Source of the DNA: Escherichia phage Bp4
Reading direction: 5' to 3' (one strand)
Sequence record: NC_024142.2
DNA length: 64,000 nucleotides
The translations under genes were made by a program, and so were the position numbers. The notes beneath the pieces are model-generated. The model was not told the DNA's origin and made no database searches. It worked only from the letters and a program-made list of their open reading frames with translations. Shown piece by piece: positions 1 through 64,000 of the stretch (positions are counted from its first letter, which is position 1; each line of letters begins with the position of its first letter).

Positions 1-268
1 CGTTCTCTGAATCCTTGCAGAATTCCTCGATACTTTTCTTACGCAGAGTCTCAGTCATAGCTGTTTCCTCTGCCAGTTTATTAACAAAGGTATGCATTTC
101 TAATTTAGTACGAATGGCTTGTTTCTCTGCCATAGTACTTACATATGAATTAAGCATACCTACTGCTTTAGTTGCTGTACCGAAGGTATCTGCAACAGTA
201 GTAGCAGCTGAGTTAACAGTACCAAGTAAAGTTCCTGCGGTCATACGTACAGTAGCTTGAGTAGTCAT
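1..268 (-). CDS. hypothetical protein, 3' end truncated by window edge
   Basis: Minus-strand frame opens with ATG at 268-266 (MTTQATVRMTAGTLLG...) and runs past position 1 without a stop; the plus ORF 15..260 is its antisense shadow. Confidence 0.35.
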   Translation of the reverse strand, partial: MTTQATVRMTAGTLLGTVNSAATTVADTFGTATKAVGMLNSYVSTMAEKQAIRTKLEMHTFVNKLAEETAMTETLRKKSIEEFCKDSEN

Positions 269-469
269 GATGATAGCTCCAATAGTTGATGATAGGACGA
301 CATGTCCATAACATGCGGAGCATGTGTAACGTGTAAGGTGGGGTAGGGTAGTGGCTACACCGTCAACATACCGGGGGGGATGGTTGAGTGTAAGGGTGTA
401 GCCCCAGCCACACCACTGTAGCCATACATAACTATGCTACTTTTCATATGCAAAAATATGATAGCTATC

Positions 470-796
470 CTACTTATAAGCAGTTAAATAGGAGGAAGGA
501 ATCTGGGAGAGGATGTAGTCATAGTAATAGCAATATGCTTCACTATTGGTAGAGTTTATAGGCATACCTATGTAGTCAAACACCCATAAACAGAAATGAT
601 TGAGTTCGTGGATGAGTGTATGTAAAGGTTCCTTGAAGATACCAATCAATACACGATTACCAGAGTAAGTAGTATACCCTTTACAACCTTCCAAGTCTGG
701 CTCATACCCTTTAAGTTTCTTGTACTTTTTAATGAAGGTATCCCGGTCGAGTACTACTTCTAACTGCACCGGATAGGGTGATGTGTTTAGTTTCAT
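470..796 (-). CDS. small HExxH-motif (zincin-like) protein; may be the 3' part of a frameshifted gene with 729..1004
   Basis: ORF contains HTLIHELNHF (HExxH); 68-nt overlap with upstream ORF 729..1004 in another frame. Confidence 0.45.
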   Translation of the reverse strand: MKLNTSPYPVQLEVVLDRDTFIKKYKKLKGYEPDLEGCKGYTTYSGNRVLIGIFKEPLHTLIHELNHFCLWVFDYIGMPINSTNSEAYCYYYDYILSQIPSSYLTAYK

Positions 797-1004
797 TGTC
801 TTTCCTTATAGATTGGGGTGTTATCCTCGAAGGATAGGATGTACTTGTCTGTATTGAGATGCCATGGACTGAATCTACCCTGCCAGGACATTGGTGTACC
901 TGGTTCAAGTAGATGTACTTCTGCTTTCTTATTGTGTAAGAAAAGCAATCCTTGTAGTTCATGCAAGGACTGTTCGTCTGGAACCAGGATAAGTATATCA
1001 GCAT
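729..1004 (-). CDS. hypothetical protein or 5' segment of the HExxH gene
   Basis: Only open minus-strand frame filling the gap between 796 and 1076; composition rather low-complexity. Confidence 0.25.
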   Translation of the reverse strand: MLIYLSWFQTNSPCMNYKDCFSYTIRKQKYIYLNQVHQCPGRVDSVHGISIQTSTSYPSRITPQSIRKDNETKHITLSGAVRSSTRPGYLH

Positions 1005-1075
1005 CTAGGTTAGCTACTTTTTATGGTGGGTGTATTCATCCCAAGGTATTTCTGAATAAATTTTACTGATAACCA

Positions 1076-1306
1076 TTAGCAGCTCTCGTCGCTAGATAAA
1101 TATGAGGTAGAAGGATACAGGGTAATTAGTCTACCTGTTAGGGTAGTAACTACCATAGGTTCACAAGAGGAGTAGATGTATACAACTACATTCTCTGGAA
1201 CTTCGATGGAAGTATCTATTTTAATAAAGGTAATAGGTACACCCAACATGAGGCAGGTTCCGATGAACTCATCTGCTTTTTCGCATTGTTCGTAGTACAT
1301 GGTCAT
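1076..1306 (-). CDS. small protein, paralog family member A
   Basis: Shares core motif ADEFIGTCLMLG with three downstream ORFs. Confidence 0.45.
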   Translation of the reverse strand: MTMYYEQCEKADEFIGTCLMLGVPITFIKIDTSIEVPENVVVYIYSSCEPMVVTTLTGRLITLYPSTSYLSSDESC

Positions 1307-1395
1307 AGGCGTGCTTATTCTAATCCAGTGAGATTTACCTACCCCAGATTAAGGGGACTGGTACTACGATAACTCAAACCATAGAAGCGCATACC

Positions 1396-1710
1396 TTACT
1401 TCCTTACATAGTAGTAACGGGATTCACCATCCTCATAGCGACAATCCCATTGGTAATCATCAGACACCATCATGTATGGGATAGGTTCCCCGGAGTTAAA
1501 GTTGGTATAGACAGATGGAGGAACAATACATACAACCTTACGGTCATTACCTGCTAAGAAGAGTTGACCCCTTACCTCATGGTAGTCCTCTAAAGTAGGA
1601 ACCAGGATTACTTGCTGGGGGTTGCTGTCCATGACTTCTTCTAAAGTGAAGTCTCCTGCATACATAGCCCCCCTTCCAGTAAAACTAGGGATGGTCATTA
1701 TGAATTTCAT
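1396..1710 (-). CDS. small protein, paralog family member B
   Basis: Core motif LEDYHEVRGQLFLAG; likely start at the internal Met (MTIPSF, about 1698). Confidence 0.45.
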   Translation of the reverse strand: MKFIMTIPSFTGRGAMYAGDFTLEEVMDSNPQQVILVPTLEDYHEVRGQLFLAGNDRKVVCIVPPSVYTNFNSGEPIPYMMVSDDYQWDCRYEDGESRYYYVRK

Positions 1711-2074
1711 GATTGGTTCTCCTTCCTTTAGGGATAGGTCTGAAGTAAATGGAAAGTGTTTTATTAAAGACGTTACGGGAAGCTATCAATTCCCAACCGG
1801 GTACTTTATAGAAGCGTATACCAGGGAAGAACTCTTTGAACCCGCCATAACGGGTGAGGTCATACACCTTTGGTTCGGTAAGTATCTCAGTATTGAGTTG
1901 TAGGTTTGATAAGAAAAGAGAGCCAACAATCTCATGGGACTCTTCACAGTTAGGTAAGAACACAGATTGCCAGGGAGCAATGAACTTACTTACTGTTTCT
2001 GGTTCCCCAAGTAGATAAGGTTCTTGCTTATGAAGTACTCCGGTAATATCAATATCAAAAGCGTAGATGCTCAT
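1685..2074 (-). CDS. small protein, paralog family member C
   Basis: Core motif CEESHEIVGSLFLSN. Confidence 0.45.
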   Translation of the reverse strand: MSIYAFDIDITGVLHKQEPYLLGEPETVSKFIAPWQSVFLPNCEESHEIVGSLFLSNLQLNTEILTEPKVYDLTRYGGFKEFFPGIRFYKVPGWELIASRNVFNKTLSIYFRPIPKGRRTNHEIHNDHP

Positions 2075-2273
2075 AATTGCATTCCTCCAGAAAAAGAAAT
2101 GGGGTAGAGCCTCTCGACTCTACCCTTACCGTTTTCAATCACGGGTCAGTTCATCACCCTAGATACATGTGTATCGTTAGCCTACTAGGTAGGAAAGGAG
2201 CCGGGCAACCCTGACTGTAGAAGTTATTAACTCTTTACGAGTACCGCCACTGTCTACTAGGCGGCATGACTAA

Positions 2274-2564
2274 TCACATCGTCACCGTCATCCGAACACT
2301 GTCTTTGCTTCGCCTGACGGAGACACTATGAGGTAATTTTGTGAAGAACACAATAGCTGAAGGGCGTTTTTCTAAAGAGTAAGTTTCTCTTGGTTCTAGG
2401 ATTTTAATGCCTGGACGATTCTCTAAAAGCATCATCCCAGCTAATTCATGGTAGGTATCTTCATCATGTGTGATGATAATATCATCTGAAAGGATACCTG
2501 CTTTGGTGTGGTCTATCTCTGCGTATTCATCTTTGGAGTCATGGACTCTCATATAGATTCTCAA
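2274..2564 (-). CDS. small protein, paralog family member D
   Basis: Core motif DEDTYHELAGMMLLEN. Confidence 0.45.
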   Translation of the reverse strand: MRIYMRVHDSKDEYAEIDHTKAGILSDDIIITHDEDTYHELAGMMLLENRPGIKILEPRETYSLEKRPSAIVFFTKLPHSVSVRRSKDSVRMTVTM

Positions 2565-2733
2565 AGGTTACTCCTTTTGGGAATAGGGTCATCGGAACAT
2601 TACATACTATTTAGTATCATGAACTTTTTCTATATCATGACTAAAGTGTAACTGTATGGTATCGTTTCTTCAAGGGTAACTCACCCCAAGAAAGAATCTT
2701 CTTTAATAGACATAACTTTGTAGCGAGATAAGT

Positions 2734-3423
2734 ATGAGTGAACTAACTAAGCAGCAGATTGTTAATGCCTTACCTGCTAACTTCAAAAACAGTGTGACCC
2801 AGGAGTTGGTAGACACGATCAACAACATAACCCAAGACCAACTGGTTGCTGAGTCTTTCCGTGAAAACTTTATCTCCTACTCTGGTGTAATGAAGGAAGG
2901 TAAGTTCAAGACACAGGACTACATGAATGCAGTTCAGTATGTGACTTATAAACACATGGGCTATTCAAATAAGGAAGCCTACTTCAAGACATTCCCTAAC
3001 CGACAAGCAGAACTTGTTGCACGAGGAACCAGCGAGAAAGATATTAGTGCTTATGTATCTGCATATCACAGAGGTAAGTTAGTTAACCTCATCATGGAAC
3101 AAAGTTTGGTTCCAGTGTGGATTGTGAACCAGGACAATTATCAGAAGGCAATCAATGTTCAGGTTGAACTGATGACTTCAGCAGCAAGTGAGAAGGTAAG
3201 ATGTGATGCAGCTAACTCTATCCTTACTCATTTGGCTAAACCAAAGGACCAGGTAACAAATATCAATCTGGATTTAAGAGAGAACTCTGGGTTAACTGAC
3301 CTCAAGGCAACACTTGCTGCATTAGCTGAACAACAAATCAATGCAATCAATAGTGGTGTACCCACCAAAGAGGTTGCTGGTTCTAAACTAGTACGTGCTG
3401 ATGAGGACATTACAGATGTCTGA
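2734..3423 (+). CDS. hypothetical protein, possibly terminase small subunit (position only)
   Basis: 229-aa ORF immediately upstream of and overlapping the large terminase start. Confidence 0.35.
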   Translation: MSELTKQQIVNALPANFKNSVTQELVDTINNITQDQLVAESFRENFISYSGVMKEGKFKTQDYMNAVQYVTYKHMGYSNKEAYFKTFPNRQAELVARGTSEKDISAYVSAYHRGKLVNLIMEQSLVPVWIVNQDNYQKAINVQVELMTSAASEKVRCDAANSILTHLAKPKDQVTNINLDLRENSGLTDLKATLAALAEQQINAINSGVPTKEVAGSKLVRADEDITDV

Positions 3424-5005
3424 GTTAATTAAACAGGAACTGGATGAATGGCTAGACCAGGTGGATTACTCCCACCTAAACTCTTCCAACTATGTTCCCA
3501 GTCAGTTTGCTCTTACCTTTGCCAACTTTATTAAGTTGGTTAATGGCAAAGAAGGTGAATCCAACAAAACACCCCCAGTTCACTTGAAGATGCTTGATAA
3601 GATGATTAGCCCGAACCAGTATGTAGTTAACCTGTGCTTCCGTGGTGCAGGTAAGACTGCTGTGTTTATGGAATACTTTACTTTGTTCCTGGCAGTGTTT
3701 GGTCACTTACCAAGTCTGGGTAAAGTAGAGGGAATGATTTACGTATCTGACTCAATGGATAACGGTGCTAAGTCTGCACGTAAGAACATTGAGTTTCGTT
3801 ATAAGAATAGTGAGTTCCTACAGCAATGGATACCTGAAGCTACTTTTACGGATAACCTACTGGAGTTCCGTAATGTAGAAGGGCATCGTCTTGGTGTTAA
3901 GCTGTTTGGTGCTAAGACAGGTCTTCGTGGTACGAAGATATATGGTAAGCGTCCAACACTCTGTGTACTAGATGACTTGATTAGTGATGGTGATGCTAAC
4001 TCCAAGACTAGCATGGAAGCTATTAAAGACACCGTTTATAAAGGTGTGAACCATGCTCTTGACCCAACTCGTCGTAAAGTAATCTTCAATGGTACTCCTT
4101 TTAATAAGGAAGACATTATCATTGAAGCAGTTGAGTCTGGTGCATGGGATGTCAACGTATGGCCTGTATGTGAGAAGTTCCCTTGTAGTAAAGAAGAATT
4201 TCAGGGTGCATGGGATGACCGTTTCTCTTACGACTACATTAAAGCCCAATATGACATGGCAGTTAAGACTGGTAAGTTGGCTGGCTTCTATCAGGAACTT
4301 ATGCTCCGTATTAGCTCTGAAGATGAGAGACTGGTTCAGGATAGTGAAATTAGATGGTATAGCAGACAGCAACTATTAAGGATGAAGTCCTGCTACAACT
4401 ATTATATTACAACTGACTTTGCTACATCGGAGAAACAGACCAGTGACTATAGTGTCATATCAGTTTGGGCTTATAGTTCTAATGGAGATTGGTTCTGGGT
4501 TGATGGTGTGGCTAATCGTCAGCTTATGGATAAAAACTTTGATGACCTGTTCCGTCTGGTTCAAGAATACCAACCACAAAACGTTGGTGTCGAAATCACA
4601 GGGCAGCAAGGTGGATTCATTTCGCTCCTTCAGAAAGAAATGATTAACCGTAATGTCTTCTTTAACTTTGCATCTTCTGAAGGTGGTAAGCCGGGTATAC
4701 GTCCTGTAACCTCTAAGCTGTCACGCTTTAACCTGGTAGTTCCATGGTTCAAAGCTGGTAAGATGTACTTCCCGGAAGAGTTGAGAGATTCAACTATTAT
4801 GGGTCTGTTCATGGGCCAGATTAAACTAGCTACCATTAATGGAATCAAAGGTAAGGATGACTGTATTGATACTATCTCCATGCTGGGTTATCTCAATCCT
4901 TGGAAACCACAAGCAGGTATGACTCTGGTGGATAACAAAGGTGACCCAATGTGGGATGATGAAGAAGAAGATAGTGTTAACCCACTTCGTTCATACATTG
5001 TGTGA
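3416..5005 (+). CDS. terL: terminase large subunit
   Basis: Walker A-like CFRGAGKTAV near N-terminus, ~530 aa, position at head of the structural module; ATG at 3416 (MSELIKQ). Confidence 0.85.
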   Translation: MSELIKQELDEWLDQVDYSHLNSSNYVPSQFALTFANFIKLVNGKEGESNKTPPVHLKMLDKMISPNQYVVNLCFRGAGKTAVFMEYFTLFLAVFGHLPSLGKVEGMIYVSDSMDNGAKSARKNIEFRYKNSEFLQQWIPEATFTDNLLEFRNVEGHRLGVKLFGAKTGLRGTKIYGKRPTLCVLDDLISDGDANSKTSMEAIKDTVYKGVNHALDPTRRKVIFNGTPFNKEDIIIEAVESGAWDVNVWPVCEKFPCSKEEFQGAWDDRFSYDYIKAQYDMAVKTGKLAGFYQELMLRISSEDERLVQDSEIRWYSRQQLLRMKSCYNYYITTDFATSEKQTSDYSVISVWAYSSNGDWFWVDGVANRQLMDKNFDDLFRLVQEYQPQNVGVEITGQQGGFISLLQKEMINRNVFFNFASSEGGKPGIRPVTSKLSRFNLVVPWFKAGKMYFPEELRDSTIMGLFMGQIKLATINGIKGKDDCIDTISMLGYLNPWKPQAGMTLVDNKGDPMWDDEEEDSVNPLRSYIV

Positions 5006-5011
5006 GGAACC

Positions 5012-5722
5012 ATGCAGAAATTATCGGAAGTATACCGTGGCTTGGCACTAAGTACCTTGAAGGGTACTGGTGCAGTCACTGATGACAAATTAGATATTGA
5101 ACCAGATAGTAAGCCAGAGATATTAGCTGCTATTAATGAAGGGCTGGTACGACTACATAGTCGTTTCCCTCTTAGAACTAATAGCTGCATTGTGGAGATG
5201 AAAGAAGGTCGTACTGATTACCCTCTTCAATCCAAGTATGCTTACTCCAGATTTACTAAGCCTACTCTTGAGATTCAATATCCATACATCATGGATGGGT
5301 TCATGAAACCTTTCCAGGATGACGTTATTAAAATCTTAAATGTGTTTGATAACTCGGGGAATCGCCGTAGACTTAACGACGACTCAGACCCTCATGCAAT
5401 TTTCACCCCTCGGCCTGATACTATTCAGTGTATGCGACCTCGACACTTCGAGGCACTTAACGTAACTTATCAAGCTAAGCACCCAGTACTTACTGGTGAT
5501 GAAGAACAGGAAGTTGACTTAGCAGACACACTAATGACAGCACTTCATAACTGGGTGGGTTATCGTTACCACACTGGTTTGAATACTCCGGAAGCTAATG
5601 CTAAGGCAGCAGAGTATCTGCAAACGTATGAAAGCATCTGTGGTGAGGTTGTTGATTACGACCTGGCTAATGGAAGTATTTCAATTACCGAAACTAAATT
5701 TGAACAACGAGGATGGCGATGA
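5012..5722 (+). CDS. virion structural protein (hypothetical)
   Basis: 236-aa ORF in the structural module, tightly packed. Confidence 0.45.
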   Translation: MQKLSEVYRGLALSTLKGTGAVTDDKLDIEPDSKPEILAAINEGLVRLHSRFPLRTNSCIVEMKEGRTDYPLQSKYAYSRFTKPTLEIQYPYIMDGFMKPFQDDVIKILNVFDNSGNRRRLNDDSDPHAIFTPRPDTIQCMRPRHFEALNVTYQAKHPVLTGDEEQEVDLADTLMTALHNWVGYRYHTGLNTPEANAKAAEYLQTYESICGEVVDYDLANGSISITETKFEQRGWR

Positions 5723-7515
5723 ACGCACACACTCCCTTTGATGCAAAACAGGATTGGACCAATCCATACTGCCAGAATAGTTCCAATGACCCTATGGTAG
5801 ATGCACTACTTGGTAATGCTTACCATGTGGTTCGTACTGTCTACTGTAACCTGGGTAACCTGAAACTTATCTATGACTTCCTTAACCAGTATGGAATGGT
5901 ACTTGGTGTACAGTCTGAAGCAGAACTTAAAGCATTAACTACTAAAGCTAAGTATGCACGTATCTACGGCTTCTCTCGTACAGGTGACCGTCAGGTAACT
6001 GACTACTTATACGTAGAGGGTGACCGTACAGGTATTTTACCCGATGACACTACTGCAACCGGTTCATGGATTACTGTTGCTACTTCTGGCTCTACTGGTG
6101 GTGGTGGTACTTCTTCCAGTGAAGGTGCTTATATTCCTTGGGTATACAGCAATGGTTCCGCTACTGGTGGTGAAACCACAATTAACGTACCTGACGGTAC
6201 TGTGGGTGTACCTTTTATCATTATTAATGGTGACATGCAGTATGTAGGGCGAGGCTTTGAGTTTAACGCAGATAACCTGTCCGTAACTCTGGCTCAGCCT
6301 CTGGAAGAGGGTGATGAAGTAGTATTCCTTCTGACTGGGGTTCCTGCTGTACCAGATAATCCTAACGTTAACGACTGGGTTCAGATTAATTGGTTATACA
6401 ACAATGGTGCTGCTGTAGGAGGTGAGCAGGTTATTGCTATCCCTTATACCTTCCAGTCTATTCCTGCCGTGTATAAGAATGGACTTCGTTTGTATAAAGG
6501 ATTAACTACTGAGTCCTATACTGCTGACCCGGATAGCCAACGTATACTTCTTACTGAACCACTGACAACCAATGACCGGTTGATTGTGCAAATTGGTGGG
6601 GAAGCACAGGTACTGGAAGCATCAGACCATACTCTTCAGGAAGTTGCTCGTGCTGCTAATGTTAAAGATAGTGAAGTAATCCTTAGTACTGATACTTCTC
6701 AGATACTTAATGGTAAAAAGGTAATTTTTGATGTAGCTACCCAACACTGCTATGCCTTACCTACTTTGCCCAGTAATGTTTATATTACGTCTGTTAATGA
6801 AGGTCAGTTAACATTTTCCCCGGGTAATATAACAGTTGATTTGTTACCACTGGTTGACTCAAAGGAAAACATTGTTGCTGTGGTTAAGGATATCTATTCA
6901 CAGTCAACTGGTTCGGTATCCGTTGGGCATGGTTCAAGAACTGTTGCTGACAATCTAGATGATATCAAGCATTCAGCTAACTACCCTGATTTACAAGCTG
7001 CAATTGACGCTACAAATCCACGTGATGATCTGCTCATTACAGCAGGTACATACCCAGGTGGGTATACTTCAGGTAATGCAAACCTAATCGGTGTAGGTTA
7101 TGGTGTCAATTTTACCCCGGGTATTGGTAAAACTTCTCTTACACTTTCCGAGTCTTCTCGTTTATGGCAATACCGCCATGCGGAAAACTTTCTAATAACT
7201 GGGTCAGTAGATGTACCACAGGGCATCGGCATTACTTTTGGTGGTTCGCCTACACCGAACCTGGATGGGCGTTGGAATTTTAAACACATTGCATTTGACG
7301 GGCTTGACATTGGTGTATTTAAACCTAAAGGGAATATTGGTAATACATACCAACACTGCAGCTATTTAGGGTGTAATTACGGGCATAAAACTGAGTCAGA
7401 TCCAAATATGCACGTGGGGCTGATACATGGAGGGATTGCCATTTTGCAGGCATCAATACTTATGGTATTTACCTTAACGGTTCTGTTGGTGGCCCTGCTC
7501 CAGGTGGTGGTCTAG
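5713..7515 (+). CDS. tail/appendage protein, N-terminal segment (frame broken at GGGG 7416-7419)
   Basis: Gly/Thr/Ser-rich beta-type composition; C-terminal ~30 residues are hydrophobic out-of-frame read-through; the protein continues in frame 0 from about 7395. Confidence 0.5.
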   Translation: MAMNAHTPFDAKQDWTNPYCQNSSNDPMVDALLGNAYHVVRTVYCNLGNLKLIYDFLNQYGMVLGVQSEAELKALTTKAKYARIYGFSRTGDRQVTDYLYVEGDRTGILPDDTTATGSWITVATSGSTGGGGTSSSEGAYIPWVYSNGSATGGETTINVPDGTVGVPFIIINGDMQYVGRGFEFNADNLSVTLAQPLEEGDEVVFLLTGVPAVPDNPNVNDWVQINWLYNNGAAVGGEQVIAIPYTFQSIPAVYKNGLRLYKGLTTESYTADPDSQRILLTEPLTTNDRLIVQIGGEAQVLEASDHTLQEVARAANVKDSEVILSTDTSQILNGKKVIFDVATQHCYALPTLPSNVYITSVNEGQLTFSPGNITVDLLPLVDSKENIVAVVKDIYSQSTGSVSVGHGSRTVADNLDDIKHSANYPDLQAAIDATNPRDDLLITAGTYPGGYTSGNANLIGVGYGVNFTPGIGKTSLTLSESSRLWQYRHAENFLITGSVDVPQGIGITFGGSPTPNLDGRWNFKHIAFDGLDIGVFKPKGNIGNTYQHCSYLGCNYGHKTESDPNMHVGLIHGGIAILQASILMVFTLTVLLVALLQVVV

Positions 7516-7520
7516 ATGGA

Positions 7521-8435
7521 TTGGCAATTCGTGATTGCATCATGGAGGCAAGCCCAGGTGGTGGCATTTATTTTAAAGGCAATGGATTAGCTCCTGTAGT
7601 ACCACCTACCATCAGCAATGTATGGTTCGAATTGGTAGCCACTGCAGACACAGTAACTGTTGACGGAGTTCCGCAAGCACCTAGACAGTTGAAACTAGAA
7701 AACGTTCCGGTAACTGTTGCAGAGGGATGCTATTTTAACAATATTGAGTTAATAAACTCTACTCTAGTGGCGAAAAACTGCAGGTTTGATAATGCGTCCG
7801 GTGTGTATGACATTAATGTCAATTCCGGTAGTCAAATCATTGCACATGACCTGATTGTTGGTGGCTCTGTTGGGCCAAAGGTTTTTGTAGAATCTGTATC
7901 GGATGTGTCATTCCCTGTTGCTAATAGTCTGGATTTATCCTTAAGAGGAACCTGTCTGAAAGGACGAATTAAGAGGCTTTCCAATGGTCAGGCAATGCTA
8001 TCTGAATCTTTCGCTGGTGCAGGTCCATGGCAGTTCCTGGGTACTTCTACTGTTGATGCAACTTCCGTAACGGATGGTGTATTGTCAGACACTTGCGGTC
8101 AAATAGTAGTACCAGCAGGAGCTACAGTAATGCTAAATGTACCCGCTAGTTTGGCTCAGTACTACACCCTAGTTTGGGGAGCAAGCCTGAAATTGGTATC
8201 CGGCGATGTAACAGCAACTCTATCGGATAGTATTAATATAGGTAGCTTGTATACCAGTACTGGTGAATGGGTGCACACCTTTGGGGTTGGGCAGTTAGGT
8301 ACTGCTGGTACAGTTAAACTAACCTTTTCCTCCGTGGCAGGTTGCGTTTTACGTATGAGTGATGTGTTTGTTGCTCAGTTTGCTAACAAGTATGATGCAT
8401 ATAATTTTGCTAACTCTCGTATGTCTATTGGCTAA
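7521..8435 (+). CDS. tail/appendage protein, C-terminal segment of the same gene
   Basis: Frame 0 is open from 7395 (…ARGADTWRDCHFAGINTYGIYLNG…); adding one G to the G4 run joins both ORFs into one ~900-aa protein. Confidence 0.5.
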   Translation: MAIRDCIMEASPGGGIYFKGNGLAPVVPPTISNVWFELVATADTVTVDGVPQAPRQLKLENVPVTVAEGCYFNNIELINSTLVAKNCRFDNASGVYDINVNSGSQIIAHDLIVGGSVGPKVFVESVSDVSFPVANSLDLSLRGTCLKGRIKRLSNGQAMLSESFAGAGPWQFLGTSTVDATSVTDGVLSDTCGQIVVPAGATVMLNVPASLAQYYTLVWGASLKLVSGDVTATLSDSINIGSLYTSTGEWVHTFGVGQLGTAGTVKLTFSSVAGCVLRMSDVFVAQFANKYDAYNFANSRMSIG

Positions 8436-8438
8436 ACA

Positions 8439-8456
8439 GACTGCCTTCGGGGCAGT
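8439..8456 (+). terminator. terminator-like hairpin after tail gene
   Basis: CTGCC-TTCG-GGCAG stem-loop followed by a T-rich stretch. Confidence 0.35.
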
Positions 8457-8483
8457 TCCTTATAGAAAAACAATGAGGTTTAT

Positions 8484-10598
8484 ATGAACGAAATGTTCTC
8501 ACAAGGCGGTAAAGGCTCTACTGGTATTCTTACCAATAAGCAAGCCATTGCCCGTAAGTTTGGTGTTAAGCAGAATGAAGTAGTCTATTTTTCTGTAGGT
8601 GTAGACTTGGGTGGATACAAAGTCATTTATGATAAGACTACTCAACGCGCTTACTCATTGCCCGTACTTCCAGTAGGAACCACTGCTGTAAGTCTTAGTG
8701 AACATGCAGTCTTGGTTCATTCGGCAGGTACAGTTGATTTGGGTGAACTGGCTGCTGCACGTAGAGAGTTTGTATGCTTATCTGATTCATTTACTACGGG
8801 CTTAGTAGTAAATACTCGAAATGAGCTTTTGATGCATAATGGTATTGGTTATACCTACTTAGGTTCTCTACCCGTAACTATTGTTGAAGGGGCCAACCCT
8901 GTTGGCAACACGGATTGGAAGTCCCAAACGGATCCTAATTTGCGTGCTCAGTTGGCATCTCAGGATGGTATGACTTTAATTGGTAGTGTACCCGACGTAA
9001 CTGCCCTGGCTTCTGTTGGAGCAACAGTAGGGTCTAGTATAATGCTAGATTCGTACTCAGGCTCTTCCGTTGGTGGGGGTATTATGATTGCGGTTCCTAA
9101 TACTACTCCTGTAGATGAAGTTGTAACTTTCACCGGTGCAGGAGTGGTCTGGAAGCGTAAGTTCTTTGATGGCACTGCTACGGTATACGATGCAGGTTAT
9201 ACTGGTACGGGGGATATTGCCCCATTCATTAACAAGGTAAACTCTGCCGGTTACGATTGTCTTGTACCTACATCAGGGACTATTAGTACACCTATCTTAC
9301 TGGATGTAGCTAAGGGGGCTTTAGTAGGAGCCAATAAGTGTACCCTTACGGAAATGGAAGGTGTAACAGGAGAGTATTATTTAACCGTAATCAATTCTAA
9401 TACAGATTACACAGCCCGTGATGCCATTAATGCTACTGCCCTATTAACAGGTATTTCCTTTGTAGGTAAAGGTACTCGAAAGATGTGCTTGGGCAGTAGT
9501 ACTGGAGGGGAGATAGCAGAATTACGTATATCTAACTGCGGGTTTATATCTACCGCAGGTATTGAGTTTAAAGATAATGCATACCGTATCCTGTTTGATA
9601 AGTGCACCATTTCTCGCAGTTTTACTAACTCTGTAATCTTTAATTCCCCGGTTAATGCTGGTGAGGTTATAAAATTCAACCACTGCTGGATGGTTGATAA
9701 TGGGGGTCCATTTACATTTGAGAATGGGCAGTTCATCTTTGATTCATGCTCATTACCAGCAGGTAAAAAGGCAGGCTACTTCGATCCAGTAGTGGCATTA
9801 AGTGATAATGCTACCTTAGTATTTGCTAACGGTAATATTGAGTATCAACCCGGGCAGAGTTTTGTAGGCTTTACTGTGAGTGGAAGCTCACGCCTCAGTA
9901 TTAAAGATTCTACTATTCTGCTTCCAGAAGGCTACAGTACAGTGCCTATTGTTAGTAATGGTGATGGGGTAGTTAGTTTAAATAACTGCTCATTGCCCCT
10001 CTACGGTAACACAACGATTGCTACTGGATTTGCTACAAGACAGTTGATAGGCGGTGCAAGTAAAAAAGTAATGTCCAGAGGGTGCTTCCCTCGTGCAGGA
10101 TTTATTACAACTAACTGGAATCTAGGGAGCATTGTAAGCCCATATATTAATAGTATTAGCAATGGCTCAGGACAGTTTGGAAATACATCTAACTGGACAC
10201 TCTCGCAAACTGGAACAGGTGCTGTCACTGCTACTACAGCAAATGATGTTCCTAACGATTTAATGTTTACAACTTCTTTTGTTTTATCTGTACCATCAGC
10301 AGATGCAGCAGCTAACTTCACTCAAACAATCATTGATTGTGAACCGGGTCGTTATTTTCAGTTTGGTTTTTGGGCTAAAAATACAACAACCACCTTGGCG
10401 TCAATTAGATTCCTGGACCAGCAAGGAAATGCTGTTGCGGATTCCATAGGATATATCATTCCAGTAGTAAACACGTTCAACTTTTACGCTTTGGTGGATT
10501 GCGTTCCTCCAGGAGCTTACAAAGCTGAAATTAATTTTAATGTTTCTTCAGTTGTTGGAGGCGTCGTAATACACAATGCAGTTTATGGATTGATTTAA
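8484..10598 (+). CDS. tail fiber/spike-like protein
   Basis: 704-aa Gly/Thr/Asn-rich ORF in the tail gene region. Confidence 0.5.
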   Translation: MNEMFSQGGKGSTGILTNKQAIARKFGVKQNEVVYFSVGVDLGGYKVIYDKTTQRAYSLPVLPVGTTAVSLSEHAVLVHSAGTVDLGELAAARREFVCLSDSFTTGLVVNTRNELLMHNGIGYTYLGSLPVTIVEGANPVGNTDWKSQTDPNLRAQLASQDGMTLIGSVPDVTALASVGATVGSSIMLDSYSGSSVGGGIMIAVPNTTPVDEVVTFTGAGVVWKRKFFDGTATVYDAGYTGTGDIAPFINKVNSAGYDCLVPTSGTISTPILLDVAKGALVGANKCTLTEMEGVTGEYYLTVINSNTDYTARDAINATALLTGISFVGKGTRKMCLGSSTGGEIAELRISNCGFISTAGIEFKDNAYRILFDKCTISRSFTNSVIFNSPVNAGEVIKFNHCWMVDNGGPFTFENGQFIFDSCSLPAGKKAGYFDPVVALSDNATLVFANGNIEYQPGQSFVGFTVSGSSRLSIKDSTILLPEGYSTVPIVSNGDGVVSLNNCSLPLYGNTTIATGFATRQLIGGASKKVMSRGCFPRAGFITTNWNLGSIVSPYINSISNGSGQFGNTSNWTLSQTGTGAVTATTANDVPNDLMFTTSFVLSVPSADAAANFTQTIIDCEPGRYFQFGFWAKNTTTTLASIRFLDQQGNAVADSIGYIIPVVNTFNFYALVDCVPPGAYKAEINFNVSSVVGGVVIHNAVYGLI

Positions 10599-10606
10599 TT
10601 AAAACT

Positions 10607-10631
10607 AAGGCCCAAACTGGGCCTTTTCTTA
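10607..10631. terminator. bidirectional intrinsic terminator
   Basis: AGGCCCA-AAC-TGGGCCT stem flanked by A-run upstream and TTTTCTT downstream, between convergent genes. Confidence 0.6.
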
Positions 10632-11282
10632 TATAGAGTTTACTGTTTGCATTACCTCAACCGATACTGCTGTTAGGGTAATTACTTGCCCGGATAAGTT
10701 AAACATACCCAACTGAATACCATCTACCATGAAAGGGTCAGATGAACCAAGTGTGTAAGTAGCTAGTACGTTATCCCTATTAGCTATGTCCGTACCCTGT
10801 ACCTTAACACTAGTGTCTGAACCAACTACTGTAGTTCCATTGGTTCGTCTTGTTTGTGTTCTCCATTCTCTTGCTGTACCAGCACCTCCTGTAATAGTTC
10901 CTGATATACGTACACTGAACATTACCTGGGTATTCCTGGTTCTAATAGGGAATTTAAGATTACCTCCTTCAATTGTTAATGCTGCTGTACCCCCAGGTGA
11001 TTTAGTTATCCATGGTAATGAAAAGTAATTGAGCCAGGACTGGTCATTTACTACCTGGCTCCCGGTCCATGTATACAAGTCCAGAAGGAAAGTATCTTCT
11101 AACTCTGTTGGTGGGATGGGTAGTAGTTCAGGGGGAAGCTCTGAAACGTTATTAGCAGAAACTATTCGTTCCCCATAGCTTCCCACGACCAACAAACCAC
11201 CCTTCATTTTGCACACAACATCCTTACCACTTTGGAAAATATCTTTAATAGACATAGATACCTCGTAGTTGATACCAGACAC
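10629..11282 (-). CDS. hypothetical protein on opposite strand inside the late module
   Basis: 217-aa beta-rich ORF, convergent with tail genes and divergent from the lysis cassette. Confidence 0.5.
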   Translation of the reverse strand: MSGINYEVSMSIKDIFQSGKDVVCKMKGGLLVVGSYGERIVSANNVSELPPELLPIPPTELEDTFLLDLYTWTGSQVVNDQSWLNYFSLPWITKSPGGTAALTIEGGNLKFPIRTRNTQVMFSVRISGTITGGAGTAREWRTQTRRTNGTTVVGSDTSVKVQGTDIANRDNVLATYTLGSSDPFMVDGIQLGMFNLSGQVITLTAVSVEVMQTVNSI

Positions 11283-11379
11283 TATGTCTGGATGTACTCC
11301 ATCATACTAAGTATTATCTAAGAGTCATCTTATGATACGACCCTATTGGGGTTTCTAACTTTACAACTACGGTAATATT

Positions 11380-11709
11380 ATGAATGAATCGGGTGAACTG
11401 CTCCTAGTCAGACTGGAGGAACGATTGAAGACTCTGTTTGAGAACCATACAAGGGAAAGGCAGGACCGTGAGAAACTGGAGGAAACTCTGGTGGAACTAC
11501 GGGATTCAATCAATGACATAGGCAATAGACTGAAAAATGTGGAGGATAGCTTAGCTAAGAATGAACCTACTATTGAAGAGTTCATCACCATTAAGCATAA
11601 AGTTGTTGGTGCTGGAATTTTTGGTAAGTGGGTGTGGGCTGGGGCAGGTGCAATTATTGGTGTATTGGCTGCTGCAAGACGGGAGATATTCGCATGGTTC
11701 GCAGGCTAA
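11380..11709 (+). CDS. membrane protein, holin-like candidate
   Basis: Coiled N-terminal region and a C-terminal hydrophobic segment (GIFGKWVWAGAGAIIGVLAAA); sits just upstream of the endolysin. Confidence 0.4.
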   Translation: MNESGELLLVRLEERLKTLFENHTRERQDREKLEETLVELRDSINDIGNRLKNVEDSLAKNEPTIEEFITIKHKVVGAGIFGKWVWAGAGAIIGVLAAARREIFAWFAG

Positions 11710-11954
11710 AAAGAAAGGTAGAGCTAGTACCTAACTGGAAAAGATGCTGGAAGTGGGCATCCATCCAGATTAGTACGCTCGGGTTAATTATGTTTTCTGC
11801 CATAGATATCATTCAACCAATGCTGACAGGATTACCTCGTCACATCCTGGAAGATATTCCCCATGGCTCCAATATTGTAATCGCACTGTTTGCCTTAAAC
11901 ATCATAGGCAGATTAATACGATTCCGACCAAAGGAAGATTCACATGAAAGCTAA
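11694..11954 (+). CDS. holin-like small membrane protein
   Basis: Two predicted TM segments (ISTLGLIMFSAIDII and IVIALFALNIIGRL); overlaps the endolysin start. Confidence 0.4.
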   Translation: MVRRLKRKVELVPNWKRCWKWASIQISTLGLIMFSAIDIIQPMLTGLPRHILEDIPHGSNIVIALFALNIIGRLIRFRPKEDSHES

Positions 11955-12579
11955 ACAGAAACTTGCTGCGAAAGGTGGTGCAGTGGGAGGGGTTGTCGCT
12001 GCTATCCTGGGGGCAGTGTTTTATATGGAAGGGGGATATGTAAATAATCCTCGTGACCCAGGTGGTGAAACCAATCATGGTATTACCCAAGCTGTAGCTA
12101 AATCTCACAAAGAAGTTCTGGCTACTGAATACGGCTGGGATGGTTCTATGAAGGGTTTATCTAAAGAGATGGCTGCTGAGATATACATTGATGACTACGT
12201 ACTTAAGCCTAACTTCGTAGCCTTCGCTGATATATCTCCTGCTGTAACACATAAGCTGGTAGATGCTGGTGTTAATACGGGTGTAACCCGTCCTGCTAAG
12301 TGGTTACAGTTGTCTCTTAATGAAATGTCACGTAATGGCAAAGACTACCCTAAAATACAGGTTGATGGTAAAGTTGGTACAAGTACTGTTAATGCATATA
12401 AAGCATTACAGAAAAAACGAGGCAAAGTTGCAGCATGTCAGGTAATGATTAAGTTACTCGATGCTAAACAACTGAACCACTACACCTCATTAAACATGCC
12501 AGACTTTACGTATGGTTGGGTAGCTAACCGAATAGGCAATGTGCCACTGGAGGCATGTAATGAAGATGCTAATCTCTAA
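11944..12579 (+). CDS. endolysin, GH108-type N-acetylmuramidase with peptidoglycan-binding region
   Basis: N-terminal EGGYVNNPRDPGGETNHGIT, the hallmark GH108 motif. Confidence 0.8.
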   Translation: MKAKQKLAAKGGAVGGVVAAILGAVFYMEGGYVNNPRDPGGETNHGITQAVAKSHKEVLATEYGWDGSMKGLSKEMAAEIYIDDYVLKPNFVAFADISPAVTHKLVDAGVNTGVTRPAKWLQLSLNEMSRNGKDYPKIQVDGKVGTSTVNAYKALQKKRGKVAACQVMIKLLDAKQLNHYTSLNMPDFTYGWVANRIGNVPLEACNEDANL

Positions 12580-13066
12580 AGGTTGGCCTTATCTTCTGGT
12601 GGTGGTCCTAGGGGCCACCATTTACTTTTGGGGTAATTCCAATGGGCAGTCTACTGTTCAAAAGAAGTGGGATGATCAAAAGGTTGAAGATCAAAAGGCA
12701 ATGCAAAAACTACAGGACAAATACAATGCTCTCCAAAGAAACCATAGTTATGAAGTCGGGTTACTCACTTCCCGGTTGCAGACGGCTGAGAGTAATTACG
12801 CAAGCGAGCTTGCTCGCGTTAGCAGTGATTATGACAGCCGGATGCAACAGTCTGAAAGACGAGCATCGGTATATAAACGTCAAGCCGAAGCCGGAACCTT
12901 TGAGTGCAGAAGTCTTGCAAGCCATGCAGCCAGACTCGACAACAGTCTTGAAGAAGGCAGACGTTTGGTTGAAGAACTCCGGGCAACTGTTAGACTCCGT
13001 GACAGCCAACTAATTGAGTTGGGTAAACAGATTCAGGCTGATCGTAAACTTTTTGAACAGGAATAA
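12560..13066 (+). CDS. i-spanin (Rz-like)
   Basis: N-terminal TM ([14 protein letters not shown]) then coiled-coil; directly after the endolysin. Confidence 0.55.
12750..13013 (+). CDS. o-spanin (Rz1-like) embedded in the i-spanin gene, alternate frame
   Basis: Signal-like [12 protein letters not shown] with Cys lipobox-like site, then Pro-rich KPKPEP; fully nested within Rz. Confidence 0.4.
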   Translation: MKSGYSLPGCRRLRVITQASLLALAVIMTAGCNSLKDEHRYINVKPKPEPLSAEVLQAMQPDSTTVLKKADVWLKNSGQLLDSVTAN

Positions 13067-13068
13067 CT

Positions 13069-15339
13069 ATGGAACACCAAGACACTTTTAAGCCTTTACC
13101 AGACCCGGTTCAATCAGAGAAGTTAACGGACTGGAAGAAGGAACCAAGTATCCAATTACTGAAGGGTGATTTGGAATCTGCTAAACCTGCTCACGATGCA
13201 ATCATGGCTCAGATTCGTGAGTGGAATGACTTGATGGAAGTCAAGGGTAAGGCTAAACCCCCAAAGGTTAAAGGTCGCTCACAAGTCCAACCTAGACTGG
13301 TTCGCCGTCAGGCAGAGTGGCGTTATGCACCATTATCTGAACCATTTCTCTCATCTAATAAACTCTTTAAGGTAACCCCTGTTACTTTTGAGGATGAGTT
13401 AGCTGCACGACAGAATGAATTAGTTCTTAACTACCAATTCCGTACCCAGCTTAATAAAGTAAAACTGGTGGATGATTACGTACATAGTGTCGTAGATGAT
13501 GGTACTGGTATTGCCCGTATTGGTTGGGAACGTAAGACCGTTAAGATTAAAACAGAAACACCAGTCTTCCAGTTGTATCCAATTGAGAACCAGGAACAAG
13601 CAGATATTCTTCAGCAGGCTTTACAGCTTCAGGCAGAAAATCCCCGTGAGTATGACGAAACAATGCCGGAAGATATTAAGGAAGCTGTTAACTACTTCAA
13701 TGAAACTGGAGAAGCTACTTATGCAATCCAGACTGGAGTTACTGAGATAGAGGTAGAGAAGGCACTGGTTAACAGACCTACTGTTGAAATGCTTAATCCT
13801 AATAACGTAGTTATTGACCCGAGTTGTAATGGTGATTTGGACAAGGCTCTGTATGCAGTTATCTCATTTGAGACGTGCAAAGCAGACCTCATGAAGAACA
13901 AAGACCGTTATCACAATTTGGATAAGATTGACTGGGAAAGTTCCAGTCCTATGACTGACCCAGACCATGAAAGTAAAACTCCTGGTGACTTCCAGTTTAA
14001 AGATGCACTACGTAAGAAAGTAGTCGCTTATGAATACTGGGGATTTTACGACATTAATGATGATGGTTCACTGGAACCGATTGTTGCTACCTGGATTGGT
14101 TCTACTCTTATTCGTATGGAGAAGAACCCATTCCCTGATGGTAAGTTACCTTTGGTAGTTGTTCCATACATGCCACGTAAACGTGAACTCTACGGTGAAG
14201 CAGATGCAGAATTGTTAGGAGATAACCAAGCAATTCTTGGTGCAACTATGCGTGGGATGATTGACCTGTTAGGTCGAAGTGCAAACGGGCAGCGTGGTTA
14301 TCCTAAAGGGATGTTAGATACTCTGAACCGACGTCGATATGATGACGGACAAGACTATGAGTATAACCCAATGCAGGGCAACCCTAGTCAGGCCATTATG
14401 GAACATAAGTTCCCTGAGTTACCTCAGTCGGCAATAGTTATGACTCAGATGCAGAACCAGGAAGCAGAAGCACTAACTGGTGTTAAAGCATTCTCTGGAG
14501 GTGTAACTGGTGCAGCTTATGGAGATGTGGCTGCTGGTATTCGTGGTGCACTCGATGCAGCATCCAAACGTGAGATGGCAATCCTTCGTCGATTAGCTAA
14601 GGGTATGGCAGACATTGGTACTAAGATTTGTGCAATGAATGCCGTATTCTTATCTGAGAAGGAAGTAGTACGTATTACCAATGAACAGTACGTAGAAATT
14701 AACCGTGAAGACCTTAAAGGTAATTTCGATATTGAGGTTGATATTAATACTGCTGAAATTGATAACCAGAAATCTCAGGACTTGAGCTTCATGGTTCAAA
14801 CGTTAGGTAATACAGTTGACCAGACTATTACATTATCTCTCGTAGCTAAAATTGCAGAACTTAAGCGTATGCCAGACCTTGCTCATGAATTACGTACCTG
14901 GCGACCACAACCAGACCCTATGGAAGAACAGCTTAAGCAATTGGCAATTCAAAAAGCACAGCTTGAGAATGAAGAGTTGAAAAGTAAGATTGCACTCAAT
15001 AATGCTAAGGCTAAAGAAGCTATTTCTAGTGGTGACCTTAAAGACCTGGATTATCTGGAACAGGAATCTGGTACTAAACATGCTCGTGATATGGAAAAAC
15101 AAAAAGCACAATCTCAAGGAAACCAGAACCTTCAAATAACTAAGGCGTTGACAACACCTACTAAAGAAGGTGAAACTACCCCCAACATATCTGCTGCTGT
15201 CGGATATAACGCTTTGACTAACGGGAACTCTTTACAGGAACGTGACTTAGCTGCACAGCAAGACCCGACTTATTCACTTAGTTCCCAACATTATGACCCT
15301 AGCCAAGACCCAGCATCGGCTCTTGGTATGAACTTATAA
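13069..15339 (+). CDS. portal protein
   Basis: 756 aa, between lysis cassette and scaffold/capsid genes; size and position match N4-type portal. Confidence 0.75.
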
Positions 15340-15352
15340 GGCAGACCTTCAC

Positions 15353-15697
15353 ATGAGTAAAGAATCAACAATCGCAGGACTGGAACATCGACTGGAAGCT
15401 GCTAAAGGTGCAGTTGCACACGCAGAGGATGTACGTAAACTTCTGGAGAATCCACTGTTCCGTAAAGTAATCCTTCGACAGTTCTGTGTAGAAGATTGTG
15501 CACGTTACGTGCAGGAGTCTGGTGACCCACTGCTTGAACCGAATAACCGTGCAGATGCACTTAACATGGCTCAAGCTGCTGGTCACTTACGTCGTTGGCT
15601 CGACCTCGCCATTCGTATGGGTGAAAATGAAGCTGACGTTATTCTTCAGGTAGAAGAAGAACTCGATGCAGTTCGTGCTGAACCCGAAGACGAATAA
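15353..15697 (+). CDS. hypothetical head-module protein
   Basis: 114-aa ORF between portal and scaffold-like gene. Confidence 0.5.
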   Translation: MSKESTIAGLEHRLEAAKGAVAHAEDVRKLLENPLFRKVILRQFCVEDCARYVQESGDPLLEPNNRADALNMAQAAGHLRRWLDLAIRMGENEADVILQVEEELDAVRAEPEDE

Positions 15698-15716
15698 TTA
15701 ACCGGAGATATTTCCT

Positions 15717-16937
15717 ATGACTACGGAAGCTGCAACCACAGCTTCCGACATTCTCGCAATGTCGGATGATGAGATTCTGAATATGGAAGCCCCAGCTATT
15801 ATTGCTGAGGAAGATACTTCCACTCAGAACAACCCAGAAACCAACGGCGTACAGACTCCTGATGAAGAAGTTGACACCCCTGCTGTTGAAGAACTACCAA
15901 CCGAAGAAACCTCCCCCGAAACTGACGCAGATGAAGATGATTCAGCAAATTCTTTAACTTCTGATAAAGTTGATGATAAAGTTGTTGACACAGAAGTTGA
16001 TAGTAACGGTAAGCCGATTACTGAAGCTGAACCTTCTACTGCTGAACCAGGCCAGGAACAGAAAGAAGAAGGCAAACAGTCTGAAGGTCTGCCTGCTGAC
16101 TTCAACTATAAGGAAGGTTATGAGAAGTTGATGGCTCCTTTTAAAGCTAACGGCAAAATGATTACTCCCCGTTCTCCGGAGGAGGCCATTAGCCTGATGC
16201 AGATGGGTGCTAACTATACTCGTAAGATGCAAGAACTTCAGCCGTACCGTAAGGTAATGCTGATGCTACAGAACAACGGTTTAATGGATGAGGAAAAACT
16301 TTCTTTCCTGATTGACCTGGATAAGAAGAATCCTGAAGCCATTAAAAAGTTGTTGAAAGACTCTGGTACAGATCCTCTGGACTTTAATCCAGAAGAGGAA
16401 ATTAACTACCAGGGTGGCAAACACCGTGTTACAGACACCGAAGCAGATTTTGCAACCGAAATTGACGACTTAAAGTCTACTCAAGAAGGACAAGCTACAT
16501 TAGGTGTTATTAGCTCGACATGGGATGCTGCCAGTAAAGATGCTCTTTATCAGAATCGTGGCTTACTCCACACCATTCACGAACAGCGTGAGAATGGTAT
16601 TTATGACACCATTGCTAATGAAGTGAATCGTCTTCAGGTGTTAGGTCAGATTCCGGTAGGTACTCCGTTTATTCAGGCTTATAACTACGTTGGTAACCTT
16701 CTTGCACAACAAGGAGCATTTAACCAAGTAGCTAAGCCTGAACCAGTACAAGCAGTTAAACCAGCAGTTCAGCCGGTAGTGCGTGTAGCACAACCTAAGC
16801 AGACTCTGGCTAACAGTGAGCAAGCTAAAGCAGCTTCCCTTAATCGGGCTGCTACACGTAAAGCAACACCTATTGTAAACCCACTCGCTATGAGTGATGA
16901 AGATTTCGCTAAACTCCCAGTACCGGGTAGTCTTTAA
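15717..16937 (+). CDS. scaffolding-like protein (acidic N-terminus)
   Basis: Asp/Glu/Thr-rich N-terminal ~120 aa, immediately upstream of the capsid gene. Confidence 0.45.
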   Translation: MTTEAATTASDILAMSDDEILNMEAPAIIAEEDTSTQNNPETNGVQTPDEEVDTPAVEELPTEETSPETDADEDDSANSLTSDKVDDKVVDTEVDSNGKPITEAEPSTAEPGQEQKEEGKQSEGLPADFNYKEGYEKLMAPFKANGKMITPRSPEEAISLMQMGANYTRKMQELQPYRKVMLMLQNNGLMDEEKLSFLIDLDKKNPEAIKKLLKDSGTDPLDFNPEEEINYQGGKHRVTDTEADFATEIDDLKSTQEGQATLGVISSTWDAASKDALYQNRGLLHTIHEQRENGIYDTIANEVNRLQVLGQIPVGTPFIQAYNYVGNLLAQQGAFNQVAKPEPVQAVKPAVQPVVRVAQPKQTLANSEQAKAASLNRAATRKATPIVNPLAMSDEDFAKLPVPGSL

Positions 16938-16953
16938 ACAGGAATGAGATGAT

Positions 16954-18156
16954 ATGTTAAACTATAACGCTCCAATTGACGGTCAGAAATCTAGCATTGA
17001 TGGTGCTGGTTCCGACCAGATGAATACCTATTACTGGCTGAAGAAGGCTATTATTCAGTCTCGTAAAGACCAGTATTTTATGCCTCTGGCTAACACCGTT
17101 AACATGCCGAAGAACTACGGTAAGACTGTTAAGGTGTACGAGTATGTTCCTTTGCTCGACGATAAGAACATTAACGACCAGGGTATTGATGCTAATGGTG
17201 CTACCATCGTTAACGGTAACCTTTATGGCTCTTCCAAAGACGTTGGTAACATCACTTCTAAACTGCCTCTGCTGTCAGAGAATGGTGGTCGTGTTAACCG
17301 TGTAGGCTTTACTCGTCTGGCTCGTGAAGGCTCTATTCATAAATTCGGCTTCTTCTACGAATTTACTCAAGAGTCCTTGGACTTTGATTCTGATGACCAA
17401 CTGAAAGAACACCTGTCTCGTGAACTGATGAACGGTGCTGTACAGTTGACTGAAGCTGTTCTCCAGAAAGACCTGCTGGCTGCTGCTGGTACTGTACTGT
17501 ATGCAGGTGCTGCCGTCTCTGATGCTACCATTACTGGTGAAGGTTCTACCCCGTCTGTAGTTTCTTATAAGAACCTGATGCGTCTTGACCAGATTCTTAC
17601 TGAGAACCGTACCCCGACCCAGACTACTATCATCACTGGTTCTAAACTGACAGATACCAAAGTACTCGGTGGTACTCGTGTAATGTACGTTGGTTCTGAA
17701 CTGGTTCCAGAACTGAAAGCGATGAAAGACCTGTTTGGTAATAAAGCATTCATCGAAGTTCAGCACTATGCTGATGCTGGTACTCTGATGAATGGTGAAA
17801 TTGGTTGTATTGATAAGTTCCGTATCATCCAGGTTCCAGAGATGCTGCATTGGGCAGGTGCTGGTGCTCAGGTTACTACTAACCCGGGTTACCGTACCTC
17901 TATGGTATCTGGTCAGGAACACTACGACGTATTCCCGATGCTGGTAGTTGGTGATGACTCCTTCTCTACCATTGGCTTCCAGACTGATGGTAAGTCTGTT
18001 AAGTTCACCATCATGACTAAGATGCCGGGTAAAGAAACTGCTGACCGTAATGACCCGTATGGCGAAACTGGCTTCAGTTCTATCAAGTGGTACTATGGTA
18101 TCCTGGTTAAACGTCCAGAACGTCTGGCTCTGATTAAGACTGTTGCTCCTCTGTAA
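16954..18156 (+). CDS. major capsid protein
   Basis: 400 aa, strong RBS AGGAATGAGAT, followed by a strong hairpin; position after portal and scaffold. Confidence 0.75.
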
Positions 18157-18174
18157 TAGTCCGAAATAAAACAA

Positions 18175-18200
18175 GGGGGACATAAGTCCCCCTCTTAATA
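18175..18200 (+). terminator. terminator hairpin after capsid gene
   Basis: GGGGGAC-ATAA-GTCCCCC then TCTTAATAAAA. Confidence 0.55.
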
Positions 18201-18223
18201 AAACTAAATGAACCACAGGAAAT

Positions 18224-18865
18224 ATGAACATGAGCATTAACGATAAACCGACCACTGACGTAGAAGTGAACGTACAGGGCAACGAAGATACCGTTAACGA
18301 TATTGCAATGCCTAGCGAACTTGAAGTTCTTAAGCAACGTGCAACGTTGATGAATATTAAGTTCTCTAACAACATTTCCGTTGAAAAGCTTCGTGAGAAG
18401 ATTGAAGCTGCACAAGTAAAAGATGAACCAGTAGTAGAAGAAGCTGCTGTTAACCCATTGGGTGCTAAGCAGGAAACTGGTGTTAAGAAGATGACCCTGG
18501 GTCAGAAGATTCGTGCAGAACAGACTCGACTGATTCGTGTACGTATCCAGAACCTTGACCCTAAGAAGAAAGACCTGCCGGGTGAAATTATCACCGTAGC
18601 TAACGAATATATGGGTACTGTACGTAAGTTTGTTCCGTTCGGTGAAGTAACCGACAATGGTTATCATATTCCGTACTGTATCTACGAGTTCCTTAAAGAA
18701 CGTAAGTTCATTAACATTACTACTCGTAAAGGTAAGAATGGCTTACCGGACATTCGTGCAACAGAAGCACGTGAGTTCTCCATTGAAGTACTGCCTCCGT
18801 TGACTGAAGCTGAATTGGCTCAGCTGGCTCAAGCACAGATTGCTGCTGGTAGCCTTAACGATTAA
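18224..18865 (+). CDS. virion structural protein (hypothetical)
   Basis: 213-aa ORF after the capsid gene. Confidence 0.5.
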   Translation: MNMSINDKPTTDVEVNVQGNEDTVNDIAMPSELEVLKQRATLMNIKFSNNISVEKLREKIEAAQVKDEPVVEEAAVNPLGAKQETGVKKMTLGQKIRAEQTRLIRVRIQNLDPKKKDLPGEIITVANEYMGTVRKFVPFGEVTDNGYHIPYCIYEFLKERKFINITTRKGKNGLPDIRATEAREFSIEVLPPLTEAELAQLAQAQIAAGSLND

Positions 18866-18885
18866 CGTATAAGCTACAGTTCAAC

Positions 18886-18924
18886 ACGGCTCACTGGGGT
18901 AACTCCGTGGGCCGTTTCTTTTTG
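18886..18924 (+). terminator. intrinsic terminator
   Basis: 9-bp stem ACGGCTCAC/GTGGGCCGT followed by TTCTTTTTG. Confidence 0.55.
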
Positions 18925-18935
18925 AACCAAGAGGA

Positions 18936-19778
18936 ATGATTATGTCTTGTTCTGCTGAGGTAGAAGCTAACCGACTCCTAGAAGAGTTAACTAAGGGTGA
19001 TGACTTTACCCTTCCTGATATTGATATGTCTGGTCCTGAATGGGATATCCCTGGTGGAGATGATTCTCCAATCTTTGGGGCTATTACTAAAATAACCAAT
19101 GAATCTCTTACTACCCGTGAAGTAGGAGGCAGTGGTACGTTTGATGCATTAATGGAATCTGCTCACAATCACCTTAAAGCTGAGTTTAAAGCTAACCGTA
19201 TTACTGGTGGTGAATATACCAAAGCATACATTGCTATGATGGAATCATGCATGAGTAATGCTGTTCAGTTCTTACTTGGACGTGACCAGGCATACTGGGC
19301 TGCTGCTATGGCACAGATTCAGGCAGTTACTGCTCGTGTTCAACTGGCTACTTCTAAGGCTCAGTTTGTACTGGCTAAGATTCAGGCATTGTCTGCTAAG
19401 AGTGAATACGCTCTTACTAAGATGAAGATTGCTACTGAGTCTGAGACGTATTGTGCTGCATTGTTTAATGCTAATCAGATGTTACCTCAACAGCTTAAGC
19501 TGATTACTGAGCAGACCGAAGCACAGCGTGCACAGACACTAGATACCCGTAGTGATGGTGCTACTGTTACTGGTTCTGTGGGTAAACAGAAAGAGTTGTA
19601 CTCTCAACAGATTACTTCTTACCAACGTGATGCAGAAGTTAAAGCATCTAAGTTGTTTACTGATGCATGGATTACACAGAAGACTATTGATGAAGGCTTG
19701 AATCCTCCTAATGGTTTCACTAACGCAAGTATTGATACCATTTTGACCAAGCTGAAGACTAACAACGGGCTGAACTAA
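18936..19778 (+). CDS. virion structural protein (hypothetical)
   Basis: 280-aa ORF with RBS GAGGAA. Confidence 0.5.
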
Positions 19779-19779
19779 T

Positions 19780-20916
19780 ATGGGCTTATTCAGTGGGAAG
19801 ACTAAAGTATACGTAGCATCCTCTGTCTATAACATGGCAGGGGATATACACAAACGTCCTAACTATATGAAGACTGTAGTCATCGGTAACATTGTTTCCA
19901 ATACAGGATTCACTATGGCAGACACTATCTCTGATAGTTATCTGAATGGACCTGGTATTCGTATGCGATTGTTCTCCAGCTGGAGTAAGAACCACTATGA
20001 TTCAGAAGTTGGTATGGCTGGTTCTTCGTTGGGTGTATTGGCTAAGATTGACCCTACTGTTATAGAGGGTCAAATTACACCACCTGCTGGAGAGTCTGTC
20101 TATGTTCAGGCAGCAGAAATTGGCTTTGCTGACTTTGAGCAATGGTGTGACCAATATCTTTATGAAAATGCTCCTAGTCGAATCATGGAACGATTCGACA
20201 TAGACATCAATGAAGATACTAATGAAATTACTATGACCTCCCTGGATGGTGGTTCTACTATTAAATTCACACCTACTAACTTTGAACCAGGTGCTTTGTA
20301 TCTCTATGCTGATTACTCATTCTATAAGTCCCCGTCTATCAATCCACCGGTAGAGGGACCGACTACTGTCTATGATGATGAGGATGACTTACCTTCTACT
20401 TTGTTATGGACTACTGTTTCAAGTGATACAACAGCTAATACAACTAATCTCACTAAGACTATACAGACTCATTCTGTTTATTCTGATGGTAGACCAGATG
20501 AAGACAGTACTGTCACCGAACCAAGTGTAGATAACTGGAACTCTTACATTAAGGTTTACCGTAGAGGATTCACTGAAAAACCTGATGACGTAACTGTAGT
20601 TGTATCTGACAGGGTAATGACTCATAAAAAGTTTGGTGAGATTCAATCCAGTACTTCTGTAACTACCAATGTAGTTGATATAGGTGGTGGTGTTACTCGT
20701 ACCGATACAATCACTACAACCACAGAGACACTGGTTCGTAAGTATTCCTCCCAGACTACTCGTACAGATACAGAGATGACTGCTGTTGGTACACCTAAGC
20801 TGCTTATCTATAAGCAGAACTCTGGTAACGTTGCACTAGACTCACTGTTCGATACCGAAGCTACTGATAACCGATTCTACCATTCATTCCAATCAGGAAT
20901 GATAAGCAATGGGTAG
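19780..20916 (+). CDS. virion structural protein (hypothetical)
   Basis: 378-aa Ser/Thr-rich ORF. Confidence 0.5.
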   Translation: MGLFSGKTKVYVASSVYNMAGDIHKRPNYMKTVVIGNIVSNTGFTMADTISDSYLNGPGIRMRLFSSWSKNHYDSEVGMAGSSLGVLAKIDPTVIEGQITPPAGESVYVQAAEIGFADFEQWCDQYLYENAPSRIMERFDIDINEDTNEITMTSLDGGSTIKFTPTNFEPGALYLYADYSFYKSPSINPPVEGPTTVYDDEDDLPSTLLWTTVSSDTTANTTNLTKTIQTHSVYSDGRPDEDSTVTEPSVDNWNSYIKVYRRGFTEKPDDVTVVVSDRVMTHKKFGEIQSSTSVTTNVVDIGGGVTRTDTITTTTETLVRKYSSQTTRTDTEMTAVGTPKLLIYKQNSGNVALDSLFDTEATDNRFYHSFQSGMISNG

Positions 20917-21107
20917 AGAATGACCCAATCTATCCATACTGTAAGAAAGCTCTTTATAAAGCTACCGGTGGAAAAATTGATAAGGTAGTAACAGAGCTTA
21001 AGAAGAATGATGATATAGGTGATATTCAGTACATTTATGGCACATTTGGCGTATCTCTTAATACTCCTGAAGATACTGCTAAGGAATACATCTACCGTTT
21101 CTTTCAG

Positions 21108-22433
21108 ATGGCTACTGAAGCATTCCCACCTGACCCAACCTATCCAACCTTGGAGGCAGTGATTGCAGGTTATCAGGCAGCTAATGATGCAGTTGATGCA
21201 TATGTAGAATGGTGGAATAGGACTGAAGGGCACACTATTGGAACTCCTCCACCACTGCCAGAATACCCAGTCATACCTAAGAGAGAATTTAGGGTACATA
21301 GTAATAAGCATTACAAGTATGACATGACCATTGGTTGGAATTACGTATCTGAAACTACCCACTCAGGGCAAGCATGGTCTGGTGCTAAGCAAGGACAACT
21401 TCGAGCCAGGTATGCAGGGGATATAACTCTTACTCGCAAGAACATACGAACTGCTAGTAACTCCGGTTCAGCTAAGAAGTTAGAGGTTACCACTACATTC
21501 TATTCTATGCAGGAGTATGAACTGCTTTGGCAGGATGGTAATAACACTTACCGTAAACTCAGAGTACTGGGTCTAAATCACAATAACAGGGTATATAAGA
21601 ATAAGTCAGTGCATATTGATGTTGCCGAAGCAATGGGTGATGCAGAGGAGAGTGGGTTCATTATTCCACTACATACTAACATCTATCGTTCAATGTCACT
21701 GATTCGAAGTACTCAGCTATCCACTGCCTGCTCCTACTTAGTGATGAACTCATATAAGAAGGTTAAGCAGAAGTGGTATCAAACATCTGCCTTTAAGATT
21801 GTGGTTGTTGTGGTTGCTGTCGTTGTATCCGTATTCACTATGGGTACTGGTGGTGCAGGTATACTTGGGGCATATGGAGCAGTTGGGGCGTCACTCGGTT
21901 TTGTTGGATTAGCTGCTGTAATAGTAGGTGCTGTAGCAAACGCCATTGCTGCAATGATTCTGGTATCTATTATCACTAAAGTATCCACTTCACTCTTTGG
22001 TGATAAGCTAGGTTTTATCATTGCTGCTGTTGCTTCAATGGTAGCTATGAATGTTGGTACTGCTCTATCTACTGGTTCATCCTTATCTACCTTAGCCAGT
22101 GAAATGATGAATGCTCAGAACATCATGCAGCTTACCAGTTCAGTAGGTAATGGTATTAGCCAGTATATTAATGCATCTACGGCTGCTACTATTCAGAAAG
22201 CAGAGAAAGTAATGCAGCAGTACAATACTGATATGATGGCAATCAATAAGCAGTATGAAGAGATGTTTGGTACTGCTGGGCAGGGTGTAATTGACCCTAT
22301 GCAATTTGTGTCAATGGAGTCGATGGATTCTTTCCTCTCACGTACTCTCATGACTGGTTCGGATATAGCTGACATGTCTTTAAACATGATTGGAAGCTAC
22401 TCTGATATGACTCTTAATACTGACCTTGTTTAA
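21108..22433 (+). CDS. virion protein with central multi-TM/Gly-Ala-rich region (ejection-protein candidate)
   Basis: ~100-aa hydrophobic block VVVVAVVVSVFTMGTGGAGILGAYGAVGASLGFVGLAAVIVGAV…. Confidence 0.5.
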   Translation: MATEAFPPDPTYPTLEAVIAGYQAANDAVDAYVEWWNRTEGHTIGTPPPLPEYPVIPKREFRVHSNKHYKYDMTIGWNYVSETTHSGQAWSGAKQGQLRARYAGDITLTRKNIRTASNSGSAKKLEVTTTFYSMQEYELLWQDGNNTYRKLRVLGLNHNNRVYKNKSVHIDVAEAMGDAEESGFIIPLHTNIYRSMSLIRSTQLSTACSYLVMNSYKKVKQKWYQTSAFKIVVVVVAVVVSVFTMGTGGAGILGAYGAVGASLGFVGLAAVIVGAVANAIAAMILVSIITKVSTSLFGDKLGFIIAAVASMVAMNVGTALSTGSSLSTLASEMMNAQNIMQLTSSVGNGISQYINASTAATIQKAEKVMQQYNTDMMAINKQYEEMFGTAGQGVIDPMQFVSMESMDSFLSRTLMTGSDIADMSLNMIGSYSDMTLNTDLV

Positions 22434-22446
22434 CAGGAGAATCCCT

Positions 22447-22890
22447 ATGGATTTGTCATTCTTAACAGGCAACCAAACCCCACAGCCAGCTGCTATGTCT
22501 TGGATGTCTAATAACAATCAGAATTTTAATACCCCAGCTATGAACTACAATCCGGGTGCAGCTATTGGTATGAATGCAGGTACAGGAGTAGCCTCCCCTA
22601 CTTCCTTCTTGTCTGGTTCAGCTAATCAGTTGGGTATGAATGTACCCACCTTCCAACTAGGACTCGGTGCACTTGGTTCCTTAGCTGGTATCTATAGTGG
22701 TTTCCAGGCTAACAAGTTAGCCAAAGACCAGCTGAACTTTACTAAGAGTGTTACTAACACTAACCTGAATAACCAGATTAAGTCTTATAACACTGCACTG
22801 GAAGACCGTGCTCGTAGCCGTGCTACAGCAGAAAATCGTGACCAGTCTTCGGCTGATGCTTATATTGCAGCCAATAAACTAACCCGTTAA
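22447..22890 (+). CDS. virion protein (hypothetical)
   Basis: ATG at 22447 preceded by AACAGGAGAA. Confidence 0.5.
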   Translation: MDLSFLTGNQTPQPAAMSWMSNNNQNFNTPAMNYNPGAAIGMNAGTGVASPTSFLSGSANQLGMNVPTFQLGLGALGSLAGIYSGFQANKLAKDQLNFTKSVTNTNLNNQIKSYNTALEDRARSRATAENRDQSSADAYIAANKLTR

Positions 22891-22902
22891 TAGGAAACCA
22901 CC

Positions 22903-23769
22903 ATGGCTCAGATAACGTGGAGAAATGTTGATGCACCTAACTTCTCTGGAGTTGGTGACAGCATTCGCACATTTGGTAGCATGATTGGTAACGCCACCTC
23001 CGGCTTAAGTGATGCACTGGGTAATTTCCAGAACGCTGCCAAGCAGGAGGCTGGCAATGCCGTCATGATGAATGCTATGCAGTACCAAGACCCGAATGAG
23101 TACCGTAATGCTTTGGCATCTGGTGCACTGTTTCAGGGGGTTGATCCTTCACTGGTAAATCAGCGTACCCTCCAAAACCTGGATGAACGAGCAGGTACAT
23201 TACTGACACAACAAGGACAGCAGGGAACCAATGACTACATTGCTTATCGCTTTGGTCGTTTACAGGATACTAACACTGCATTAGATAATGCTTCCCCGGC
23301 TATTCGTTTACTGTCTGAGGCTTATCAGTCCGGTGACCAGAACCGTATTAATGCTGCATTAAGTCAGACCCGTGATGCACTGTCTGCACTCCCTGCTGAC
23401 CAACAACTGGAGATGATGGGTCGTCTACAAGGTCAGGGTGGTCAGGCTATTAATCAGGCACAGAATCGTTTTGATTTAGGTGTTGCTCAACGTAATGATG
23501 CTGACAGTCAGGCAGCTATGGGTGTAATGTCACAGATTACCCGTGGTGCTGAGAACCTAATGATGCCCGTCTGTTGGCAGAAGCATACAGTAAGAACTTG
23601 TCCCCAGTTGCACAGGCACGTTTACAGAGTTTACTGGCTAGTACTTACCGGTGTATACGGCAATGGCGTAGGTGCTGCGTCTGCTCCTGGTACTGCTGGT
23701 ACTCGTCAGGGTTCCCCTTACGATGTTACTTACCAGTTTGCCGGTACATCTACCCTATTACTCAAATGA
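22903..23769 (+). CDS. internal virion protein (hypothetical); about 30 codons read out of frame between 23555 and 23650
   Basis: Open frame, but an alternate frame reads protein-like (EPNDARLLAEAYSKNLSPVAQARLQSLLASTY) where the annotated frame reads Cys/Trp/His-rich. Confidence 0.45.
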   Translation: MAQITWRNVDAPNFSGVGDSIRTFGSMIGNATSGLSDALGNFQNAAKQEAGNAVMMNAMQYQDPNEYRNALASGALFQGVDPSLVNQRTLQNLDERAGTLLTQQGQQGTNDYIAYRFGRLQDTNTALDNASPAIRLLSEAYQSGDQNRINAALSQTRDALSALPADQQLEMMGRLQGQGGQAINQAQNRFDLGVAQRNDADSQAAMGVMSQITRGAENLMMPVCWQKHTVRTCPQLHRHVYRVYWLVLTGVYGNGVGAASAPGTAGTRQGSPYDVTYQFAGTSTLLLK

Positions 23770-24029
23770 GTATTGGTGATGTAATTAAACACCAGGATGG
23801 TATGAAGTCGAATCAAGGTGCTTCACCTGTTGGTGCATTCCAGATTAACCAAGCTACTCTGAAAGACTTCGCTCCCAAAGTTCTTGGTTCAGATTGGCAA
23901 AGCCAGCCTCTTTCTCCTGAGAACCAGGATAAGATTGGTAAGGCTATCTTCGAGTCTCGTAAGAACGGTAACCTTAAAGATACTTGGGCTGCTCTGCCTA
24001 ACTCTACCCAGGTGCTTATAAGGATATGA
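23766..24029 (+). CDS. hypothetical protein, ATGA-coupled to neighbours
   Basis: ATG overlaps the upstream stop (ATGA); 87 aa. Confidence 0.4.
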   Translation: MSIGDVIKHQDGMKSNQGASPVGAFQINQATLKDFAPKVLGSDWQSQPLSPENQDKIGKAIFESRKNGNLKDTWAALPNSTQVLIRI

Positions 24030-24862
24030 CTTGGGAACAGATTAAACCTGTTATTGCTCAAGCTGAAGTAGGGGCTGACCCACTTGCTATGGTTCAGAAT
24101 AATCAAGGTAATCAGGCAGTATCTACTCTGGCTCAGGGTATGATTGGTACTCGTTCTATGCAGGATAACACTGGTAGTCTTAACACAGACTTCCTTGGTA
24201 CTGTCACTGATAATACCCCAGTAGGTGAGATTGCTAATCGTTTGCTGGAGGGTGATTTTAAAGGTGCTGACCGTAACTGGGTACTGAATCGACTGAACGA
24301 TATTTCTCAACGTGGGAATATGTCACCTGCTATGGCTGCTGCTGTTATGCAACGTGCACAGACTGGTGTACCAGAGGGTTATATTAGTCGTGCTATTGAT
24401 GCAGTTAATCCATTCATTACCAATGAAGCAGGTAATGGTATGCGTCTTAATGACCGTCAGGTAGAACAGTTAATCGAGGGTGTGAAACGGGGTGAACCAC
24501 TGGAAGGTAGTGTTCGTAACCTTGGTCGTGCTCAAGCTATGCAGAATATTCAGGCGGCACAGACTGCATATGATGCTGCTGTAGCTGCACTGGCAAATAC
24601 CCAGAATAAGATTAACACCGGACAAAGCGGTCTTACTGCTCTTTTACCTGCACGTCAGGAGGCTGTTACTAAAGCTGCTGCAATGCTCCAAGCTGCACAG
24701 GCACAAGTACAGGCTGACCCAGCTAACCTGGCTCCAAGAGGTTTCCAGTCACAGGCTAGTGTGGATAGAGCACGAGCCAAGGAAGATGAAGAACGTGCTG
24801 CACGGTACTTACGTCAGGCACAAGGACTGCCTGAGTATATGCAACCCAGACAAAATCGGTAA
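24026..24862 (+). CDS. internal virion protein (hypothetical)
   Basis: 278-aa Ala/Gln-rich ORF, ATGA-coupled. Confidence 0.5.
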   Translation: MTWEQIKPVIAQAEVGADPLAMVQNNQGNQAVSTLAQGMIGTRSMQDNTGSLNTDFLGTVTDNTPVGEIANRLLEGDFKGADRNWVLNRLNDISQRGNMSPAMAAAVMQRAQTGVPEGYISRAIDAVNPFITNEAGNGMRLNDRQVEQLIEGVKRGEPLEGSVRNLGRAQAMQNIQAAQTAYDAAVAALANTQNKINTGQSGLTALLPARQEAVTKAAAMLQAAQAQVQADPANLAPRGFQSQASVDRARAKEDEERAARYLRQAQGLPEYMQPRQNR

Positions 24863-24872
24863 TACTAATAAA

Positions 24873-24895
24873 AGCCCTACGGGGCTTTTTCTTTA
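24873..24895 (+). terminator. intrinsic terminator upstream of the giant ORF
   Basis: AGCCC-TACG-GGGCT followed by TTTTTCTTT. Confidence 0.6.
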
Positions 24896-24955
24896 ACTGG
24901 CTTACTGTAGAGTAAGTTACCTATATACGATATAAGTTTGAACAGGAAACATGCT

Positions 24956-27900
24956 ATGTCAACATTTGACCGTCTGGCAGGTTTCGCAGACAGCATCACT
25001 AATGCTAAGCAAGTCGATGTCTCTACTGCAACCTCTCAGAAGCAAGCTGCACAAGGGCAAAGCCCTTTCCAATTAACCCCAGAGAATGCTTACAATCTCC
25101 AGACTGGACGAGTAGGTAATCTTGGAATCGGTGCATTCGAACCAGGTTCACTTCAGGCAGATTTCACTCAAGCCTCCCCATTAGAAATCATTAATAAGTA
25201 CGGTAATGAGCAAGGTTTACAAATTCTTAATAGCCGAGCTAATGCTGCTGATGTTGTACGTCAGGACTTATCTAAACAACGTACTAACGCAGAAGCATTT
25301 GGCGATACTCTTTCTGGTGTTGGTCTTGGTGTTGCTAATACCCTTGGGGGCATTGCTGCTCTTGGTACAGGCTTGGTCAATGATAATGCCGGGGCATCCA
25401 TTGCTTCCGGTCTTGACTGGTTGAATAAAGGTGTACACAACCTACAGTCTGATGCACTGAATGCTCGTCGTAATGTAGTACAGAACCAGAACGTAATATC
25501 TGCTCAAGAGAATGAGAAACTCTATAAGCAAGATATTGCTAAAGGAGAAAGTGAACTCGTTGCTTCTCTGTCTCGTATTGGACGAGATGCCTATGATTCT
25601 GTTGCTAACACCCTGTCTAATGACATGGCTGCTACAGATGGCCTGGCTGAAGGTGTTGGTTCATTCTTTACTGGCGGTCCACTTATCCGTGGTGTATCTG
25701 CACTTGGTAAAGTAATGGTAGGTGGTGATAAAGCTGTTAAGGGTATTACCTTAGCTGCTGAATTAGGTTATCGTCCTGCACGTATTGCACAGACTGCTGG
25801 TCGTGTTGCTGCACCTGCTATAGCAATTGGTGGTATGGAAGCTGGTGGTGCATACCAACAGACTGCTAATGAAATTATGGAAATGCCATTCAGTGAACTG
25901 GCTGCTAAATCTCCTGTATACCAACAGCATATTAAAGACGGTCTGTCTCCTGAAGAAGCACGTCGCCAGACTGCATCTGAAACAGGTATCACTGCTGCTG
26001 GCTTAACTGCTCCAGTTGCTGCTCTTACTGCTCCACTGGTATCCAAGTTTGAACTTAACCCACTTAAGGTAGGTTCACTGGCTGGTGCTGGTTCTAACAT
26101 GCTGCGTGAGACTGTAGAAGAAGGTATCCAGTCTGGTACAAGTCAGTTTGCACAAAACAAGGCAATTCAGGGCAATGTAGATGCTGAGCGTGATTTGCTT
26201 AAAGGTGTGGGTGAACAAACTGGTCTGGGTGCATTGTATGGCTTCGGTTCTGCTGGAGTTGCTCAAGCTCCTGGTGCAACTGTTAAGGCTGCTGGTGCTG
26301 CCGTTGGTCCTGCTGTACGTACTACCCTGGCTGGTGCTTCTTTGGCTGGTAAGGCACTAGCAAAAGTAGCTTCACCTATTACTAACATCCTGGTTCAACG
26401 TGGGGAAGAAGTTGCTAAGCGTAATGAACAAGCATCCCCCGTATCTGATGCTACGGTTAACGCTGCTGCACAAGAAGCTACTGCTCAGGCAGAACAAGCT
26501 CAAGCAACTGTTCAGGAAGCAGTGGATGCAATGGATATTTCTCCAGAAGAGAAAGCTGCTGCTACCCAGTATGCTGCTGACTTAACTCAGGCAATGAAGT
26601 TTGACCCGGTAGAATTGGAACAAACTAACCCAGCAATCCGTGAAGCTGTTTCTGGTTCCACTAACCGTGTAGAAGCTATTCAGAAGATGGCTGACTTGGT
26701 TAATACTGCCGAAGACCCTAACGTTCAAATGGAAGCTGCAATCCAGATGTATGACAATATCATGTCTATGGATAGCTTCATTAACCGTGACCCGGGTGCT
26801 TTGGCTAATCTGGAACAAGGTTCCCCTGCTGCTGCAATCGTAGACCAATTCTCCGGCCTGATGGCTAACGTACAGAATACCCCTAAAGTACTCCGTGCAT
26901 TTCGTGCCATCCATTCCATGATTCAGGAACAGGCTGAAGCGGGTAAGCTGAAAGCTACTGAAGAAGCTAATCAAGCCCAAGCAAACAACATTGCTATGGC
27001 TGCTGATGTATCTCCAGAAGTGCTGGATGCAGATTCAGTGAACATGGTTCTGAAACATGCAAGTGAAGGTAAGATTACACTGGGGAATCGTCAACGTGCT
27101 GCCCTGCAATCTGCTGCTGCCTTATTACAGGGTGCACGAGAGTTCGACGCTAAAGCAGAAGAACTAGGCTTACGTCCTCAAGATATTGTTAGTAAACAGA
27201 TTAAAACCGATGAGTCTCGTTCTAATGAAGGACAGTACTCTGCGTTGCAACATGCGAAACGCATTCGTTCTGCGTATAACTCTGGTAACTTCGATTTGGC
27301 CTCCGCTTATCTGAGCGATTTTATGAAGTTCGCCCAGCACATGCAGAATAAGGTCGGAGCGTTGAATGAGCATCTGATTTCGGGGAATGCGGATAAGAAT
27401 AAGTCTGTTCATTATCAGGCTCTCTCGCCTTCCCGTGAATGGGTACGTAGTCGTACTGGCCTCGGTGTCAATCCTTACGATACCAAGTCTGTTAAGTTTG
27501 CCCAGCAAGTAGCACTGGAAGCTAAGACCGTAGCTGACATTGCTAACGCACTTGCTACGGCTTACCCGGAGCTTAATGTTTCTCATGTGAAAGTTACCTC
27601 GTTGGATTCACGTCTGAACAAGCCAGCTGCCCAGGTAGTTAAAGAGTTCCGTCAAGGTGGTCTTGATGCCACTCAGTCTCAACAGACTAATGAACCAGTG
27701 AATCAGGTTGATGAAACTCCTGCACTAGTGCAAGAGGACACCACTACTGTACAGCCTAAAGATAAACTAGTGGTAGAAAATAAGACTGCTCCTACTAAAG
27801 AGACTAGTCCAAAAGCAGAAGAAGTCTCTACTACTGAATCTGAAAGAGATGCTTATGTGAAAGAAAATACTATTTCACAGGAAATTCTTAATAAGAATGG

Positions 27901-30900
27901 TGACCGTAGAGAAAGCCCTTGGTTGTTTGCTGATGGTACTGTGGTTGGTTCTAATGGCGACCATATCAGCCTGTCCGACGTATTTGGGCATGATGGTTAT
28001 CGTGATATGTCTCTGGATACTGGTGCTATTCGCTCTACCTTCTATAAAGGTAGTGAGCAACCATTTGTATCTCTGCAACTGTTTGATAATCAGAAACTGA
28101 CTGCTGAACAATTCAATACTGTTCAATCTTTCGTTGAAGCAAACAATGCACTGATTCAGGTTGGTGTAGATACGTCTGGGCGTAATACCAATAATGTTGA
28201 GAAGGAAGAAGTATCACTAGCTCAACTGAAAGCAGACTATACCGTCGGTGGTAAACCTCTATCGGAAATGGAAACAGTGTTCCCTGTTTATAACAATGAC
28301 AAGACACCGAACCAGTTCATTAAATCATTCTCTCTTCCAGAAGAACCTAAGTCTCGTACCATTGGTTCCGAATCTCCTTTGACTGATGTTAAGAAAGCAC
28401 TGTCTTCTGCTGCTCGCTTTGAAGCATTTACTCAAAAAGAAAATAACGCTCTCACAAGTGATGTGATTAAGCGTTACCAGGACTTATTTGAGTTTGGTGA
28501 AACTCTGAAGACTACTCTGTCTGACCGTCTGGCTAAGTTCCTTGCTAACAAGAACGTTGGTAAACGTTTTGCGGAAGGTACTGAGGCTAACCGTTGGGTA
28601 GGTGGTAAGTTACTTAACATCGTAGAGAAAGATGGTGACACCTTTAAGTTCAATGACCAGCTATTAGAAACTGCTGTACTTGCTGGTCTGCAATGGCGAT
28701 TGACTGCTACACAGAATGCTGCTGTTAAAGACATGAAAGACGTAGCTGCTATTACTGGTGTGGAAGCATCTCTGCTACCAGAAGGTATTCTGGCTGACTT
28801 CGAGAATGCTCAGACCCTGGTTGAAGCTACTAACTCACTAGCTCAAAAGATTGAATCCTATTGGGGTTTGAATCGTAATCCTAATGCACCTTTGGGGTAT
28901 ACCAAGGGTATCCCAATGGCAATGGCTACAGAGATTCTGTCTTCCCTTATTGAGATGGGTGAAGTTAAAGAGTCCATGTTAGATGTGTCTGAGATTGACC
29001 CAGAATCTAATAAGACTGTTGGTCTGTATACCATTGAGAAGCTGGATGATAACGATGCCATTAATAAATTCCCTACTGCTATTGAGGAAACTGTCCTTTT
29101 AGAACCAGTAGAGAAATTGTATCTGGGTGATGACATTCCTTCCGTGGCTCAAACTCAGTTACGTAACCCGGCTGTTAAGAATACCCCGGAACAGAAAGCT
29201 GCTCTCAAAGCAGAACAAGCTACTGAGTTTCGTGTACATATGCCGATGGTTAATTTCTATGAAGCATTGGGTCGTGACAACATTCTGGAGTTAATGGGTG
29301 CTGGTGCTCTTAATCCAGAATTGCTGAATGTGAATACTGCTAAGTCTCTGGAAGGTAAAAACCTGTCCGTGTCCATGGCGTATGATTCCTTGTTTGGTGT
29401 AATCAATCAAATTAAGGAACAGGAGAATGGACTGGATACACCTATTCACTATGGCTACAACATGACCCGTGTAGGTCGTATGCAGATGCTTGGTAAGAAC
29501 AACCCACAGTCCAGCAAACTGGTACGTGAAGCAATCTTACCAACCTTCTCTACCATCGACTTGAGTAATGAAAACAGTCAAACGTTCTCTGACTTCCAGT
29601 TAGGTCTGGCTCAGGCATTGGGCATCAAAGTTCATAAAATGTCCCGTGAAGTTATGTCGGATGAGCTGACTAAAGCTCTGGAAGGTAAATTGAAACCTGC
29701 CGTTGATATGATGGTCGAGTTTGATAAGTCTGGTCACTTACCTGCTGATGCAGTGGATATTCTGAAGACTTCCTTGGGGAATGATAAATCATTCGTAGCT
29801 CTTATGGCCCTGATGGAATATGCCCGTTACCTGAATAGTGATGATCGTGCCAACTTTAATACCCCACTGTACGTTGAAGCCGATGGTGTAACCAATGGAC
29901 CAATTAACGCAATGGTATTAATGACTGGTGGTAAGTTTACTTCAGACTGGATTAAGAATACTGCTAAGGGTGGTTTGTTCTTTGGTAAAGCTGGCAAGAC
30001 TATGAACGAACACCATTCGCACGAGGATAGTGTTGACCTGTATGAAGCATCCACTAATAGTCTGCAACAGGCACTGAATGAATTACGTAATAATTACCGT
30101 AACAACGTTCCTGTTACGAATCAGATGAAGCATCTTCAGAAGTTAATGGACCTGTTCATTAAAGACTTCAATCTTAATGAAGATGGTACTCTGGACCTGA
30201 AACGTGGTATCGCTAAAAACCCACTGACCATTACCATCTATGGTTCTGGTGCTCGTGGTATTGCTGGCAAAATGGTAAGTGCAATTACTGATACCATCTA
30301 CGAACGCTTCAGTGACGTTCTACAAGCCCGTGCTGCTGACCCTAGCATTTCCCCAGCTATGGCTATGTTTGGTAAGGAGGCTGCGTCTGAGGCTGATGCT
30401 CAGGCTATGCTGGATACTTTCCTTACTTCTATGGAAGCACTAACTGGTAATGTTCCGGTTATGCGTAAAGGTGAGTTGTCTATTCAGCAGGTAGATGGTG
30501 CTCTGACTGGTAAGTTAGACCCTCAGAAGTTTACTGTATCCGGTAATGCTCTGAAGAACTTACAAGAGAACATGCTTCATCTGTTCGTTGAACCAATGCG
30601 TACTGGTATCCGAAATACCGTGGGTGAAGGTCTGATGTACTCTACTGAGAACTTGCAGAAAGCTACCCAGATTCAATCTCTGGTTCTGCAAGACATGTTC
30701 CAGCAACGTGTTCAGGAGAAACTGGCAGAAAAAGAAAAAGACCCAACATGGAAGAAGGGTGATTTCTTAACACAGAAAGAACTGAATGAAATCCAGGCTT
30801 CATTATCTCCACTGGCTCCAATGATTGAGACTGGTTCACAGACTTTCTACATTGCTGGTAGTGAGAATACTGATGTTGCTAACCAAGTATTGGCTACCAA

Positions 30901-33900
30901 CTTAGATGACCGTATGCGTGTGCCAATGAGCATCTATGCTCCTTCACAGGCAGGTGTAGCAGGTATTCCATTTATGACCATCGGTACAGGTGATGGCATG
31001 ATGATGCAGACCCTTTCTACTATGAAAGGTGCTCCGAAGAATACCCTGAAAATCTTTGATGGTATGAACATTGGTATTAATGACATTACTGATGCAAGCC
31101 GTAAAGCTAATGAGGCTGTATATACTTCCTGGCAGGGTAACCCTATCAAGAATGTTTATGACTCCTTTGCTAAGTTCATGAAGAACGTAGACTTCAGCAA
31201 ACTGTCTGATGAAACCAAACAAGCTATCGCTAAATCTGCACTGGAATACGACCAACGTGAGGGTGCTACTGATGACCTGTTACGTGTTGGTGCTGAACAG
31301 ATTGAACGTAATCTGCGTAACATTGCTCTGGGTGTGGATATTCGTCATAAGGTAATGGACCAGGTACAGGTCACTGTTGACCAGATGGCTGCTGTTGGTG
31401 CTCCTTATGTGAACAACGGTAAAATCTCTCTGGAAGGTCTGACTGTAGACCAGCAAGTAGCTAAGCTGAACGAACTGTTTGATGCTGAATTAAACAAGCG
31501 TCGTGATGCAGTACGTGCTGCTAAAGCAGAACCAGTGAAAGAAGTGCCAGCAATGGAACAGGTCGGTCGTGTACTGAAGTCTGGTGTACGTCTGCTGTCT
31601 AATGCTGCCATTACTAAACTGGCTAAAGAGATGTCCCCTGAACAACAAGCAGTACTGAAAGAAATACAGAAATCTCTTGCTGCTAAAGACTATAAGGTTG
31701 TTTATGGTACGCCTTCTCAACTGGATGCCTATGCTATTGAGAAGAACATTACTCGTCCAGCACCGGAAGATATTGAAGCTGCTGAAGCAGGTAATGCATA
31801 TGGCTGGACTAACTTTGAAGATAAAACCATCTACTTAGTTACCCCTTCCTTAGAGACTCTGGTTCATGAATTGGTACATGCCTCTACTTTTGAATCTGTA
31901 CTAGCTCACTACGAGGGTACTCCTAACGAAGCAGTCCAGAATATTGAAGACCTGATGAACCAGTTCCGTGCTCTTGATGTTAAGAATGAATCTCCGGCAG
32001 TACGTGAAGCATATGCCGATGCACTCAATACCATTAATGGCCACTTGTCCAATGGCTTTATTGAACCAGCAATGGCTAAAGCTGCTGCACTGAATGAGTA
32101 CATGGCTTGGGGTTTAACTAACCGTGAACTTATAAGTAAGCAGAAGAAAACCACTGCACTTAAAACTATGGTTCAGGCTGTATATGAAGCAATCAAACGT
32201 CTGGTATTCGGACGTAAGAAAGCTCCTGCTAATGCAGATGATATGTTCTCTGGCTTACTGTTTAACTCTGCTGTAGTAATGCGTGGGCAGGCTCCTACTG
32301 CTGCTGTAGCCAAAGATACTACCTTGTTCCATAACAAAGCATACGGTGACAATACTCGTCTGGAAGAGCTAGGGAAAACCTTCGATAAGCTGATTACTAA
32401 CTACATTGGTTCAGAACCAGTACAGCAAGTAATTCGTAAAGGTAAGTTCTCTGATGCAGTAGTAAAAGCAACTAAAGTAACTCGTGATGTTCAGGCTCAT
32501 GGCTTCACCATGAATATGCAGGAACAGCGTCTCTTCACTAACATTGTTGCTGCACTAGCTACTGAGGCTGCTATTAACCCTGCTGCTATGGCTCGTGCAC
32601 AGGAATACTACACGCATGTTACTAAGAACCTGACTGTTGAAGCGTTCATGGCTGACCCGGATAGTACTAACCCTGCTGACCGTTACTATGCACAGCAGAA
32701 GTTCGATACCATCATGGGTGCTAATAACATTGAGTTTGATGCACAGGGTCGTTCTTCCTTACTACCTACCTTTGTTGGTCTGGTAATGGTAAGTGAAGAA
32801 GTACGTAAGGTGCTGGCTGATATTTCTGTTATGAAAGCAGATAAAAAATCTGGCAATACTGTTGATGCAATGCTGACTAACATCGGTACTGCTGCAATGG
32901 CTAGTCTGAATGCTCGTGTAGCAGGTGATACTAAAGCCACTAACGTACAGGAAGGTATGGATGCACTGGCTCAGACAATCATGCAGACCAGTCTTAACGC
33001 AGAATCCTTCTATGATTCCGTTGCTACTCCTACCGGTAATGCTATCGACCGTGCTAACCAGTATTTGGTGGACTCTATTGATGCATTGTCTACCCGTGCT
33101 TTAGAAGGTGCTCGTGAAGTTGCAGCTAATACCAAGAATCCATTGGTCAAAGGTGCTGCTCATGCTGCACAACTGGTAGCTGCTATTGCTACAGAGAAGA
33201 ATGGTGCAATCGTAGCCGAAGGTGTTATGGCTGCAATGAACCAGGGTAAAGTATGGCAACCTTTCCATGACCTGGTTAATGACATAATTGGACGTACTAA
33301 GAGCAATGCTTCTGTATATGATTTGATTAAAGCAGTACGAGCACAAGTGCAGGCTGACCGTCAACAGTTCCGTGAACACTTGCCTACCACTATCGCATCC
33401 AAGTTCAGCCGTAAACTGACTAATGATGAGTGGAAAGCAATGCATACCGGTATGGGTAAAACTGACTTAGCTGTTCTGCGTGACACTATGTCTTTGGATG
33501 AAATCCGTGACCTGCTGACTGACCAGAAGAATGTTGACCGTGAGGTTAATAAACTGGAAGCAGATTTGCAGAAACAAGCAGGACGTAACTGGCCCCTGAT
33601 TAACCGTAAATCTAAGCAACTGGCTCAGTATATGATTAACGGTACAGTCGGTAATAACCTGCTGCGTAATGCTACTGCAATTTCTCGTTTACTGGGTGAA
33701 CGTAAGACTACACGTTCTGTTGTAGATGTAGCTCAGCTGGATAAACTGATTACCCTGTATGCACTGGAAGCAATGAGTAAGACTGACCGTGAGGTGTTAT
33801 CTTCACTGGCTCAGACAGAAGTTGAAGGCATGGACTTTGCTACTTCTTACCTGGTTGGTCAGCGTAAAGACGAAATGGCTAAAGCCAAGTCTGATAGCCG

Positions 33901-35668
33901 TGCAACCTTGAACCAGTACAAAGGATACATCCCAACTGAGAACAAACAGGGTGTTAACCTGATTGTTGCTGAAGATAATCAGTTTGCTGATTTGATTGAG
34001 AAATCCTATGTACGTCTTGGTACTTATCAGGGTAGCTCTGCTAACCGGGGTCCAGCACGTAGTTACTACTTTGCACCGGTACAGGCACAGGCTCCGTTCT
34101 CACAAGGTATCCTACAGAACGTTCGAAATACTGCTGGTGGTGTAGACCTTGGTACAGGCTTTACGATGGGAACCATGGTAGCTGGTCGTATTACTGACAA
34201 GCCTTCCGTAGACCGTATCACTAAAGCACTGGCTCGTGGTGAACGTGGCAATGAACCACTGCTGCCTGTATATGATGCTAATGGTAATGTAGTTGCTTAT
34301 GAGCAATCTATTGACCCTAACATGCTGAAGCACATTGAGGGTGAGAATCATCTTGCTCGTGCAATCGGTGTATGGCGTGGTCGTCAGGTGGAAGAAGCTA
34401 AGGCTCAGCGTTTCAACGATATGCTAATTGAGAACCTGCATAGCATGTATGAGAACGACATTAAGATGTCTGCTTCTAATAAGTCCCAGTACGTTAACCT
34501 TCTTGGTTCTAAACTGGACCCAGTAACTGCCGATGCCCTTAAGCTGATGAACAGTGAAACTCGTCAGAAAGCAGAAAGTCTCTTTGGTCCAGGTGAATTG
34601 TGGGTGCGTCGTGACATGCTTAATGATGCTCTGGGTTATCGTGCAGCTTCTGTAGGAGATGCCTGGTCTGGTAATTCTCGTTGGTCACCAGAAACACTGG
34701 ATACCTTCAAGAAAGCTATGTTGGGTGTATTCGGCAACCGTGCCTATAAGTATGTAATGGGTGGTGAGAACCTGGTTCAGAACTTAGTTAAAGAAGCTAA
34801 GACCCTGATTGTAGTTAAGTCAGTAGTTGTACCTGCTGTTAACTTCCTGGCTAACCTTTACCAGATGGTTGCTCGTGGTGTACCTGTTAAGAACATTGCT
34901 AAGAGCATCCCACAAAAAACTGCTGAGATTAACCAGTATCTGAAATCTCGTCTGCGTCAGGTAGATGCAGAAGCAGAATTACGTGCAGCTACTAACCCGA
35001 ACCAGATTCGTAAACTCAAGGCTGAGATTCAGTCCATCTCTGATAGCCATAAACGTTTGAGTATCTGGCCTCTGTTGGAAGCTGGTGAGTTCTCTTCAAT
35101 TGCAGATGCTGGTATTGGCCGTGATGACATCCTGATTACTGAAGGTAAACTCCACGAATACATGGAAAAGCTGGCTGATAAGCTGCCTAAGTCTGTTCGT
35201 AACGCAGGTCGCTATGCACTTATCACTAAGGATACTGCTCTCTTCCAGGGTATTCAGAAGACGGTTGAGTACTCTGACTTTATTGCTAAAGCAATCATCT
35301 ATGATGAACTGACTCAGCGTAAAGGTAAGACTCGTGAAGAAGCACTGGGGCGTGTAACGGAAGAGTTCATTAACTATGACCGTCTGCCTGGTCGATTCCG
35401 TGGGTATATGGAAAGTGTTGGTTTGATGTGGTTCTACAACTTTAAGATTCGTTCTGCAAAAGTTGCAGTGTCCATGATTCGTAATAACCCAGTACATGCT
35501 GCTATGGCTATGTTGGCTCCAACCCCTACCATGTTTGGTAACGTTGGTCTTCCTATTCAGGACAACATCTTTAGTATTGCTGCACAAGGCAATCTTGGTT
35601 ACTCCTTTGGTTTCGGTCAAGGCTTACGTGCCCACAACCTGAACCCTTGGCTCAACCTTACTAACTAA
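24956..35668 (+). CDS. giant virion-encapsidated RNA polymerase (N4 vRNAP-like)
   Basis: Single uninterrupted ~3570-aa ORF in the virion module; size and position are diagnostic of N4-like phages; ATG at 24956 with RBS AGGAAAC. Confidence 0.8.
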   Translation: MSTFDRLAGFADSITNAKQVDVSTATSQKQAAQGQSPFQLTPENAYNLQTGRVGNLGIGAFEPGSLQADFTQASPLEIINKYGNEQGLQILNSRANAADVVRQDLSKQRTNAEAFGDTLSGVGLGVANTLGGIAALGTGLVNDNAGASIASGLDWLNKGVHNLQSDALNARRNVVQNQNVISAQENEKLYKQDIAKGESELVASLSRIGRDAYDSVANTLSNDMAATDGLAEGVGSFFTGGPLIRGVSALGKVMVGGDKAVKGITLAAELGYRPARIAQTAGRVAAPAIAIGGMEAGGAYQQTANEIMEMPFSELAAKSPVYQQHIKDGLSPEEARRQTASETGITAAGLTAPVAALTAPLVSKFELNPLKVGSLAGAGSNMLRETVEEGIQSGTSQFAQNKAIQGNVDAERDLLKGVGEQTGLGALYGFGSAGVAQAPGATVKAAGAAVGPAVRTTLAGASLAGKALAKVASPITNILVQRGEEVAKRNEQASPVSDATVNAAAQEATAQAEQAQATVQEAVDAMDISPEEKAAATQYAADLTQAMKFDPVELEQTNPAIREAVSGSTNRVEAIQKMADLVNTAEDPNVQMEAAIQMYDNIMSMDSFINRDPGALANLEQGSPAAAIVDQFSGLMANVQNTPKVLRAFRAIHSMIQEQAEAGKLKATEEANQAQANNIAMAADVSPEVLDADSVNMVLKHASEGKITLGNRQRAALQSAAALLQGAREFDAKAEELGLRPQDIVSKQIKTDESRSNEGQYSALQHAKRIRSAYNSGNFDLASAYLSDFMKFAQHMQNKVGALNEHLISGNADKNKSVHYQALSPSREWVRSRTGLGVNPYDTKSVKFAQQVALEAKTVADIANALATAYPELNVSHVKVTSLDSRLNKPAAQVVKEFRQGGLDATQSQQTNEPVNQVDETPALVQEDTTTVQPKDKLVVENKTAPTKETSPKAEEVSTTESERDAYVKENTISQEILNKNGDRRESPWLFADGTVVGSNGDHISLSDVFGHDGYRDMSLDTGAIRSTFYKGSEQPFVSLQLFDNQKLTAEQFNTVQSFVEANNALIQVGVDTSGRNTNNVEKEEVSLAQLKADYTVGGKPLSEMETVFPVYNNDKTPNQFIKSFSLPEEPKSRTIGSESPLTDVKKALSSAARFEAFTQKENNALTSDVIKRYQDLFEFGETLKTTLSDRLAKFLANKNVGKRFAEGTEANRWVGGKLLNIVEKDGDTFKFNDQLLETAVLAGLQWRLTATQNAAVKDMKDVAAITGVEASLLPEGILADFENAQTLVEATNSLAQKIESYWGLNRNPNAPLGYTKGIPMAMATEILSSLIEMGEVKESMLDVSEIDPESNKTVGLYTIEKLDDNDAINKFPTAIEETVLLEPVEKLYLGDDIPSVAQTQLRNPAVKNTPEQKAALKAEQATEFRVHMPMVNFYEALGRDNILELMGAGALNPELLNVNTAKSLEGKNLSVSMAYDSLFGVINQIKEQENGLDTPIHYGYNMTRVGRMQMLGKNNPQSSKLVREAILPTFSTIDLSNENSQTFSDFQLGLAQALGIKVHKMSREVMSDELTKALEGKLKPAVDMMVEFDKSGHLPADAVDILKTSLGNDKSFVALMALMEYARYLNSDDRANFNTPLYVEADGVTNGPINAMVLMTGGKFTSDWIKNTAKGGLFFGKAGKTMNEHHSHEDSVDLYEASTNSLQQALNELRNNYRNNVPVTNQMKHLQKLMDLFIKDFNLNEDGTLDLKRGIAKNPLTITIYGSGARGIAGKMVSAITDTIYERFSDVLQARAADPSISPAMAMFGKEAASEADAQAMLDTFLTSMEALTGNVPVMRKGELSIQQVDGALTGKLDPQKFTVSGNALKNLQENMLHLFVEPMRTGIRNTVGEGLMYSTENLQKATQIQSLVLQDMFQQRVQEKLAEKEKDPTWKKGDFLTQKELNEIQASLSPLAPMIETGSQTFYIAGSENTDVANQVLATNLDDRMRVPMSIYAPSQAGVAGIPFMTIGTGDGMMMQTLSTMKGAPKNTLKIFDGMNIGINDITDASRKANEAVYTSWQGNPIKNVYDSFAKFMKNVDFSKLSDETKQAIAKSALEYDQREGATDDLLRVGAEQIERNLRNIALGVDIRHKVMDQVQVTVDQMAAVGAPYVNNGKISLEGLTVDQQVAKLNELFDAELNKRRDAVRAAKAEPVKEVPAMEQVGRVLKSGVRLLSNAAITKLAKEMSPEQQAVLKEIQKSLAAKDYKVVYGTPSQLDAYAIEKNITRPAPEDIEAAEAGNAYGWTNFEDKTIYLVTPSLETLVHELVHASTFESVLAHYEGTPNEAVQNIEDLMNQFRALDVKNESPAVREAYADALNTINGHLSNGFIEPAMAKAAALNEYMAWGLTNRELISKQKKTTALKTMVQAVYEAIKRLVFGRKKAPANADDMFSGLLFNSAVVMRGQAPTAAVAKDTTLFHNKAYGDNTRLEELGKTFDKLITNYIGSEPVQQVIRKGKFSDAVVKATKVTRDVQAHGFTMNMQEQRLFTNIVAALATEAAINPAAMARAQEYYTHVTKNLTVEAFMADPDSTNPADRYYAQQKFDTIMGANNIEFDAQGRSSLLPTFVGLVMVSEEVRKVLADISVMKADKKSGNTVDAMLTNIGTAAMASLNARVAGDTKATNVQEGMDALAQTIMQTSLNAESFYDSVATPTGNAIDRANQYLVDSIDALSTRALEGAREVAANTKNPLVKGAAHAAQLVAAIATEKNGAIVAEGVMAAMNQGKVWQPFHDLVNDIIGRTKSNASVYDLIKAVRAQVQADRQQFREHLPTTIASKFSRKLTNDEWKAMHTGMGKTDLAVLRDTMSLDEIRDLLTDQKNVDREVNKLEADLQKQAGRNWPLINRKSKQLAQYMINGTVGNNLLRNATAISRLLGERKTTRSVVDVAQLDKLITLYALEAMSKTDREVLSSLAQTEVEGMDFATSYLVGQRKDEMAKAKSDSRATLNQYKGYIPTENKQGVNLIVAEDNQFADLIEKSYVRLGTYQGSSANRGPARSYYFAPVQAQAPFSQGILQNVRNTAGGVDLGTGFTMGTMVAGRITDKPSVDRITKALARGERGNEPLLPVYDANGNVVAYEQSIDPNMLKHIEGENHLARAIGVWRGRQVEEAKAQRFNDMLIENLHSMYENDIKMSASNKSQYVNLLGSKLDPVTADALKLMNSETRQKAESLFGPGELWVRRDMLNDALGYRAASVGDAWSGNSRWSPETLDTFKKAMLGVFGNRAYKYVMGGENLVQNLVKEAKTLIVVKSVVVPAVNFLANLYQMVARGVPVKNIAKSIPQKTAEINQYLKSRLRQVDAEAELRAATNPNQIRKLKAEIQSISDSHKRLSIWPLLEAGEFSSIADAGIGRDDILITEGKLHEYMEKLADKLPKSVRNAGRYALITKDTALFQGIQKTVEYSDFIAKAIIYDELTQRKGKTREEALGRVTEEFINYDRLPGRFRGYMESVGLMWFYNFKIRSAKVAVSMIRNNPVHAAMAMLAPTPTMFGNVGLPIQDNIFSIAAQGNLGYSFGFGQGLRAHNLNPWLNLTN

Positions 35669-35675
35669 ATGAAAA

Positions 35676-35705
35676 AGCCCCTCTAATGAGGGGCTTTTAT
35701 TTTTA
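35676..35705. terminator. bidirectional intrinsic terminator
   Basis: 8-bp stem AGCCCCTC/GAGGGGCT, loop TAAT, A-run upstream and TTTTATTTTT downstream; between convergent genes. Confidence 0.75.
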
Positions 35706-36194
35706 CTGAGCTAACACCCAATCTTCTGCTAATACATCTGATTGAGATGGAACCCATGGCATAAACTGGTTATCAACGGTTTTAATACCCAGCCAATCCC
35801 GTTTCTCACAAACGGTATTTTCATGTTTATCCATGGCCCAATTTTCACCAGATACTAAGGTGATATACATTCCTTTTCCGTTCCAACCTTTACGGGTCAT
35901 TCTAAAGCCTGATTTGAGAATCTCTACTGCATGACCAAAGGTACAACCTTTTTCTACGTCACGGTATGCAGCTTCGAATGTAGCTTTAGGTGACCAGCTA
36001 ATATAGCCACGGAATTGGGGATGGTTGGACTTAGAGTCTGGATACTCGACTAAGTAGCCTTCTTCTAGCGGGTCTTCATCTGCTGGTACATCCCAACCAC
36101 GAAGTTTGCAGTATGTTTCTTTGCTCATCGGGAAACCATTTACACACTTGGTTCCAATGTAGTTGGTGAAATGGACTTTAATTTCTTCTGACAT
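35703..36194 (-). CDS. DUF2829/Tad2-like domain protein (candidate anti-Thoeris sponge) with N-terminal extension
   Basis: C-terminal ~80 aa: AVEILKSGFRMTRKGWNGKGMYITL … PWVPSQSDVLAEDWVL matches my recollection of the DUF2829 motif; start taken at MSEEIKV with GAGG RBS. Confidence 0.45.
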   Translation of the reverse strand: MSEEIKVHFTNYIGTKCVNGFPMSKETYCKLRGWDVPADEDPLEEGYLVEYPDSKSNHPQFRGYISWSPKATFEAAYRDVEKGCTFGHAVEILKSGFRMTRKGWNGKGMYITLVSGENWAMDKHENTVCEKRDWLGIKTVDNQFMPWVPSQSDVLAEDWVLAQ

Positions 36195-36211
36195 AACTAC
36201 CTCAAATGAGA

Positions 36212-36240
36212 AAGCCCTCACTAGGAGGGCTTGTTTTGTT
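36212..36240. terminator. terminator-like hairpin between two minus-strand accessory genes
   Basis: AGCCCTC-ACTAG-GAGGGCT followed by TGTTTTGTTTT on plus and TTTCTCATTT on minus. Confidence 0.4.
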
Positions 36241-36312
36241 TTGGCTTCATGAGCTTACTACTTTGTCGGGTAGTTCAGTACCTTTCGGTAAAAACTACCA
36301 TACACCTTTGAA

Positions 36313-36693
36313 TCAAATTGTACAACCACCACCATCACAGGTATTGTTTTCTGCAAAGGAAGCCAAAGCTTTAGCAGTCTCTTCCTTCTCATGCAGTGCC
36401 TGACGTAGTAGGTAGCCCTCTAATTCCCAAATCTTATTGAATGCATTTTCATATGCATACTGGCGACCTAACTGCTCATCATAGATAGTTGGGTCTACGC
36501 AAGCAGATACACCTTCAACTTTAAAATTGTTTTCCAGAATGATAACACAATAGGTTACCAGACCCAGGTTAGCCAAATCATCTGCCGGGAGTGCAGAAGG
36601 ATCAACGAATGCAGATTTCACTGCATCAGCACCATTAAAATAGTAAACGCTCTTAATCTTAGCTTCGATTGCTTCTTTACTTACTGTTGCCAT
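36313..36693 (-). CDS. hypothetical accessory protein
   Basis: ORF with start at MATVSKEA; contains YYFNGADAV … ENAFNKIWELEGY; no confident family. Confidence 0.5.
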   Translation of the reverse strand: MATVSKEAIEAKIKSVYYFNGADAVKSAFVDPSALPADDLANLGLVTYCVIILENNFKVEGVSACVDPTIYDEQLGRQYAYENAFNKIWELEGYLLRQALHEKEETAKALASFAENNTCDGGGCTI

Positions 36694-36751
36694 TATTAGC
36701 CTCATAGAGTGGTTTGAATTTGTACTTAAGCATGATTGCGTTCATCAATAC

Positions 36752-36783
36752 TCAAATAAAAAAGTCCCTCCGAAGAGGGACTT
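36752..36783 (-). terminator. intrinsic terminator ending the tRNA-region transcript
   Basis: Minus strand stem GTCCCTC-TTCG-GAGGGAC followed by TTTTTTATTTG. Confidence 0.7.
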
Positions 36784-37009
36784 AGTAGCTTTAACGCAGC
36801 TAACGAGGCTAGGCCAGTTAACTATTACCACCGGTGCTTGTACCAGCAAACAGGATTGATAGTCCGATAATAGTTAACTGTAATTGAGCATTATAGTCTG
36901 CTCATACTCACACCGTTAGGTATGTTTTCAATAATTAGAGTGCCGGACTGTCTCACCGGCATTGTCTTTAGAGTGCAATGCAATCAGGACTATGTTCTCT
37001 ATTAATAAG

Positions 37010-37083
37010 TACCCACTACTGGATTTGAACCAGTGACCTTCCGATTATTAGTCGGTTGCTTTCCCCGTCTAAGCTAAGTGGGC
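37010..37083 (-). tRNA. tRNA, canonical cloverleaf; anticodon loop CUAAUAA, isotype uncertain
   Basis: Hand fold: acceptor GCCCACU/AGUGGGU, D-arm GCUU/AAGC, anticodon stem with one mismatch, T-arm ACUGG-UUCAAAU-CCAGU; no encoded CCA. Confidence 0.5.
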
Positions 37084-37457
37084 ATAAATGAGTGAGTCAT
37101 GCCAGACTTTAACTGGCTCCTTCTTCGCAATCCTTACATACCCCTACATAATTATTGCGTTAAGCTTATATTGTTTAAGTTTAAGTGAAGGCGTTCTTGC
37201 TGACTCATAATAGGGTGGGCGTTTGACGAATGACTAGTTCGTTACTACCCGTTTGCCATAAGTACCTGGCGACTTTGGTTTGAGGCGGGAGTCCGAGTCC
37301 TGTACAGCCTTACCGTTCACACATTGGCAGCGTATCTAGAATAGCACTTCCGGCAACTGGATTTAACTGTTACACCCCAAATCTGGTAGGGGCGTCCAGA
37401 AGTCTCATCTGGTACTTACGCCGTCGTATGGTTACGACTTACCCCCATAATCTTTCT

Positions 37458-37529
37458 AATTCAAAGTAGCACTGCTCCATGTTTGGCCTTTGAACTCCGG
37501 GATGGATTAGTGCAATGCTACTTTGAATT
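37458..37529. repeat. 14-bp perfect inverted repeat with 44-nt spacer
   Basis: AATTCAAAGTAGCA at 37458-37471 and TGCTACTTTGAATT at 37516-37529, abutting a tRNA-like 3' end. Confidence 0.6.
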
Positions 37530-37615
37530 GGTTACCAGTGAGGGATTCGAACCCCCGGTTGGAGTCTATAGCTTACCGCAGCAGCTCTCCAATCTAGCGG
37601 TGTCACACTTAGTCC
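37529..37615 (-). tRNA. tRNA-like element (T-arm, 3' acceptor strand and encoded CCA; no canonical 5' half found by eye)
   Basis: GGGGG-UUCGAAU-CCCUC then ACUGGUA-A-CCA; upstream region does not fold into D or anticodon arms. Confidence 0.3.
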
Positions 37616-37653
37616 AAACTTGAACATATCAAGCTATCTCGTGCAACTGATAA

Positions 37654-37719
37654 TTGGTTCCGGCGTCTGGACTCGAACCAGAACACTTATGCCGTGCACG
37701 ACACTAGTACCTACACCGG
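37654..37719 (-). tRNA. tRNA-like minihelix (7-bp acceptor, T-arm, CCA; about 10 nt too short for a cloverleaf)
   Basis: Acceptor UCCGGUG/CGCCGGA, T-arm UCUGG-UUCGAGU-CCAGA, A-CCA; internal 29 nt have no stems. Confidence 0.3.
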
Positions 37720-37795
37720 AATTAATTGCCAGGGATTCCACCTGGTCCATCTGTTTTTATAGTCACTCAGATATCGTCTGGACTGTAGGCATGGG

Positions 37796-37871
37796 TGGGA
37801 ATCGAACCCACAAACCATTCAGCACTGTAGCCTCACGCTCTACCTATTTGAGCTATCACACACCATTGATT
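37796..37871 (-). tRNA. tRNA-like element (canonical D-arm and T-arm; acceptor and anticodon stems not pairable)
   Basis: D-arm UAGCUCAAAUAGGUAGAGC and T-arm GUGGG-UUCGAUU-CCCAC present. Confidence 0.3.
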
Positions 37872-38156
37872 AACTCCCCGTTTCTAATACACGGACGAGG
37901 ACACTCCATGGTCGTTTGATAATCAGGACGACTCACTCCCGACTGACGCTTGGCTTATTAGGCTGCCATCAGAACAACATCATCGTTTGCATTTATGTTA
38001 TTGGTTCGTTTCTAAAAAACCGCATAATCGCTTACGAAAACTATCAAAGAGTACACTAAGCACAGGTAGCTACCCTGCCGTCTTCTCCACCTACACCGGC
38101 TACAGTGTAAACCTCCGCACGTTAGCTTAATGTACTCATTGATAGGATGTCAGTAG

Positions 38157-38226
38157 GTCGGGGGCTGGATTCGAACCAGCGAGAGAAGTAGCGACCATCT
38201 GCACATGCCTACGTGCTACCTCGACC
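38157..38226 (-). tRNA. tRNA-like element (acceptor with one mismatch, D-arm, T-arm; anticodon region 2-3 nt short)
   Basis: GUCGAGG/CCCCGAC, D-arm GCAC-GUAGGCAU-GUGC, T-arm GCUGG-UUCGAAU-CCAGC. Confidence 0.3.
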
Positions 38227-38401
38227 ATTATAATAGGAGGGAGGGGACGAGTCCTCCCTTTATACCCTATATTGCATGTAAGACCTAACAATTCGATGCT
38301 GTAGGTAGCTATGCTATCCGACATTTAACCCAGCCATATAGGGCTTATGTGATTAAAATGCTCAACATTGAGCGGTTAGTTTGATAAGGGATCTGAAGCC
38401 T

Positions 38402-38429
38402 TATCCCAAAGATACTAACCTTTGGGATA
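38402..38429. other. 10-bp stem hairpin in non-coding region
   Basis: TATCCCAAAG-ATACTAAC-CTTTGGGATA. Confidence 0.5.
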
Positions 38430-38610
38430 TAGCCTATCATTCAGAAATGGCCCCTATAGGGAGAGGCCATTGATTAACCCGAATGTTGCTTTACATTTTC
38501 TGTGATAACCCATTCTTAAAATAGTTTACCTGACGGATGGGGGCCACCCCTAGCGTCAGTGCCATACGGCAAAGATTAAGTTAAGAAAGGTTATGATAGG
38601 AGTTCCTATC

Positions 38611-38811
38611 TCAAAGGATTCTAACAGAACCCTTCACGATATTAACTACTCTTTTTAATGCTTCTACTTCACCCTCTCTATACCAAGCATATGGTACTAA
38701 GATTTTGCAGCCTTCTGATTCAATGTGAAATGCTTTCTTTCCTTCAACGGGTTCTCCACCCATGAAAGAACTAACCTTTCCATTGAGCCAGTGAATAGTA
38801 AATTTGTTCAT
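38611..38811 (-). CDS. hypothetical small protein
   Basis: 66-aa ORF (MNKFTIHWLNGK…) with upstream GAGA RBS-like element. Confidence 0.45.
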   Translation of the reverse strand: MNKFTIHWLNGKVSSFMGGEPVEGKKAFHIESEGCKILVPYAWYREGEVEALKRVVNIVKGSVRIL

Positions 38812-39045
38812 ATTAGTCTCAGTTGAACCAATGGACTTCGGAGAGTATTAAAGTCCACTGGTTCGGTTGTTGTTGTTACTCTGGCGGCTTGTCACCACCG
38901 TGTTTACCACTGCATTTCCACAGGATAATGACAGTGATGATAAAAGCTATGTATGGAGCCGACACGTCTATAATCCTGACCAGTAGTAGCATTAGGACTA
39001 TAAACACTACCACACCTAGCAGCAGCTTCTGAGCCACCTACCAGA

Positions 39046-39486
39046 TTAACTACGTTTAAGGCCAGCGAACAGTGAAGGCTTAGTAGCAGGTTTCTCTGCT
39101 GGTTCTTCAGCCTTAGCCTCTTCCTGCACAACTTCTTCTTGTGCTTCTGGTTCAGATACTGCTTCTTCTTCAGGTTCCGGCGTAGAACTCTCGTTCTGAC
39201 CACCAGTAGAGGTCTGGGTTTCTTCTACCTTTACCTCTTCAACTACTTCTTCCGGCTCTGGTTCTACCGGACGATGTTTAGCTTCCTGTGGGTTCTTACG
39301 AGAACGACGAGTTTTCTTCTCTACTCCCACGGGTGGAGTATCTTCATGAACCTCTTCGTTGATACCAACGGAAGCTGTACCGTCTGCATTGATGACAATA
39401 TTGATGTCACCAGCAAGATTGATTTGATCATCGACATAAGCCTGTACAGCAGCTTCTACTTCGGACTGGTTCAAAATGATTTGCAT
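39046..39486 (-). CDS. acidic protein with Glu/Pro-rich tail
   Basis: C-terminal ~70 aa are E/P/V-rich (EPEPEEVVEEVKVEETQ…). Confidence 0.5.
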   Translation of the reverse strand: MQIILNQSEVEAAVQAYVDDQINLAGDINIVINADGTASVGINEEVHEDTPPVGVEKKTRRSRKNPQEAKHRPVEPEPEEVVEEVKVEETQTSTGGQNESSTPEPEEEAVSEPEAQEEVVQEEAKAEEPAEKPATKPSLFAGLKRS

Positions 39487-39487
39487 G

Positions 39488-40042
39488 TTACGCCTTTATT
39501 AAATTAAGGAGGTTTTGGAAAGCTGGGAGATTTACACCAGCATGGATTGCACCGATTGCATCAGCTAAGTGCTCATTCTTATTCAGAAGTTTGCCCTTCT
39601 TATCTGTGAGCCAGTTGGCTTCAGGATAGATGGCATGAGCAGCACGAATCATCGTGTCCTTAGATGCAGTTTTATCACCGACCAGTGCAAGTTTGTTTTC
39701 AATTGGGGATACTTCAAAGATTGGACAACCCAATGCACGAAATGCACCTATTAATCCTACGCATACGCCATAGGATTTCATACCGTTAGCAGACTGAGAG
39801 CCTACTGGTACTTCTACGAATACTGCTTTAGCAGACCGTAACCATTCCTCACAACCAAGAAACAAATCGTGAGCGGCTTGTATATCTTTGGAGTTGGTTC
39901 GAACTTGTTTGTTGTGGTCAACTTCAGTTTGAACCAGTTTAAGTTCGACCTGCTCGAAGACGCCGGACTCAATGTCCAGCATCCCACGAGCTAAACCCCA
40001 ATTGCGGAGACTAATGTCTGCACCGACAATTGGGATTTTCAT
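39488..40042 (-). CDS. RuvC-like Holliday junction resolvase
   Basis: N-terminal IVGADISLRNWGLA, FVEVP, C-terminal HLADAIGAIHAG, paralleling RuvC catalytic motifs. Confidence 0.7.
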   Translation of the reverse strand: MKIPIVGADISLRNWGLARGMLDIESGVFEQVELKLVQTEVDHNKQVRTNSKDIQAAHDLFLGCEEWLRSAKAVFVEVPVGSQSANGMKSYGVCVGLIGAFRALGCPIFEVSPIENKLALVGDKTASKDTMIRAAHAIYPEANWLTDKKGKLLNKNEHLADAIGAIHAGVNLPAFQNLLNLIKA

Positions 40043-40845
40043 TAACGTTTACCGAACAGTGATTTACCACTAGCAGGAGTAGTACCAGTGCCAGCACCTG
40101 CACCTGGTTTAGGAGGCAAGCCACCTTTACCATTACCACCAGCAGAACTCTTAGTCTTGTCACGAGTTTTGCCTTTGTTCTTTTCCAGCCATGCTGCATA
40201 GAATACAGCCAGTTCTGGGGTTAGTTCTTTTTCAGCCTTCTCTGCTTCCTGAGCCTCGACGACTGTGACCAGCAGTTCCGGGTGAAACACTTTCTGAATC
40301 TCGTTTACTTCACGAGTTTCGTCAGAGTCTACATAACCGTTGTCGCCTTTAACCTGCTTGTTTTCCAGAACTTTTTCCAGAGCGAAGGTAACAGTCTGGC
40401 CTACCAGGTCAACTGGAACCATGACAGATTTATTAACTTCTGCTTTAGCGTCGTAGTCGTAGACTTTAACAATCTTCTCTTCGAAGTCTGCTTCAGGCAG
40501 TTCAGTACCAGTAGCCATCAGCATCATGTCGTTAATGACAGTGTAGCCAGGCAGGAAGTACTCTTTACCATTTTTCTCGTAAGTCGGCTTGTTGCCTTTA
40601 GCATTACCAGAAGTGAAGTACACCTGAGCACGGAACTCGCCAGCAGGCACGCCATCAGAGTTTTTCAGGTCTTCAATAATTAACTGCATCCAGTCTGCAC
40701 CAGAATCAGCTTTGCCTACGTAAGCTACTTTTACAGTACCAGTGTAGATATCGGTTTCTTTTGCACCGAAGCCACCACCACCCAGAGAGTCTTTAGCAGC
40801 TTCAACGTTTTTGGTTTTTTCTTTCAGATTACTGAACAATGACAT
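40042..40845 (-). CDS. single-stranded DNA-binding protein (N4 SSB-like, by size and position)
   Basis: 267 aa with Gly-rich C-terminal tail, next to resolvase and ATPase. Confidence 0.45.
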   Translation of the reverse strand: MSLFSNLKEKTKNVEAAKDSLGGGGFGAKETDIYTGTVKVAYVGKADSGADWMQLIIEDLKNSDGVPAGEFRAQVYFTSGNAKGNKPTYEKNGKEYFLPGYTVINDMMLMATGTELPEADFEEKIVKVYDYDAKAEVNKSVMVPVDLVGQTVTFALEKVLENKQVKGDNGYVDSDETREVNEIQKVFHPELLVTVVEAQEAEKAEKELTPELAVFYAAWLEKNKGKTRDKTKSSAGGNGKGGLPPKPGAGAGTGTTPASGKSLFGKR

Positions 40846-40884
40846 ATGATTTTCCTAATAAGTGATTAACAACCAGACAAACGC

Positions 40885-41637
40885 TTAAGCGTAGTATTCA
40901 GCCAGGTGGTCTAAGAGTTTCTGGGCATCGTTATCAATGTAAGTCTCGGACTTATCGAACATACCCATAGGAGAACGAAGTCGTTTACCAACAGACTTCT
41001 TGGTTGGACGGGTCTGGAATACATGTTTATAGCCTAAATCACGTTCTTCCTCCGTAATTTCAAGCATCTTGTTTCCATACTTCTCCAGTTCTTTAATGTC
41101 TACACGTTCTGCGTAAACCACTGTAGAGAAGTAGGCTTCAAGCCCGTTATTCTTCAGAGAGCCTTTCACTGGGATGAACGTTTTCATCACACCAGCAGCT
41201 TCATCCAGTTCGTCTTTAGCATGAGCAGTAATGATTACTGGCTTACCAAACTTAACGACTTTTTGTTGCAGCAGTATCTTAAAGAACTGTGCAAAATCCC
41301 CCCATGCCTTTTGCGTGTTTGCAGAAGGCAGAACATACTGGGATTCCAGCATATCCATCATAAAAGTTGCTGAGTCAATGATGATACCATCAACATCATC
41401 TGCCATTTCTCCACCAGGAGATGCAACATCAAATGCTTCCCAGATTTGGTATGGGTCTTCGATGTTGTAGGTATTGAACTTGTTACGGAAAGGTAGACGT
41501 TTACCTGCCTCAGTGTTCAGATAGAGCCAGCGTTCCTGGTTCCTGATGTTACGCAGTGATGCTGATTTACCACTCGCTGAGAATCCTGCAATCAGGATTA
41601 GCTGAGTGTTCATATCATTGGGAATTACTTCGGACAT
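40885..41637 (-). CDS. P-loop ATPase (RecA/Sak4-like core)
   Basis: Walker A LILIAGFSASGKS and Walker B-like IIIDSATFMMD. Confidence 0.55.
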   Translation of the reverse strand: MSEVIPNDMNTQLILIAGFSASGKSASLRNIRNQERWLYLNTEAGKRLPFRNKFNTYNIEDPYQIWEAFDVASPGGEMADDVDGIIIDSATFMMDMLESQYVLPSANTQKAWGDFAQFFKILLQQKVVKFGKPVIITAHAKDELDEAAGVMKTFIPVKGSLKNNGLEAYFSTVVYAERVDIKELEKYGNKMLEITEEERDLGYKHVFQTRPTKKSVGKRLRSPMGMFDKSETYIDNDAQKLLDHLAEYYA

Positions 41638-41693
41638 TATTTTTCCTCATTTAATTTAGGAGTCCTTCAAACCAAAGAAAGACTCCTGTTTGC

Positions 41694-43586
41694 TTATTTG
41701 CCAGCGAAGCGTTTAGCCACGGTGACCATTACGGTTGCATTCAATTCATCATCTGGTAATGGATTAGCCAGTTTCTTATTGAATGAGTGGACGGCTTGCT
41801 GTACTTGGGCAAAATCCCAACCACTGTCAACCAATGCCAGTGCGTACTTAATCATTTGATTATTACGATTACCGGTAGCAATACGACTAGCGAACCAACG
41901 CTCCAGATTATCCAACGACTGTACTTCCTTCATCTGGTTCTGGAACTGCTCGTTCTTACTAGTACGAGGAATAAAGTCACGCACGTCCAACAGATTTGCT
42001 TCAAGATTGTAATGATAGGAACCAGTCTCACAGGACATCCATTTCTTGGCTCGCTGGTTAGCAGATTCATCCGTTTCGAACGGTAGCCAAGACATAACGT
42101 TATTCATAAACTCTTTGTATTCCTCAGTGTCGAGGTGTAACTCATAGTTCATTGGAATAATCAGTCGGAAGCGGTTCTCTTCATCAGAATGACGTTTAGT
42201 GGTATAGGTCATGAACTTATATTCCTTCATCAGTTCATGGCACGTATGCAGTGGTACTCCACCATCACAGTCAATAACAATCATGTTAAATCCTGGAATA
42301 ACGTTCTCTTCAGAACGATGTCCATTCTTCATGTGATGGTTTACCCAGTGCATACCGGGAGCTTGGGTTAATACATGCAACTGGTCGAACGGTACACGTT
42401 CACCAATGTAGTCATAAGCAAAGCTATCACTATATGCCACTATCATCTCATTGATGTCAGTTTCTTTCAGAGTCTCACCACGGAAGAACTCAATACCTTC
42501 ATTAAAAGTCTTCTTAATGATGATGTGCTGTTTGTAGCCCCATGCTGTAGCAAGAGTCATCATCTCATTACGAGCTGCATTGCCACTCTTATAGAATGGC
42601 AATGACTCCACCAAGTCAGCATGAGTTACTTCTTTACCTACAGAAGCAATGTATTTAGCCAGCTTCACATAAGCCTTCTCACGATTGAGGATTGTCTGGA
42701 ATGCTGCTCCAGATTCTTCTACAAGCAGAATTGCTTGTTTAAGGTGAGTCATCTCAATGAATGAACTCTGGTCAACAAACGCCAGTGCTCCTGCCAGTTT
42801 AAGTGCTTTGAAATAACGGTGGGAAATTTCAGCTTTACGAATTTCTTCGTGGTCAGCCATAGCTTCTGCTTGTTTCTCACAATCAATTTTGTAAGCAATC
42901 AGAGCAATACCCACTGCATCTTCCACAACCATCTTAAAACCAAACAGGTTTGGATCAGCCAGACTATGGAAATGGTTAGCCCACTTACCAAGAGTCTGTA
43001 CGTTATCTTGTTTAATCAAGTTACGGTAGATTTCTTCCGGGGTTAGTGTTGCATGTGCTCTTTTGTCTAAGTGACCAGTGGCAAACAGACAGCGACGTGC
43101 ATACCCTATATCAAGAAAGCCATAGAACTGGTCTTCAGTCTGACCACCATCCAGTAGCTTACTTGGTGTACCAAACAGCAGCAGGTTAGTTGGAGTTTTG
43201 CCATCCAATTCTTCACCACGAACGCTTTCAGCAGTATTCTTGGTTAGCTTCTGTTTTACTTTTCCCTGGTCATATAACTCCAGGAACAGGGTTAGTACAT
43301 CCATGTTAGCCAACAGGTTCGAACCAATTTCATCAATCTGAAGATTGATTGAACCACATCCAGCCATTAATAGTTTATGGCGTAGTTGTTTAACTGCTGG
43401 TGGAGTACCTGAGTCAAACGTAAACGGATATGCCCCTGCACGTTTATACTCTGCCTCAACTTTATCAAACTCTTCCTGCTGGTCAGTACCCTGCCGTGCA
43501 GAGCGTTCGTTAGCAATCTTCCATAGACGATCATTTGCAATGACGGGCATGGTGTCTTCCATAAAGCGTTTACGGAAGCCAGTCAT
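41694..43586 (-). CDS. primase-like replication protein (DxD motif)
   Basis: 630 aa, MIVIDCDGG resembles the hhhDhD primase motif; position in the replication module. Confidence 0.4.
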   Translation of the reverse strand: MTGFRKRFMEDTMPVIANDRLWKIANERSARQGTDQQEEFDKVEAEYKRAGAYPFTFDSGTPPAVKQLRHKLLMAGCGSINLQIDEIGSNLLANMDVLTLFLELYDQGKVKQKLTKNTAESVRGEELDGKTPTNLLLFGTPSKLLDGGQTEDQFYGFLDIGYARRCLFATGHLDKRAHATLTPEEIYRNLIKQDNVQTLGKWANHFHSLADPNLFGFKMVVEDAVGIALIAYKIDCEKQAEAMADHEEIRKAEISHRYFKALKLAGALAFVDQSSFIEMTHLKQAILLVEESGAAFQTILNREKAYVKLAKYIASVGKEVTHADLVESLPFYKSGNAARNEMMTLATAWGYKQHIIIKKTFNEGIEFFRGETLKETDINEMIVAYSDSFAYDYIGERVPFDQLHVLTQAPGMHWVNHHMKNGHRSEENVIPGFNMIVIDCDGGVPLHTCHELMKEYKFMTYTTKRHSDEENRFRLIIPMNYELHLDTEEYKEFMNNVMSWLPFETDESANQRAKKWMSCETGSYHYNLEANLLDVRDFIPRTSKNEQFQNQMKEVQSLDNLERWFASRIATGNRNNQMIKYALALVDSGWDFAQVQQAVHSFNKKLANPLPDDELNATVMVTVAKRFAGK

Positions 43587-43846
43587 GAACCCGTCTTCAA
43601 TGATATTACTGAGTGACCTTTACCGAAACCAGATGTAGCCAACGCTATAGCGTAGATGTTTACCGGCAGGTCACCACGATCTTTAGTTACGATGGTTGCA
43701 CCCATGCAGGATGCCATTTTAGCCAAGAAGTAGGCTACTTCGACACGGAAAAATCCCCGGTCATTATTCTGGGTTTTATTGCAGAGCACATCTACGATTT
43801 CTTCAATCGCCGGATGATGCACTACTCCGGTAAGGTCAATACTCAT
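43583..43846 (-). CDS. hypothetical small protein
   Basis: Start at MSIDLTG overlaps the upstream stop; end overlaps the next start. Confidence 0.3.
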   Translation of the reverse strand: MSIDLTGVVHHPAIEEIVDVLCNKTQNNDRGFFRVEVAYFLAKMASCMGATIVTKDRGDLPVNIYAIALATSGFGKGHSVISLKTGS

Positions 43847-44823
43847 GATGGAAAATATCTCTCTCTTTGTTTGCAAATGGACGCGACAGGGCAGTATAGA
43901 CAACGCTTAACCTGCCCCTCCACGACCTTGATAGCACCCTTGCCACCTTTTTCAGCCATGAAGATACGAGCAGATGCCATATCGTCAAATTTTTTGGTAC
44001 TTCTGGCTCCAGGTACATCTACCTTAGAAGCATCAGAGAAGTATTTGAACTGTGGCTCTGTTCGCCACAACTCCTCATCAGTACATTCAGGAATTTCCTC
44101 TTCTGGTGCATTCCAGTACTTCTCAATGAGGTGAATCTTCTCTTCTACCCAACGTTCAGTCTTCTCAACAGATAGCAACGGAATATCCTTATGCATAATA
44201 CGATTAGCAGGATAGTTTGGATTGCTATTAGCCATATGCTTCATGAAGTCAGTGAAGATGTAGTTAATACGGATTACATCCTCGGTAATGATGTCGTTGT
44301 GAATCCAACGGTACAAGCTGCCTTGCATCTTGTGTTCATCATCACGGGAACCAGCAACCCAGGAATAGGTTGAGGTAGACTTAAAGTCCTGCAACAGACC
44401 TTCTGTTACGATGTCGAACTTACCACCGATAGTCCAACCCTTAACTACCCTGGTTCCACGCTGTTCAATGTAGATTGGGATAAGGTCAGGGTTAGCATCA
44501 AAGTCTGCTTTGGTTGGGTTAATAACTACTGCATCAATTACTCGTTGAGGATAACCCAACTTCTTCAATGCAGTCTTATGACCCAGCTTCCAGGCTTTCT
44601 CGATAGAATCATGTAAACCAGTACCCATTGATGTGGAGACGAAATCCATAACATCAATTGACTGATCACTTAAATCTACACGATGCTTCATGACGATTTG
44701 CTTAATGGGCTTAAGCAATGTGGTAACAGACAGATACTTAGGGTTATCTACATAGTCATAATCATCCGTTACAAGCCATACAGCTAGTGCAAGACTAACG
44801 TCGTGTTTGTTGGTAAGTTTCAT
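43843..44823 (-). CDS. PD-(D/E)xK family nuclease with C-terminal Cys cluster
   Basis: GKFDIVTEGLLQDFK (D…E…K arrangement) and C-terminal CLYCPVASIC. Confidence 0.45.
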   Translation of the reverse strand: MKLTNKHDVSLALAVWLVTDDYDYVDNPKYLSVTTLLKPIKQIVMKHRVDLSDQSIDVMDFVSTSMGTGLHDSIEKAWKLGHKTALKKLGYPQRVIDAVVINPTKADFDANPDLIPIYIEQRGTRVVKGWTIGGKFDIVTEGLLQDFKSTSTYSWVAGSRDDEHKMQGSLYRWIHNDIITEDVIRINYIFTDFMKHMANSNPNYPANRIMHKDIPLLSVEKTERWVEEKIHLIEKYWNAPEEEIPECTDEELWRTEPQFKYFSDASKVDVPGARSTKKFDDMASARIFMAEKGGKGAIKVVEGQVKRCLYCPVASICKQRERYFPS

Positions 44824-45317
44824 AACAGTCCCAATTGCTTATTAGTTTTAGCAAACTCACCATAATGAGTTATAGCAGCTTCATCATAGAGAACAGCAGC
44901 TTCTCTTGGGTCATCTGTAAAACCTAATGTAATTGGTTTACTGTTAACCCAAATAGTTGCTCTGTATTTACCTAAATTCTTTGAAAAGGATACCCCCTTA
45001 AATCCAGATGTGTTTGTTTTAGATAAAACAGCACTCTGGTTATTCTGCTTGTGGGTCGCTTCTCTGAGGTTATCTATCCAGTTGTGATGGCGAATATTGT
45101 CCTTATGGTCAATCCTATCCGTAGGCCATACACCGTGCACATAGAACCATGCAAGGATATGCCCATAGTACAACACACTATCTACACGGAGTTGAACGTA
45201 ACCACTCTTCATTAGGTAACCAGATACCTTTCCGGTATTCCTACGAGTAAAAATCCCGGAAATAGGGTCATAACTAACAAGCTGTAAAAGCCTGTCATGG
45301 GCAATCCTCTGTTTCAT
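44820..45317 (-). CDS. HNH homing endonuclease with AP2 DNA-binding domain
   Basis: HNH core RIDHKDNIRHHNWIDNLREATHKQNN, then AP2-like SGFKGVSFSKNLGKYRATIWVNSKPITLGFTDD. Confidence 0.8.
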   Translation of the reverse strand: MKQRIAHDRLLQLVSYDPISGIFTRRNTGKVSGYLMKSGYVQLRVDSVLYYGHILAWFYVHGVWPTDRIDHKDNIRHHNWIDNLREATHKQNNQSAVLSKTNTSGFKGVSFSKNLGKYRATIWVNSKPITLGFTDDPREAAVLYDEAAITHYGEFAKTNKQLGLL

Positions 45318-45388
45318 AATTAGTTACTCGTCATGCAATAGCCATACAGCCAGGGCCAGTGATACATCATGGTTGTTGGTTATCTTCA

Positions 45389-45865
45389 TTAGTAAGTAAT
45401 CCTGTATCTGTGAACCCAGTTCCACTTAATTTCACTTAGCTGATTGAAGTTATACGAGTAAATTTCATCTCGTTCATCTTTATAAACAATCTCAATGAAT
45501 GAAAATTCTTTAGTGAAGTGAGGTTTACCATTGTTTGTATGGTGCCAATAACTACCAACGGTATTTACATTCGTAGCAGGATCCGGAAATAACTCACTAG
45601 CTAACTTCTCCTTAGCAAGAATACGATTAGCATAATGAACCAGCTTCTCTGCATCGTAAACAGCAGTGTTTCCAGGTTTACCATTACCCATACGGGCAGC
45701 AGCATTTCGCCATAGAGCTTTAAAGGCACAACCTTCATCGAAGGTCATGCCCAGTGCTTGGATAATATCCTCACACTCTGCTTGGTATGGCTCTTGCTCT
45801 TTCCGTTGAGGGTGCTTAACTGGTACTACATACCAGTTATTCAATCCACCGGAGAGCTTAGCCAT
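45389..45865 (-). CDS. hypothetical protein
   Basis: 158-aa ORF in the replication module. Confidence 0.45.
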   Translation of the reverse strand: MAKLSGGLNNWYVVPVKHPQRKEQEPYQAECEDIIQALGMTFDEGCAFKALWRNAAARMGNGKPGNTAVYDAEKLVHYANRILAKEKLASELFPDPATNVNTVGSYWHHTNNGKPHFTKEFSFIEIVYKDERDEIYSYNFNQLSEIKWNWVHRYRITY

Positions 45866-46170
45866 TATTTCTCCTTGGGAATCATGTTTGCCTGGAACTC
45901 TGGTTCAGACATCAGACCCAGGTTGCTAAGAGACAGATAAACGATGTCTTTCAAGTCAACTGAAGTGTCGAAACGCTGGTCCAGACTGATTTTCAGAGAG
46001 TGATTGGCACGAGCCAAATCTTTATAGGTCACGTAAGGTTCATCTGTGAGCAACATTGTGTTCATGGTAAGCAGGGAACCATCATCCACTTTAGGGAGTT
46101 GGAAGACTACCTGTGCTGCTACCATCCAATGATATTTTCTGACTACAGTTTCTTTAGTACTTTTGGTCAT
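45865..46170 (-). CDS. hypothetical protein
   Basis: 101-aa ORF, start overlaps upstream stop. Confidence 0.4.
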   Translation of the reverse strand: MTKSTKETVVRKYHWMVAAQVVFQLPKVDDGSLLTMNTMLLTDEPYVTYKDLARANHSLKISLDQRFDTSVDLKDIVYLSLSNLGLMSEPEFQANMIPKEK

Positions 46171-46661
46171 GCGAATGCCTTTTGAATTATTTGATGAACT
46201 TCTTCTGGGGTAGCGTGATTTGGAATTTCAATCTCGTTAGCCCACGTTGGGTAAAACAAGGATAGTTCCCCACCCAAACCAACTTCTGGGTGAGCAATAT
46301 CAGGATGGTCTTGCCAGTTAACGGCTTCAACCAAGTGCTTGTTCGTGAATTGCAAAGTATCCATGTTGTCACGAATCATGAAGTACTGAGCATCATGAAT
46401 ATGAATACTAGGACGAATATCTAACCTGAACTCACTGGCTCTGACTTTACGCATAAACTCTGAACCAGCACGGTTATTTAGTAGACACCAGCTTTGCCCT
46501 AAAGCATTACCAGCAGTTCTGCCTTCTGCTTCTGCTTCATACGGAGTCTTACATGTCCCACGTAATACTTGAGCCAGTAAAGGAGTACGCACTCTCAAAC
46601 CGAATGCGGCAGTAACATAACCAGTTTTGGCAGCTTCGTCTAGCTTAGCCTGAACCCACAT
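46167..46661 (-). CDS. DNA polymerase, family A, C-terminal segment (motif C)
   Basis: Frame continues upstream as …YGLMENCGFSEEKAKTTEKRYHDLYVVSDMWVQ…; contains HIHDAQYF; separated from the middle segment by a T4/A4 indel at 46732-46735. Confidence 0.75.
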   Translation of the reverse strand: MWVQAKLDEAAKTGYVTAAFGLRVRTPLLAQVLRGTCKTPYEAEAEGRTAGNALGQSWCLLNNRAGSEFMRKVRASEFRLDIRPSIHIHDAQYFMIRDNMDTLQFTNKHLVEAVNWQDHPDIAHPEVGLGGELSLFYPTWANEIEIPNHATPEEVHQIIQKAFA

Positions 46662-46669
46662 GTCGCTAA

Positions 46670-47143
46670 CTACATAGAGGTCGTGATAACGTTTCTCTGT
46701 AGTCTTAGCCTTCTCTTCTGAGAAGCCACAGTTTTCATTAAGCCCATATATGTACCACCATAGGTAAGCAGGAAGGTTGGAGCCTTCGAGTCACTACGCA
46801 ATGATTTGTACTTATGCTGAATGGAGTTAATGGATTCTACCGTGTCTTCTATGTCCGGCATCTGCTCACCAAAGTAAGCATATGCACGAAGACTGTGACC
46901 ATCATAACCATCGGTATATACCTTGAGCTTCTGCGGATCTTTAGTAGTTAAAGCTGAGATACGGTCTTCAAGGCTTGCAAAGTCCAGTCCACAAAAGATC
47001 CAACCCGGTGGTGCTTCGAAGCATTTCTTAATCTTCTTGGCGTATTTGGAACCAGATGGAATGGTTTGCAGGTTTGGCTCAGAGGCAGATAATCTACCAG
47101 AAACCGTTCCCCCAAATTGAGGTTGCCGAATAGGTAGTGCCAT
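46670..47143 (-). CDS. DNA polymerase, family A, middle segment (motifs A and B)
   Basis: GRLSASEPNLQTIP and GLDFASLEDRI correspond to Pol A motifs. Confidence 0.75.
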   Translation of the reverse strand: MALPIRQPQFGGTVSGRLSASEPNLQTIPSGSKYAKKIKKCFEAPPGWIFCGLDFASLEDRISALTTKDPQKLKVYTDGYDGHSLRAYAYFGEQMPDIEDTVESINSIQHKYKSLRSDSKAPTFLLTYGGTYMGLMKTVASQKRRLRLQRNVITTSM

Positions 47144-48633
47144 CCATCCGGACCAGGTTGGGCATTTCTAAAGGCCGGGATGAAGCTAGTGATAATCTTA
47201 TCCACAAGCTTATAGTCGATAAGCGCATTGAGCAGTTCCTTAACATCTTCGCTCTGCGTATGTGTACGCAGTGCTTTAATGGTGTCACCATCAGTAGCAG
47301 GTTGCTTACTCTTAGTAAGACCAAGAACCGGTAAGCCAATATAGTCAAATAACAGCTTCTGTAATTGTGGACCGGAGTTAGGATTAAACTCGATGTCACA
47401 ATCAGCAAGCGTTACCTGTTTCTTCTTGAGCTTAGCATTCTTATCATCTACCCATTCCTGACGAAGCATCAGGGTGAAGTTCTTCATGAGCTTAGACTCA
47501 CGAATAGTTTTCAGAGCCTGGTTCCTGTCAGTTTCCATCTCCTTAGCTACTTGGTTAACGGTATCCATATTCATGGGCATACCGGTTAACTGCATCTGGA
47601 TTATGTCTTCACATGCTGGTTTAAAGATGTTGTTGTAAACATCTAATTGGTCATCAGCAATGAGAGTATCCCAGTGCTTCTCATAGGTGTACCAGGTACA
47701 CAAACCGTCAATGAGGTTGTAGCGTAACAGTTGCTCATTAGGAATAAGACGAATGTCTTTAATGTCATCCTGAGCATAGTTACCAGCATACTCCTGAGCC
47801 TGGTCTTTTAGACTAAGGTGATTACCAGCACAACTGTTAGTAGCCAGGTAGGTGATTAACTTAGTACAGTCCCAGTTGCGTAGCATGATTTCCATACCAT
47901 GCAGTAAGCCTTCTGTATCAATCAGGTTATCCATGAATAACTGATAGATAAGCACATACACGTCGTAGCTAATGTTGTGATACATCTGCCGTTGAGTGTA
48001 CTTAATGAAGAACTCACGAAGAAGATTTCGAACAACATCATTTCTGTTGATACGCCCGTATGGTGCTTCAGTAGCTCCAGGAATCGGCTCGTAGTCCACA
48101 TTAAAGGCTATGCCTTGTGTCTTACTCCAACAGAACGTAATTGTTCCTATACCTGCGTTATAGTGCTTTAAACCGAATGCCTCGATGTCTATAGCCAGTG
48201 GCTTATTCATCTCAAGCAGTTGGTCTAGCCAGGCTTTAATCTTCTCTGGGGTATCTGGATAAGCCTCAAACTCAATGATTCCCTGACCTGGTTCTGCATA
48301 CTGCCCACGTATGTGGTTAAGTAATGCATCCATACCCTGAGCAATCTTAGATTTCACTACAGGAGGGTCATAAAAGACCTGTCTGTAGCTAGGTGCATAG
48401 ATAACCTTCTGCTTACCCCATACTGAATCACAAACGTAGCCGAGGTTAGCCTCTGCTTTTGCTTCTTTAGTCAGTATTTTGAAGTAGTCAGAATCGGTAC
48501 AGATAATGTATTGAGTCTCTGCATCGTCCAGTACTTGTTGCAACTCCTGCTGTATGAACTCCTTAATCTCCCTTGCAGGAGTCTTCTTCTTGCCGGGGGC
48601 AGAATGAAGTTCGATGAAGATGAAATCTTCCAT
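46948..48633 (-). CDS. DNA polymerase, family A, N-terminal segment with 3'-5' exonuclease domain
   Basis: Exo I-like LAIDIEAFGL; true frame ends near 47110, where a C5/G5 run shifts into the middle segment. Confidence 0.8.
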   Translation of the reverse strand: MEDFIFIELHSAPGKKKTPAREIKEFIQQELQQVLDDAETQYIICTDSDYFKILTKEAKAEANLGYVCDSVWGKQKVIYAPSYRQVFYDPPVVKSKIAQGMDALLNHIRGQYAEPGQGIIEFEAYPDTPEKIKAWLDQLLEMNKPLAIDIEAFGLKHYNAGIGTITFCWSKTQGIAFNVDYEPIPGATEAPYGRINRNDVVRNLLREFFIKYTQRQMYHNISYDVYVLIYQLFMDNLIDTEGLLHGMEIMLRNWDCTKLITYLATNSCAGNHLSLKDQAQEYAGNYAQDDIKDIRLIPNEQLLRYNLIDGLCTWYTYEKHWDTLIADDQLDVYNNIFKPACEDIIQMQLTGMPMNMDTVNQVAKEMETDRNQALKTIRESKLMKNFTLMLRQEWVDDKNAKLKKKQVTLADCDIEFNPNSGPQLQKLLFDYIGLPVLGLTKSKQPATDGDTIKALRTHTQSEDVKELLNALIDYKLVDKIITSFIPAFRNAQPGPDGWHYLFGNLNLGERFLVDYLPLSQTCKPFHLVPNTPRRLRNASKHHRVGSFVDWTLQALKTVSQL

Positions 48634-48705
48634 GCTTAGGTCATTAGGCAGCAGGTAGGTTTAATCATCTCCTCCCTTCGGATTTGATGACCGAGGATAG
48701 CAATA

Positions 48706-48723
48706 GGATACTTACCCGTATCC
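48706..48723. promoter_or_regulatory. hairpin in the DNA polymerase upstream region
   Basis: GGATAC-TTACCC-GTATCC in the 120-nt gap upstream of the pol start. Confidence 0.3.
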
Positions 48724-48752
48724 TGAGAGGTGATGTAACGCATAGCCTTACC

Positions 48753-49283
48753 TTAGAAAATCAGATGGGAAGCTGCATAGTACTCAATAGAGGGAAGAAT
48801 CTTCTCATACTGTTTTATTGCCATAGGATCACCAGCAAGTGTCCAGGCTGCTTCACGAGTACGTGGCAGTTCCTTGTACTTACCAGTCTGGTCCTGGGCT
48901 ACCAGGCATTCAGGTAAAGCATCACGTACATCCTGATAGGACATACAACCACGAACCAGGCGATATACAGTCTGGTTCACAAGGTGTACTTCCATAATCA
49001 GGCGACTGGAGGCTTTCAGATACTTGTCCATTGCAGGCCAAAGTTCTGGATTAAGTGTTAATCGTTCACCGTAGGTTGGAGGTCTGGCAGCATTAGAACG
49101 CTGATAGAACTCCCCTTGATAAAGAAATCCAGCCGATATATCAATACCATTGATACGGTCGTTCTTATCAATGATACCGTTTAACACACTATCAAGACGA
49201 ACCAGTTCTGCTAAGAACAGGTGTTTGACTATCTCACTGCTATTGGCAACCTGACCAATAGTCGCTGAACCAATCTGAGGCAT
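48753..49283 (-). CDS. hypothetical protein
   Basis: 176-aa ORF between helicase and polymerase. Confidence 0.45.
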   Translation of the reverse strand: MPQIGSATIGQVANSSEIVKHLFLAELVRLDSVLNGIIDKNDRINGIDISAGFLYQGEFYQRSNAARPPTYGERLTLNPELWPAMDKYLKASSRLIMEVHLVNQTVYRLVRGCMSYQDVRDALPECLVAQDQTGKYKELPRTREAAWTLAGDPMAIKQYEKILPSIEYYAASHLIF

Positions 49284-49293
49284 ATATCCTCCC

Positions 49294-50604
49294 TTAGAAA
49301 GTTAGACCACCATACTTACTGGCAAGATTGCCATAAAACACTACTCGCTTACGGGCACGAGACACAGCGACGTAAAGCAGACGAGCAACCATATCCGGTT
49401 GGCGACAGCTTGAGAGGTCATCTGCATCAATGAAGATTGTGTCGTAAGTAGAGCCTTGTGATTTATGGACAGTACATGCATGAGTAGCACGTAGGTCTGG
49501 AATGGTTTCTTTAAGACGGAAGTAAGGTTCCCAGTTCTTCTCCTTACCTAGCCACTTAACCAAACGGTTGAAGTATTCTGGGTCGGTAGGTACTGGGACT
49601 TCACTTACAATACCACCATAGCCAAGGTCCAGAGTACTATCACGGACTTCCAGTTCCAGGTCACCTGTAACCTGAATCATGCGAGTACTGCTATCCTGGT
49701 CGATGAGTTTTACGTCTTGCTCGATAGACAGACGGTCTTCCACACCTAAGCGAACAGCAGAGTTAGAAACTAACTGTTCACCGATGGAGTACTCACCCAC
49801 GTAACCATTGGCTTCACGAATGTAGTTATTGTAATTAATAACCTGGTCATTTGTGTAAGCAACAATACGGCTGTTGGTGGGTTGAGTGAAGTGACTGAGA
49901 ACCAGTTTCTCCATCTCTTCTCCCTGTACCCAGTCAATAATGCCTGGAATACACTTAATAGGCAGGAAACCTGTCTTACCTTCCACCGTATCACGTAATT
50001 GTTGGTTCAATGCTTTGAGTTCAGGTACATCGGTACGCATCTGTTCAGTCAGATAGTGTGTTGGGATATTACCTGCATATACCGGAGACTTATTCTCTTT
50101 AACAGGCAGAAGCTGAGAAGCATCACCTACGAATACCAGCTTACACTGGTGAGTACCTTCACGAGCATACTTAAGTAACTGACGGTCAATCATGGATGCT
50201 TCGTCTACGAAGATGATTTTGTTCTTCTTAATATTGAATGATTTGGACGGTACGACATTAGCCTCACCAGTCTTAAAGTCATTCTTAACAATCAATCCCT
50301 GGAAGGAATGATAGGTAGATGTTGGACGCCCAGTAGCTTGAGCCAGAACTTCAGCAGCCTTGTTCGTGGTCGCAGTCATAACGACTTCGTTATACAGGGG
50401 CTTGGTTCCCATAAGGGAGCAAGTTTCCATATATGCAGGCATAGTGTCATCAATGAGGTGCGACATCAGGAATGTCTTGCCAGTTCCCCCTGGGCCACTA
50501 ATATTGAATTCGGTAGCATTAGGGTCGAGCAGGAAGTCGAAGAACTTCTTCGCAACCGCTTCTTGCCCCTTGTTCAGTGGGGCTTTGGTAGGTTTGGAAA
50601 ACAT
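49294..50604 (-). CDS. Dda/RecD-like SF1 DNA helicase
   Basis: Walker A GPGGTGKT, Walker B FVDEASM, HKSQGST and VAVSRAR. Confidence 0.8.
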   Translation of the reverse strand: MFSKPTKAPLNKGQEAVAKKFFDFLLDPNATEFNISGPGGTGKTFLMSHLIDDTMPAYMETCSLMGTKPLYNEVVMTATTNKAAEVLAQATGRPTSTYHSFQGLIVKNDFKTGEANVVPSKSFNIKKNKIIFVDEASMIDRQLLKYAREGTHQCKLVFVGDASQLLPVKENKSPVYAGNIPTHYLTEQMRTDVPELKALNQQLRDTVEGKTGFLPIKCIPGIIDWVQGEEMEKLVLSHFTQPTNSRIVAYTNDQVINYNNYIREANGYVGEYSIGEQLVSNSAVRLGVEDRLSIEQDVKLIDQDSSTRMIQVTGDLELEVRDSTLDLGYGGIVSEVPVPTDPEYFNRLVKWLGKEKNWEPYFRLKETIPDLRATHACTVHKSQGSTYDTIFIDADDLSSCRQPDMVARLLYVAVSRARKRVVFYGNLASKYGGLTF

Positions 50605-50615
50605 TAAAATCTCCA

Positions 50616-50639
50616 GTAAAAAACCCTCCGTAGAGGGTT
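50616..50639 (-). terminator. intrinsic terminator
   Basis: Minus strand AACCCTC-TACG-GAGGGTT followed by TTTTTTACT. Confidence 0.5.
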
Positions 50640-51105
50640 AGATGTAAGGGGTTAAATCCGGGGGAGTGTAGTCTTTCCCTTTCATAACTTTCTTATTCTC
50701 ATTGAAGACAGGTTCACCATCTTCAAACTTAGAATAGTTTGAGCGATTGACTTCAGCCAATGCTCCAGGGACATTCATCCCAAGGAAAGTACCGACGCCA
50801 GTTGCTGTAACAATCTGGTCTGCCAGTGAATCCAGCAAAGCCAAGCGATTGCTATTTGCTGGGAAGATAGCCATGTGGTCTGCTTTCATCAGCAGAGATA
50901 ATTTACCCAAAGCAGCCTGTGCATCGGCTAACACTTGCATACTATCCTCGCAGGATGGGGTCAACTCATCTAACATTTCACATACTTCTTCCAGATGACA
51001 ACCAATCTGGGTACTAATGTTCTTACTTGTTGGATTTGCTACTGCTTTCCGGAACCAGGCTTCCGTATTTGCCAGCGTACAAACGGATGAACTTGTCATG
51101 CTCAC
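50638..51105 (-). CDS. MazG-like nucleotide pyrophosphohydrolase candidate
   Basis: HLEEVCEMLDEL and DSLADQIV acidic helix pair; 83-nt overlap with the upstream ORF. Confidence 0.35.
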   Translation of the reverse strand: MSMTSSSVCTLANTEAWFRKAVANPTSKNISTQIGCHLEEVCEMLDELTPSCEDSMQVLADAQAALGKLSLLMKADHMAIFPANSNRLALLDSLADQIVTATGVGTFLGMNVPGALAEVNRSNYSKFEDGEPVFNENKKVMKGKDYTPPDLTPYI

Positions 51106-51418
51106 TCTCTTGGTTAAGGTGGCGATTATTATATGCCTCCAGAATCAAGTCTCTTACATATGAGCGAATCTCATAAGCAGGACCAACTTGTTCTGACAGC
51201 CAATCAGCCACATGGGTTGGTAAAGGTCGTAATACGTTTTCCATGAACGTCCGACGTGTGTCGGCTGGTTCAATGTTTAGAGAACGCAATCGCAAAGTGA
51301 CTGTGGTTGGGTGAACCCCCAACGTCTTAGCGATAGTTGCGAGGGACAGACCAACAGCATTCATACGAATGATGTCTTCATCAGTTGCTTTGCGATTACT
51401 TCTGAATACTTTAGACAT
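51023..51418 (-). CDS. helix-turn-helix DNA-binding protein
   Basis: GLSLATIAKTLGVHPTTV HTH-like segment. Confidence 0.45.
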   Translation of the reverse strand: MSKVFRSNRKATDEDIIRMNAVGLSLATIAKTLGVHPTTVTLRLRSLNIEPADTRRTFMENVLRPLPTHVADWLSEQVGPAYEIRSYVRDLILEAYNNRHLNQESEHDKFIRLYAGKYGSLVPESSSKSNK

Positions 51419-51436
51419 AGCTTATTTCCTCTTCAA

Positions 51437-51470
51437 AGATAGCCTCACTTTATTATAAGTGAGGCTATTT
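51437..51470. promoter_or_regulatory. 12-14 bp perfect hairpin between rIIB-like and HTH genes
   Basis: ATAGCCTCACTT-TATTAT-AAGTGAGGCTAT. Confidence 0.5.
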
Positions 51471-51480
51471 GAACAGGCTA

Positions 51481-53529
51481 TTACTTAAGGTGGTGCTTCA
51501 GCTTATCAATGGCTTTGCACTCTTCTTCAGTAAGACCCATAGCAGCATAAGACTTCTTAGCTGCATGTTTCAGGTCATGAATGGAGTGGGCTTTCTGATA
51601 ATCAGACATACCACTATCTGCTAGATAACCTCTGATGATGTTGGCATTAGTACTATTAATAGCAGGCTTAGATTTAGTAGGTTTAACTGTCTTATCCTGC
51701 TTAACAGCTTTAGGTTTACCAATAGGCTTAGCTGTATAGGTAGCACGTACATCAGCAATCTTAGCTACTACATCATTACCCACATCGAATGCAGCCCAAG
51801 GCTTACGAGCTTTACCACGCAGTTCTACCAGAAGGTCAGCAGCAGCTAACTTATCTTCTGGGGTTGTTGCAGTAAGGAACTCTTTGACCAGTTCCTGGAT
51901 TTGTTCTTTCACAGTAGGAGCCTTCTTAATAACAGGTTTAAGGTCAGTAGCCTTCACTGGTTCAGCAGCTACAGCTTCATTCAGTGACTCTTCCATGTTC
52001 AGTGCTTCTTTGCTAGCAACTGTACGGAATTGTTCTACAGAACCAGATGTGAGATTAGTGTATTTGAGGTTAGTACCATAATGACCCCCAACCATAATAA
52101 GTGTGGTAGGTGAGCTATGGTTCCCAACGATGGCATCATTAAGCAATTTCTTACCTACTTCTGTCTTAGACAGGTAGATACCATTATTAACATTATTACG
52201 TTCCTCTTCCGGTAGTTCAGCAATAATATGATATGCAGATACACGCATTTTATTGGTGCTGTACTGAGGAACAGCAAATACATCTTCCGGTGCTACTTTA
52301 CCAAGGATGGTCACATTACCACCGAAGCCACGTAGATAGCTCATGGATGCTACGTGCAGACCGTTAGAGCAATCCTGACGACGGTCAGGGTCTACCAGGT
52401 CTTCACGTACCTGCACTTTACAGCCTACCCATTGACGAATGTTACCCGAGTGACAGTCAACGAATACACGTTTACCGTTTTCTATACCACTAGACTTAAG
52501 GCGTTTGAGGAACAGGATTGAACCATCATCGGCAATAGGCAGTTCAGCAGTTTCCATGAACTTCATCAGGTCTTCTACTGAGTGCAGACGGTCTTTAATA
52601 ACCGGAGCCAGACGTTCAAGGAACTTAGTAAAGCCCTTGTAGTCTTTCAGCTTGGCAGACTGACGTAAGTGACGTTGCAGGTTCTCAACTCCGGGGATAA
52701 CCCCATTGTTGGTAACAGCAACAACCACTTCATCTTCCTTCACATCGGTGTGGAAGTTAGCGTTATCAGTACTAATAGCACCCAATGCAGCTAGTTTCTC
52801 CGAGGCAGCAGCCAGCTTATCCTGGTTCGTAACTTTAGTTACTTCAATGTAAGGTGGTGGGGTATGTTTACGACTGGTGAATACAACATGAACCCCTTTG
52901 ATGTGTTCGGCTTGTTTAGCAAACTCACCCATTTCATCATCAGATACTGCACGAACTGCAACAGGCCATTCTTGTTTGAGCATGGTGTTAGTATGTTCAT
53001 ACCCACAACCCATTACGTCGTTAATAAAACGAACCAGTGCAGGATGGTTATGGTCTTTGTCCCAGCCAGTAACCCACATCAGGTTGTCACGTTTGTCGTA
53101 ATAACCATCTGTTACAGTTACTTCTGGTTCATTAGCCTGTACAGCCAGGAAGGTATCCATAGCTTTAGACACTAATGTTTTGGTTGGATTGCCTAGCTTA
53201 ATATCAGAAATGATACGGTCAGGTTGAGTACCTGTACCATCCTGGAAGAACTCTTTCAGTTTAGCTTTAGCTACCTTGAAGAAACGGACGAATCCGTTAG
53301 TGTTCTTCTCTGCTTCCAGATATTCAGTACGCAGGTTTACTTCTGGTGCAATGTTTACTTCTATCTGGTCTTTGGTAGTTCCCAGACCTTTGGTTTGTGC
53401 TTCAGATACAATACGAGCAACCCGTGGGTCGCTCTGAGGATATACAATCGTGGAGCCATCAGGCTTCCACAGTGTAAGGTTACGACTGTCAACTGCCAGT
53501 GCGATGATAGAAATCAGTTCGATTTTCAT
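51481..53529 (-). CDS. large hypothetical protein, possibly rIIB-like (position only)
   Basis: 682-aa ORF downstream of the rIIA-like gene. Confidence 0.3.
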   Translation of the reverse strand: MKIELISIIALAVDSRNLTLWKPDGSTIVYPQSDPRVARIVSEAQTKGLGTTKDQIEVNIAPEVNLRTEYLEAEKNTNGFVRFFKVAKAKLKEFFQDGTGTQPDRIISDIKLGNPTKTLVSKAMDTFLAVQANEPEVTVTDGYYDKRDNLMWVTGWDKDHNHPALVRFINDVMGCGYEHTNTMLKQEWPVAVRAVSDDEMGEFAKQAEHIKGVHVVFTSRKHTPPPYIEVTKVTNQDKLAAASEKLAALGAISTDNANFHTDVKEDEVVVAVTNNGVIPGVENLQRHLRQSAKLKDYKGFTKFLERLAPVIKDRLHSVEDLMKFMETAELPIADDGSILFLKRLKSSGIENGKRVFVDCHSGNIRQWVGCKVQVREDLVDPDRRQDCSNGLHVASMSYLRGFGGNVTILGKVAPEDVFAVPQYSTNKMRVSAYHIIAELPEEERNNVNNGIYLSKTEVGKKLLNDAIVGNHSSPTTLIMVGGHYGTNLKYTNLTSGSVEQFRTVASKEALNMEESLNEAVAAEPVKATDLKPVIKKAPTVKEQIQELVKEFLTATTPEDKLAAADLLVELRGKARKPWAAFDVGNDVVAKIADVRATYTAKPIGKPKAVKQDKTVKPTKSKPAINSTNANIIRGYLADSGMSDYQKAHSIHDLKHAAKKSYAAMGLTEEECKAIDKLKHHLK

Positions 53530-53533
53530 CAGA

Positions 53534-53779
53534 TTAGTTACCTTTCAGTTTATTTAGACGATTACGGTAGAGGGACTTAAACCCAGGAATATCCTCTGGA
53601 TTCTTCTTAAGGTGTTTGACCAAACTACCTAAGTCCAGCGTCTGTAGGATGTCATTTTTATTCCAGCTATAACTGAATAATTCTTTGTAATCATTAAGTA
53701 TTTTAAAGTACTTATGATTACGCGGATTAGTCATTATTGCATATGGCTCTAAGTCATCCACTGACTTAATACAACCCAT
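53534..53779 (-). CDS. hypothetical small protein
   Basis: 81-aa ORF. Confidence 0.4.
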   Translation of the reverse strand: MGCIKSVDDLEPYAIMTNPRNHKYFKILNDYKELFSYSWNKNDILQTLDLGSLVKHLKKNPEDIPGFKSLYRNRLNKLKGN

Positions 53780-53880
53780 TTCAACAAGTTTTTCTTTGTT
53801 GTCGTGTGGTCGATTCCGTAGAAAGTCATATGCCCATTCATATTCTGGTTTAAAAATCAGATTCTGTAATGGTTTGAAGG

Positions 53881-55263
53881 TTAGACCAGTATGTCTAGGA
53901 TTTCCCAGTATTCCCTGTCATCCAGTCCTACGTATTCCAGAATACCAATACGGTGTTCAGTAACATATTTCTTGAAGCCTTTACTGGTAATAACTGGCAT
54001 CAGCTCCATAAAGCGAACATCATCAATGTGGATAGCACCTCTCCGTTTGGCCTTGTTAGCTTCGATTTGATTACGGCAGACAACAGTCTCTGCTCTCATC
54101 TCATCAGATAACTCATACCATTTCCACATGGTTCCAATTCGAGCAGTTACTGGGCTACCTGAACCAACCTGATTGGCTAGTACGTAGTACTTAGGTTGCT
54201 CTACTTCAACGAAACCAGACTTATCATGGCGACTTGGGTCTGCAAATTCCTTCTGAATATAAGGCTTTGGTTCCCAATCCCCATTTTTATTCCGTATTTG
54301 GGTAGCACCAAGAACTGCATTCAATGAAATCAGAGAATTAGTTTTACCTCCTGCCTTGGTTTTATTGGCAGCGATTGTCTTAGACCGTTTCTCAGCAGCT
54401 ATCTTAGCTTTCTCTCTACGGAAGTTAGTTGGTTTGTCCCACTCATTATATTGAGTAAGGTCGATTACCCGATAACCCATAGCAGTGAACTTAGCCACAG
54501 CTTCTTCTGCTGCACCCTTCTTAGGTCCAACGACGTGAACAAAAGCTGTACGCTCCAGGTCACCTCGATCGTACTCAGGGAAGTACGAGAAAGAGTCTGC
54601 ACAGTCAGACAAACGTCGGGTAACTACAACGTTTTTGGTAGTGAATATGCCAATACTTTGGTGGGAGTTATTGTATATCCTAAAGTAGTCAGTAAGTTTA
54701 CCTTTTACCAAGTCAACACGGTTACCTTGATTCATTATGTAACCAGACCACTTAATACCAGAGGTTTTCAAAGCAGCCAGCTGAGGTAAGTGCAGATGGC
54801 GATATACTAATTCCGAGAATGGGGAGTATGTACTTTCTTCACGAGTATCCTTAAGAGCACGCATAGCCTTACCATACAGTTTCTTAAGACCTGCGTATTC
54901 AGGACGAGCTAATAATGCCTTATTGGATAAATTACGCCAGTGCTTGATGTAATGCTTACGTTGCTTAGCCCACAAACTAGAGGACATATAGCGTTGAACA
55001 GTTCTGTCTGTAACAGCACCCAGGAATGATGGATACTCCCAGAAGCGAGTAGAGGATTTAGAAGCATATTCTTCAACCTGCTTAATGGCTTCAGGAATCT
55101 TAGCCTTAATCTCTTTCTCCATACGGTCTACTAAATCTACACATAGAGTAGTAATACCATCGTCGGTTAACTTCTGGTTAGACAGCGTTTCTCGACTAGG
55201 AGCAATAGCTAAAGTGTCTGGTGCAGCCTGAACTACTAGATTAGAAGCACCAATAATATTCAT
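53881..55263 (-). CDS. rIIA-like protein, C-terminal segment
   Basis: Frame is open upstream of the ATG and joins the N-terminal segment once one TACAT unit is removed. Confidence 0.5.
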   Translation of the reverse strand: MNIIGASNLVVQAAPDTLAIAPSRETLSNQKLTDDGITTLCVDLVDRMEKEIKAKIPEAIKQVEEYASKSSTRFWEYPSFLGAVTDRTVQRYMSSSLWAKQRKHYIKHWRNLSNKALLARPEYAGLKKLYGKAMRALKDTREESTYSPFSELVYRHLHLPQLAALKTSGIKWSGYIMNQGNRVDLVKGKLTDYFRIYNNSHQSIGIFTTKNVVVTRRLSDCADSFSYFPEYDRGDLERTAFVHVVGPKKGAAEEAVAKFTAMGYRVIDLTQYNEWDKPTNFRREKAKIAAEKRSKTIAANKTKAGGKTNSLISLNAVLGATQIRNKNGDWEPKPYIQKEFADPSRHDKSGFVEVEQPKYYVLANQVGSGSPVTARIGTMWKWYELSDEMRAETVVCRNQIEANKAKRRGAIHIDDVRFMELMPVITSKGFKKYVTEHRIGILEYVGLDDREYWEILDILV

Positions 55264-55280
55264 GAAGTTGAGGATAAGGC

Positions 55281-56099
55281 CTACAGCTTCTTCACTAGCT
55301 GGGCTGGATACAATTGGTACATTACATTACCGTAGCGAACGTATATGTTACTGCTACCCATATAGCCTTGATACCATCTATCAGACATATCATATGAACC
55401 AGGTTCAAATGGCATGCCTAGTGTATCCAGTAGAGTGTAGTCGCCTTGTTGAATACTATTACTCTCGTCTGTTCTAATGAGTTTGGGAGTACTTAGCTCA
55501 GCTTTAATTTCACCGTTAAACACAATTGATTTGATGTAATGAATAAAGGTATTTAAATCATGTTTGCCTAACTGGAATTTAACTTCCAGACCAGATTCCT
55601 CAGTAGGAATACCAGTAATAATAGGAACAATACCAGGCTTACCATCATTCTCAATTGCAGCCTTAGCTACGTTATATACCGACATCTTCCCCTGGTTCCA
55701 TGAAGTAACCTGGAAGCTATCTGTATAAGCGAATGGAGATTTACATCCCAGACCAAAGCCACCAGTAGCACTACTGTTGGCTTTCTTAGTAGATGCACCA
55801 TAGACACCATAAATGGAACCAATGAGTTCATCTGGAATACCACTACCGTAATCACGGAAGGTAATAAAGTTGTCTGTATCAATGGTGATACGAATAGGGG
55901 TATCAGTTTTACCTGCCTCAATATGAGCATCCCAGCTGTTACATATAGTCTCACGAACTACTGCCAGAGTAGGATTGTTATACAGGGAAGTACTTAATAC
56001 ATGGAAGAATGCCGGGTCATCAGAGATGCCAAAGGCAATTGTTTCTTTGCCACCCAGTGTCGCTGAGGTAGCTATTTCGTTGGTATCTGCAACTAACAT
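55281..56099 (-). CDS. rIIA-like protein, N-terminal GHKL-type ATPase segment
   Basis: ICNSWDAH, FRDYGSGIPDE and GGFGLGCKS match the histidine-kinase-like ATPase fold found in rIIA. Confidence 0.55.
   Translation of the reverse strand: MLVADTNEIATSATLGGKETIAFGISDDPAFFHVLSTSLYNNPTLAVVRETICNSWDAHIEAGKTDTPIRITIDTDNFITFRDYGSGIPDELIGSIYGVYGASTKKANSSATGGFGLGCKSPFAYTDSFQVTSWNQGKMSVYNVAKAAIENDGKPGIVPIITGIPTEESGLEVKFQLGKHDLNTFIHYIKSIVFNGEIKAELSTPKLIRTDESNSIQQGDYTLLDTLGMPFEPGSYDMSDRWYQGYMGSSNIYVRYGNVMYQLYPAQLVKKL
55318..55327. repeat. 5-bp tandem duplication (TACAT x2) that frameshifts the rIIA-like gene
   Basis: Plus strand TACATTACAT; removing one unit gives a continuous …RYGNVPIVSSPASEEAVGLILNFMNIIGAS… frame. 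Confidence 0.6.
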
Positions 56100-56126
56100 T
56101 TATTTACTCTCCAGATTAAATGTTGC

Positions 56127-56375
56127 TTACATTAGAACTTGTTTACACTTATCAAAAATAGCTTTACGAAGTTCAGCTTCTTCCCGTGGTTCATCATTAG
56201 GATGGTGACCTACAGGACTATTTTGAAAAGCATTCATTAGGAATAAGACCTGATACTCGGTTAAACCATTAATCTGAATGCTATACGTTTTCTCTGAGGC
56301 GATATTTACATTAGCCATTGCGTTTACCTGCCATTGCTTGTAATACAAACACAGCCATATCTGATGCCATGTCAT
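56127..56375 (-). CDS. hypothetical small protein
   Basis: Likely start at MANVNIASEK. Confidence 0.35.
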   Translation of the reverse strand: MTWHQIWLCLYYKQWQVNAMANVNIASEKTYSIQINGLTEYQVLFLMNAFQNSPVGHHPNDEPREEAELRKAIFDKCKQVLM

Positions 56376-56685
56376 CTGTTATATCGTTGACCGTTCCATA
56401 TGGTAGTGGGCCGTTCTCTTCCCAGTTATCTAACGTGTTTTGTACTTCAGCTAAACCAGCCTGAATCATTTCCTTGCTTGGTTCCAGCCATAACTTACGT
56501 TCCTCTGCTAGTGCAGCGATGCATATGCATAGAGAGGCAATGTTAGCTGGACAAGCAGCAATATCACCAGTTACTGCAATCTCACTGAGTGGGACAGCCT
56601 TACCGGTTTTACTATGAATTACTTCAGGGTTAATCATGAATTTGCTCCAGGTTATGGGCAGGAATAGGGAAGCATGGATAGTCAC
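56311..56685 (-). CDS. hypothetical small protein
   Basis: Tightly packed minus-strand ORF. Confidence 0.4.
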   Translation of the reverse strand: MTIHASLFLPITWSKFMINPEVIHSKTGKAVPLSEIAVTGDIAACPANIASLCICIAALAEERKLWLEPSKEMIQAGLAEVQNTLDNWEENGPLPYGTVNDITDDMASDMAVFVLQAMAGKRNG

Positions 56686-56842
56686 CGGTAGGGTCCAGTG
56701 TTACTGACACATGCAGTGTATTTGTCATTTGGGTTAGCATCTGAGCAGCATTGAAATCATCCTGGATACAGGCATATACAATGTCGCCCTTCTCACCCTC
56801 ACACATTACGGGTGTGTCTTTGATACGGTATTTAGCAGGCAT
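56630..56842 (-). CDS. hypothetical small protein
   Basis: 70-aa ORF. Confidence 0.35.
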   Translation of the reverse strand: MPAKYRIKDTPVMCEGEKGDIVYACIQDDFNAAQMLTQMTNTLHVSVTLDPTGDYPCFPIPAHNLEQIHD

Positions 56843-56870
56843 ATGCCCTCCTGAAAGAGTTAATTGAAAC

Positions 56871-56896
56871 CAAAAAAGACCTCCCGGAGGAGGTCT
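56871..56896 (-). terminator. intrinsic terminator
   Basis: Minus strand AGACCTCC-loop-GGAGGTCT followed by TTTTTTGG. Confidence 0.55.
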
Positions 56897-56901
56897 TAGG
56901 T

Positions 56902-57156
56902 TTACTTACGATTTTGTTCTACAAATCGTATCATTTGTTTTTTCACTTCTTCTTGCTCACGAATTGCTTCGTAGTCACGAGCAAAGTAGTAAACACACCA
57001 TAAACCAATCTCGCTTACAAAGAACAGAATACTAGCTCGAATGAACTGCATATCTGTTTCTACGACAAAGGCAACTTTGTATGCGTAGGTCAGTGTTAGT
57101 AGGGTACTAATTAGCATTGCGTATAGAGCTAGTTTTTCATTCAGTAATAGTCTCAC
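56902..57156 (-). CDS. small membrane protein
   Basis: Two hydrophobic segments (LALYAMLISTLLTLTYAY and ILFFVSEIGLWCVYYF). Confidence 0.4.
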   Translation of the reverse strand: MRLLLNEKLALYAMLISTLLTLTYAYKVAFVVETDMQFIRASILFFVSEIGLWCVYYFARDYEAIREQEEVKKQMIRFVEQNRK

Positions 57157-58081
57157 CAGGAATTAATTTACGGAATTGGATAAAGTGGAGCAGGTTACCT
57201 GAGTACAGATTCCCTTCTTTATCCATGGATGTAACACCTTGTTCCCAGGTAACTGGGTTCATGTTATTCACATACTTCTCACCAAGGTTCATAGGCGTAG
57301 CTTGATGTTCCGTTGGGGAAGCATGAATAGGTTGGTTTTCCACTAACTTAGCAAATAAGCCAAGGTCTTCCTCAATAGTAGAGGGACGTCCCTCAAAGTT
57401 GTTATAGGAAGCACGAGCACAGCGTGCAGCACTTACCTTGAGAAGTAGTCCATGCACTTCTGCATCACTTGGTTCATCGCGTGTAATTCGATTACGTTTG
57501 CAGAAATTGTAAGCCCCAACACGGTCAATATGAGCAATATATGGCAAATGCCATTGCCCATACGGTAATGCTCTTGGTGTGCTTTCTTCGTGTGCCTTAC
57601 GCATTGCTTGAGCCAGTTCACGAATCTCCGGTTGTGCATCTTTGTGGTCACGCAGTCCATAGAAATTAGCCCAGCTAGTTGAAGTTACCACTACACGGAT
57701 ATGTGTGAATGGTTCCAGAATACGGTTAACAATTTGCTTATGTACTTGCCCACGACGAAGGATTTCAGCATAGATAGCTGCACTTGTGGCAGCTTGTTGC
57801 CATGCAAATGTAGCGTCTACAATCTCCAAAGGGGTGAGTTCTTCCTCTGCTTGCATACCTTTCTGGTTCTTACCCCAGTGACTTGGCATCACTGGTTCAT
57901 TACGAACCTGTTCGATGAACTTAGCGGTAGGGATAGCACGACTACTTGAAGCATTGCGGTTGAATACACGGTGAGTCATAAACTCACTGTGAATGAATCG
58001 GGGATAAACCAATTCAAAAGTTGTGATACGAGTTCCTGTTTCTGGATGAACGGAATCTGCAATTACTGATGCCTTAATCAT
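57137..58081 (-). CDS. thyX: flavin-dependent thymidylate synthase (ThyX-like)
   Basis: THRVFNRNASSSRA resembles the ThyX RHR…S…R signature; sits in a nucleotide-metabolism cluster. Confidence 0.5.
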   Translation of the reverse strand: MIKASVIADSVHPETGTRITTFELVYPRFIHSEFMTHRVFNRNASSSRAIPTAKFIEQVRNEPVMPSHWGKNQKGMQAEEELTPLEIVDATFAWQQAATSAAIYAEILRRGQVHKQIVNRILEPFTHIRVVVTSTSWANFYGLRDHKDAQPEIRELAQAMRKAHEESTPRALPYGQWHLPYIAHIDRVGAYNFCKRNRITRDEPSDAEVHGLLLKVSAARCARASYNNFEGRPSTIEEDLGLFAKLVENQPIHASPTEHQATPMNLGEKYVNNMNPVTWEQGVTSMDKEGNLYSGNLLHFIQFRKLIPGETITE

Positions 58082-58524
58082 TAGAATGACCTTAGATAGT
58101 TGGTGATACCACTTCTCGTCTCTGTGATTCTCTTAACCTGAACATATACCAGCTTAAACTCACTACGAGGTAGTTCTTGTAATACTGCTACACCTTCAGT
58201 AAGAGCCACAGAACACGCTACAGCGGTTTCTTCTTTAAAGGAGTACAAGTCTTCATACATGAGGGCTTCATACTCTTTACGGAGCATACAGAGAGCATTT
58301 CTTGCTTTATCACTTACTTCTTGTGAACCAGCAGACATAGCTAAGCTGTATATGATAAAGACTTGTTCAAAAACAAAGTCCAGTAATCTATCAGGGTTGT
58401 TAGCCCCCATAAATAATTTTGTTGTGTAGGAACGAGCTTTACGGTTGAGTTCATACTCATCCTCTATGCCTTTATTATACAGAACAGGATTTCGTTTCCT
58501 TTTTCTTAGGAATGGGATACGCAT
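58081..58524 (-). CDS. hypothetical protein
   Basis: 147-aa ORF, start overlaps upstream stop. Confidence 0.45.
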   Translation of the reverse strand: MRIPFLRKRKRNPVLYNKGIEDEYELNRKARSYTTKLFMGANNPDRLLDFVFEQVFIIYSLAMSAGSQEVSDKARNALCMLRKEYEALMYEDLYSFKEETAVACSVALTEGVAVLQELPRSEFKLVYVQVKRITETRSGITNYLRSF

Positions 58525-58904
58525 TAGTATTTACTACCTCTTCTATACCAGGGGTAGTGATGAGTAGTGCTCTTACCTTTGAACACATCCTTGGTATAAG
58601 GATTCTTTTGTATTTGAGCCAAGTAAAGATGCATTTCGTCATAACACGGGCTAAGCCAGAACTTATCTATGATTCGGTCTACCTTAGATTTCAGATGGGG
58701 TTCTGGAGGAATGTATGAATGAAAAGGTCTGCTAGTAACCCATCCTTTCTGAACAAGAGCCTGCATTGTTGTGTAAAGATCTAATTCAATTTCATTATCT
58801 ACTTGATCATGTACAGCTTTACCTAAGGTGAGCATTGCAGTTTGTTCCAGCTTACCGAAGTCCAGTCCTTGTAGGATAGACTTACCATTTCGTCTGTTTG
58901 ACAT
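58524..58904 (-). CDS. hypothetical protein
   Basis: 126-aa ORF. Confidence 0.45.
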   Translation of the reverse strand: MSNRRNGKSILQGLDFGKLEQTAMLTLGKAVHDQVDNEIELDLYTTMQALVQKGWVTSRPFHSYIPPEPHLKSKVDRIIDKFWLSPCYDEMHLYLAQIQKNPYTKDVFKGKSTTHHYPWYRRGSKY

Positions 58905-58916
58905 AAGAGTACCTAT

Positions 58917-58946
58917 AATTAAAAAAGCCCACGGGTTAGGTGGGCT
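58917..58946 (-). terminator. intrinsic terminator
   Basis: Minus strand GCCCAC-CTAACCC-GTGGGC followed by TTTTTTAATT. Confidence 0.55.
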
Positions 58947-59059
58947 TGGGTTAGGAGATGGATAAGCAATGAGCTGGAAGCAACTTCCACAAGCATCACT
59001 ATGTAATGATGCTTAGGTTAGTTACTCTGCTTTACTACCACCGTTGGTTTGTACAACAG

Positions 59060-59263
59060 TTACATTTGTAACCTGGTTCTGCCTTTGTTGGACAGTGACC
59101 AAATCAGTGCTACTACCCAGAATACCAGTGACCAGCCTAATACTATATTAAGCACGCCAATGCCCCACTTAGAGGCATGGCCTCGTGCAAAAGCAATGAT
59201 AGTAGGGATAAGGTATACAGCTAATATAAACAACATAACAAGGATTGCTGCTAAAGATTCCAT
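59060..59263 (-). CDS. superinfection immunity (Imm-like) small membrane protein
   Basis: YLIPTIIAFARGH … VLNIVLGWSLVFWVVALIWS matches the Imm-type two-TM motif; likely start at MESLAAIL. Confidence 0.55.
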   Translation of the reverse strand: MESLAAILVMLFILAVYLIPTIIAFARGHASKWGIGVLNIVLGWSLVFWVVALIWSLSNKGRTRLQM

Positions 59264-59336
59264 GATGGTTCCTATGTGGGGTTGAGTTAGTTTCTTCACA
59301 AATAGCCCAACAATGCTGGGCTATTTAGGCAGCTAC

Positions 59337-59546
59337 TTACTCAGCGTCTTTGCTTGCAGGAGCAAGAGCTTTCTTCAGGTAATTACGTACTGAACGATAG
59401 GTTTCTTTGGTATCCATAGTACTATCATTTACGAATGTGATACGTGCACAATCAGACAGTGGAATTTGTTCCACTCCTACTACATTTGCAGCATTAATGG
59501 TTACACGTACATCTGAGGTTGCATGAGTTACTTGAAATACTGACAT
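59337..59546 (-). CDS. hypothetical small protein
   Basis: 69-aa ORF. Confidence 0.4.
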   Translation of the reverse strand: MSVFQVTHATSDVRVTINAANVVGVEQIPLSDCARITFVNDSTMDTKETYRSVRNYLKKALAPASKDAE

Positions 59547-59555
59547 GTTGTTTCC

Positions 59556-60062
59556 TTATTTACTGCTTCTTGCAGCTACTGGTTTGTTTTCCTGGTTCTG
59601 ATACTTGCCATTGTAATTAGCAGGTTCCTGAACCAGATGAAATAATACTTGAGCTATCCCAGAACCAGCCGGGATATGCAGTTTCTTACGACCGTGATAG
59701 ACAAGTTCGAGGGTAAGATACCCTTTCCATCCTGGTTCTATTACGGTATTGAACACAGATAATGCACGTCTTGCCCAGGTAGACTTATCGTGAACGATGG
59801 CTACACAGGAAGGAGACATGTTGAACTTCTCAATTGCTGAAGCCAATGTGAACTTACCGAGATGGCGTGATACTTGATTTCCATCAACGACTTTCACCAT
59901 TGGAATCAACCCAAATAAGCGATAGAAGGTAATATCTTGTTTGATACGAATATCATAACCAGCTTCACCCAATCCATAGCTTACACCATGCTCGGATACC
60001 TTACGGTCTGGGACATCCAGCAACTGAGATGAACGATAAAGAGAATTACCATTAACAACCAT
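59556..60062 (-). CDS. dcd: dCTP deaminase (Dcd/dUTPase superfamily)
   Basis: GYDIRI and STWARRALSVFNTVIEPGWKGYLTLELVYHG … AQVLF parallel E. coli Dcd motifs. Confidence 0.7.
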   Translation of the reverse strand: MVVNGNSLYRSSQLLDVPDRKVSEHGVSYGLGEAGYDIRIKQDITFYRLFGLIPMVKVVDGNQVSRHLGKFTLASAIEKFNMSPSCVAIVHDKSTWARRALSVFNTVIEPGWKGYLTLELVYHGRKKLHIPAGSGIAQVLFHLVQEPANYNGKYQNQENKPVAARSSK

Positions 60063-60580
60063 TATTTCATTCCTTTAGGGATATGAACTACCTCCCCAAA
60101 AGGTACGGTAGCATTAGGATTATTCAGAACACACCAGATGATAGGAATATCAAATGGTAATTCTTTCATTGGGCGAACATACATATCGGAGAATATGATT
60201 GCAGCGGTTGGCTTATTCTTAATAATCCAATCACGTACTGGTTCAAGGCTTGTACCACCACGACCAGTAATCTTAATCTCTTCAAAAGTATCTTCTTCAG
60301 TGATGTCTATTTCTTCCTGGATAATATCGTCGAAGGTAATTAGTGACATCTTCTTAGGATTGAACTGACTTTTAACGTAGGCGACTTCTGAGTTAAAACG
60401 CAGAGAGTCAGCACTACTAATAGAACCAGATACATCCTCAAAGTAGGCTAAGTGACGTAGACGTCCTTCATCATCTTCTAAGGAAGGTAGATAGATGTCA
60501 GTGTAACGACGGTTGGGTCTGGCCCACGTATAATGTGTGTCATCAATGTCGGTAAAAAGTTCATCAGAACTTCCTGCCAT
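60062..60580 (-). CDS. vWA-domain protein, C-terminal segment
   Basis: MIDAS-like DVSGSIS…TGRGGTS; upstream part of the gene lies in other frames. Confidence 0.55.
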   Translation of the reverse strand: MAGSSDELFTDIDDTHYTWARPNRRYTDIYLPSLEDDEGRLRHLAYFEDVSGSISSADSLRFNSEVAYVKSQFNPKKMSLITFDDIIQEEIDITEEDTFEEIKITGRGGTSLEPVRDWIIKNKPTAAIIFSDMYVRPMKELPFDIPIIWCVLNNPNATVPFGEVVHIPKGMK

Positions 60581-60675
60581 GGAACCACTGGTTTAAGGAA
60601 TTGGGTAATAACCTCTTCCATACGACCAGCACCTTTACCAGGCATCTGTCCACCAGCCATTTTCTGGCTCTGCAT
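60478..60675 (-). CDS. vWA-domain protein, middle segment (frame-shifted)
   Basis: Frame open upstream: HFGQSQGAVVNNVVRAMQSQKMAGGQMPGKGAGRMEEVITQF. Confidence 0.45.
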   Translation of the reverse strand: MQSQKMAGGQMPGKGAGRMEEVITQFLKPVVPWQEVLMNFLPTLMTHIIRGPDPTVVTLTSIYLP

Positions 60676-61234
60676 TGCACGTACTACGTTGTTGACAACA
60701 GCACCCTGGGACTGCCCGAAGTGGGGATTTCATGTCGCCAGCAAGACCTGCTCCAGCACCCCCTGACGGCTTCTGCCTTTTCTGAGGGTTCTTCATCAGG
60801 TCATCGTAGATGTCTTCTTCGACCCATCCTTTATATTGAGGGTCTTTGCAAATGCCTTCATCAATGCCAGTGAACTTGTAACCATCTTCTTCTAACTGAA
60901 GGTTAATGAAGTGGTCACAAGCCTGGTTCCAGACTTCTGGGTCACGGCTTCCACGTCGGATGTCGTGTAGATATGCCACATGCCATAATTCATGCATAAG
61001 CACTGTTTCTCTTACATCTGGACACATCCAGATAAAGAAATCTGGGTTGAAATGGAGTTCTATCCCATCAGTACATGCAGTGGGACAATCCTCACGTTTC
61101 CATGAGAATTTAAGACTACACAGTAATGAACCAAAGAAGGCTGCGCTGCGACCTAAAAAAGCCTGCGCTTGGATTCTATCGTACTCCCTCATTAGCTGCT
61201 CATCTGTGAGACTATGCGTAGGTATACTGTTCAT
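60635..61234 (-). CDS. vWA-domain protein, N-terminal metallopeptidase-like segment
   Basis: HELWHVAYLH motif; C-terminal ~30 residues Cys-rich out-of-frame; removing one C from the CCCC run (plus GGGG 60723-60726) restores the frame. Confidence 0.55.
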   Translation of the reverse strand: MNSIPTHSLTDEQLMREYDRIQAQAFLGRSAAFFGSLLCSLKFSWKREDCPTACTDGIELHFNPDFFIWMCPDVRETVLMHELWHVAYLHDIRRGSRDPEVWNQACDHFINLQLEEDGYKFTGIDEGICKDPQYKGWVEEDIYDDLMKNPQKRQKPSGGAGAGLAGDMKSPLRAVPGCCCQQRSTCNAEPENGWWTDAW

Positions 61235-61566
61235 TAGGGTGCTCCATGATTGGGGTGATAGCCATACAGTTTTTCAGCCGCTTTTCTGGCGTCTATGGCA
61301 TCTTGCTTGTCTGCAAAAGTGCCCAAACTTACCAGACGTGTTCCATCAGATATAGCTGCATACCAGATGGAATCACGCTTGTGCCAGTACACACCAGTAA
61401 CACCACTGGAATTAGTTACCCGTTTCTTTTGGTTTCTGGTGTTAGTTCTGCTGTCTACTAATCTAAAGTTACTTAGAAGGTTATTAACCCTATTGTGGTC
61501 TAGGTGATCAATCTGCATACCTTTCGGGATAGGTCCATTGTGCATTTCCCATATGACACGGTGCAC
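61234..61566 (-). CDS. HNH homing endonuclease with AP2 domain (annotated ORF is the 3' two-thirds; gene likely 61234..61713)
   Basis: IDHLDHNRVNN HNH core and SGVTGVYWHKRDSIWYAAISDG AP2-like; the N-terminus (MNWNDILVYINGELFW) lies in another frame, rejoined by adding one T to the T5 run at 61628-61632. Confidence 0.75.
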   Translation of the reverse strand: MHRVIWEMHNGPIPKGMQIDHLDHNRVNNLLSNFRLVDSRTNTRNQKKRVTNSSGVTGVYWHKRDSIWYAAISDGTRLVSLGTFADKQDAIDARKAAEKLYGYHPNHGAP

Positions 61567-61719
61567 TTTGTAACTTTTGCCCTTATAGTTGAAGCATAAA
61601 TAACCATCGCTATTTAGATTACCTACCTTTTTCCAGCAATGCCTCTGGAGGCTACTGTAACTTTCCAGAATAGCTCCCCATTTATGTAAACGAGTATGTC
61701 ATTCCAGTTCATGTTGTGA

Positions 61720-62220
61720 TTACCCGTGAATGTAGCGAGAGATATTAGCAGCAGCCTTACGCCATTCAGGGGTAGCCTGAAGATCTGGTAATGCATTGCC
61801 TACTGTACGGAAGTACAGAATCTTATGGGTGAACGTTTTAAAGCGTTCAATATACTGAAGAACATCAGCAAAGTTTTCTTCAGTAGTTTTGTTAGCCAGA
61901 TGGTTAACGGTAGCCCAACACAGGTTGTTATCTTCTGGTAGTGCACAACCCATAGGGTCTTTGACTACTTTTTCAATCGTAATGATACGATTGTATACCT
62001 GAGTGAACTGAACAAACTCTGTAGCCTTACCAGCAGTAACGTGACCTGAATAGTAGATAGAATCTTCATCAGGAAGAGCACCTTCTGGTAAGTTCTTGAG
62101 GTCTTTATTAACAAAGTCCCAAGTACGAGGGCAACAGAACGTTTTGTTCTTATGTGCTGGGTCGAAGTCATGCAGATAACCAGGGTTAGCATGTAAGAAT
62201 GCAACCAGACGTTCATCCAT
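61720..62220 (-). CDS. MoxR-like AAA+ ATPase, C-terminal segment
   Basis: In-frame continuation of the upstream ATPase after a 1-nt frameshift near 62225-62245. Confidence 0.55.
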   Translation of the reverse strand: MDERLVAFLHANPGYLHDFDPAHKNKTFCCPRTWDFVNKDLKNLPEGALPDEDSIYYSGHVTAGKATEFVQFTQVYNRIITIEKVVKDPMGCALPEDNNLCWATVNHLANKTTEENFADVLQYIERFKTFTHKILYFRTVGNALPDLQATPEWRKAAANISRYIHG

Positions 62221-62771
62221 TGCTGAGGAATCATTACATCTTCAACAAAGATGTCGAAGTTAAGTTCCATTTCAAAGTGAACCACACGAGACTGCATTGC
62301 AGTACCCAGTGGGTTAACAATGGCACGGTCAGTAGCTTTGTTACCAGCACAGACAATCATCACATTAGGATGAAGTTTTTTCTGACCAGTCATACGGTCT
62401 AGAATCAGTTTATATGCAGCAGCTACTACTTCTTTCTTAGCTGAGTTGAACTCATCAAGGAATAAGAGCCAGCCATTATACCCTTCTGGTAATTCATCTC
62501 CCTCAATTGGGAATAAGTCAGCGAATGGAATAAACTCTGCACGGTCACCATTACGGAATGGTAAGCCAGAAAGGTCTTCCGGGGCAGAAGTTGACAGACG
62601 ATGGTCTATCAACTTCATACCAAATTCTTCTGCAATAGAACGAATGATTGCAGATTTACCCATGCCAGGTGATGAAGTCAGGAACGGTACGTTACCTGCT
62701 TTCAAAGCACGGATAATAAAGTTACGAGCTTGACGTGAATTACATACGGTCAAGGAGTCAATGCTTGCCAT
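61965..62771 (-). CDS. MoxR-like AAA+ ATPase, N-terminal segment
   Basis: Walker A SSPGMGKS, Walker B LLFLDEFNSA; last ~80 residues are out-of-frame read-through. Confidence 0.65.
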   Translation of the reverse strand: MASIDSLTVCNSRQARNFIIRALKAGNVPFLTSSPGMGKSAIIRSIAEEFGMKLIDHRLSTSAPEDLSGLPFRNGDRAEFIPFADLFPIEGDELPEGYNGWLLFLDEFNSAKKEVVAAAYKLILDRMTGQKKLHPNVMIVCAGNKATDRAIVNPLGTAMQSRVVHFEMELNFDIFVEDVMIPQQWMNVWLHSYMLTLVICMTSTQHIRTKRSVALVLGTLLIKTSRTYQKVLFLMKILSTIQVTLLLVRLQSLFSSLRYTIVSLRLKK

Positions 62772-62805
62772 TTACTTACTCTCCTAAAGCTAATGGAATT
62801 ACTGA

Positions 62806-63135
62806 TTAAGATTTAGTGCAGGGATAGGCCTTGTGTACTGAGTACACAACAATTTGAGATGTATTCTTCATCTTGAGGATTGCAGAGTCATAAATAACCA
62901 CTTTGGCAATCTTAGGCAGAATGACCGAATATTTAATACCTTCTGGAACACAGTTATCTGTGCTCTCGATGTAAGAGATCATACTGCCCATGAAGAAACC
63001 TTGTCCGAACGCATCACGAGTGTCATCCAGGTAAGCCTGAGCACCTTCCAGAATTGGTTCTGGTTCAATTGCTTGTGCACTTGGGGCTAAAGCTATCAGT
63101 GCAGCTACTGCAATACCTTTAAGTAAAGTTTTCAT
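62806..63135 (-). CDS. secreted/periplasmic small protein
   Basis: Sec-type signal peptide MKTLLKGIAVAALIALAPSAQA with AQA cleavage site. Confidence 0.5.
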   Translation of the reverse strand: MKTLLKGIAVAALIALAPSAQAIEPEPILEGAQAYLDDTRDAFGQGFFMGSMISYIESTDNCVPEGIKYSVILPKIAKVVIYDSAILKMKNTSQIVVYSVHKAYPCTKS

Positions 63136-63321
63136 TTAGTTACCTTTCATTTCATTGAGTTTAAGTACACCGATAGGGGTTAATGACCACCCAAGACCAG
63201 CATTGAACTGAACTAAGCCCAGCTTCTTAAGAGACTGTGCGGTTTTGTTATTACGGTTGCTGGTGGCAGAACCACCTTGAACCATACGAAGGAAGATTGC
63301 TTGGGACTGAGTTAATTTCAA
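63136..63321 (-). CDS. hypothetical small protein
   Basis: 61-aa ORF abutting neighbours. Confidence 0.35.
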   Translation of the reverse strand: MKLTQSQAIFLRMVQGGSATSNRNNKTAQSLKKLGLVQFNAGLGWSLTPIGVLKLNEMKGN

Positions 63322-63527
63322 AGGTAATATCCTTCCAGGTTTATTGGTGTTACAAATGTATTTGCTGATAGATAGAATGATTTACCAGTTTCTACAGCAA
63401 CAGCAGCAGGTTTGCCTTCAGGTAGGTGAATCTTTAAACACACTGTCTGGTTATAAATAAAACCATTAGCAGGCTCTACATCACCGAAAGTTACTTCATT
63501 GTTCTCAGAACGATTTGTTACTTTCAC
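63318..63527 (-). CDS. hypothetical small protein
   Basis: 69-aa ORF, overlapping stop/start. Confidence 0.35.
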   Translation of the reverse strand: MKVTNRSENNEVTFGDVEPANGFIYNQTVCLKIHLPEGKPAAVAVETGKSFYLSANTFVTPINLEGYYL

Positions 63528-63784
63528 TCATCTTCTCCTTCATCCGGTAGCGGTGATAAATCTACACCTAAATGCTTCAGGCGTTTCTCTAAGTCATCTA
63601 CCTTATTTTGATAAAATGACAGTAGCTCAGGTAGTATTCTTGTACGAGCTTGCGGTCCTAAATCCTTATCGTAAAAGGATACTTTCACCATATGTGGAGC
63701 TTTCTTCAAACTAGCTAATTGCTGTCGGTTGTCGTTGTATTCTTCATACAATTTCTCAACCAAATGTAGATTGTGGATATTCAT
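63524..63784 (-). CDS. hypothetical small protein
   Basis: 86-aa ORF with acidic C-terminus. Confidence 0.4.
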   Translation of the reverse strand: MNIHNLHLVEKLYEEYNDNRQQLASLKKAPHMVKVSFYDKDLGPQARTRILPELLSFYQNKVDDLEKRLKHLGVDLSPLPDEGEDE

Positions 63785-63969
63785 TTCTTCTCCGGTACGA
63801 ACTGCATTACACAGCTTTGATTACGAGGGATATTAAGTTCACATTCATGCTTGAGGGTTTGTGTTACAGAGTTTGGAGTAGAACCAAAATAGGTATTGGA
63901 GATAGCTACGAATCCTGCACCTATTAAACCACCTAGTAAGAATGAGAAGAATGCAATCTCTTTATACAT
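63781..63969 (-). CDS. small membrane protein
   Basis: Single TM segment FFSFLLGGLIGAGFVAI. Confidence 0.4.
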   Translation of the reverse strand: MYKEIAFFSFLLGGLIGAGFVAISNTYFGSTPNSVTQTLKHECELNIPRNQSCVMQFVPEKK

Positions 63970-64000
63970 TTCCTGGCTCCAGATGTAGAAAACCCAGTCA

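What the first reader, a model, noticed from the sequence alone, without database searches (positions are those of the whole stretch)
39046..39486. Highly acidic Glu/Pro-rich protein next to resolvase and SSB
The C-terminal half is a low-complexity acidic tail (EPEPEEVVEEVKVEETQTSTGGQNESSTPEPEEEAVSEPEAQEEVVQEEAKAEEPAE). Such tails occur in DNA mimics and in SSB-interacting proteins; its position directly upstream of the RuvC-like and SSB-like genes fits either.
Basis: inference. Interest (0 to 1): 0.4.

Follow-up and report, generated by a model that had tools for sequence, protein, structure and literature searches.

The report
Phage N4 gp47-type acidic adaptor protein
The acidic protein is real and is the counterpart of the uncharacterised phage N4 gene 47; it is a small folded head on a floppy acidic tether that ends in the same short docking peptide found at both ends of the phage's own single-strand-DNA-binding protein, and in related phages it is fused to the DNA-junction-cutting enzyme, so it most likely links that enzyme to the replication machinery.

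Summary
Observation confirmed. ORF 39046-39486 (minus strand, 146 aa, pI 4.35) has a 59-residue segment with 22 Glu and net charge -20. The window is a G7C-like (Gamaleyavirus, N4-like) coliphage and the ORF is the N4 gp47 orthologue. It lies downstream, not upstream, of SSB (gp45) and the RuvC-like gene (gp46), with tightly abutting reading frames.

No Pfam, NCBIfam, PDB or fold match exists. Across about 165 distinct homologues three features hold:
- a roughly 45-aa folded N-domain (MQIxLxQxEI...);
- a disordered, net-negative linker of variable length (1-157 aa);
- a C-terminal peptide, [RK]-[KP]-S-L-F-[GA]-[NG]-L-K.

The same peptide forms the SSB N-terminus (MSLFGNLK) and, shortened, its C-terminus (KSLFGKR). 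[quoted passage not shown]

In 52 of 56 distinct loci a junction resolvase (RuvC-like or RusA-like) sits between SSB and gp47. At least about 60, and probably all, of the 120 best-scoring protein clusters are in-frame RusA-gp47 fusions.

Best reading (confidence 0.4): a non-enzymatic adaptor or regulator that gives the resolvase an SSB-like docking tail. A folded DNA mimic is not supported. The binding partner is untested.

The parts
39046..39486 (-). gp47-family gene (146 aa plus stop): the acidic protein of the finding
   Evidence: ORF. PHROG 7641 E 6.5e-68. Identical to the proteins of phages ECBP1, PD38 and Bp4. G7C gp47 is annotated as similar to N4 gp47.
39352..39486 (-). Residues 1-45: small folded N-terminal domain (MQIILNQSEVEAAVQAYV..., one helix and a beta-hairpin)
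   Evidence: AF2 pLDDT is about 90, with helix 7-21 and strands 28-32 and 38-42. M1, G36 and F140 are invariant, and L5 and E9 nearly so, in 24 cluster representatives. The domain is kept in the RusA fusions.
39271..39351 (-). Residues 46-72: Pro-Pro-Val hinge and basic arm (KKTRRSRKNPQEAKHR, net +4)
   Evidence: Composition. R60, R63, K70 and H71 are invariant in the enterobacterial group. KHRPV is shared with N4. The arm is net positive in only about half of all homologues.
39094..39270 (-). Residues 73-131: disordered Glu/Pro-rich polyanionic linker (22 D/E in 59 residues, net -20)
   Evidence: pLDDT 48-58. The linker is net negative in 148 of 150 homologues and ranges from 1 to 157 aa.
39049..39093 (-). 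Residues 132-146: C-terminal docking peptide KPATKPSLFAGLKRS (SLF tip)
   Evidence: An [LIVM]F tip is present in 49 of 49 distinct gp47 homologues from viral contigs and in 118 of 120 RusA-family hits. F140 is invariant. pLDDT rises to about 70. Consensus is [RK]-[KP]-S-L-F-[GA]-[NG]-L-K-K-P-x-N.
39488..40042 (-). gp46: RuvC-like Holliday junction resolvase, immediately upstream with frames 1 nt apart
   Evidence: PHROG 159 E 3.3e-42. RefSeq annotations of relatives agree. There is no Pfam or PDB sequence hit, so the label rests on PHROG. A resolvase occupies this position in 52 of 56 distinct loci.
40042..40845 (-). gp45: N4-type single-stranded DNA-binding protein
   Evidence: PHROG 743 E 2.6e-89. 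Homologous to N4 SSB.
40045..40065 (-). SSB C-terminal tip KSLFGKR (short copy of the SLF motif after a Gly/Pro-rich linker)
   Evidence: Present in 48 of 49 distinct SSBs. [quoted passage not shown]
40822..40845 (-). SSB N-terminal arm MSLFSNLK (long copy of the SLF motif, followed by a Gly-rich hinge)
   Evidence: Consensus M-S-L-F-G-N-L-[KT] over 41 distinct SSB N-termini.
40885..41637 (-). gp44: Sak4-like ATPase/annealase, first gene of the conserved cassette
   Evidence: Pfam AAA_24 E 5e-11 and PHROG 124 E 1e-49. Found upstream of SSB in all 80 loci.
38876..39037 (-). Small conserved two-helix membrane ORF (53 aa), starting 8 nt downstream of the gp47 stop. It may belong to the same transcription unit.
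   Evidence: The same ORF is present but unannotated in N4 (frame 1). Function not examined.

Best explanation
The ORF is the Gamaleyavirus orthologue of phage N4 gp47. It is a non-enzymatic protein of the replication/recombination cassette Sak4 (gp44) - SSB (gp45) - junction resolvase (gp46) - gp47.

It has four parts:
- a folded N-terminal domain of about 45 aa;
- a short basic arm;
- a disordered polyanionic tether whose length is free to vary;
- a conserved C-terminal docking peptide, K-P-S-L-F-A-G-L-K-R.

The proposed mechanism is an adaptor or regulator of the Holliday junction resolvase. The N-domain keeps gp47 with the resolvase; in many other N4-like phages the whole module is covalently fused to a RusA resolvase. 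The flexible acidic tether presents the SLF peptide to the same pocket that the SSB's own N- and C-terminal SLF arms use. That pocket could be on the SSB core or on a partner shared with SSB, such as the Sak4-like gp44, the phage DNA polymerase, or host RNA polymerase beta'. Docking there would bring the nuclease to SSB-coated branched DNA. The acidic tether may also keep the nuclease's basic DNA-binding surface masked until it docks.

Shown here: the gene is real and conserved; the architecture; the disorder of the acidic part; the motif shared with both SSB termini; the synteny; and the RusA fusions.

Inferred: that the N-domain contacts the resolvase; that the three SLF copies bind one site; the identity of that site; and any effect on cleavage.
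For: Architecture:
- AF2 shows only residues 1-45 folded (pLDDT about 90), the acidic part at 48-58, and the tip rising to about 70.
- The same pattern appears in a natural fusion.

Conservation:
- The N-domain and F140 are invariant or nearly so in 24 cluster representatives.
- The linker is net negative in 148 of 150 homologues while its length varies from 1 to 157 aa.

Shared motif:
- An [LIVM]F tip occurs in 49 of 49 gp47 and 48 of 49 SSB proteins from distinct viral-contig loci.
- The stricter flanked form x-[LIVM]F-small occurs in only 8 of about 550 other ORFs in those loci, and none of those looks related.
- In the 64-kb window only gp45 and gp47 carry K-x-SLF near the end.
- Consensus of the SSB N-terminus is M-S-L-F-G-N-L-K. 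The gp47 tip is S-L-F-[GA]-[NG]-L-K and the SSB C-terminus is K-S-L-F-G-K-K.
- The length of sequence after the Phe correlates between SSB and gp47 across loci (rho 0.56, not corrected for phylogeny).

Resolvase link:
- The reading frames are 1 nt apart.
- A resolvase lies between SSB and gp47 in 52 of 56 distinct loci, whether RuvC-like (39) or RusA-like (13). Replacement of one resolvase type by the other keeps gp47 in place.
- Four of these loci are in-frame RusA-gp47 fusions.
- In the large protein set, 118 of the 120 best-scoring clusters keep the tip, and 59 also match a strict N-domain motif at residues 131-155.
- The fused partner has the RusA fold (E. coli RusA 2h8c/1q8r, Foldseek probability 1.00, TM 0.70-0.74).

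Precedent:
- The N4 SSB C-terminal residues are a functional interaction site acting through beta' (PMC4496689).
- The last six residues of phage HK620 SSB recruit its Sak4 (PMC5928155).
Against: - No interaction was tested. The tools gave no multimer prediction and no inter-domain contacts for the fusion model. Its pTM of 0.59 is only suggestive.
- The N-domain stays highly conserved even when covalently fused to RusA. That argues it does something more than hold on to the resolvase, such as oligomerisation or DNA binding.
- In four loci (L049, L054-L056) gp47 follows SSB directly, with no resolvase between them. The SSB link is therefore more universal than the resolvase link.
- The SSB N-terminal SLF segment could be an integral part of the SSB fold rather than a free arm. 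That was not modelled.
- The RuvC-like label of gp46 rests on PHROG and RefSeq annotation only.
Confidence: 0.4

Rival explanations
1. Late-transcription modulator. gp47 uses its SLF tip to bind the same site on host RNA polymerase beta' as the SSB activation tip. It would act as co-activator, competitor or timer of the middle-to-late switch, and the link to the resolvase would be secondary.
For: - The only experimentally assigned role of the N4 SSB C-terminal residues is activation of E. coli RNA polymerase through the conserved beta' C-terminus, independent of ssDNA binding (PMC4496689).
- The gp47 tip shares the S-L-F-G core with that terminus.
- The tip is conserved across phages of very different hosts. 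That fits a conserved host target.
Against: - The gp47 tip resembles the SSB N-terminus (SLFGNLK) more closely than the C-terminal activation tip.
- This reading gives no rationale for the recurrent fusion to RusA.
- It is not known which N4 SSB residues contact beta'; the primary papers were not available.
Confidence: 0.15
2. Resolvase inhibitor or chaperone. The polyanionic tail acts as a disordered DNA-like decoy that occupies the basic DNA-binding face of the resolvase, in trans or in cis in the fusions. This would keep a potentially toxic nuclease silent until late infection. The SLF tip would only fine-tune release.
For: - Net negative charge is the one property of the linker that is conserved (148 of 150 homologues).
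- The frames abut tightly and fusions exist.
- Acidic tails that fold back on DNA-binding surfaces are established for E. coli SSB, T7 gp2.5 and HMGB1 (general knowledge; the SSB case is cited in PMC5928155).
Against: - It does not explain why the tip and the N-domain are the most conserved parts.
- It does not explain why the tip copies the SSB termini.
- Some homologues have very short linkers of 1-15 residues (and the sequences).
Confidence: 0.15
3. Anti-restriction or anti-defence DNA mimic of the Ocr/ArdA kind. The acidic half would imitate B-DNA and titrate host nucleases or DNA-binding defence proteins.
For: - Extreme acidity (pI 4.35, net -20 over 59 residues).
- Phage DNA mimics are typically small and acidic (general knowledge).
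Against: - The acidic part is predicted disordered.
- It has no conserved length, spacing or sequence.
- There is no structural match to any known mimic.
- The gene lies in the replication cassette, tightly abutting the resolvase, and is fused to RusA elsewhere.
Confidence: 0.07
4. Host sliding-clamp recruiter. The SLF tips of gp47 and SSB are degenerate beta-clamp-binding motifs that tether the phage SSB and resolvase to DnaN.
For: - The tip core S-L-F equals positions 3-5 of the clamp-binding consensus QL[S/D]LF, and it lies in a disordered terminus as such motifs do (bioRxiv 10.64898/2026.05.27.728225).
- The clamp pocket is conserved across bacteria, which fits the wide conservation of the tip.
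Against: - Position 1 (Gln) is one of the three positions most important for clamp binding. It is Gln in only 2 of 49 gp47 tips and 0 of 48 SSB tips.
- Position 2 is usually K, P, R or Q rather than aliphatic.
- To my recollection, which I did not check here, N4 replication does not need most host replication proteins.
Confidence: 0.06
5. Structural or scaffolding protein of the virion.
For: Scaffolding proteins are often acidic and partly disordered (general knowledge).
Against: - No homology to any structural family.
- The gene is on the replication-gene strand, far from the morphogenesis genes.
- It is not mentioned in the recent structural and mass-spectrometry study of the N4 virion (PMC13434306).
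Confidence: 0.02

Closest known systems
Phage N4 gp47 (YP_950525) and G7C gp47; PHROGs 7641, 18842 and 27655 (all of unknown function)
   Same: Orthologous. They share the N-domain, the position after gp45 and gp46, the acidic linker and the C-terminal KPSLFAGLKR.
   Different: There is no functional difference to compare, because the family is uncharacterised. The N4 reference annotation hides the tip behind a 1-nt frameshift.
C-terminal tail of bacterial and phage SSBs (E. coli SSB ...DDDIPF; HK620 SSB ...NDYPPF; T7 gp2.5)
   Same: A disordered linker ends in a short hydrophobic or aromatic tip that serves as a protein-docking site, with acidic residues before the tip. The HK620 tip recruits Sak4 (PMC5928155). 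Some gp47 homologues end ...EEVTAQRPLFGN, which is very SSB-like.
   Different: The tail is carried on a small non-OB protein, or on RusA, not on the SSB. In the window protein the Phe is 6 residues from the end and is flanked by basic residues. The cognate N4-type SSB has a Gly/Pro-rich rather than acidic linker.
N4 SSB (gp45) C-terminal activation determinant
   Same: Shares the K-x-S-L-F-G core. It is encoded two genes upstream.
   Different: gp47 has no SSB core. Its tip is longer (SLFAGLKR) and matches the SSB N-terminus better. No role in transcription has been shown.
RusA Holliday junction resolvase (E. coli RusA, PDB 1q8r and 2h8c)
   Same: In many N4-like phages the gp47 module is the C-terminal extension of a protein with the RusA fold.
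   Different: The window protein has no nuclease domain. Its neighbouring resolvase is RuvC-like, and the two are separate polypeptides.
Clamp-binding and PIP-box tails of repair nucleases (for example the C-terminal PCNA-binding tails of archaeal and eukaryotic nucleases)
   Same: The same logic applies: a nuclease is tethered to a replication hub by a terminal short linear motif on a disordered tail (general knowledge).
   Different: The motif does not satisfy the bacterial clamp-binding consensus at positions 1 and 2. The hub is unidentified.
DNA-mimic proteins (Ocr, ArdA)
   Same: Small and strongly acidic.
   Different: Those are rigid folded mimics. Here the acidic part is disordered and not conserved in sequence.

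Membership tests
N4 gp47 family (PHROG 7641/18842) | N-terminal MQI[TI]LxQxE[IV]xxA domain | tested here: met
   PHROG 7641 E 6.5e-68, full length. Alignments A1 and A6.
N4 gp47 family (PHROG 7641/18842) | Position downstream of the N4-type SSB and the junction resolvase in a Schitoviridae genome | tested here: met
   A resolvase lies between SSB and gp47 in 52 of 56 loci, and gp47 follows SSB directly in the other 4.
N4 gp47 family (PHROG 7641/18842) | Net-negative disordered linker plus C-terminal [LIV]F tip | tested here: met
Folded DNA-mimic proteins (Ocr/ArdA type) | Stable fold displaying carboxylates in a DNA-like array | tested here: not met
   The acidic region has pLDDT 48-58 and no secondary structure. 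Its length varies from 1 to 157 aa. No fold match.
Folded DNA-mimic proteins (Ocr/ArdA type) | Binding and inhibition of restriction or DNA-binding enzymes | not testable with these tools
   Needs biochemistry.
SSB-type C-terminal interaction tail | Intrinsically disordered linker preceding the tip | tested here: met
SSB-type C-terminal interaction tail | Acidic residues followed by a hydrophobic or aromatic residue at the extreme C-terminus (the free carboxylate of the last Phe) | tested here: inconclusive
   The acidic run is present. In the window protein F140 is followed by AGLKRS. In short homologues the Phe is 1-3 residues from the end.
SSB-type C-terminal interaction tail | Tip-dependent binding to partner proteins | not testable with these tools
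   Precedents only.
Bacterial beta-clamp-binding motif (Q-phi-x-L-F; QL[S/D]LF) | Leu-Phe at positions 4-5, Ser or Asp at position 3 | tested here: met
   S-L-F in most tips. Consensus taken.
Bacterial beta-clamp-binding motif (Q-phi-x-L-F; QL[S/D]LF) | Gln at position 1 and an aliphatic residue at position 2 | tested here: not met
   Gln at position 1 in 2 of 49 gp47 tips and 0 of 48 SSB tips. Position 2 is mostly K, P, R or Q.
Holliday junction resolvases (RuvC/RusA) | Nuclease fold with catalytic acidic residues in the protein itself | tested here: not met
   gp47 has only a 45-aa domain with no nuclease match. The RusA fold belongs to the fusion partner in other phages.
Virion structural or scaffolding proteins | Homology to a known structural family, or presence in virions | tested here: not met
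   No homology. Not mentioned in the N4 virion study. Virion presence itself was not tested.

The most novel reading that the evidence does not exclude
The SLF peptide is a family-wide docking code of N4-like phages. It is present three times in the cassette: at the SSB N-terminus, at the SSB C-terminus and at the gp47 or RusA C-terminus. All three copies would compete for one pocket, and that pocket could include the conserved C-terminal region of host RNA polymerase beta'. gp47 would then couple resolution of branched replication intermediates to the SSB-dependent switch to late transcription. That would make it a so far unrecognised regulatory node of the N4 programme.
Probability: 0.12. 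Interest if true: 0.7.

Novelty: new variant of a known kind. Interest (0 to 1): 0.45.

Why it matters
N4 and its relatives (Schitoviridae) are a model for phage transcription control. How the N4 SSB C-terminus activates host RNA polymerase is not resolved in any source read here.

The same short peptide turns out to sit on a second conserved protein, on the SSB N-terminus, and on RusA resolvases in other lineages. That turns an anonymous "hypothetical protein" into a concrete, testable hypothesis: a shared docking motif connecting SSB, the junction resolvase and possibly the host polymerase.

It also gives a simple annotation rule for hundreds of uncharacterised proteins in N4-like phages, based on the N-domain, the acidic tether and the SLF tip. 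And it corrects the reference annotation of N4 gp47.

The practical impact is moderate. No new enzymatic activity or defence function is implied.

Tried and rejected
Family and structure look-ups that gave nothing:
- Pfam and NCBIfam gave no family for gp47. The one NCBIfam hit, a short-chain dehydrogenase at 16 bits against a cut-off of 290, is noise.
- Foldseek of the AF2 model against PDB and BFVD gave nothing significant apart from its own family, Klebsiella phage KP8.
- A profile of the N-domain against PDB sequences gave a best hit to the N-terminus of YfiA/RaiA at E 0.27. That is not significant and is only a hint at a beta-alpha start.
- Per-member Pfam scans of the N-domain gave only scattered weak hits.

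Searches that were uninformative:
- The first homology search returned 120 near-identical Gamaleyavirus proteins and so gave no diversity. The representative-library search showed the family is narrow at phmmer reach, with 24 clusters.
- The N-domain profile search of the 5.8-billion set returned only 35 short proteins because few candidates shared words with the query.
It worked after the alignment was split into two groups.
- The sigma-70 promoter scan found no more sites than in shuffled sequence (7 versus 7.5), which is expected for genes transcribed by a phage polymerase. Terminator-like sites were enriched (9 versus 2.9 in shuffles), and none bears on gp47.

Literature:
- No paper on N4 gp47 function was found. 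The "gp47" hits refer to differently numbered genes in other phages.
- No essentiality data for N4-like gp47 were found in three genome-wide phage screens.
- The primary N4 SSB paper (Choi et al. 1995) is not held. The Miller et al. papers were not looked up.

Ideas considered and dropped:
- An SPKK or AT-hook-like basic arm as a universal feature. It is net positive in only about half of homologues.
- The antisense ORF 39139-39507 (+). It is an artefact of the low-complexity GAA-rich coding strand.
Full report
**What is there**

The window is a G7C-like (Gamaleyavirus, Schitoviridae, N4-like) coliphage. The 2.4 kb around the finding are 99.9% identical to Escherichia phage PD38 and 98.6% identical to ECBP1.

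The finding's ORF lies on the minus strand at 39046-39486 and encodes 146 aa. The quoted acidic sequence is present. Residues 73-131 hold 22 Glu/Asp, 7 Pro and only 2 Lys/Arg, giving net charge -20. Whole-protein pI is 4.35. No ORF of at least 100 aa in the window is more acidic over a 59-residue stretch, and only one equals it.

The ORF is a real gene. It matches PHROG 7641 over its full length (E 6.5e-68). tblastn finds it in 67 phage records. Its G7C counterpart is annotated gp47, 'similar to gp47 of N4'.

- 39488-40042 matches the PHROG family of RuvC-like resolvases (E 3e-42).
- 40042-40845 matches the N4-type SSB family (E 2.6e-89).
- 40885-41637 is a Sak4-like ATPase, and 41694-43586 is the primase.

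All of these genes are on the minus strand. The acidic gene is therefore downstream, not upstream, of SSB and the resolvase. The frames abut tightly: the SSB stop overlaps the gp46 start by one base, and one base separates the gp46 stop from the gp47 start.

**Anatomy**

No Pfam, NCBIfam or PDB-sequence match exists for gp47.

The exhaustive representative-library search found only 24 clusters at E <= 1e-3. Aligning them shows a constant plan:
- a conserved N-terminal segment, MQI[TI]LxQxE[IV]...DG;
- a Pro-rich hinge with a basic patch;
- a region that aligns poorly and differs in length, but is rich in Glu, Ala, Pro and Thr;
- a sharply conserved C-terminal peptide, KPSLFA[GN]LKR, with F140 invariant.

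AlphaFold2 on this alignment folds only residues 1-45 (pLDDT about 90; one helix and a beta-hairpin). The acidic half scores 48-58. Confidence rises again to about 70 at the tip. Foldseek against PDB and BFVD found nothing significant apart from the protein's own family.

I assembled about 165 distinct homologues from viral contigs and the large protein set. In the 150 where the parts could be delimited:
- the linker is net negative in 148, and its length ranges from 1 to 157 residues;
- the basic arm is net positive in only about half.

The universal features are therefore the small N-domain, a polyanionic disordered tether and the [LIV]F tip.

**The tip is shared with the SSB, three times over**

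In the window, only gp45 (...ASGKSLFGKR) and gp47 (...TKPSLFAGLKRS) end with K-x-SLF.

I fetched 78 N4-like loci from IMG/VR. Together with the G7C and N4 regions already held, that gave 80 loci to scan.
- Among distinct pairs, 49 of 49 gp47 homologues and 48 of 49 SSBs carry an [LIVM]F within the last residues.
- The stricter flanked form x-[LIVM]F-small occurs in only 8 of about 550 other ORFs in the same loci, and none of those looks related.
- The number of residues after the Phe correlates between the two proteins (Spearman 0.56, not corrected for shared ancestry).

Unexpectedly, the SSB N-terminus carries the longer form of the same peptide. Position-by-position consensus over 41 distinct SSBs is M-S-L-F-G-N-L-[KT]. 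For 166 gp47 tips it is [RK]-[KP]-S-L-F-[GA]-[NG]-L-K-K-P-x-N. For SSB C-termini it is [RK]-K-S-L-F-G-K-K.

In the window SSB the N-terminal peptide (MSLFSNLK...) is followed by a Gly-rich hinge (LGGGGFG). The C-terminal peptide follows a Gly/Pro-rich linker. Both therefore look like flexible arms, although I could not model the SSB.

Published work on N4 says that the C-terminal residues of its SSB are essential for activating E. coli RNA polymerase at late promoters. That activation goes through the conserved C-terminus of beta', while ssDNA binding is dispensable (review PMC4496689). In phage HK620 the last six SSB residues recruit the cognate Sak4 (PMC5928155). These are precedents for such tips being docking sites. 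They do not show what the gp47 tip binds.

**The link to the resolvase**

In 56 distinct gp47 loci:
- 52 have a junction resolvase between SSB and gp47;
- 39 of those are RuvC-like and 13 are RusA-like, so replacement of one resolvase type by the other left gp47 in place;
- four of the RusA-like cases are in-frame fusions (L008, L016, L051, L052), joined directly at the conserved MQI... start of the module.

Searching the 5.8-billion protein set with these fusions returned 392 hits at E <= 0.001. The best 120 clusters (231-367 aa) occur on contigs that include many of about 70-76 kb, including Sinorhizobium phage ort11 and Rhizobium phages. Of these 120:
- 118 keep the C-terminal tip;
- 59 also match a strict N-domain motif at residues 131-155;
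- the 120-sequence alignment shows the module residues M139, Q140, I141, E147, I148 and A151 as nearly invariant, so most if not all are fusions.

AlphaFold2 of one fusion gave pLDDT about 97 for the N-terminal 130 residues, about 83 for the gp47 domain, below 55 for the linker and about 72 for the tip. Foldseek matched the N-terminal part to E. coli RusA (2h8c and 1q8r, probability 1.00, TM 0.70-0.74).

Two caveats apply. In four loci (L049, L054-L056) gp47 follows SSB directly with no resolvase between. And the N-domain remains strongly conserved even in the fusions, so it probably does more than hold on to the nuclease.

**Most likely mechanism**

gp47 is a non-enzymatic adaptor or regulator of the junction resolvase. 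Its folded head stays with the nuclease, non-covalently here and covalently in the RusA lineages. The polyanionic tether acts as a flexible spacer and possibly as a decoy for the nuclease's basic DNA-binding face. The SLF tip plugs into the same site as the SSB's own arms.

That site may be on the SSB core. Alternatively it may be on a shared partner: the Sak4-like gp44, the phage polymerase, or host beta'.

What is shown here: the architecture, the disorder, the motif sharing, the synteny and the fusions. What is inferred: every binding step. I put this at about 0.4.

**Rivals**

- A modulator of the SSB-dependent late-transcription switch acting on beta' (0.15).
- A decoy-type inhibitor or chaperone of the resolvase (0.15).
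- A classical DNA mimic (0.07). This is contradicted by the disorder, the lack of any conserved charge pattern and the genomic context.
- A host clamp recruiter (0.06). S-L-F matches positions 3-5 of the clamp-binding consensus QL[S/D]LF. The Gln at position 1 is one of the three positions most important for binding, and it is present in only 2 of 49 gp47 tips and no SSB tip.
- A structural or scaffolding protein (0.02). There is no homology and no mention in the N4 virion study.

**Comparison with what is known, and novelty**

The family is already catalogued as hypothetical (N4 gp47; PHROGs 7641, 18842 and 27655). I found no paper on its function.

It works most like the C-terminal interaction tails of SSBs, which have a disordered linker, acidic residues and a hydrophobic tip. 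Here the tail is carried on a separate small protein or on a resolvase, and the Phe is not the last residue in this phage. It is not a member of the DNA-mimic, clamp-binding-motif or resolvase families by the features tested.

I rate it a new variant of a known kind, with interest 0.45. The shared three-copy SLF motif and the RusA fusions are, as far as I could find, unreported. They make the old question of what the N4 SSB tip does more tractable. No new activity has been demonstrated.

**Side results**

- The reference N4 record encodes a frameshifted gp47 C-terminus (...KKYRKKRLKNQYKPNLLCLQV). The +2 frame gives ...AKPSLFAGLKR. At least seven close relatives carry 523 nt where N4 has 522. 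The PMBT57 protein ends ...EAKEPVQAKPSLFAGLKR.
- A 53-aa two-helix membrane ORF follows gp47 (38876-39037). It is conserved but unannotated in N4.

Noticed in passing
L002:7679-8113 (phage N4 reference, NC_008720 31678-32112); L081:101-544: The annotated C-terminus of N4 gp47 is out of frame by 1 nt relative to its relatives. The +2 frame, and the PMBT57 orthologue, end in ...AKPSLFAGLKR. At least seven Enquatrovirus records have 523 nt where N4 has 522. This is either a sequencing error or a mutation in the laboratory strain.
   Followed up: yes
window 38876-39037 (-): A 53-aa ORF with two hydrophobic helices (MAQKLLLGVVVFIVLMLLLVRIIDVSAPYIAFIITVIILWKCSGKHGGDKPPE) starts 8 nt after the gp47 stop. 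A roughly 80% identical ORF is present but not annotated in N4.
   Followed up: partly
window 40822-40845 (-), and the SSB N-termini in loci L001-L070: The N-terminus of the N4-type SSB (MSLFGNLK, followed by a Gly-rich hinge) carries the same peptide as the gp47 C-terminus. The SSB therefore has an SLF motif at both ends. I could not model the SSB structure.
   Followed up: partly
L049, L054, L055, L056: In these metagenomic N4-like lineages gp47 is short (about 100-155 aa, ending ...PLFG or ...SLFAS). It follows SSB directly, and no resolvase was detected anywhere in the fetched locus.
   Followed up: partly
window 37009-38226 (-): ARAGORN calls three tRNA genes in the 1.9-kb ORF-poor stretch downstream of gp47. 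Their anticodons are unusual: Ile-aat, Cys-aca and Ala-cgc.
   Followed up: no
window 35703-36221 (-) and 36313-36705 (-): The N4 gp49-like ORF carries a Tad2-like (Thoeris anti-defence 2) domain (PF11195, E 3.7e-23). The ORF next to it carries Phage_gp49_66 (PF13876).
   Followed up: no
window 15717-16937 (+): This 406-aa ORF is on the strand of the giant virion RNA polymerase ORF (24938-35668). It has a stretch as acidic as gp47 (22 D/E in 59 residues) and could be a scaffolding-type protein.
   Followed up: no
window 39139-39507 (+): This 122-aa antisense ORF runs opposite gp47. It has a low-complexity Phe/Leu/Arg-rich translation and is an artefact of the GAA-rich coding strand, not a gene.
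   Followed up: no

What the first reader, a model, noticed from the sequence alone, without database searches (positions are those of the whole stretch)
44820..45317. Free-standing HNH-AP2 homing endonuclease in the replication module
A complete HNH plus AP2 gene lies between the PD-(D/E)xK nuclease and the next gene, overlapping the upstream stop by 4 nt. With the second copy at 61234..61713 this indicates active homing-endonuclease traffic here; such insertions mark variable loci.
Basis: partly seen in the sequence, partly recalled or inferred. Interest (0 to 1): 0.4.

Follow-up and report, generated by a model that had tools for sequence, protein, structure and literature searches.

The report
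Homing endonuclease gene beside phage exonuclease
This is an ordinary, already annotated selfish nuclease gene (HNH-AP2 homing endonuclease) in an N4-like coliphage; the only unreported detail is that it sits inside the start of the neighbouring exonuclease gene and brings its own replacement gene start.

Summary
The ORF at 44820..45317 (minus strand, 165 aa) is real and intact. It has an I-HmuI-like HNH nuclease domain followed by an AP2-fold DNA-binding domain. The window is a Gamaleyavirus (N4-like coliphage), almost identical to phage PD38. The gene equals G7C gp41.1 and is already annotated as an HNH or homing endonuclease in GenBank.

Comparative evidence supports a free-standing homing endonuclease gene (HEG):
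- 8 phages in the collection carry it; close relatives lack exactly 566 bp.
- It is linked to several different upstream gp41 alleles.
- dN/dS is 0.04-0.11.
- Its nearest homologues (54-57% identity) occupy the same gp41|gp42 junction in distant N4-like phages.

The 71-nt "intergenic" gap is not a spacer. It holds the first 21 codons of the ancestral gp42 exonuclease gene as a stub. The working gp42 starts with a recoded 63-nt copy delivered with the HEG, carrying 15 fixed differences that all lie before the stub end.

The "second copy" at 61234 is a different family member (28% identity). It is frameshifted here by a homopolymer deletion that looks like a sequencing error.

Cleavage activity and the target site are inferred, not shown. 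Interest is low.

The parts
44820..45317 (-). HEG open reading frame, 165 aa, HNH-AP2 (equals G7C gp41.1)
   Evidence: The ORF is listed. It is 100% identical at protein level to the PD38 and ECBP1 proteins and intact in all 9 carriers. dN/dS is 0.04-0.11.
45036..45170 (-). HNH_3 nuclease domain (residues 50-94). D70 and H71 are invariant; H53, N79, N83 and N92 are at least 90% conserved among 70 homologues.
   Evidence: Pfam HNH_3 E=2.8e-9. Conservation comes from alignment A1. Foldseek top hit is I-HmuI 1u3e, probability 1.00, rmsd 2.7 over 86 columns.
44865..45008 (-). AP2-fold DNA-binding domain (residues 104-151)
   Evidence: Pfam AP2 scores 19.2 bits, below the gathering score. phmmer finds WRI1 AP2 at E=0.005. 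Foldseek matches TEM1, ERF1 (rmsd 1.7 over 57 columns, TMt 0.74) and ERF96 AP2 domains.
45324..45389 (-). Stub: the first 21 codons of the ancestral gp42 gene (MKITNNHDVSLALAVWLLHDE) followed by a TAA stop. Its ATG overlaps the gp41 stop (TAATG). Its stop lies 6 nt before the HEG ATG.
   Evidence: Alignment with HEG-less phages. It differs at 2 of 63 nt from PE007 gp42 and at 21 of 63 nt from the functional 5' end in the same genome. Its polymorphic sites are all at codon position 3 and mostly shared with functional alleles.
44761..45326 (-). The 566-bp unit absent from HEG-less relatives: TAACTAATT, then the HEG ORF, then the 63-nt replacement gp42 5' end
   Evidence: MAFFT places 566 gap columns in PE007 relative to the window. 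The boundaries were read.
44761..44823 (-). Recoded replacement 5' end of gp42 (MKLTNKHDVSLALAVWLVTDD), co-delivered with the HEG. It carries 15 fixed differences from HEG-less alleles.
   Evidence: All fixed differences lie within nt 7-63 of gp42 and none lie after nt 63 in the 90 nt compared.
43843..44823 (-). gp42 exonuclease (PD-(D/E)xK / Cas4-like): the target and host gene
   Evidence: PHROG 2139 'exonuclease' 5.9e-151. Pfam PDDEXK_1 is only weak, E=0.0034 and below cutoff.
45389..45865 (-). gp41 (N4 numbering), the upstream neighbour, with a hypervariable C-terminal half
   Evidence: PHROG 9919. At least 4 different C-terminal alleles are linked to the HEG.
61234..61712 (-). Second, unrelated HNH-AP2 HEG between the ATPase and VWA-like genes. 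It is frameshifted in this window at about 61627.

Best explanation
This is a free-standing homing endonuclease gene of the HNH-AP2 class, resident in the replication operon of a Gamaleyavirus (N4-like coliphage close to PD38).

Proposed mechanism, which is inferred rather than shown: during mixed infection with a HEG-less relative, the monomeric enzyme binds the 5' region of the empty gp42 allele through its AP2 domain. The I-HmuI-like HNH domain then nicks or cuts near codon 21/22. Repair copies the 566-bp unit from the HEG-carrying genome.

The left homology arm is gp41 plus the first 63 nt of gp42, which survive as the stub. The right arm is gp42 from codon 22 onward. The unit supplies a recoded 63-nt gp42 start that keeps the exonuclease intact and probably makes the carrier allele a poor substrate.

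Expression is probably by translational coupling within the operon. The gp41 stop overlaps the stub ATG. The stub stop lies 6 nt before the HEG ATG. The HEG stop overlaps the gp42 ATG.
For: Shown:
- Domain and fold identity.
- Precise 566-bp presence/absence among phages 91-95% identical in this 4.5-kb region.
- Only 11 of 83 related records carry the gene.
- PE007, which lacks the HEG, is 100% identical to the window over 45713..45337, right up to the last 13 nt of the stub.
- The HEG is linked to at least 4 different gp41 C-terminal alleles, at least two of which also occur in HEG-less phages.
- The ORF is intact in all 9 carriers, with dN/dS 0.04-0.11 at dS up to 0.44.
- There are 15 fixed differences between HEG-linked and HEG-less gp42 starts, all within nt 7-63, ending exactly at the stub boundary.
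- Stub polymorphisms are all at third codon positions, and 5 of 6 are shared with functional gp42 alleles, as expected if stubs are renewed from recipient genes.
- The nearest homologues (54-57% identity) sit at the same gp41|gp42 junction in three distant N4-like contigs, and two of them overlap the gp42 ATG.
- There is no intron-like RNA and no promoter or terminator match on the coding strand next to the gene.

The HNH-AP2 class is an established HEG class (Magnani et al. 2004, as cited in PMC10448857).
Against: - No cleavage or homing has been shown for this protein. The target site, and whether it nicks or cuts both strands, are inferred.
- HEG divergence between carriers (dS 0.13-0.44) is similar to that of gp42. 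Much of the distribution could therefore be vertical descent plus loss or ordinary recombination, rather than recent homing.
- The stub keeps the whole upstream part of the putative target, so immunity of the carrier genome is not explained if recognition lies wholly in nt 1-63.
- The Uz-1 record carries the HEG together with an ancestral-type sequence across nt 51-72 of gp42. This would argue against a target there, but that record may be a reference-guided consensus.
Confidence: 0.8

Rival explanations
1. It is a domesticated nuclease kept because it benefits the phage. It could act as an accessory to the gp42 exonuclease / Sak4 recombination machinery, or as a weapon that degrades co-infecting relatives. 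It would no longer spread by homing.
For: Purifying selection is as strong as on the neighbouring gp42 gene. The gene is tightly coupled within the operon by ATGA and TAATG overlaps. The position directly upstream of gp42 is conserved in distant N4-like phages.
Against: It is absent from most Gamaleyaviruses, including PE007, which is 100% identical over 45713..45337 immediately upstream of the insert, so it is dispensable. A competition role would use the same cleavage mechanism as homing and does not exclude it.
Confidence: 0.12
2. It is an immobile relic. A single ancient insertion was inherited vertically and lost in many lineages, and the enzyme is no longer active on any natural target.
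For: HEG dS is of the same order as gp42 dS between carriers. All carriers share the same junction architecture.
Against: An inactive relic should accumulate frameshifts and nonsynonymous changes. Instead, all 9 ORFs are intact with dN/dS below 0.11. The HEG sits on several flank haplotypes. Stub variation looks imported from functional genes.
Confidence: 0.06
3. It is a packaging-associated HNH endonuclease, the HK97-type terminase cofactor.
For: Only the HNH domain itself supports this.
Against: It lies in the replication module between gp41 and gp42, not next to a terminase. It is absent from most members of the genus. It also carries an AP2 sequence-reading domain typical of HEGs.
Confidence: 0.01

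Closest known systems
G7C gp41.1 / PD38 AXY81331.1 / ECBP1_0048 (GenBank-annotated HNH or homing endonucleases of Gamaleyavirus)
   Same: This is the same gene at the same position, with 97-100% best-segment protein identity by tblastn (ECBP1 100%, G7C 97%).
   Different: Nothing differs in the gene itself. In the three records whose feature tables were fetched (PD38, G7C, ECBP1), no feature is annotated over the stub and nothing marks the replaced gp42 start. PD38 and EC1-UPM annotate a shortened 393-nt CDS although the full 498-nt frame is open.
I-HmuI (phage SPO1 intron-encoded HNH homing endonuclease, PDB 1u3e)
   Same: It is the best structural match for the N-terminal two thirds: a beta-hairpin DNA-contact region plus a beta-beta-alpha-metal HNH core. 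From my own knowledge, I-HmuI is a monomeric strand-specific nickase, which is the basis for expecting a nick here.
   Different: I-HmuI is intron-encoded and ends in a helix-turn-helix domain. This protein is free-standing and ends in an AP2 domain. Sequence identity is only 23%.
HNH-AP2 homing endonucleases of phages, cyanobacteria and ciliates (Magnani et al. 2004); IPA-HNH HEGs of Vibrio phage ICP1 (PMC10448857)
   Same: They share the same two-domain architecture and the same lifestyle as free-standing HEGs sitting at boundaries of recombination tracts. Here the window switches its closest relative on either side of the HEG sites.
   Different: The ICP1 IPA-HNH domains are too divergent for the Pfam HNH_3 profile, whereas this protein passes HNH_3.
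Free-standing HEGs of fungal mitochondria flanked by partial duplications of the host gene (for example atp6 and cob C-terminal duplications, PMC6279837)
   Same: An HEG lies next to a gene, with a leftover partial copy of that gene's end on the other side of the HEG.
   Different: There the 3' end is duplicated and the HEGs are LAGLIDADG or GIY-YIG types. Here the 5' end is duplicated, the old copy is a translatable 21-codon stub upstream, and the enzyme is HNH-AP2.

Membership tests
HNH_3 (PF13392), His-Me finger endonucleases | Profile score above Pfam's gathering threshold | tested here: met
   36.9 bits against a cutoff of 24.8, residues 50-94
HNH_3 (PF13392), His-Me finger endonucleases | Catalytic His/Asp/Asn motif residues present | tested here: met
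   D70 and H71 are invariant. H53, N79, N83, N92 and N95 are at least 90% conserved among 70 homologues, and all are present in the window protein. The assignment to I-HmuI D74/H75/N96 is from memory and was not tested.
HNH_3 (PF13392), His-Me finger endonucleases | Beta-beta-alpha-metal fold | tested here: met
   AF2 model pLDDT 95.9. Foldseek top PDB hit is I-HmuI 1u3e, probability 1.00, E=1.1e-3.
HNH_3 (PF13392), His-Me finger endonucleases | Metal-dependent DNA cleavage | not testable with these tools
   Needs an enzyme assay
AP2 DNA-binding domain (PF00847) | Profile score above Pfam's gathering threshold | tested here: not met
   19.2 bits against a cutoff of 33.3. Many homologues do carry a precomputed PF00847 hit.
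AP2 DNA-binding domain (PF00847) | Three-stranded sheet packed on one helix, superposable on solved AP2/ERF domains | tested here: met
   Strands 109-112, 117-124 and 127-134 plus helix 137-155. ERF1 1gcc rmsd 1.7 over 57 columns, TMt 0.74; TEM1 and ERF96 also match. phmmer finds WRI1 at E=0.005.
Free-standing homing endonuclease gene | Own ORF outside any intron or intein | tested here: met
   It has separate start and stop codons. There is no Rfam match at E<=1 in 44300..45900. The host gene gp42 is continuous.
Free-standing homing endonuclease gene | Presence/absence polymorphism at one site with precise boundaries among close relatives | tested here: met
   A 566-bp insert is present in 8 phages plus the window and absent in 9 sampled relatives. 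Only 11 of 83 records carry it.
Free-standing homing endonuclease gene | Conserved target in empty alleles, altered in carrier alleles | tested here: met
   75 of 90 nt are invariant in HEG-less alleles. There are 15 fixed differences in carriers, all within nt 7-63.
Free-standing homing endonuclease gene | Distribution incongruent with flanking haplotypes (lateral spread) | tested here: inconclusive
   The HEG is linked to at least 4 gp41 alleles, and stub variants match HEG-less alleles. However, HEG dS is similar to gp42 dS, and general recombination is rampant in this genus.
Free-standing homing endonuclease gene | Site-specific cleavage of the empty allele and super-Mendelian inheritance in crosses | not testable with these tools
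   Needs an in vitro cleavage assay and mixed infections
Packaging-associated HNH (HK97-type) | Adjacent to the terminase genes and conserved in all members of the group | tested here: not met
   It lies between gp41 and gp42 of the replication module and is absent from most relatives.

The most novel reading that the evidence does not exclude
The mobile unit is a self-immunising cassette made of the HEG plus a recoded 63-nt start of its target gene. Each homing event converts the recipient's own first 21 codons of gp42 into an upstream stub. That stub would then serve as the left homology arm and as a short leader ORF that passes ribosomes from gp41 to the HEG. The stub end (gp42 nt 63) would mark the original break site. 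This would be a way for a HEG to enter a gene pair with overlapping stop and start codons, where no intergenic space exists. I did not find it described for phages: three full-text searches, plus term look-ups inside three of the papers returned, found nothing.
Probability: 0.35. Interest if true: 0.4.

Novelty: already known. Interest (0 to 1): 0.22.

Why it matters
The finding mainly serves as a clean, well-documented example. It marks a recombination boundary in Gamaleyavirus genomes, which matters for phage taxonomy and for engineering therapeutic N4-like coliphages.

The stub-plus-recoded-start anatomy gives a precise, testable prediction of where the enzyme cuts: the gp42 5' region, around nt 30-70 of the empty allele. 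It also shows how a HEG can invade translationally coupled genes without killing either one. Neither point changes current understanding of homing endonucleases.

Tried and rejected
- An Rfam scan of 44300..45900 at E<=1 found nothing, so there is no intron or other known RNA.
- The RNA fold around the HEG start is no more stable than shuffled sequence (z=+0.93), so a hairpin does not appear to sequester the ribosome-binding site.
- The sigma-70 promoter and terminator scan found nothing on the coding strand next to the gene.
- An IMG/VR scan for close relatives returned only ECBP1 and G7C again.
- I looked for the donor of the recoded gp42 start. No record holds a HEG between 60% and 90% identity in the phage collection. 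The gp42 starts of the three distant HEG-carrying contigs are not obviously closer at nucleotide level. They share WLV-x-D where HEG-less alleles have WLLHDE. The donor remains unidentified.
- The Uz-1 record initially looked like strong evidence of recent transfer, with a roughly 840-nt island of 100% identity around the HEG in a genome 6.6% diverged elsewhere. I set it aside. Uz-1 shares every ORF coordinate and homopolymer frameshift with the window and has no indels relative to it, which is the pattern of a reference-guided consensus.
- Literature searches found no description of the stub.

Full report
**Observation**

The minus strand carries a 165-aa ATG-initiated ORF at exactly 44820..45317. 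Its stop overlaps the start of the next gene downstream (43843..44823) in an ATGA.

Pfam gives HNH_3 above threshold (36.9 bits, residues 50-94). AP2 falls below threshold (19.2 bits, residues 104-151). PHROG 99 'HNH endonuclease' matches at 9e-59.

An AlphaFold2 model built on 70 homologues is very confident (pLDDT 95.9). Foldseek against the PDB returns the HNH homing endonuclease I-HmuI first. It then returns the AP2 domains of Arabidopsis TEM1, WRI1, ERF1 and ERF96. phmmer against PDB sequences also finds WRI1 AP2.

In the homologue alignment D70 and H71 are invariant, and H53, N79, N83 and N92 are nearly so. The HNH-plus-AP2 description is therefore correct.

**Where the window comes from**

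The region is 99.9% identical to Escherichia phage PD38 (Gamaleyavirus, Schitoviridae, N4-like) and 91-94% identical to ECBP1, G7C, EC1-UPM and others. In N4/G7C numbering the gene is gp41.1. It lies between gp41 (45389..45865) and the gp42 exonuclease. GenBank already calls it 'homing endonuclease' (PD38), 'HNH homing endonuclease' (Uz-1) or 'HNH endonuclease' (G7C, ECBP1).

**Comparative test of mobility**

tblastn finds the protein at 90% identity or more in only 11 phage records, which correspond to 8 phages: PD38, ECBP1, PW8, Uz-1, EC1-UPM, 24-32N, Mimir124 and G7C. Everything else among 2,869 matching records is below 60%.

Nine sampled relatives lack the gene, and in most of them gp41 abuts gp42 with a 1-nt overlap. 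These are St11Ph5, PBM-3, PhAPEC5, ZQ2, Moonfish, PE007, ShWW44, HK2 and IME11. The difference is exactly 566 bp.

PE007, which lacks the HEG, is 100% identical to the window from 45713 to 45337, right up to the insert.

Among carriers the HEG is joined to at least four different gp41 C-terminal alleles: window-type, an IME11-like allele in 24-32N, and the Mimir124 and G7C alleles. The window-type and IME11-like alleles also occur in HEG-less phages.

All nine carrier ORFs are intact. Pairwise dN/dS is 0.04-0.11 at dS up to 0.44, as constrained as gp42 itself.

The 71 nt between gp41 and the HEG are not spacer. Positions 45389..45327 are the first 63 nt of the ancestral gp42 gene (MKITNNHDVSLALAVWLLHDE). 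They differ at 2 of 63 nt from the functional gp42 of HEG-less PE007. They are followed by TAA and then CTAATT before the HEG ATG.

The working gp42 downstream of the HEG begins with a different 63 nt (MKLTNKHDVSLALAVWLVTDD). This differs from the stub at 21 of 63 nt. By my own codon-by-codon reading of the sequences, that is ten synonymous codon changes, including a TCA-to-AGT serine switch, and five amino-acid changes.

Across 7 carrier and 9 empty alleles there are 15 fixed differences. All lie within nt 7-63, and none lie after nt 63 in the 90 nt compared.

The inserted unit is thus TAACTAATT, the HEG, and a recoded gp42 start. It entered at codon 21/22 of gp42, and the old gene start was left behind as a stub.

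Two junction variants exist...CATGACGAG|TAACTAATT, and ...CATGGG|TAACTAGTT in EC1-UPM and 24-32N. Both keep the in-frame TAA.

Stub polymorphisms (six within nt 1-57) are all at third codon positions, and five are shared with functional HEG-less alleles. That is what one expects if stubs are renewed from recipients' genes by recombination or homing, rather than decaying as one old pseudogene. This is an inference from few sites.

**Origin and lineage**

In a search of 5.8 billion proteins the nearest non-Gamaleyavirus homologues are P0002, P0004 and P0005, at 54-57% identity. All three lie at the same gp41|gp42 junction of other N4-like phage contigs (L021, L022, L026). The downstream gene there is a gp42 orthologue (49-55% identity), and in L022 and L026 the upstream gene is a gp41 homologue. 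Two of them overlap the gp42 ATG in the same ATGA manner, and none has a stub.

Their gp42 proteins start ...AVWLV(D/R)D..., like the recoded start here and unlike the HEG-less ...AVWLLHDE. This fits import of the HEG, with a piece of foreign gp42, from a distant N4-like phage. No actual donor was found.

The next tier of homologues (48-50% identity; P0007, P0013) is the 171-aa HEG at the gp42|gp43 junction. PBM-3 and ZQ2 carry a 171-aa HEG at that junction, and PhAPEC5 and EC1-UPM carry HEGs of 190 and 162 aa there. The family has therefore diversified within this module.

**Mechanism (inferred)**

By analogy with I-HmuI I expect a monomer that reads DNA over about 25-30 bp and nicks one strand. 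That I-HmuI is a monomeric nickase is from my own knowledge. Replication or a second event would turn the nick into a break.

The empty allele contains a GC-rich element (CTGGCCCTGGCTG, gp42 nt 31-43). In the carrier allele this is recoded to CTTGCACTAGCTG. AP2 domains are reported to favour GC-rich sites (PMC10448857).

I propose that the AP2 domain binds there and the HNH domain cuts some 20-30 bp downstream, near nt 63 where the stub ends. Repair would use gp41 plus the stub as the left arm and gp42 from nt 64 as the right arm, copying the 566 bp.

There is no promoter or terminator match on the coding strand near the gene and no stable RNA structure at the HEG start. Expression is therefore probably by coupling: gp41 stop/stub ATG (TAATG), stub stop 6 nt before the HEG ATG, and HEG stop/gp42 ATG (ATGA).

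Weak points of the model:
- The stub retains the whole upstream half of the putative target.
- HEG divergence among carriers is similar to that of host genes, so much of the pattern may reflect old residence plus ordinary recombination. Recombination is rampant here: the window switches from 100% identity with PE007 upstream of the HEG to 100% identity with ShWW44 from the gp42|gp43 junction onward.

**The 'second copy'**

The gene at 61234..61712 also has HNH_3 (1.4e-17 when the frame is repaired) and a weak AP2 match. It shares only 28% identity over 120 aa with the first gene.

It is present in only PD38, Uz-1 and the window among 57 related records, and is intact (160 aa) in PD38. In the window a 1-nt deletion in an A-run breaks the frame.

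It sits between the ATPase stop and the VWA-like gene ATG (TAATG overlap). Relative to ECBP1, the first ~95 nt of the VWA-like gene are hyperdivergent. This is the same pattern of an HEG followed by a diverged start of the downstream gene, but without a stub.

**Data-quality note**

In the two regions compared with PD38, the differences are almost all 1-nt deletions in homopolymer runs. In 40500..50000 there are no substitutions at all; in 59000..64000 there are six. These deletions split the DNA polymerase, primase, VWA-like, ATPase and second HEG genes. They look like sequencing errors.

The Uz-1 GenBank record has identical ORF coordinates and frameshifts, no indels relative to the window and 6.6% substitutions. 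It has substitution-free islands exactly at the two HEGs. That is consistent with a reference-guided consensus, so I did not rely on Uz-1.

**Comparison with known systems and verdict**

HNH-AP2 HEGs are an established class (Magnani et al. 2004, via PMC10448857). HEG-related indel loci in G7C-like phages have been noted in general terms (bioRxiv 10.1101/542787). Leftover partial copies of host genes next to free-standing HEGs are known from fungal mitochondria (PMC6279837).

This gene is already annotated. The finding is correct but ordinary. The only unreported element I found is the stub-plus-recoded-start anatomy and the target prediction it yields.

Noticed in passing
window 43605, 46731, 47108, 48659, 59081, 60553, 60714, 60722, 61627, 62216: In the two regions compared with PD38, all indels are 1-nt deletions in homopolymer runs. 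There are 0 substitutions in 40500..50000 and 6 in 59000..64000. The deletions split the DNA polymerase (three ORFs, 46167..48633), the primase (41694..43903), the VWA-like gene, the ATPase and the second HEG. They are most likely sequencing errors rather than biology.
   Followed up: yes
window 40500..50000 and 59000..64000 versus L010/L020 (OP312987.1, phage Uz-1): The Uz-1 record has exactly the same ORF coordinates and frameshifts as the window and no indels relative to it. It has 6.6% substitutions, with substitution-free islands exactly at the two HEGs (45611..44773, and across the second HEG). It also has a hybrid gp42 start. This pattern suggests a reference-guided consensus of a HEG-less phage mapped onto a window-like genome.
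   Followed up: partly
L004 3338..3826, L005 3345..3860, L006 3345..3917, L007 3287..3802 (the gp42|gp43 junction; the empty site in the window is at about 43840): Relatives carry a paralogous HEG (162-190 aa) between gp42 and the primase gene; the 171-aa form is 48-50% identical to this one. In PBM-3 and ZQ2 it has 4-nt overlaps on both sides and no stub. The window lacks it. Around this site the window's closest relative switches: 100% identity to ShWW44 and 79-90% to PE007.
   Followed up: partly
L006 6593..7123, L008 5876..6406 (DNA polymerase gene; intact site in the window within 46167..48633): PhAPEC5 and Moonfish have a ~670-bp insertion with an HNH gene that splits the DNA polymerase gene. 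It is annotated as an intron. A bioRxiv paper (10.1101/542787) concludes that a similar insert in phage 10Gb is a non-spliceable mobile sequence that leaves the polymerase as two separate subunits.
   Followed up: no
window 45400..45620 (gp41 C-terminal half): The C-terminal half of gp41 is hypervariable, at 43-80% nucleotide identity between phages that are 91-95% identical across the wider region. ZQ2, Moonfish and HK2 have a short 94-aa form. The conserved N-terminal part matches PHROGs annotated as polynucleotide kinase/phosphatase, and the L021 homologue carries Pfam DUF3310.
   Followed up: no
window 61140..61234 (5' end of the VWA-like gene downstream of the second HEG): The first ~95 nt of the VWA-like gene are far more diverged from ECBP1 than the rest of the gene. 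This resembles a co-conversion tract or immunity recoding next to the second HEG.
   Followed up: partly
L022 3942..4001 and L026 2939..3001: In two distant N4-like contigs, the homologous HEG is preceded by a terminator-like GC-rich hairpin with a T-run. L026 also has an AGGAG ribosome-binding site. The HEG there seems to have its own expression signals, rather than a stub.
   Followed up: no
L013 179..670 (phage PW8): PW8 has another HNH endonuclease gene next to a truncated Sak4-like gene. This is a further HEG site in the same replication module.
   Followed up: no

What the first reader, a model, noticed from the sequence alone, without database searches (positions are those of the whole stretch)
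46167..48633. Family-A DNA polymerase split into three ORFs by two homopolymer frameshifts
Exonuclease domain (LAIDIEAFGL), motif A (GRLSASEPNLQTIP…GLDFASLEDRI) and motif C (HIHDAQYF) are in three frames. Junction 1 is at a C5 run (plus 47109-47113; one extra base restores …FGNLNLGGTVSGRLS…). Junction 2 is at a T4 run (plus 46732-46735; one extra base restores …YMGLMKNCGFSEEKAK…). An essential gene broken twice at homopolymers points to sequencing/assembly indels.
Basis: seen in the sequence. Interest (0 to 1): 0.5.

Follow-up and report, generated by a model that had tools for sequence, protein, structure and literature searches.

The report
Sequencing-error frameshifts in phage DNA polymerase
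The "broken" DNA polymerase gene is an ordinary, intact N4-like phage polymerase whose deposited sequence (phage Bp4) is missing one base in each of three short single-letter runs, part of a genome-wide pattern of 34 such sequencing errors, so it is a data-quality artefact and not biology.

Summary
On the minus strand, a family-A DNA polymerase is cut into pieces at the C5 run 47109-47113 and the T4 run 46732-46735. The gene really starts at 48743, not 48633.

The window is Escherichia phage Bp4: its two larger polymerase ORFs are exactly AJB43748.1 and AJB43747.1. Over 64 kb it differs from phage PD38 by 3 substitutions and 34 indels. Every indel is a deletion in the window, and the deletion rate climbs with run length, from 0.003% of 1-mers to 8% of 5-mers. 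These deletions also break the tail fibre, primase, rIIA and several virion genes. Adding one base at each of the three polymerase sites gives PD38's 859-aa polymerase exactly.

In 50 of the 60 best phage records the stretch across junctions 2 and 3 is unbroken. Nine are split by an HNH endonuclease insertion. Only Uz-1 shares the frameshifts, and it has Bp4's exact length and coordinates, with no indels despite 6% substitutions. Its announcement cites a tool from the Genome Detective pipeline, so I infer a reference-projected consensus rather than independent confirmation.

Nothing supports recoding. Verdict: sequencing or assembly artefact, low interest.

The parts
46167..48743 (-). Whole family-A DNA polymerase gene (N4 gp39 homologue). 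It is 2577 nt here and 2580 nt (859 aa) in intact relatives.
   Evidence: identical to the PD38 CDS AXY81328.1 except for three 1-nt deletions. Pfam DNA_pol_A, PHROG 17 and PDB family-A polymerases such as 7r0k, Taq and Klenow all match.
48660..48662 (-). T3 on the plus strand (A3 on the gene strand) where relatives have A4. It cuts off the first 28 codons (MRYITSQDTGKYPIAILGHQIRREEMIK).
   Evidence: All seven independently assembled relatives examined have AAAA and an open frame. Substitutions in the first 111 nt fall on codon positions 1/2/3 as 2/0/11.
47109..47113 (-). C5 on the plus strand (G5 on the gene strand) where relatives have G6. It lies just upstream of the GRLSASEPNLQTIP motif.
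   Evidence: The alignment to PDB 7r0k runs straight across this point.
46732..46735 (-). T4 on the plus strand (A4 on the gene strand) where relatives have A5. It lies 8 codons after motif B (SKAPTFLLTYGG).
   Evidence: The alignment to PDB 7r0k runs straight across this point.
46948..48633 (-). Artefactual ORF 1 (561 aa), deposited as 'DNA polymerase' AJB43748.1/YP_009113225.1. It holds the exonuclease motifs and the N-terminal part of the polymerase domain. Its last 55 residues are out-of-frame read-through.
46670..47143 (-). Artefactual ORF 2 (157 aa) with the GRLSxxxPNLQ motif, motif A (DFASLED) and motif B. It is not annotated in either deposited record.
   Evidence: (this exact sequence is not in the protein collection).
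46167..46661 (-). Artefactual ORF 3 (164 aa) with motif C (HIHDAQYF), deposited as 'DNA polymerase' AJB43747.1.

Best explanation
The window is the deposited genome of Escherichia phage Bp4 (Gamaleyavirus, Schitoviridae). Its DNA polymerase gene is a normal single 859-codon family-A polymerase gene. The deposited sequence under-calls the length of three short homopolymers inside it (A4 to A3, G6 to G5 and A5 to A4 on the gene strand), which produces three apparent -1-nt frameshifts. These are 3 of at least 34 identical-type errors spread over the 64-kb window. The phage itself almost certainly makes an intact polymerase. The shared frameshifts in phage Uz-1 are most likely inherited from Bp4 through a reference-projected consensus. 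Shown here: the indel pattern, its dependence on run length, the exact repair to a known protein, and the continuity of the frame in relatives. Inferred: that the cause is base-calling or assembly rather than real mutation, because no reads could be examined.
For: (1) Identity of the window: ORF 46948..48633 is exactly AJB43748.1/YP_009113225.1 of phage Bp4, on a 72,583-bp contig, and ORF 46167..46661 is exactly AJB43747.1. (2) Window versus PD38 over 64,036 aligned columns: 3 mismatches and 34 gap openings (36 nt), all deletions in the window and none insertions. (3) The fraction of runs that are shortened rises with run length: 1-mers 0.003%, 2-mers 0.11%, 3-mers 0.43%, 4-mers 1.1%, 5-mers 8.2%, 6-mers 6.3%. 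(4) 23 of the 36 missing bases lie in PD38 coding sequences. They break the tail fibre, primase, rIIA (twice), a 1965-nt and a 2655-nt virion gene, and others. DNA polymerase and primase are core genes of the family (PMC7650795). (5) The polymerase has 3 hits against 1.1 expected from the genome-wide run-length rates, so it is not specially targeted. (6) Adding one base at each of the three sites gives a protein identical to PD38 AXY81328.1. (7) A 201-aa peptide spanning junctions 2 and 3 is encoded in one uninterrupted piece in 50 of the 60 best phage records. Match counts were 902 records at 80% coverage or more (E<=1e-10) and 447 (E<=1e-30); piece counts were checked only for the listed rows. 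(8) The PDB alignment to 7r0k is continuous across both of those junctions. (9) Uz-1 has the same length (72,583) and the same coordinates, with 3,822 substitutions and zero indels against the window. Its announcement took Trimmomatic from the Genome Detective tool.
Against: No raw reads for Bp4 were available, so the true homopolymer lengths in the phage DNA were not observed directly. The sequencing platform for Bp4 could not be established, because the Bp4 paper is not held. A second deposited genome (Uz-1, Illumina) carries the same frameshifts. The Uz-1 announcement describes SPAdes and de novo reassembly, so a reference-projected consensus is my inference from its identical length and coordinates. 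Junction 2 (47109-47113) happens to form a formal X_XXY_YYZ slippery heptamer (U_UUG_GGG), and a -1 slip there would give exactly the intact peptide. The errors are not evenly spread: none fall in the vRNAP gene or in 8446-20880 (P about 0.01 and 0.0006). This fits uneven coverage or partial curation but is unexplained.
Confidence: 0.95

Rival explanations
1. The frameshifts are real mutations in the sequenced Bp4 stock, so the polymerase is a pseudogene or belongs to a defective sub-population.
For: The sequence as deposited shows them. Slippage at homopolymers is also the commonest natural route to frameshifts.
Against: The same genome would then also carry broken primase, tail fibre, rIIA and several virion genes, while differing from PD38 by only 3 substitutions. 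That gives an indel-to-substitution ratio of about 11:1, with every indel in the same direction. This is not how viable phage genomes diverge. DNA polymerase and primase are core genes of the family, and the phage was propagated as a lytic isolate.
Confidence: 0.03
2. Programmed recoding: three -1 ribosomal frameshifts, or transcriptional slippage, restore a full-length polymerase from the sequence as written.
For: All three sites need the same correction (+1 nt, equivalent to a -1 shift). Junction 2 forms U_UUG_GGG, a formal X_XXY_YYZ heptamer whose -1 slip would yield the wild-type peptide (read from the sequence).
Against: Sites 1 and 3 (AUU AAA CCU and AUG AAA ACU) do not allow tRNA re-pairing in the -1 frame. 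The runs of 3 to 5 nt are far shorter than those known to support transcriptional slippage (general knowledge). The 90 nt downstream of each site fold no better than shuffles (z = -0.7, -0.3 and -0.5). No independently assembled relative has the shift: all carry the longer run and an open frame. The heptamer is not conserved, being CTGGGGGG in PE007 and EC1-UPM. Three serial inefficient events would leave almost no product of an essential enzyme.
Confidence: 0.01
3. A functional trans-split polymerase assembled from separately translated fragments, as in relatives where a homing endonuclease splits the gene.
For: Split polymerase genes do exist in this genus. PhAPEC5/7, Moonfish, PD205, SP5M, phi G17 and ST4 have an N part of 605 or 654 aa and a C part of 276 to 323 aa.
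Against: Those natural splits carry a 0.7-0.85 kb insert, encoding an HNH endonuclease in PD205 (annotated as HNH in several other records), at two other positions flanking motif A. Each half has its own start codon and short terminal extension. In the window there is no inserted DNA. The pieces overlap or abut in different frames. ORF3's first ATG lies 25 conserved codons past the junction, so NCGFSEEKAKTTEKRYHDLYVVSD would be lost. The breaks fall inside the fingers and palm, next to motifs 2 and B. Promoter-like and terminator-like sites inside the gene are no more frequent than in shuffles.
Confidence: 0.01

Closest known systems
Escherichia phage PD38 DNA polymerase I (AXY81328.1; species Gamaleyavirus Bp4), a homologue of N4 gp39
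   Same: The nucleotide sequence is identical over 5.6 kb around the gene (0 mismatches). The repaired translation is identical over all 859 aa.
   Different: The window lacks one base in each of three homopolymers, at 48660-48662, 47109-47113 and 46732-46735.
Homopolymer-length miscalls in deposited genomes (a sequencing or assembly artefact)
   Same: All indels go one way, they are confined almost entirely to single-base runs, and their rate rises with run length. Many unrelated genes are broken with almost no substitutions.
   Different: The platform and reads for Bp4 were not available, so the cause is inferred from the pattern. The errors are clustered rather than uniform.
Homing-endonuclease-split DNA polymerase genes in Gamaleyavirus (PhAPEC5, PhAPEC7, SP5M, PD205 and others)
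   Same: It is the same gene, and it is annotated as two 'DNA polymerase' CDSs in the records.
   Different: Those are split by an inserted HNH endonuclease gene at sites flanking motif A, and they recur in many independent assemblies. The window has no insert and is split by 1-nt deletions at other positions.
Escherichia phage vB_EcoS_Uz-1 (OP312987.1)
   Same: It has the same length (72,583 bp), the same CDS coordinates and the same three polymerase frameshifts.
   Different: It has 3,822 substitutions over 64 kb. I infer that its indel state was copied from Bp4 by a reference-projected consensus. The announcement names a tool from the Genome Detective pipeline but describes de novo assembly.

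Membership tests
Family A DNA polymerase (Pfam PF00476 DNA_pol_A; Pol I / T7 gp5 / N4 gp39 type) | Significant match to the family profile above the curated threshold | tested here: met
   The repaired protein scores E=2.3e-38 and 132.6 bits against a cutoff of 34.3, over residues 432-751. PDB hits include Pol I 7r0k, Taq and Klenow at E from 1e-29 to 1e-18.
Family A DNA polymerase (Pfam PF00476 DNA_pol_A; Pol I / T7 gp5 / N4 gp39 type) | Catalytic motifs A (D..SxxE), B (K...[FY]G..YG) and C (HD) in order on one chain | tested here: met
   GLDFASLED, RSDSKAPTFLLTYGG and HIHDAQYF occur in that order in the repaired 859-aa sequence. In the window as written, A and B sit in one frame and C in another.
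Family A DNA polymerase (Pfam PF00476 DNA_pol_A; Pol I / T7 gp5 / N4 gp39 type) | N-terminal 3'-5' exonuclease domain (Exo I, II and III motifs) | tested here: inconclusive
   The motifs DIE, NISYD and YNLID are visible in the sequence, and PHROG 17 covers the region. No Pfam exonuclease family matches even at E<=10.
Programmed -1 ribosomal frameshift site | X_XXY_YYZ slippery heptamer in the zero frame at each shift | tested here: not met
   Only the 47109-47113 site fits (U_UUG_GGG). The other two sites do not (sequence).
Programmed -1 ribosomal frameshift site | Downstream stimulatory RNA structure | tested here: not met
   The z-scores are -0.69, -0.29 and -0.46 against shuffles.
Programmed -1 ribosomal frameshift site | Conservation of the shift in relatives | tested here: not met
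   All independently assembled relatives have an open frame with the longer run.
Homing-endonuclease-split (trans-split) polymerase gene | Inserted mobile-element DNA between the two halves, each half with its own start | tested here: not met
   The window gene is 2577 nt against 2580 nt in intact relatives, so it has no insert. Relatives with real splits carry 695-843 extra nt, encoding an HNH endonuclease in PD205.

The most novel reading that the evidence does not exclude
Bp4 virion DNA really carries the three shortened runs, and the phage still makes a working polymerase by triple -1 recoding or by assembling fragments. That would be an unprecedented way to express an essential replicase.
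Probability: 0.01. Interest if true: 0.8.

Novelty: not a real feature. Interest (0 to 1): 0.08.

Why it matters
Biologically it does not matter: the polymerase is an ordinary N4-like family-A enzyme. It does matter for curation. The Bp4 record is the RefSeq exemplar of the species Gamaleyavirus Bp4. It carries at least 34 homopolymer deletions in 64 kb, which fragment at least 13 genes and have put truncated 'DNA polymerase' proteins into NCBI and UniRef. The same errors appear to have passed into a second deposited genome (Uz-1) through use of Bp4 as a reference. Pan-genome, core-gene and protein-clustering work on Schitoviridae should use PD38 or a corrected Bp4 instead.

Tried and rejected
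(1) I first suspected that the window was Uz-1, because the CDS coordinates are identical. This was rejected: there are 3,822 substitutions, and exact protein look-up assigns the window ORFs to Bp4.

(2) I considered treating Uz-1 as independent confirmation of the frameshifts. This was rejected because a genome 6% divergent cannot naturally share all 34 one-base deletions with Bp4 while PD38, which is 3 substitutions from Bp4, has none. Uz-1's identical length also points to reference projection.

(3) Programmed frameshifting was rejected on the heptamer, structure and conservation tests.

(4) A trans-split polymerase was compared with the real HNH-split genes of relatives and rejected.

(5) Promoter and terminator scans inside the gene found nothing above the shuffled expectation.

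(6) A Pfam search for the exonuclease domain gave no hit.

(7) The Bp4 genome paper (PMC8193434) could not be read, so the sequencing platform is unknown.

(8) The ST4 insert ORF has no Pfam match.

Full report
**What is in the sequence.** On the minus strand of 46167-48743 there are three sizeable ORFs: 48633..46948 (561 aa), 47143..46670 (157 aa) and 46661..46167 (164 aa). They match consecutive, non-overlapping parts of a single DNA-polymerase profile, PHROG 17 positions 536-966, 967-1086 and 1118-1253. Pfam DNA_pol_A hits ORF1 and ORF2. After repair, it hits the whole protein at E=2.3e-38.

They are the plus-strand C5 run at 47109-47113 and the T4 run at 46732-46735, and one extra base at each restores the quoted peptides.

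**A third break and the true start.** Alignment with relatives shows a third one-base deletion at plus-strand T3 48660-48662, which is A3 on the gene strand against A4 in relatives. It also shows that the gene starts at the ATG at 48743, ten bases after the upstream gene, and not at 48633. The 37 codons upstream of 48633 are conserved as protein in all seven independently assembled relatives I fetched. Their nucleotide differences fall on codon positions 1/2/3 as 2/0/11. The gene is therefore in four frame segments, not three.

**Where the window comes from.** Exact-sequence look-up shows that the 561-aa ORF is AJB43748.1/YP_009113225.1 and the 164-aa ORF is AJB43747.1. Both are 'DNA polymerase' of Escherichia phage Bp4, on a 72,583-bp contig. 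Bp4 itself is absent from the phage collection I could search. The nearest record there is PD38 (MH669274.1, species Gamaleyavirus Bp4) at 99.9%.

**The decisive comparison.**
- Over 64,036 aligned columns the window differs from PD38 by 3 substitutions and 34 indel events totalling 36 nt.
- Every one of the 34 is a deletion in the window, and almost all shorten a single-base run.
- The fraction of runs affected rises from 0.003% for single bases through 0.11%, 0.43% and 1.1% for runs of 2, 3 and 4, to 8.2% and 6.3% for runs of 5 and 6.
- 23 of the 36 missing bases fall in PD38 coding sequences. They fragment the tail fibre, primase, rIIA (twice), a 1965-nt virion gene (five bases), a 2655-nt gene and several small genes.
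- The polymerase's three hits compare with 1.1 expected from the genome-wide run-length rates, so it is not singled out.
- In the 5.6 kb around the polymerase there is no substitution at all.
- Inserting one base at each of the three sites yields a protein identical to PD38's 859-aa DNA polymerase I.

**Is the unbroken frame the norm?** A 201-aa peptide spanning the second and third junctions is encoded as one uninterrupted 603-nt stretch in 50 of the 60 best phage records. It matches 902 records at 80% coverage or more at E<=1e-10 and 447 at E<=1e-30, from 100% down to about 30% identity. I checked piece counts only for the listed rows. The alignment to a solved Pol I structure (7r0k) runs straight across both junctions. 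The breaks lie just before the GRLSxxxPNLQ motif and 8 residues after motif B. That places them inside the catalytic core rather than at domain boundaries.

**The Uz-1 puzzle.** One other record, vB_EcoS_Uz-1 (OP312987.1), shares the frameshifts and has CDS coordinates identical to the window's ORFs. Yet it differs from the window by 3,822 substitutions, with no indel, over 64 kb. Those substitutions are mostly synonymous: 759 amino-acid changes for 3,577 nucleotide changes in CDSs.

A genome 6% diverged cannot naturally share all 34 one-base deletions with Bp4 while PD38, three substitutions away from Bp4, has none. The Uz-1 announcement reports a 72,583-bp genome, exactly Bp4's length, and took Trimmomatic from the Genome Detective tool. 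It otherwise describes SPAdes assembly and de novo reassembly. I infer that Uz-1 is a consensus projected onto Bp4 coordinates, with insertions relative to the reference dropped. On that reading it is error propagation, not confirmation.

**Alternatives.**
- *Programmed -1 frameshifting.* Only the 47109-47113 site forms a formal slippery heptamer (U_UUG_GGG). The other two sites cannot re-pair in the -1 frame. Downstream RNA folds no better than shuffles (z = -0.7, -0.3 and -0.5). The shift is absent from every independent relative, and the heptamer itself is not conserved, being CTGGGGGG in PE007 and EC1-UPM.
- *Transcriptional slippage.* This needs much longer runs than 3 to 5 nt (general knowledge).
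- *A functional trans-split enzyme.* Genuinely split polymerase genes do exist in this genus, in PhAPEC5/7, Moonfish, PD205, SP5M, phi G17 and ST4. They are split by a 0.7-0.85 kb insert at two other sites flanking motif A. The PD205 insert encodes an HNH endonuclease, and several other records annotate one. Each half has its own start. The window has no insert, and ORF3's first ATG would drop 25 conserved codons.
- *Real mutations.* This would require a viable lytic phage with more than a dozen broken genes, including family core genes, and an 11:1 ratio of indels to substitutions.

**Limits.** I saw no reads and could not read the Bp4 paper, so the platform is unknown and the cause is inferred from the pattern. 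The errors are clustered. None occur in the 10.7-kb vRNAP gene or in 8446-20880 (P about 0.01 and 0.0006). That would fit uneven coverage or partial manual correction, but it remains unexplained.

**Verdict.** The feature is a sequencing or assembly artefact in a reference phage genome, and its only real interest is for database curation.

Noticed in passing
window 1022, 1345, 2125, 2676, 2693, 7419, 8445, 20881, 23557, 23649-50, 23755, 24009, 24890, 36254, 37745, 38335, 38340, 38543, 38656, 43607, 53887, 55317, 56877, 57137, 59083, 60558, 60717, 60722, 61632, 62218, 63995: There are 31 further one-base (twice two-base) deletions relative to PD38, nearly all in homopolymers. They split the tail fibre (5713-7515 + 7521-8435), primase (41694-43586 + 43583-43726), rIIA (three pieces, 53534-56099), a 1965-nt virion gene (22903-24862, three pieces), a 2655-nt gene (19780-22433, two pieces) and several small ORFs.
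   Followed up: yes
window 8446-20880 and 24938-35668: These two blocks (tail spike to coat genes, and the 10.7-kb virion RNA polymerase) contain no homopolymer deletions, although 7.5 and 4.6 are expected from the genome-wide rates. The errors are clustered, perhaps through uneven coverage or partial manual correction of the record.
   Followed up: partly
L005/L006 (OP312987.1, phage vB_EcoS_Uz-1), whole record: Uz-1 has exactly Bp4's length (72,583 bp) and CDS coordinates. It shows 3,822 substitutions and no indel against the window, and it inherits all of Bp4's frameshifts. It looks like a consensus projected onto the Bp4 reference, though its announcement describes de novo assembly. One annotated CDS (1396..1698) is not an intact ORF in the stored Uz-1 sequence.
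   Followed up: partly
L009:2098-2739 (phage PD205, ON922919.1); L010:2072-2728 (phage ST4); also PhAPEC5/7, Moonfish, SP5M, phi G17: The polymerase gene is naturally split in several Gamaleyaviruses by a 0.7-0.85 kb insert at two sites flanking motif A (…EAPP|GWIFCGLDFASLE… and …KLKVY|TDGYDGH…). The PD205 insert encodes an HNH_3 + NUMOD4 endonuclease that its record does not annotate. The ST4 insert ORF (218 aa) has no Pfam match. The split C-terminal halves form their own PHROG (2573).
   Followed up: partly
window 37009-37083, 37785-37863, 38155-38226 (minus strand): ARAGORN predicts three tRNA genes: Ile-AAT, Cys-ACA and Ala-CGC. The Uz-1 annotation lists only two. Six of the homopolymer deletions fall in the surrounding non-coding region (36254-38656), but none inside a predicted tRNA.
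   Followed up: no
window 44820-45317 (minus strand): This is a free-standing HNH homing-endonuclease ORF (165 aa) downstream of the polymerase. PD38 annotates a shorter version (393 nt) at the same place.
   Followed up: no
L010 (OM982646.1, phage ST4): The ST4 record is labelled 'partial genome' and has exactly PD38's length (72,213 bp), although it is about 8% divergent and carries an extra insert in the polymerase gene. This may be another reference-shaped assembly.
   Followed up: no
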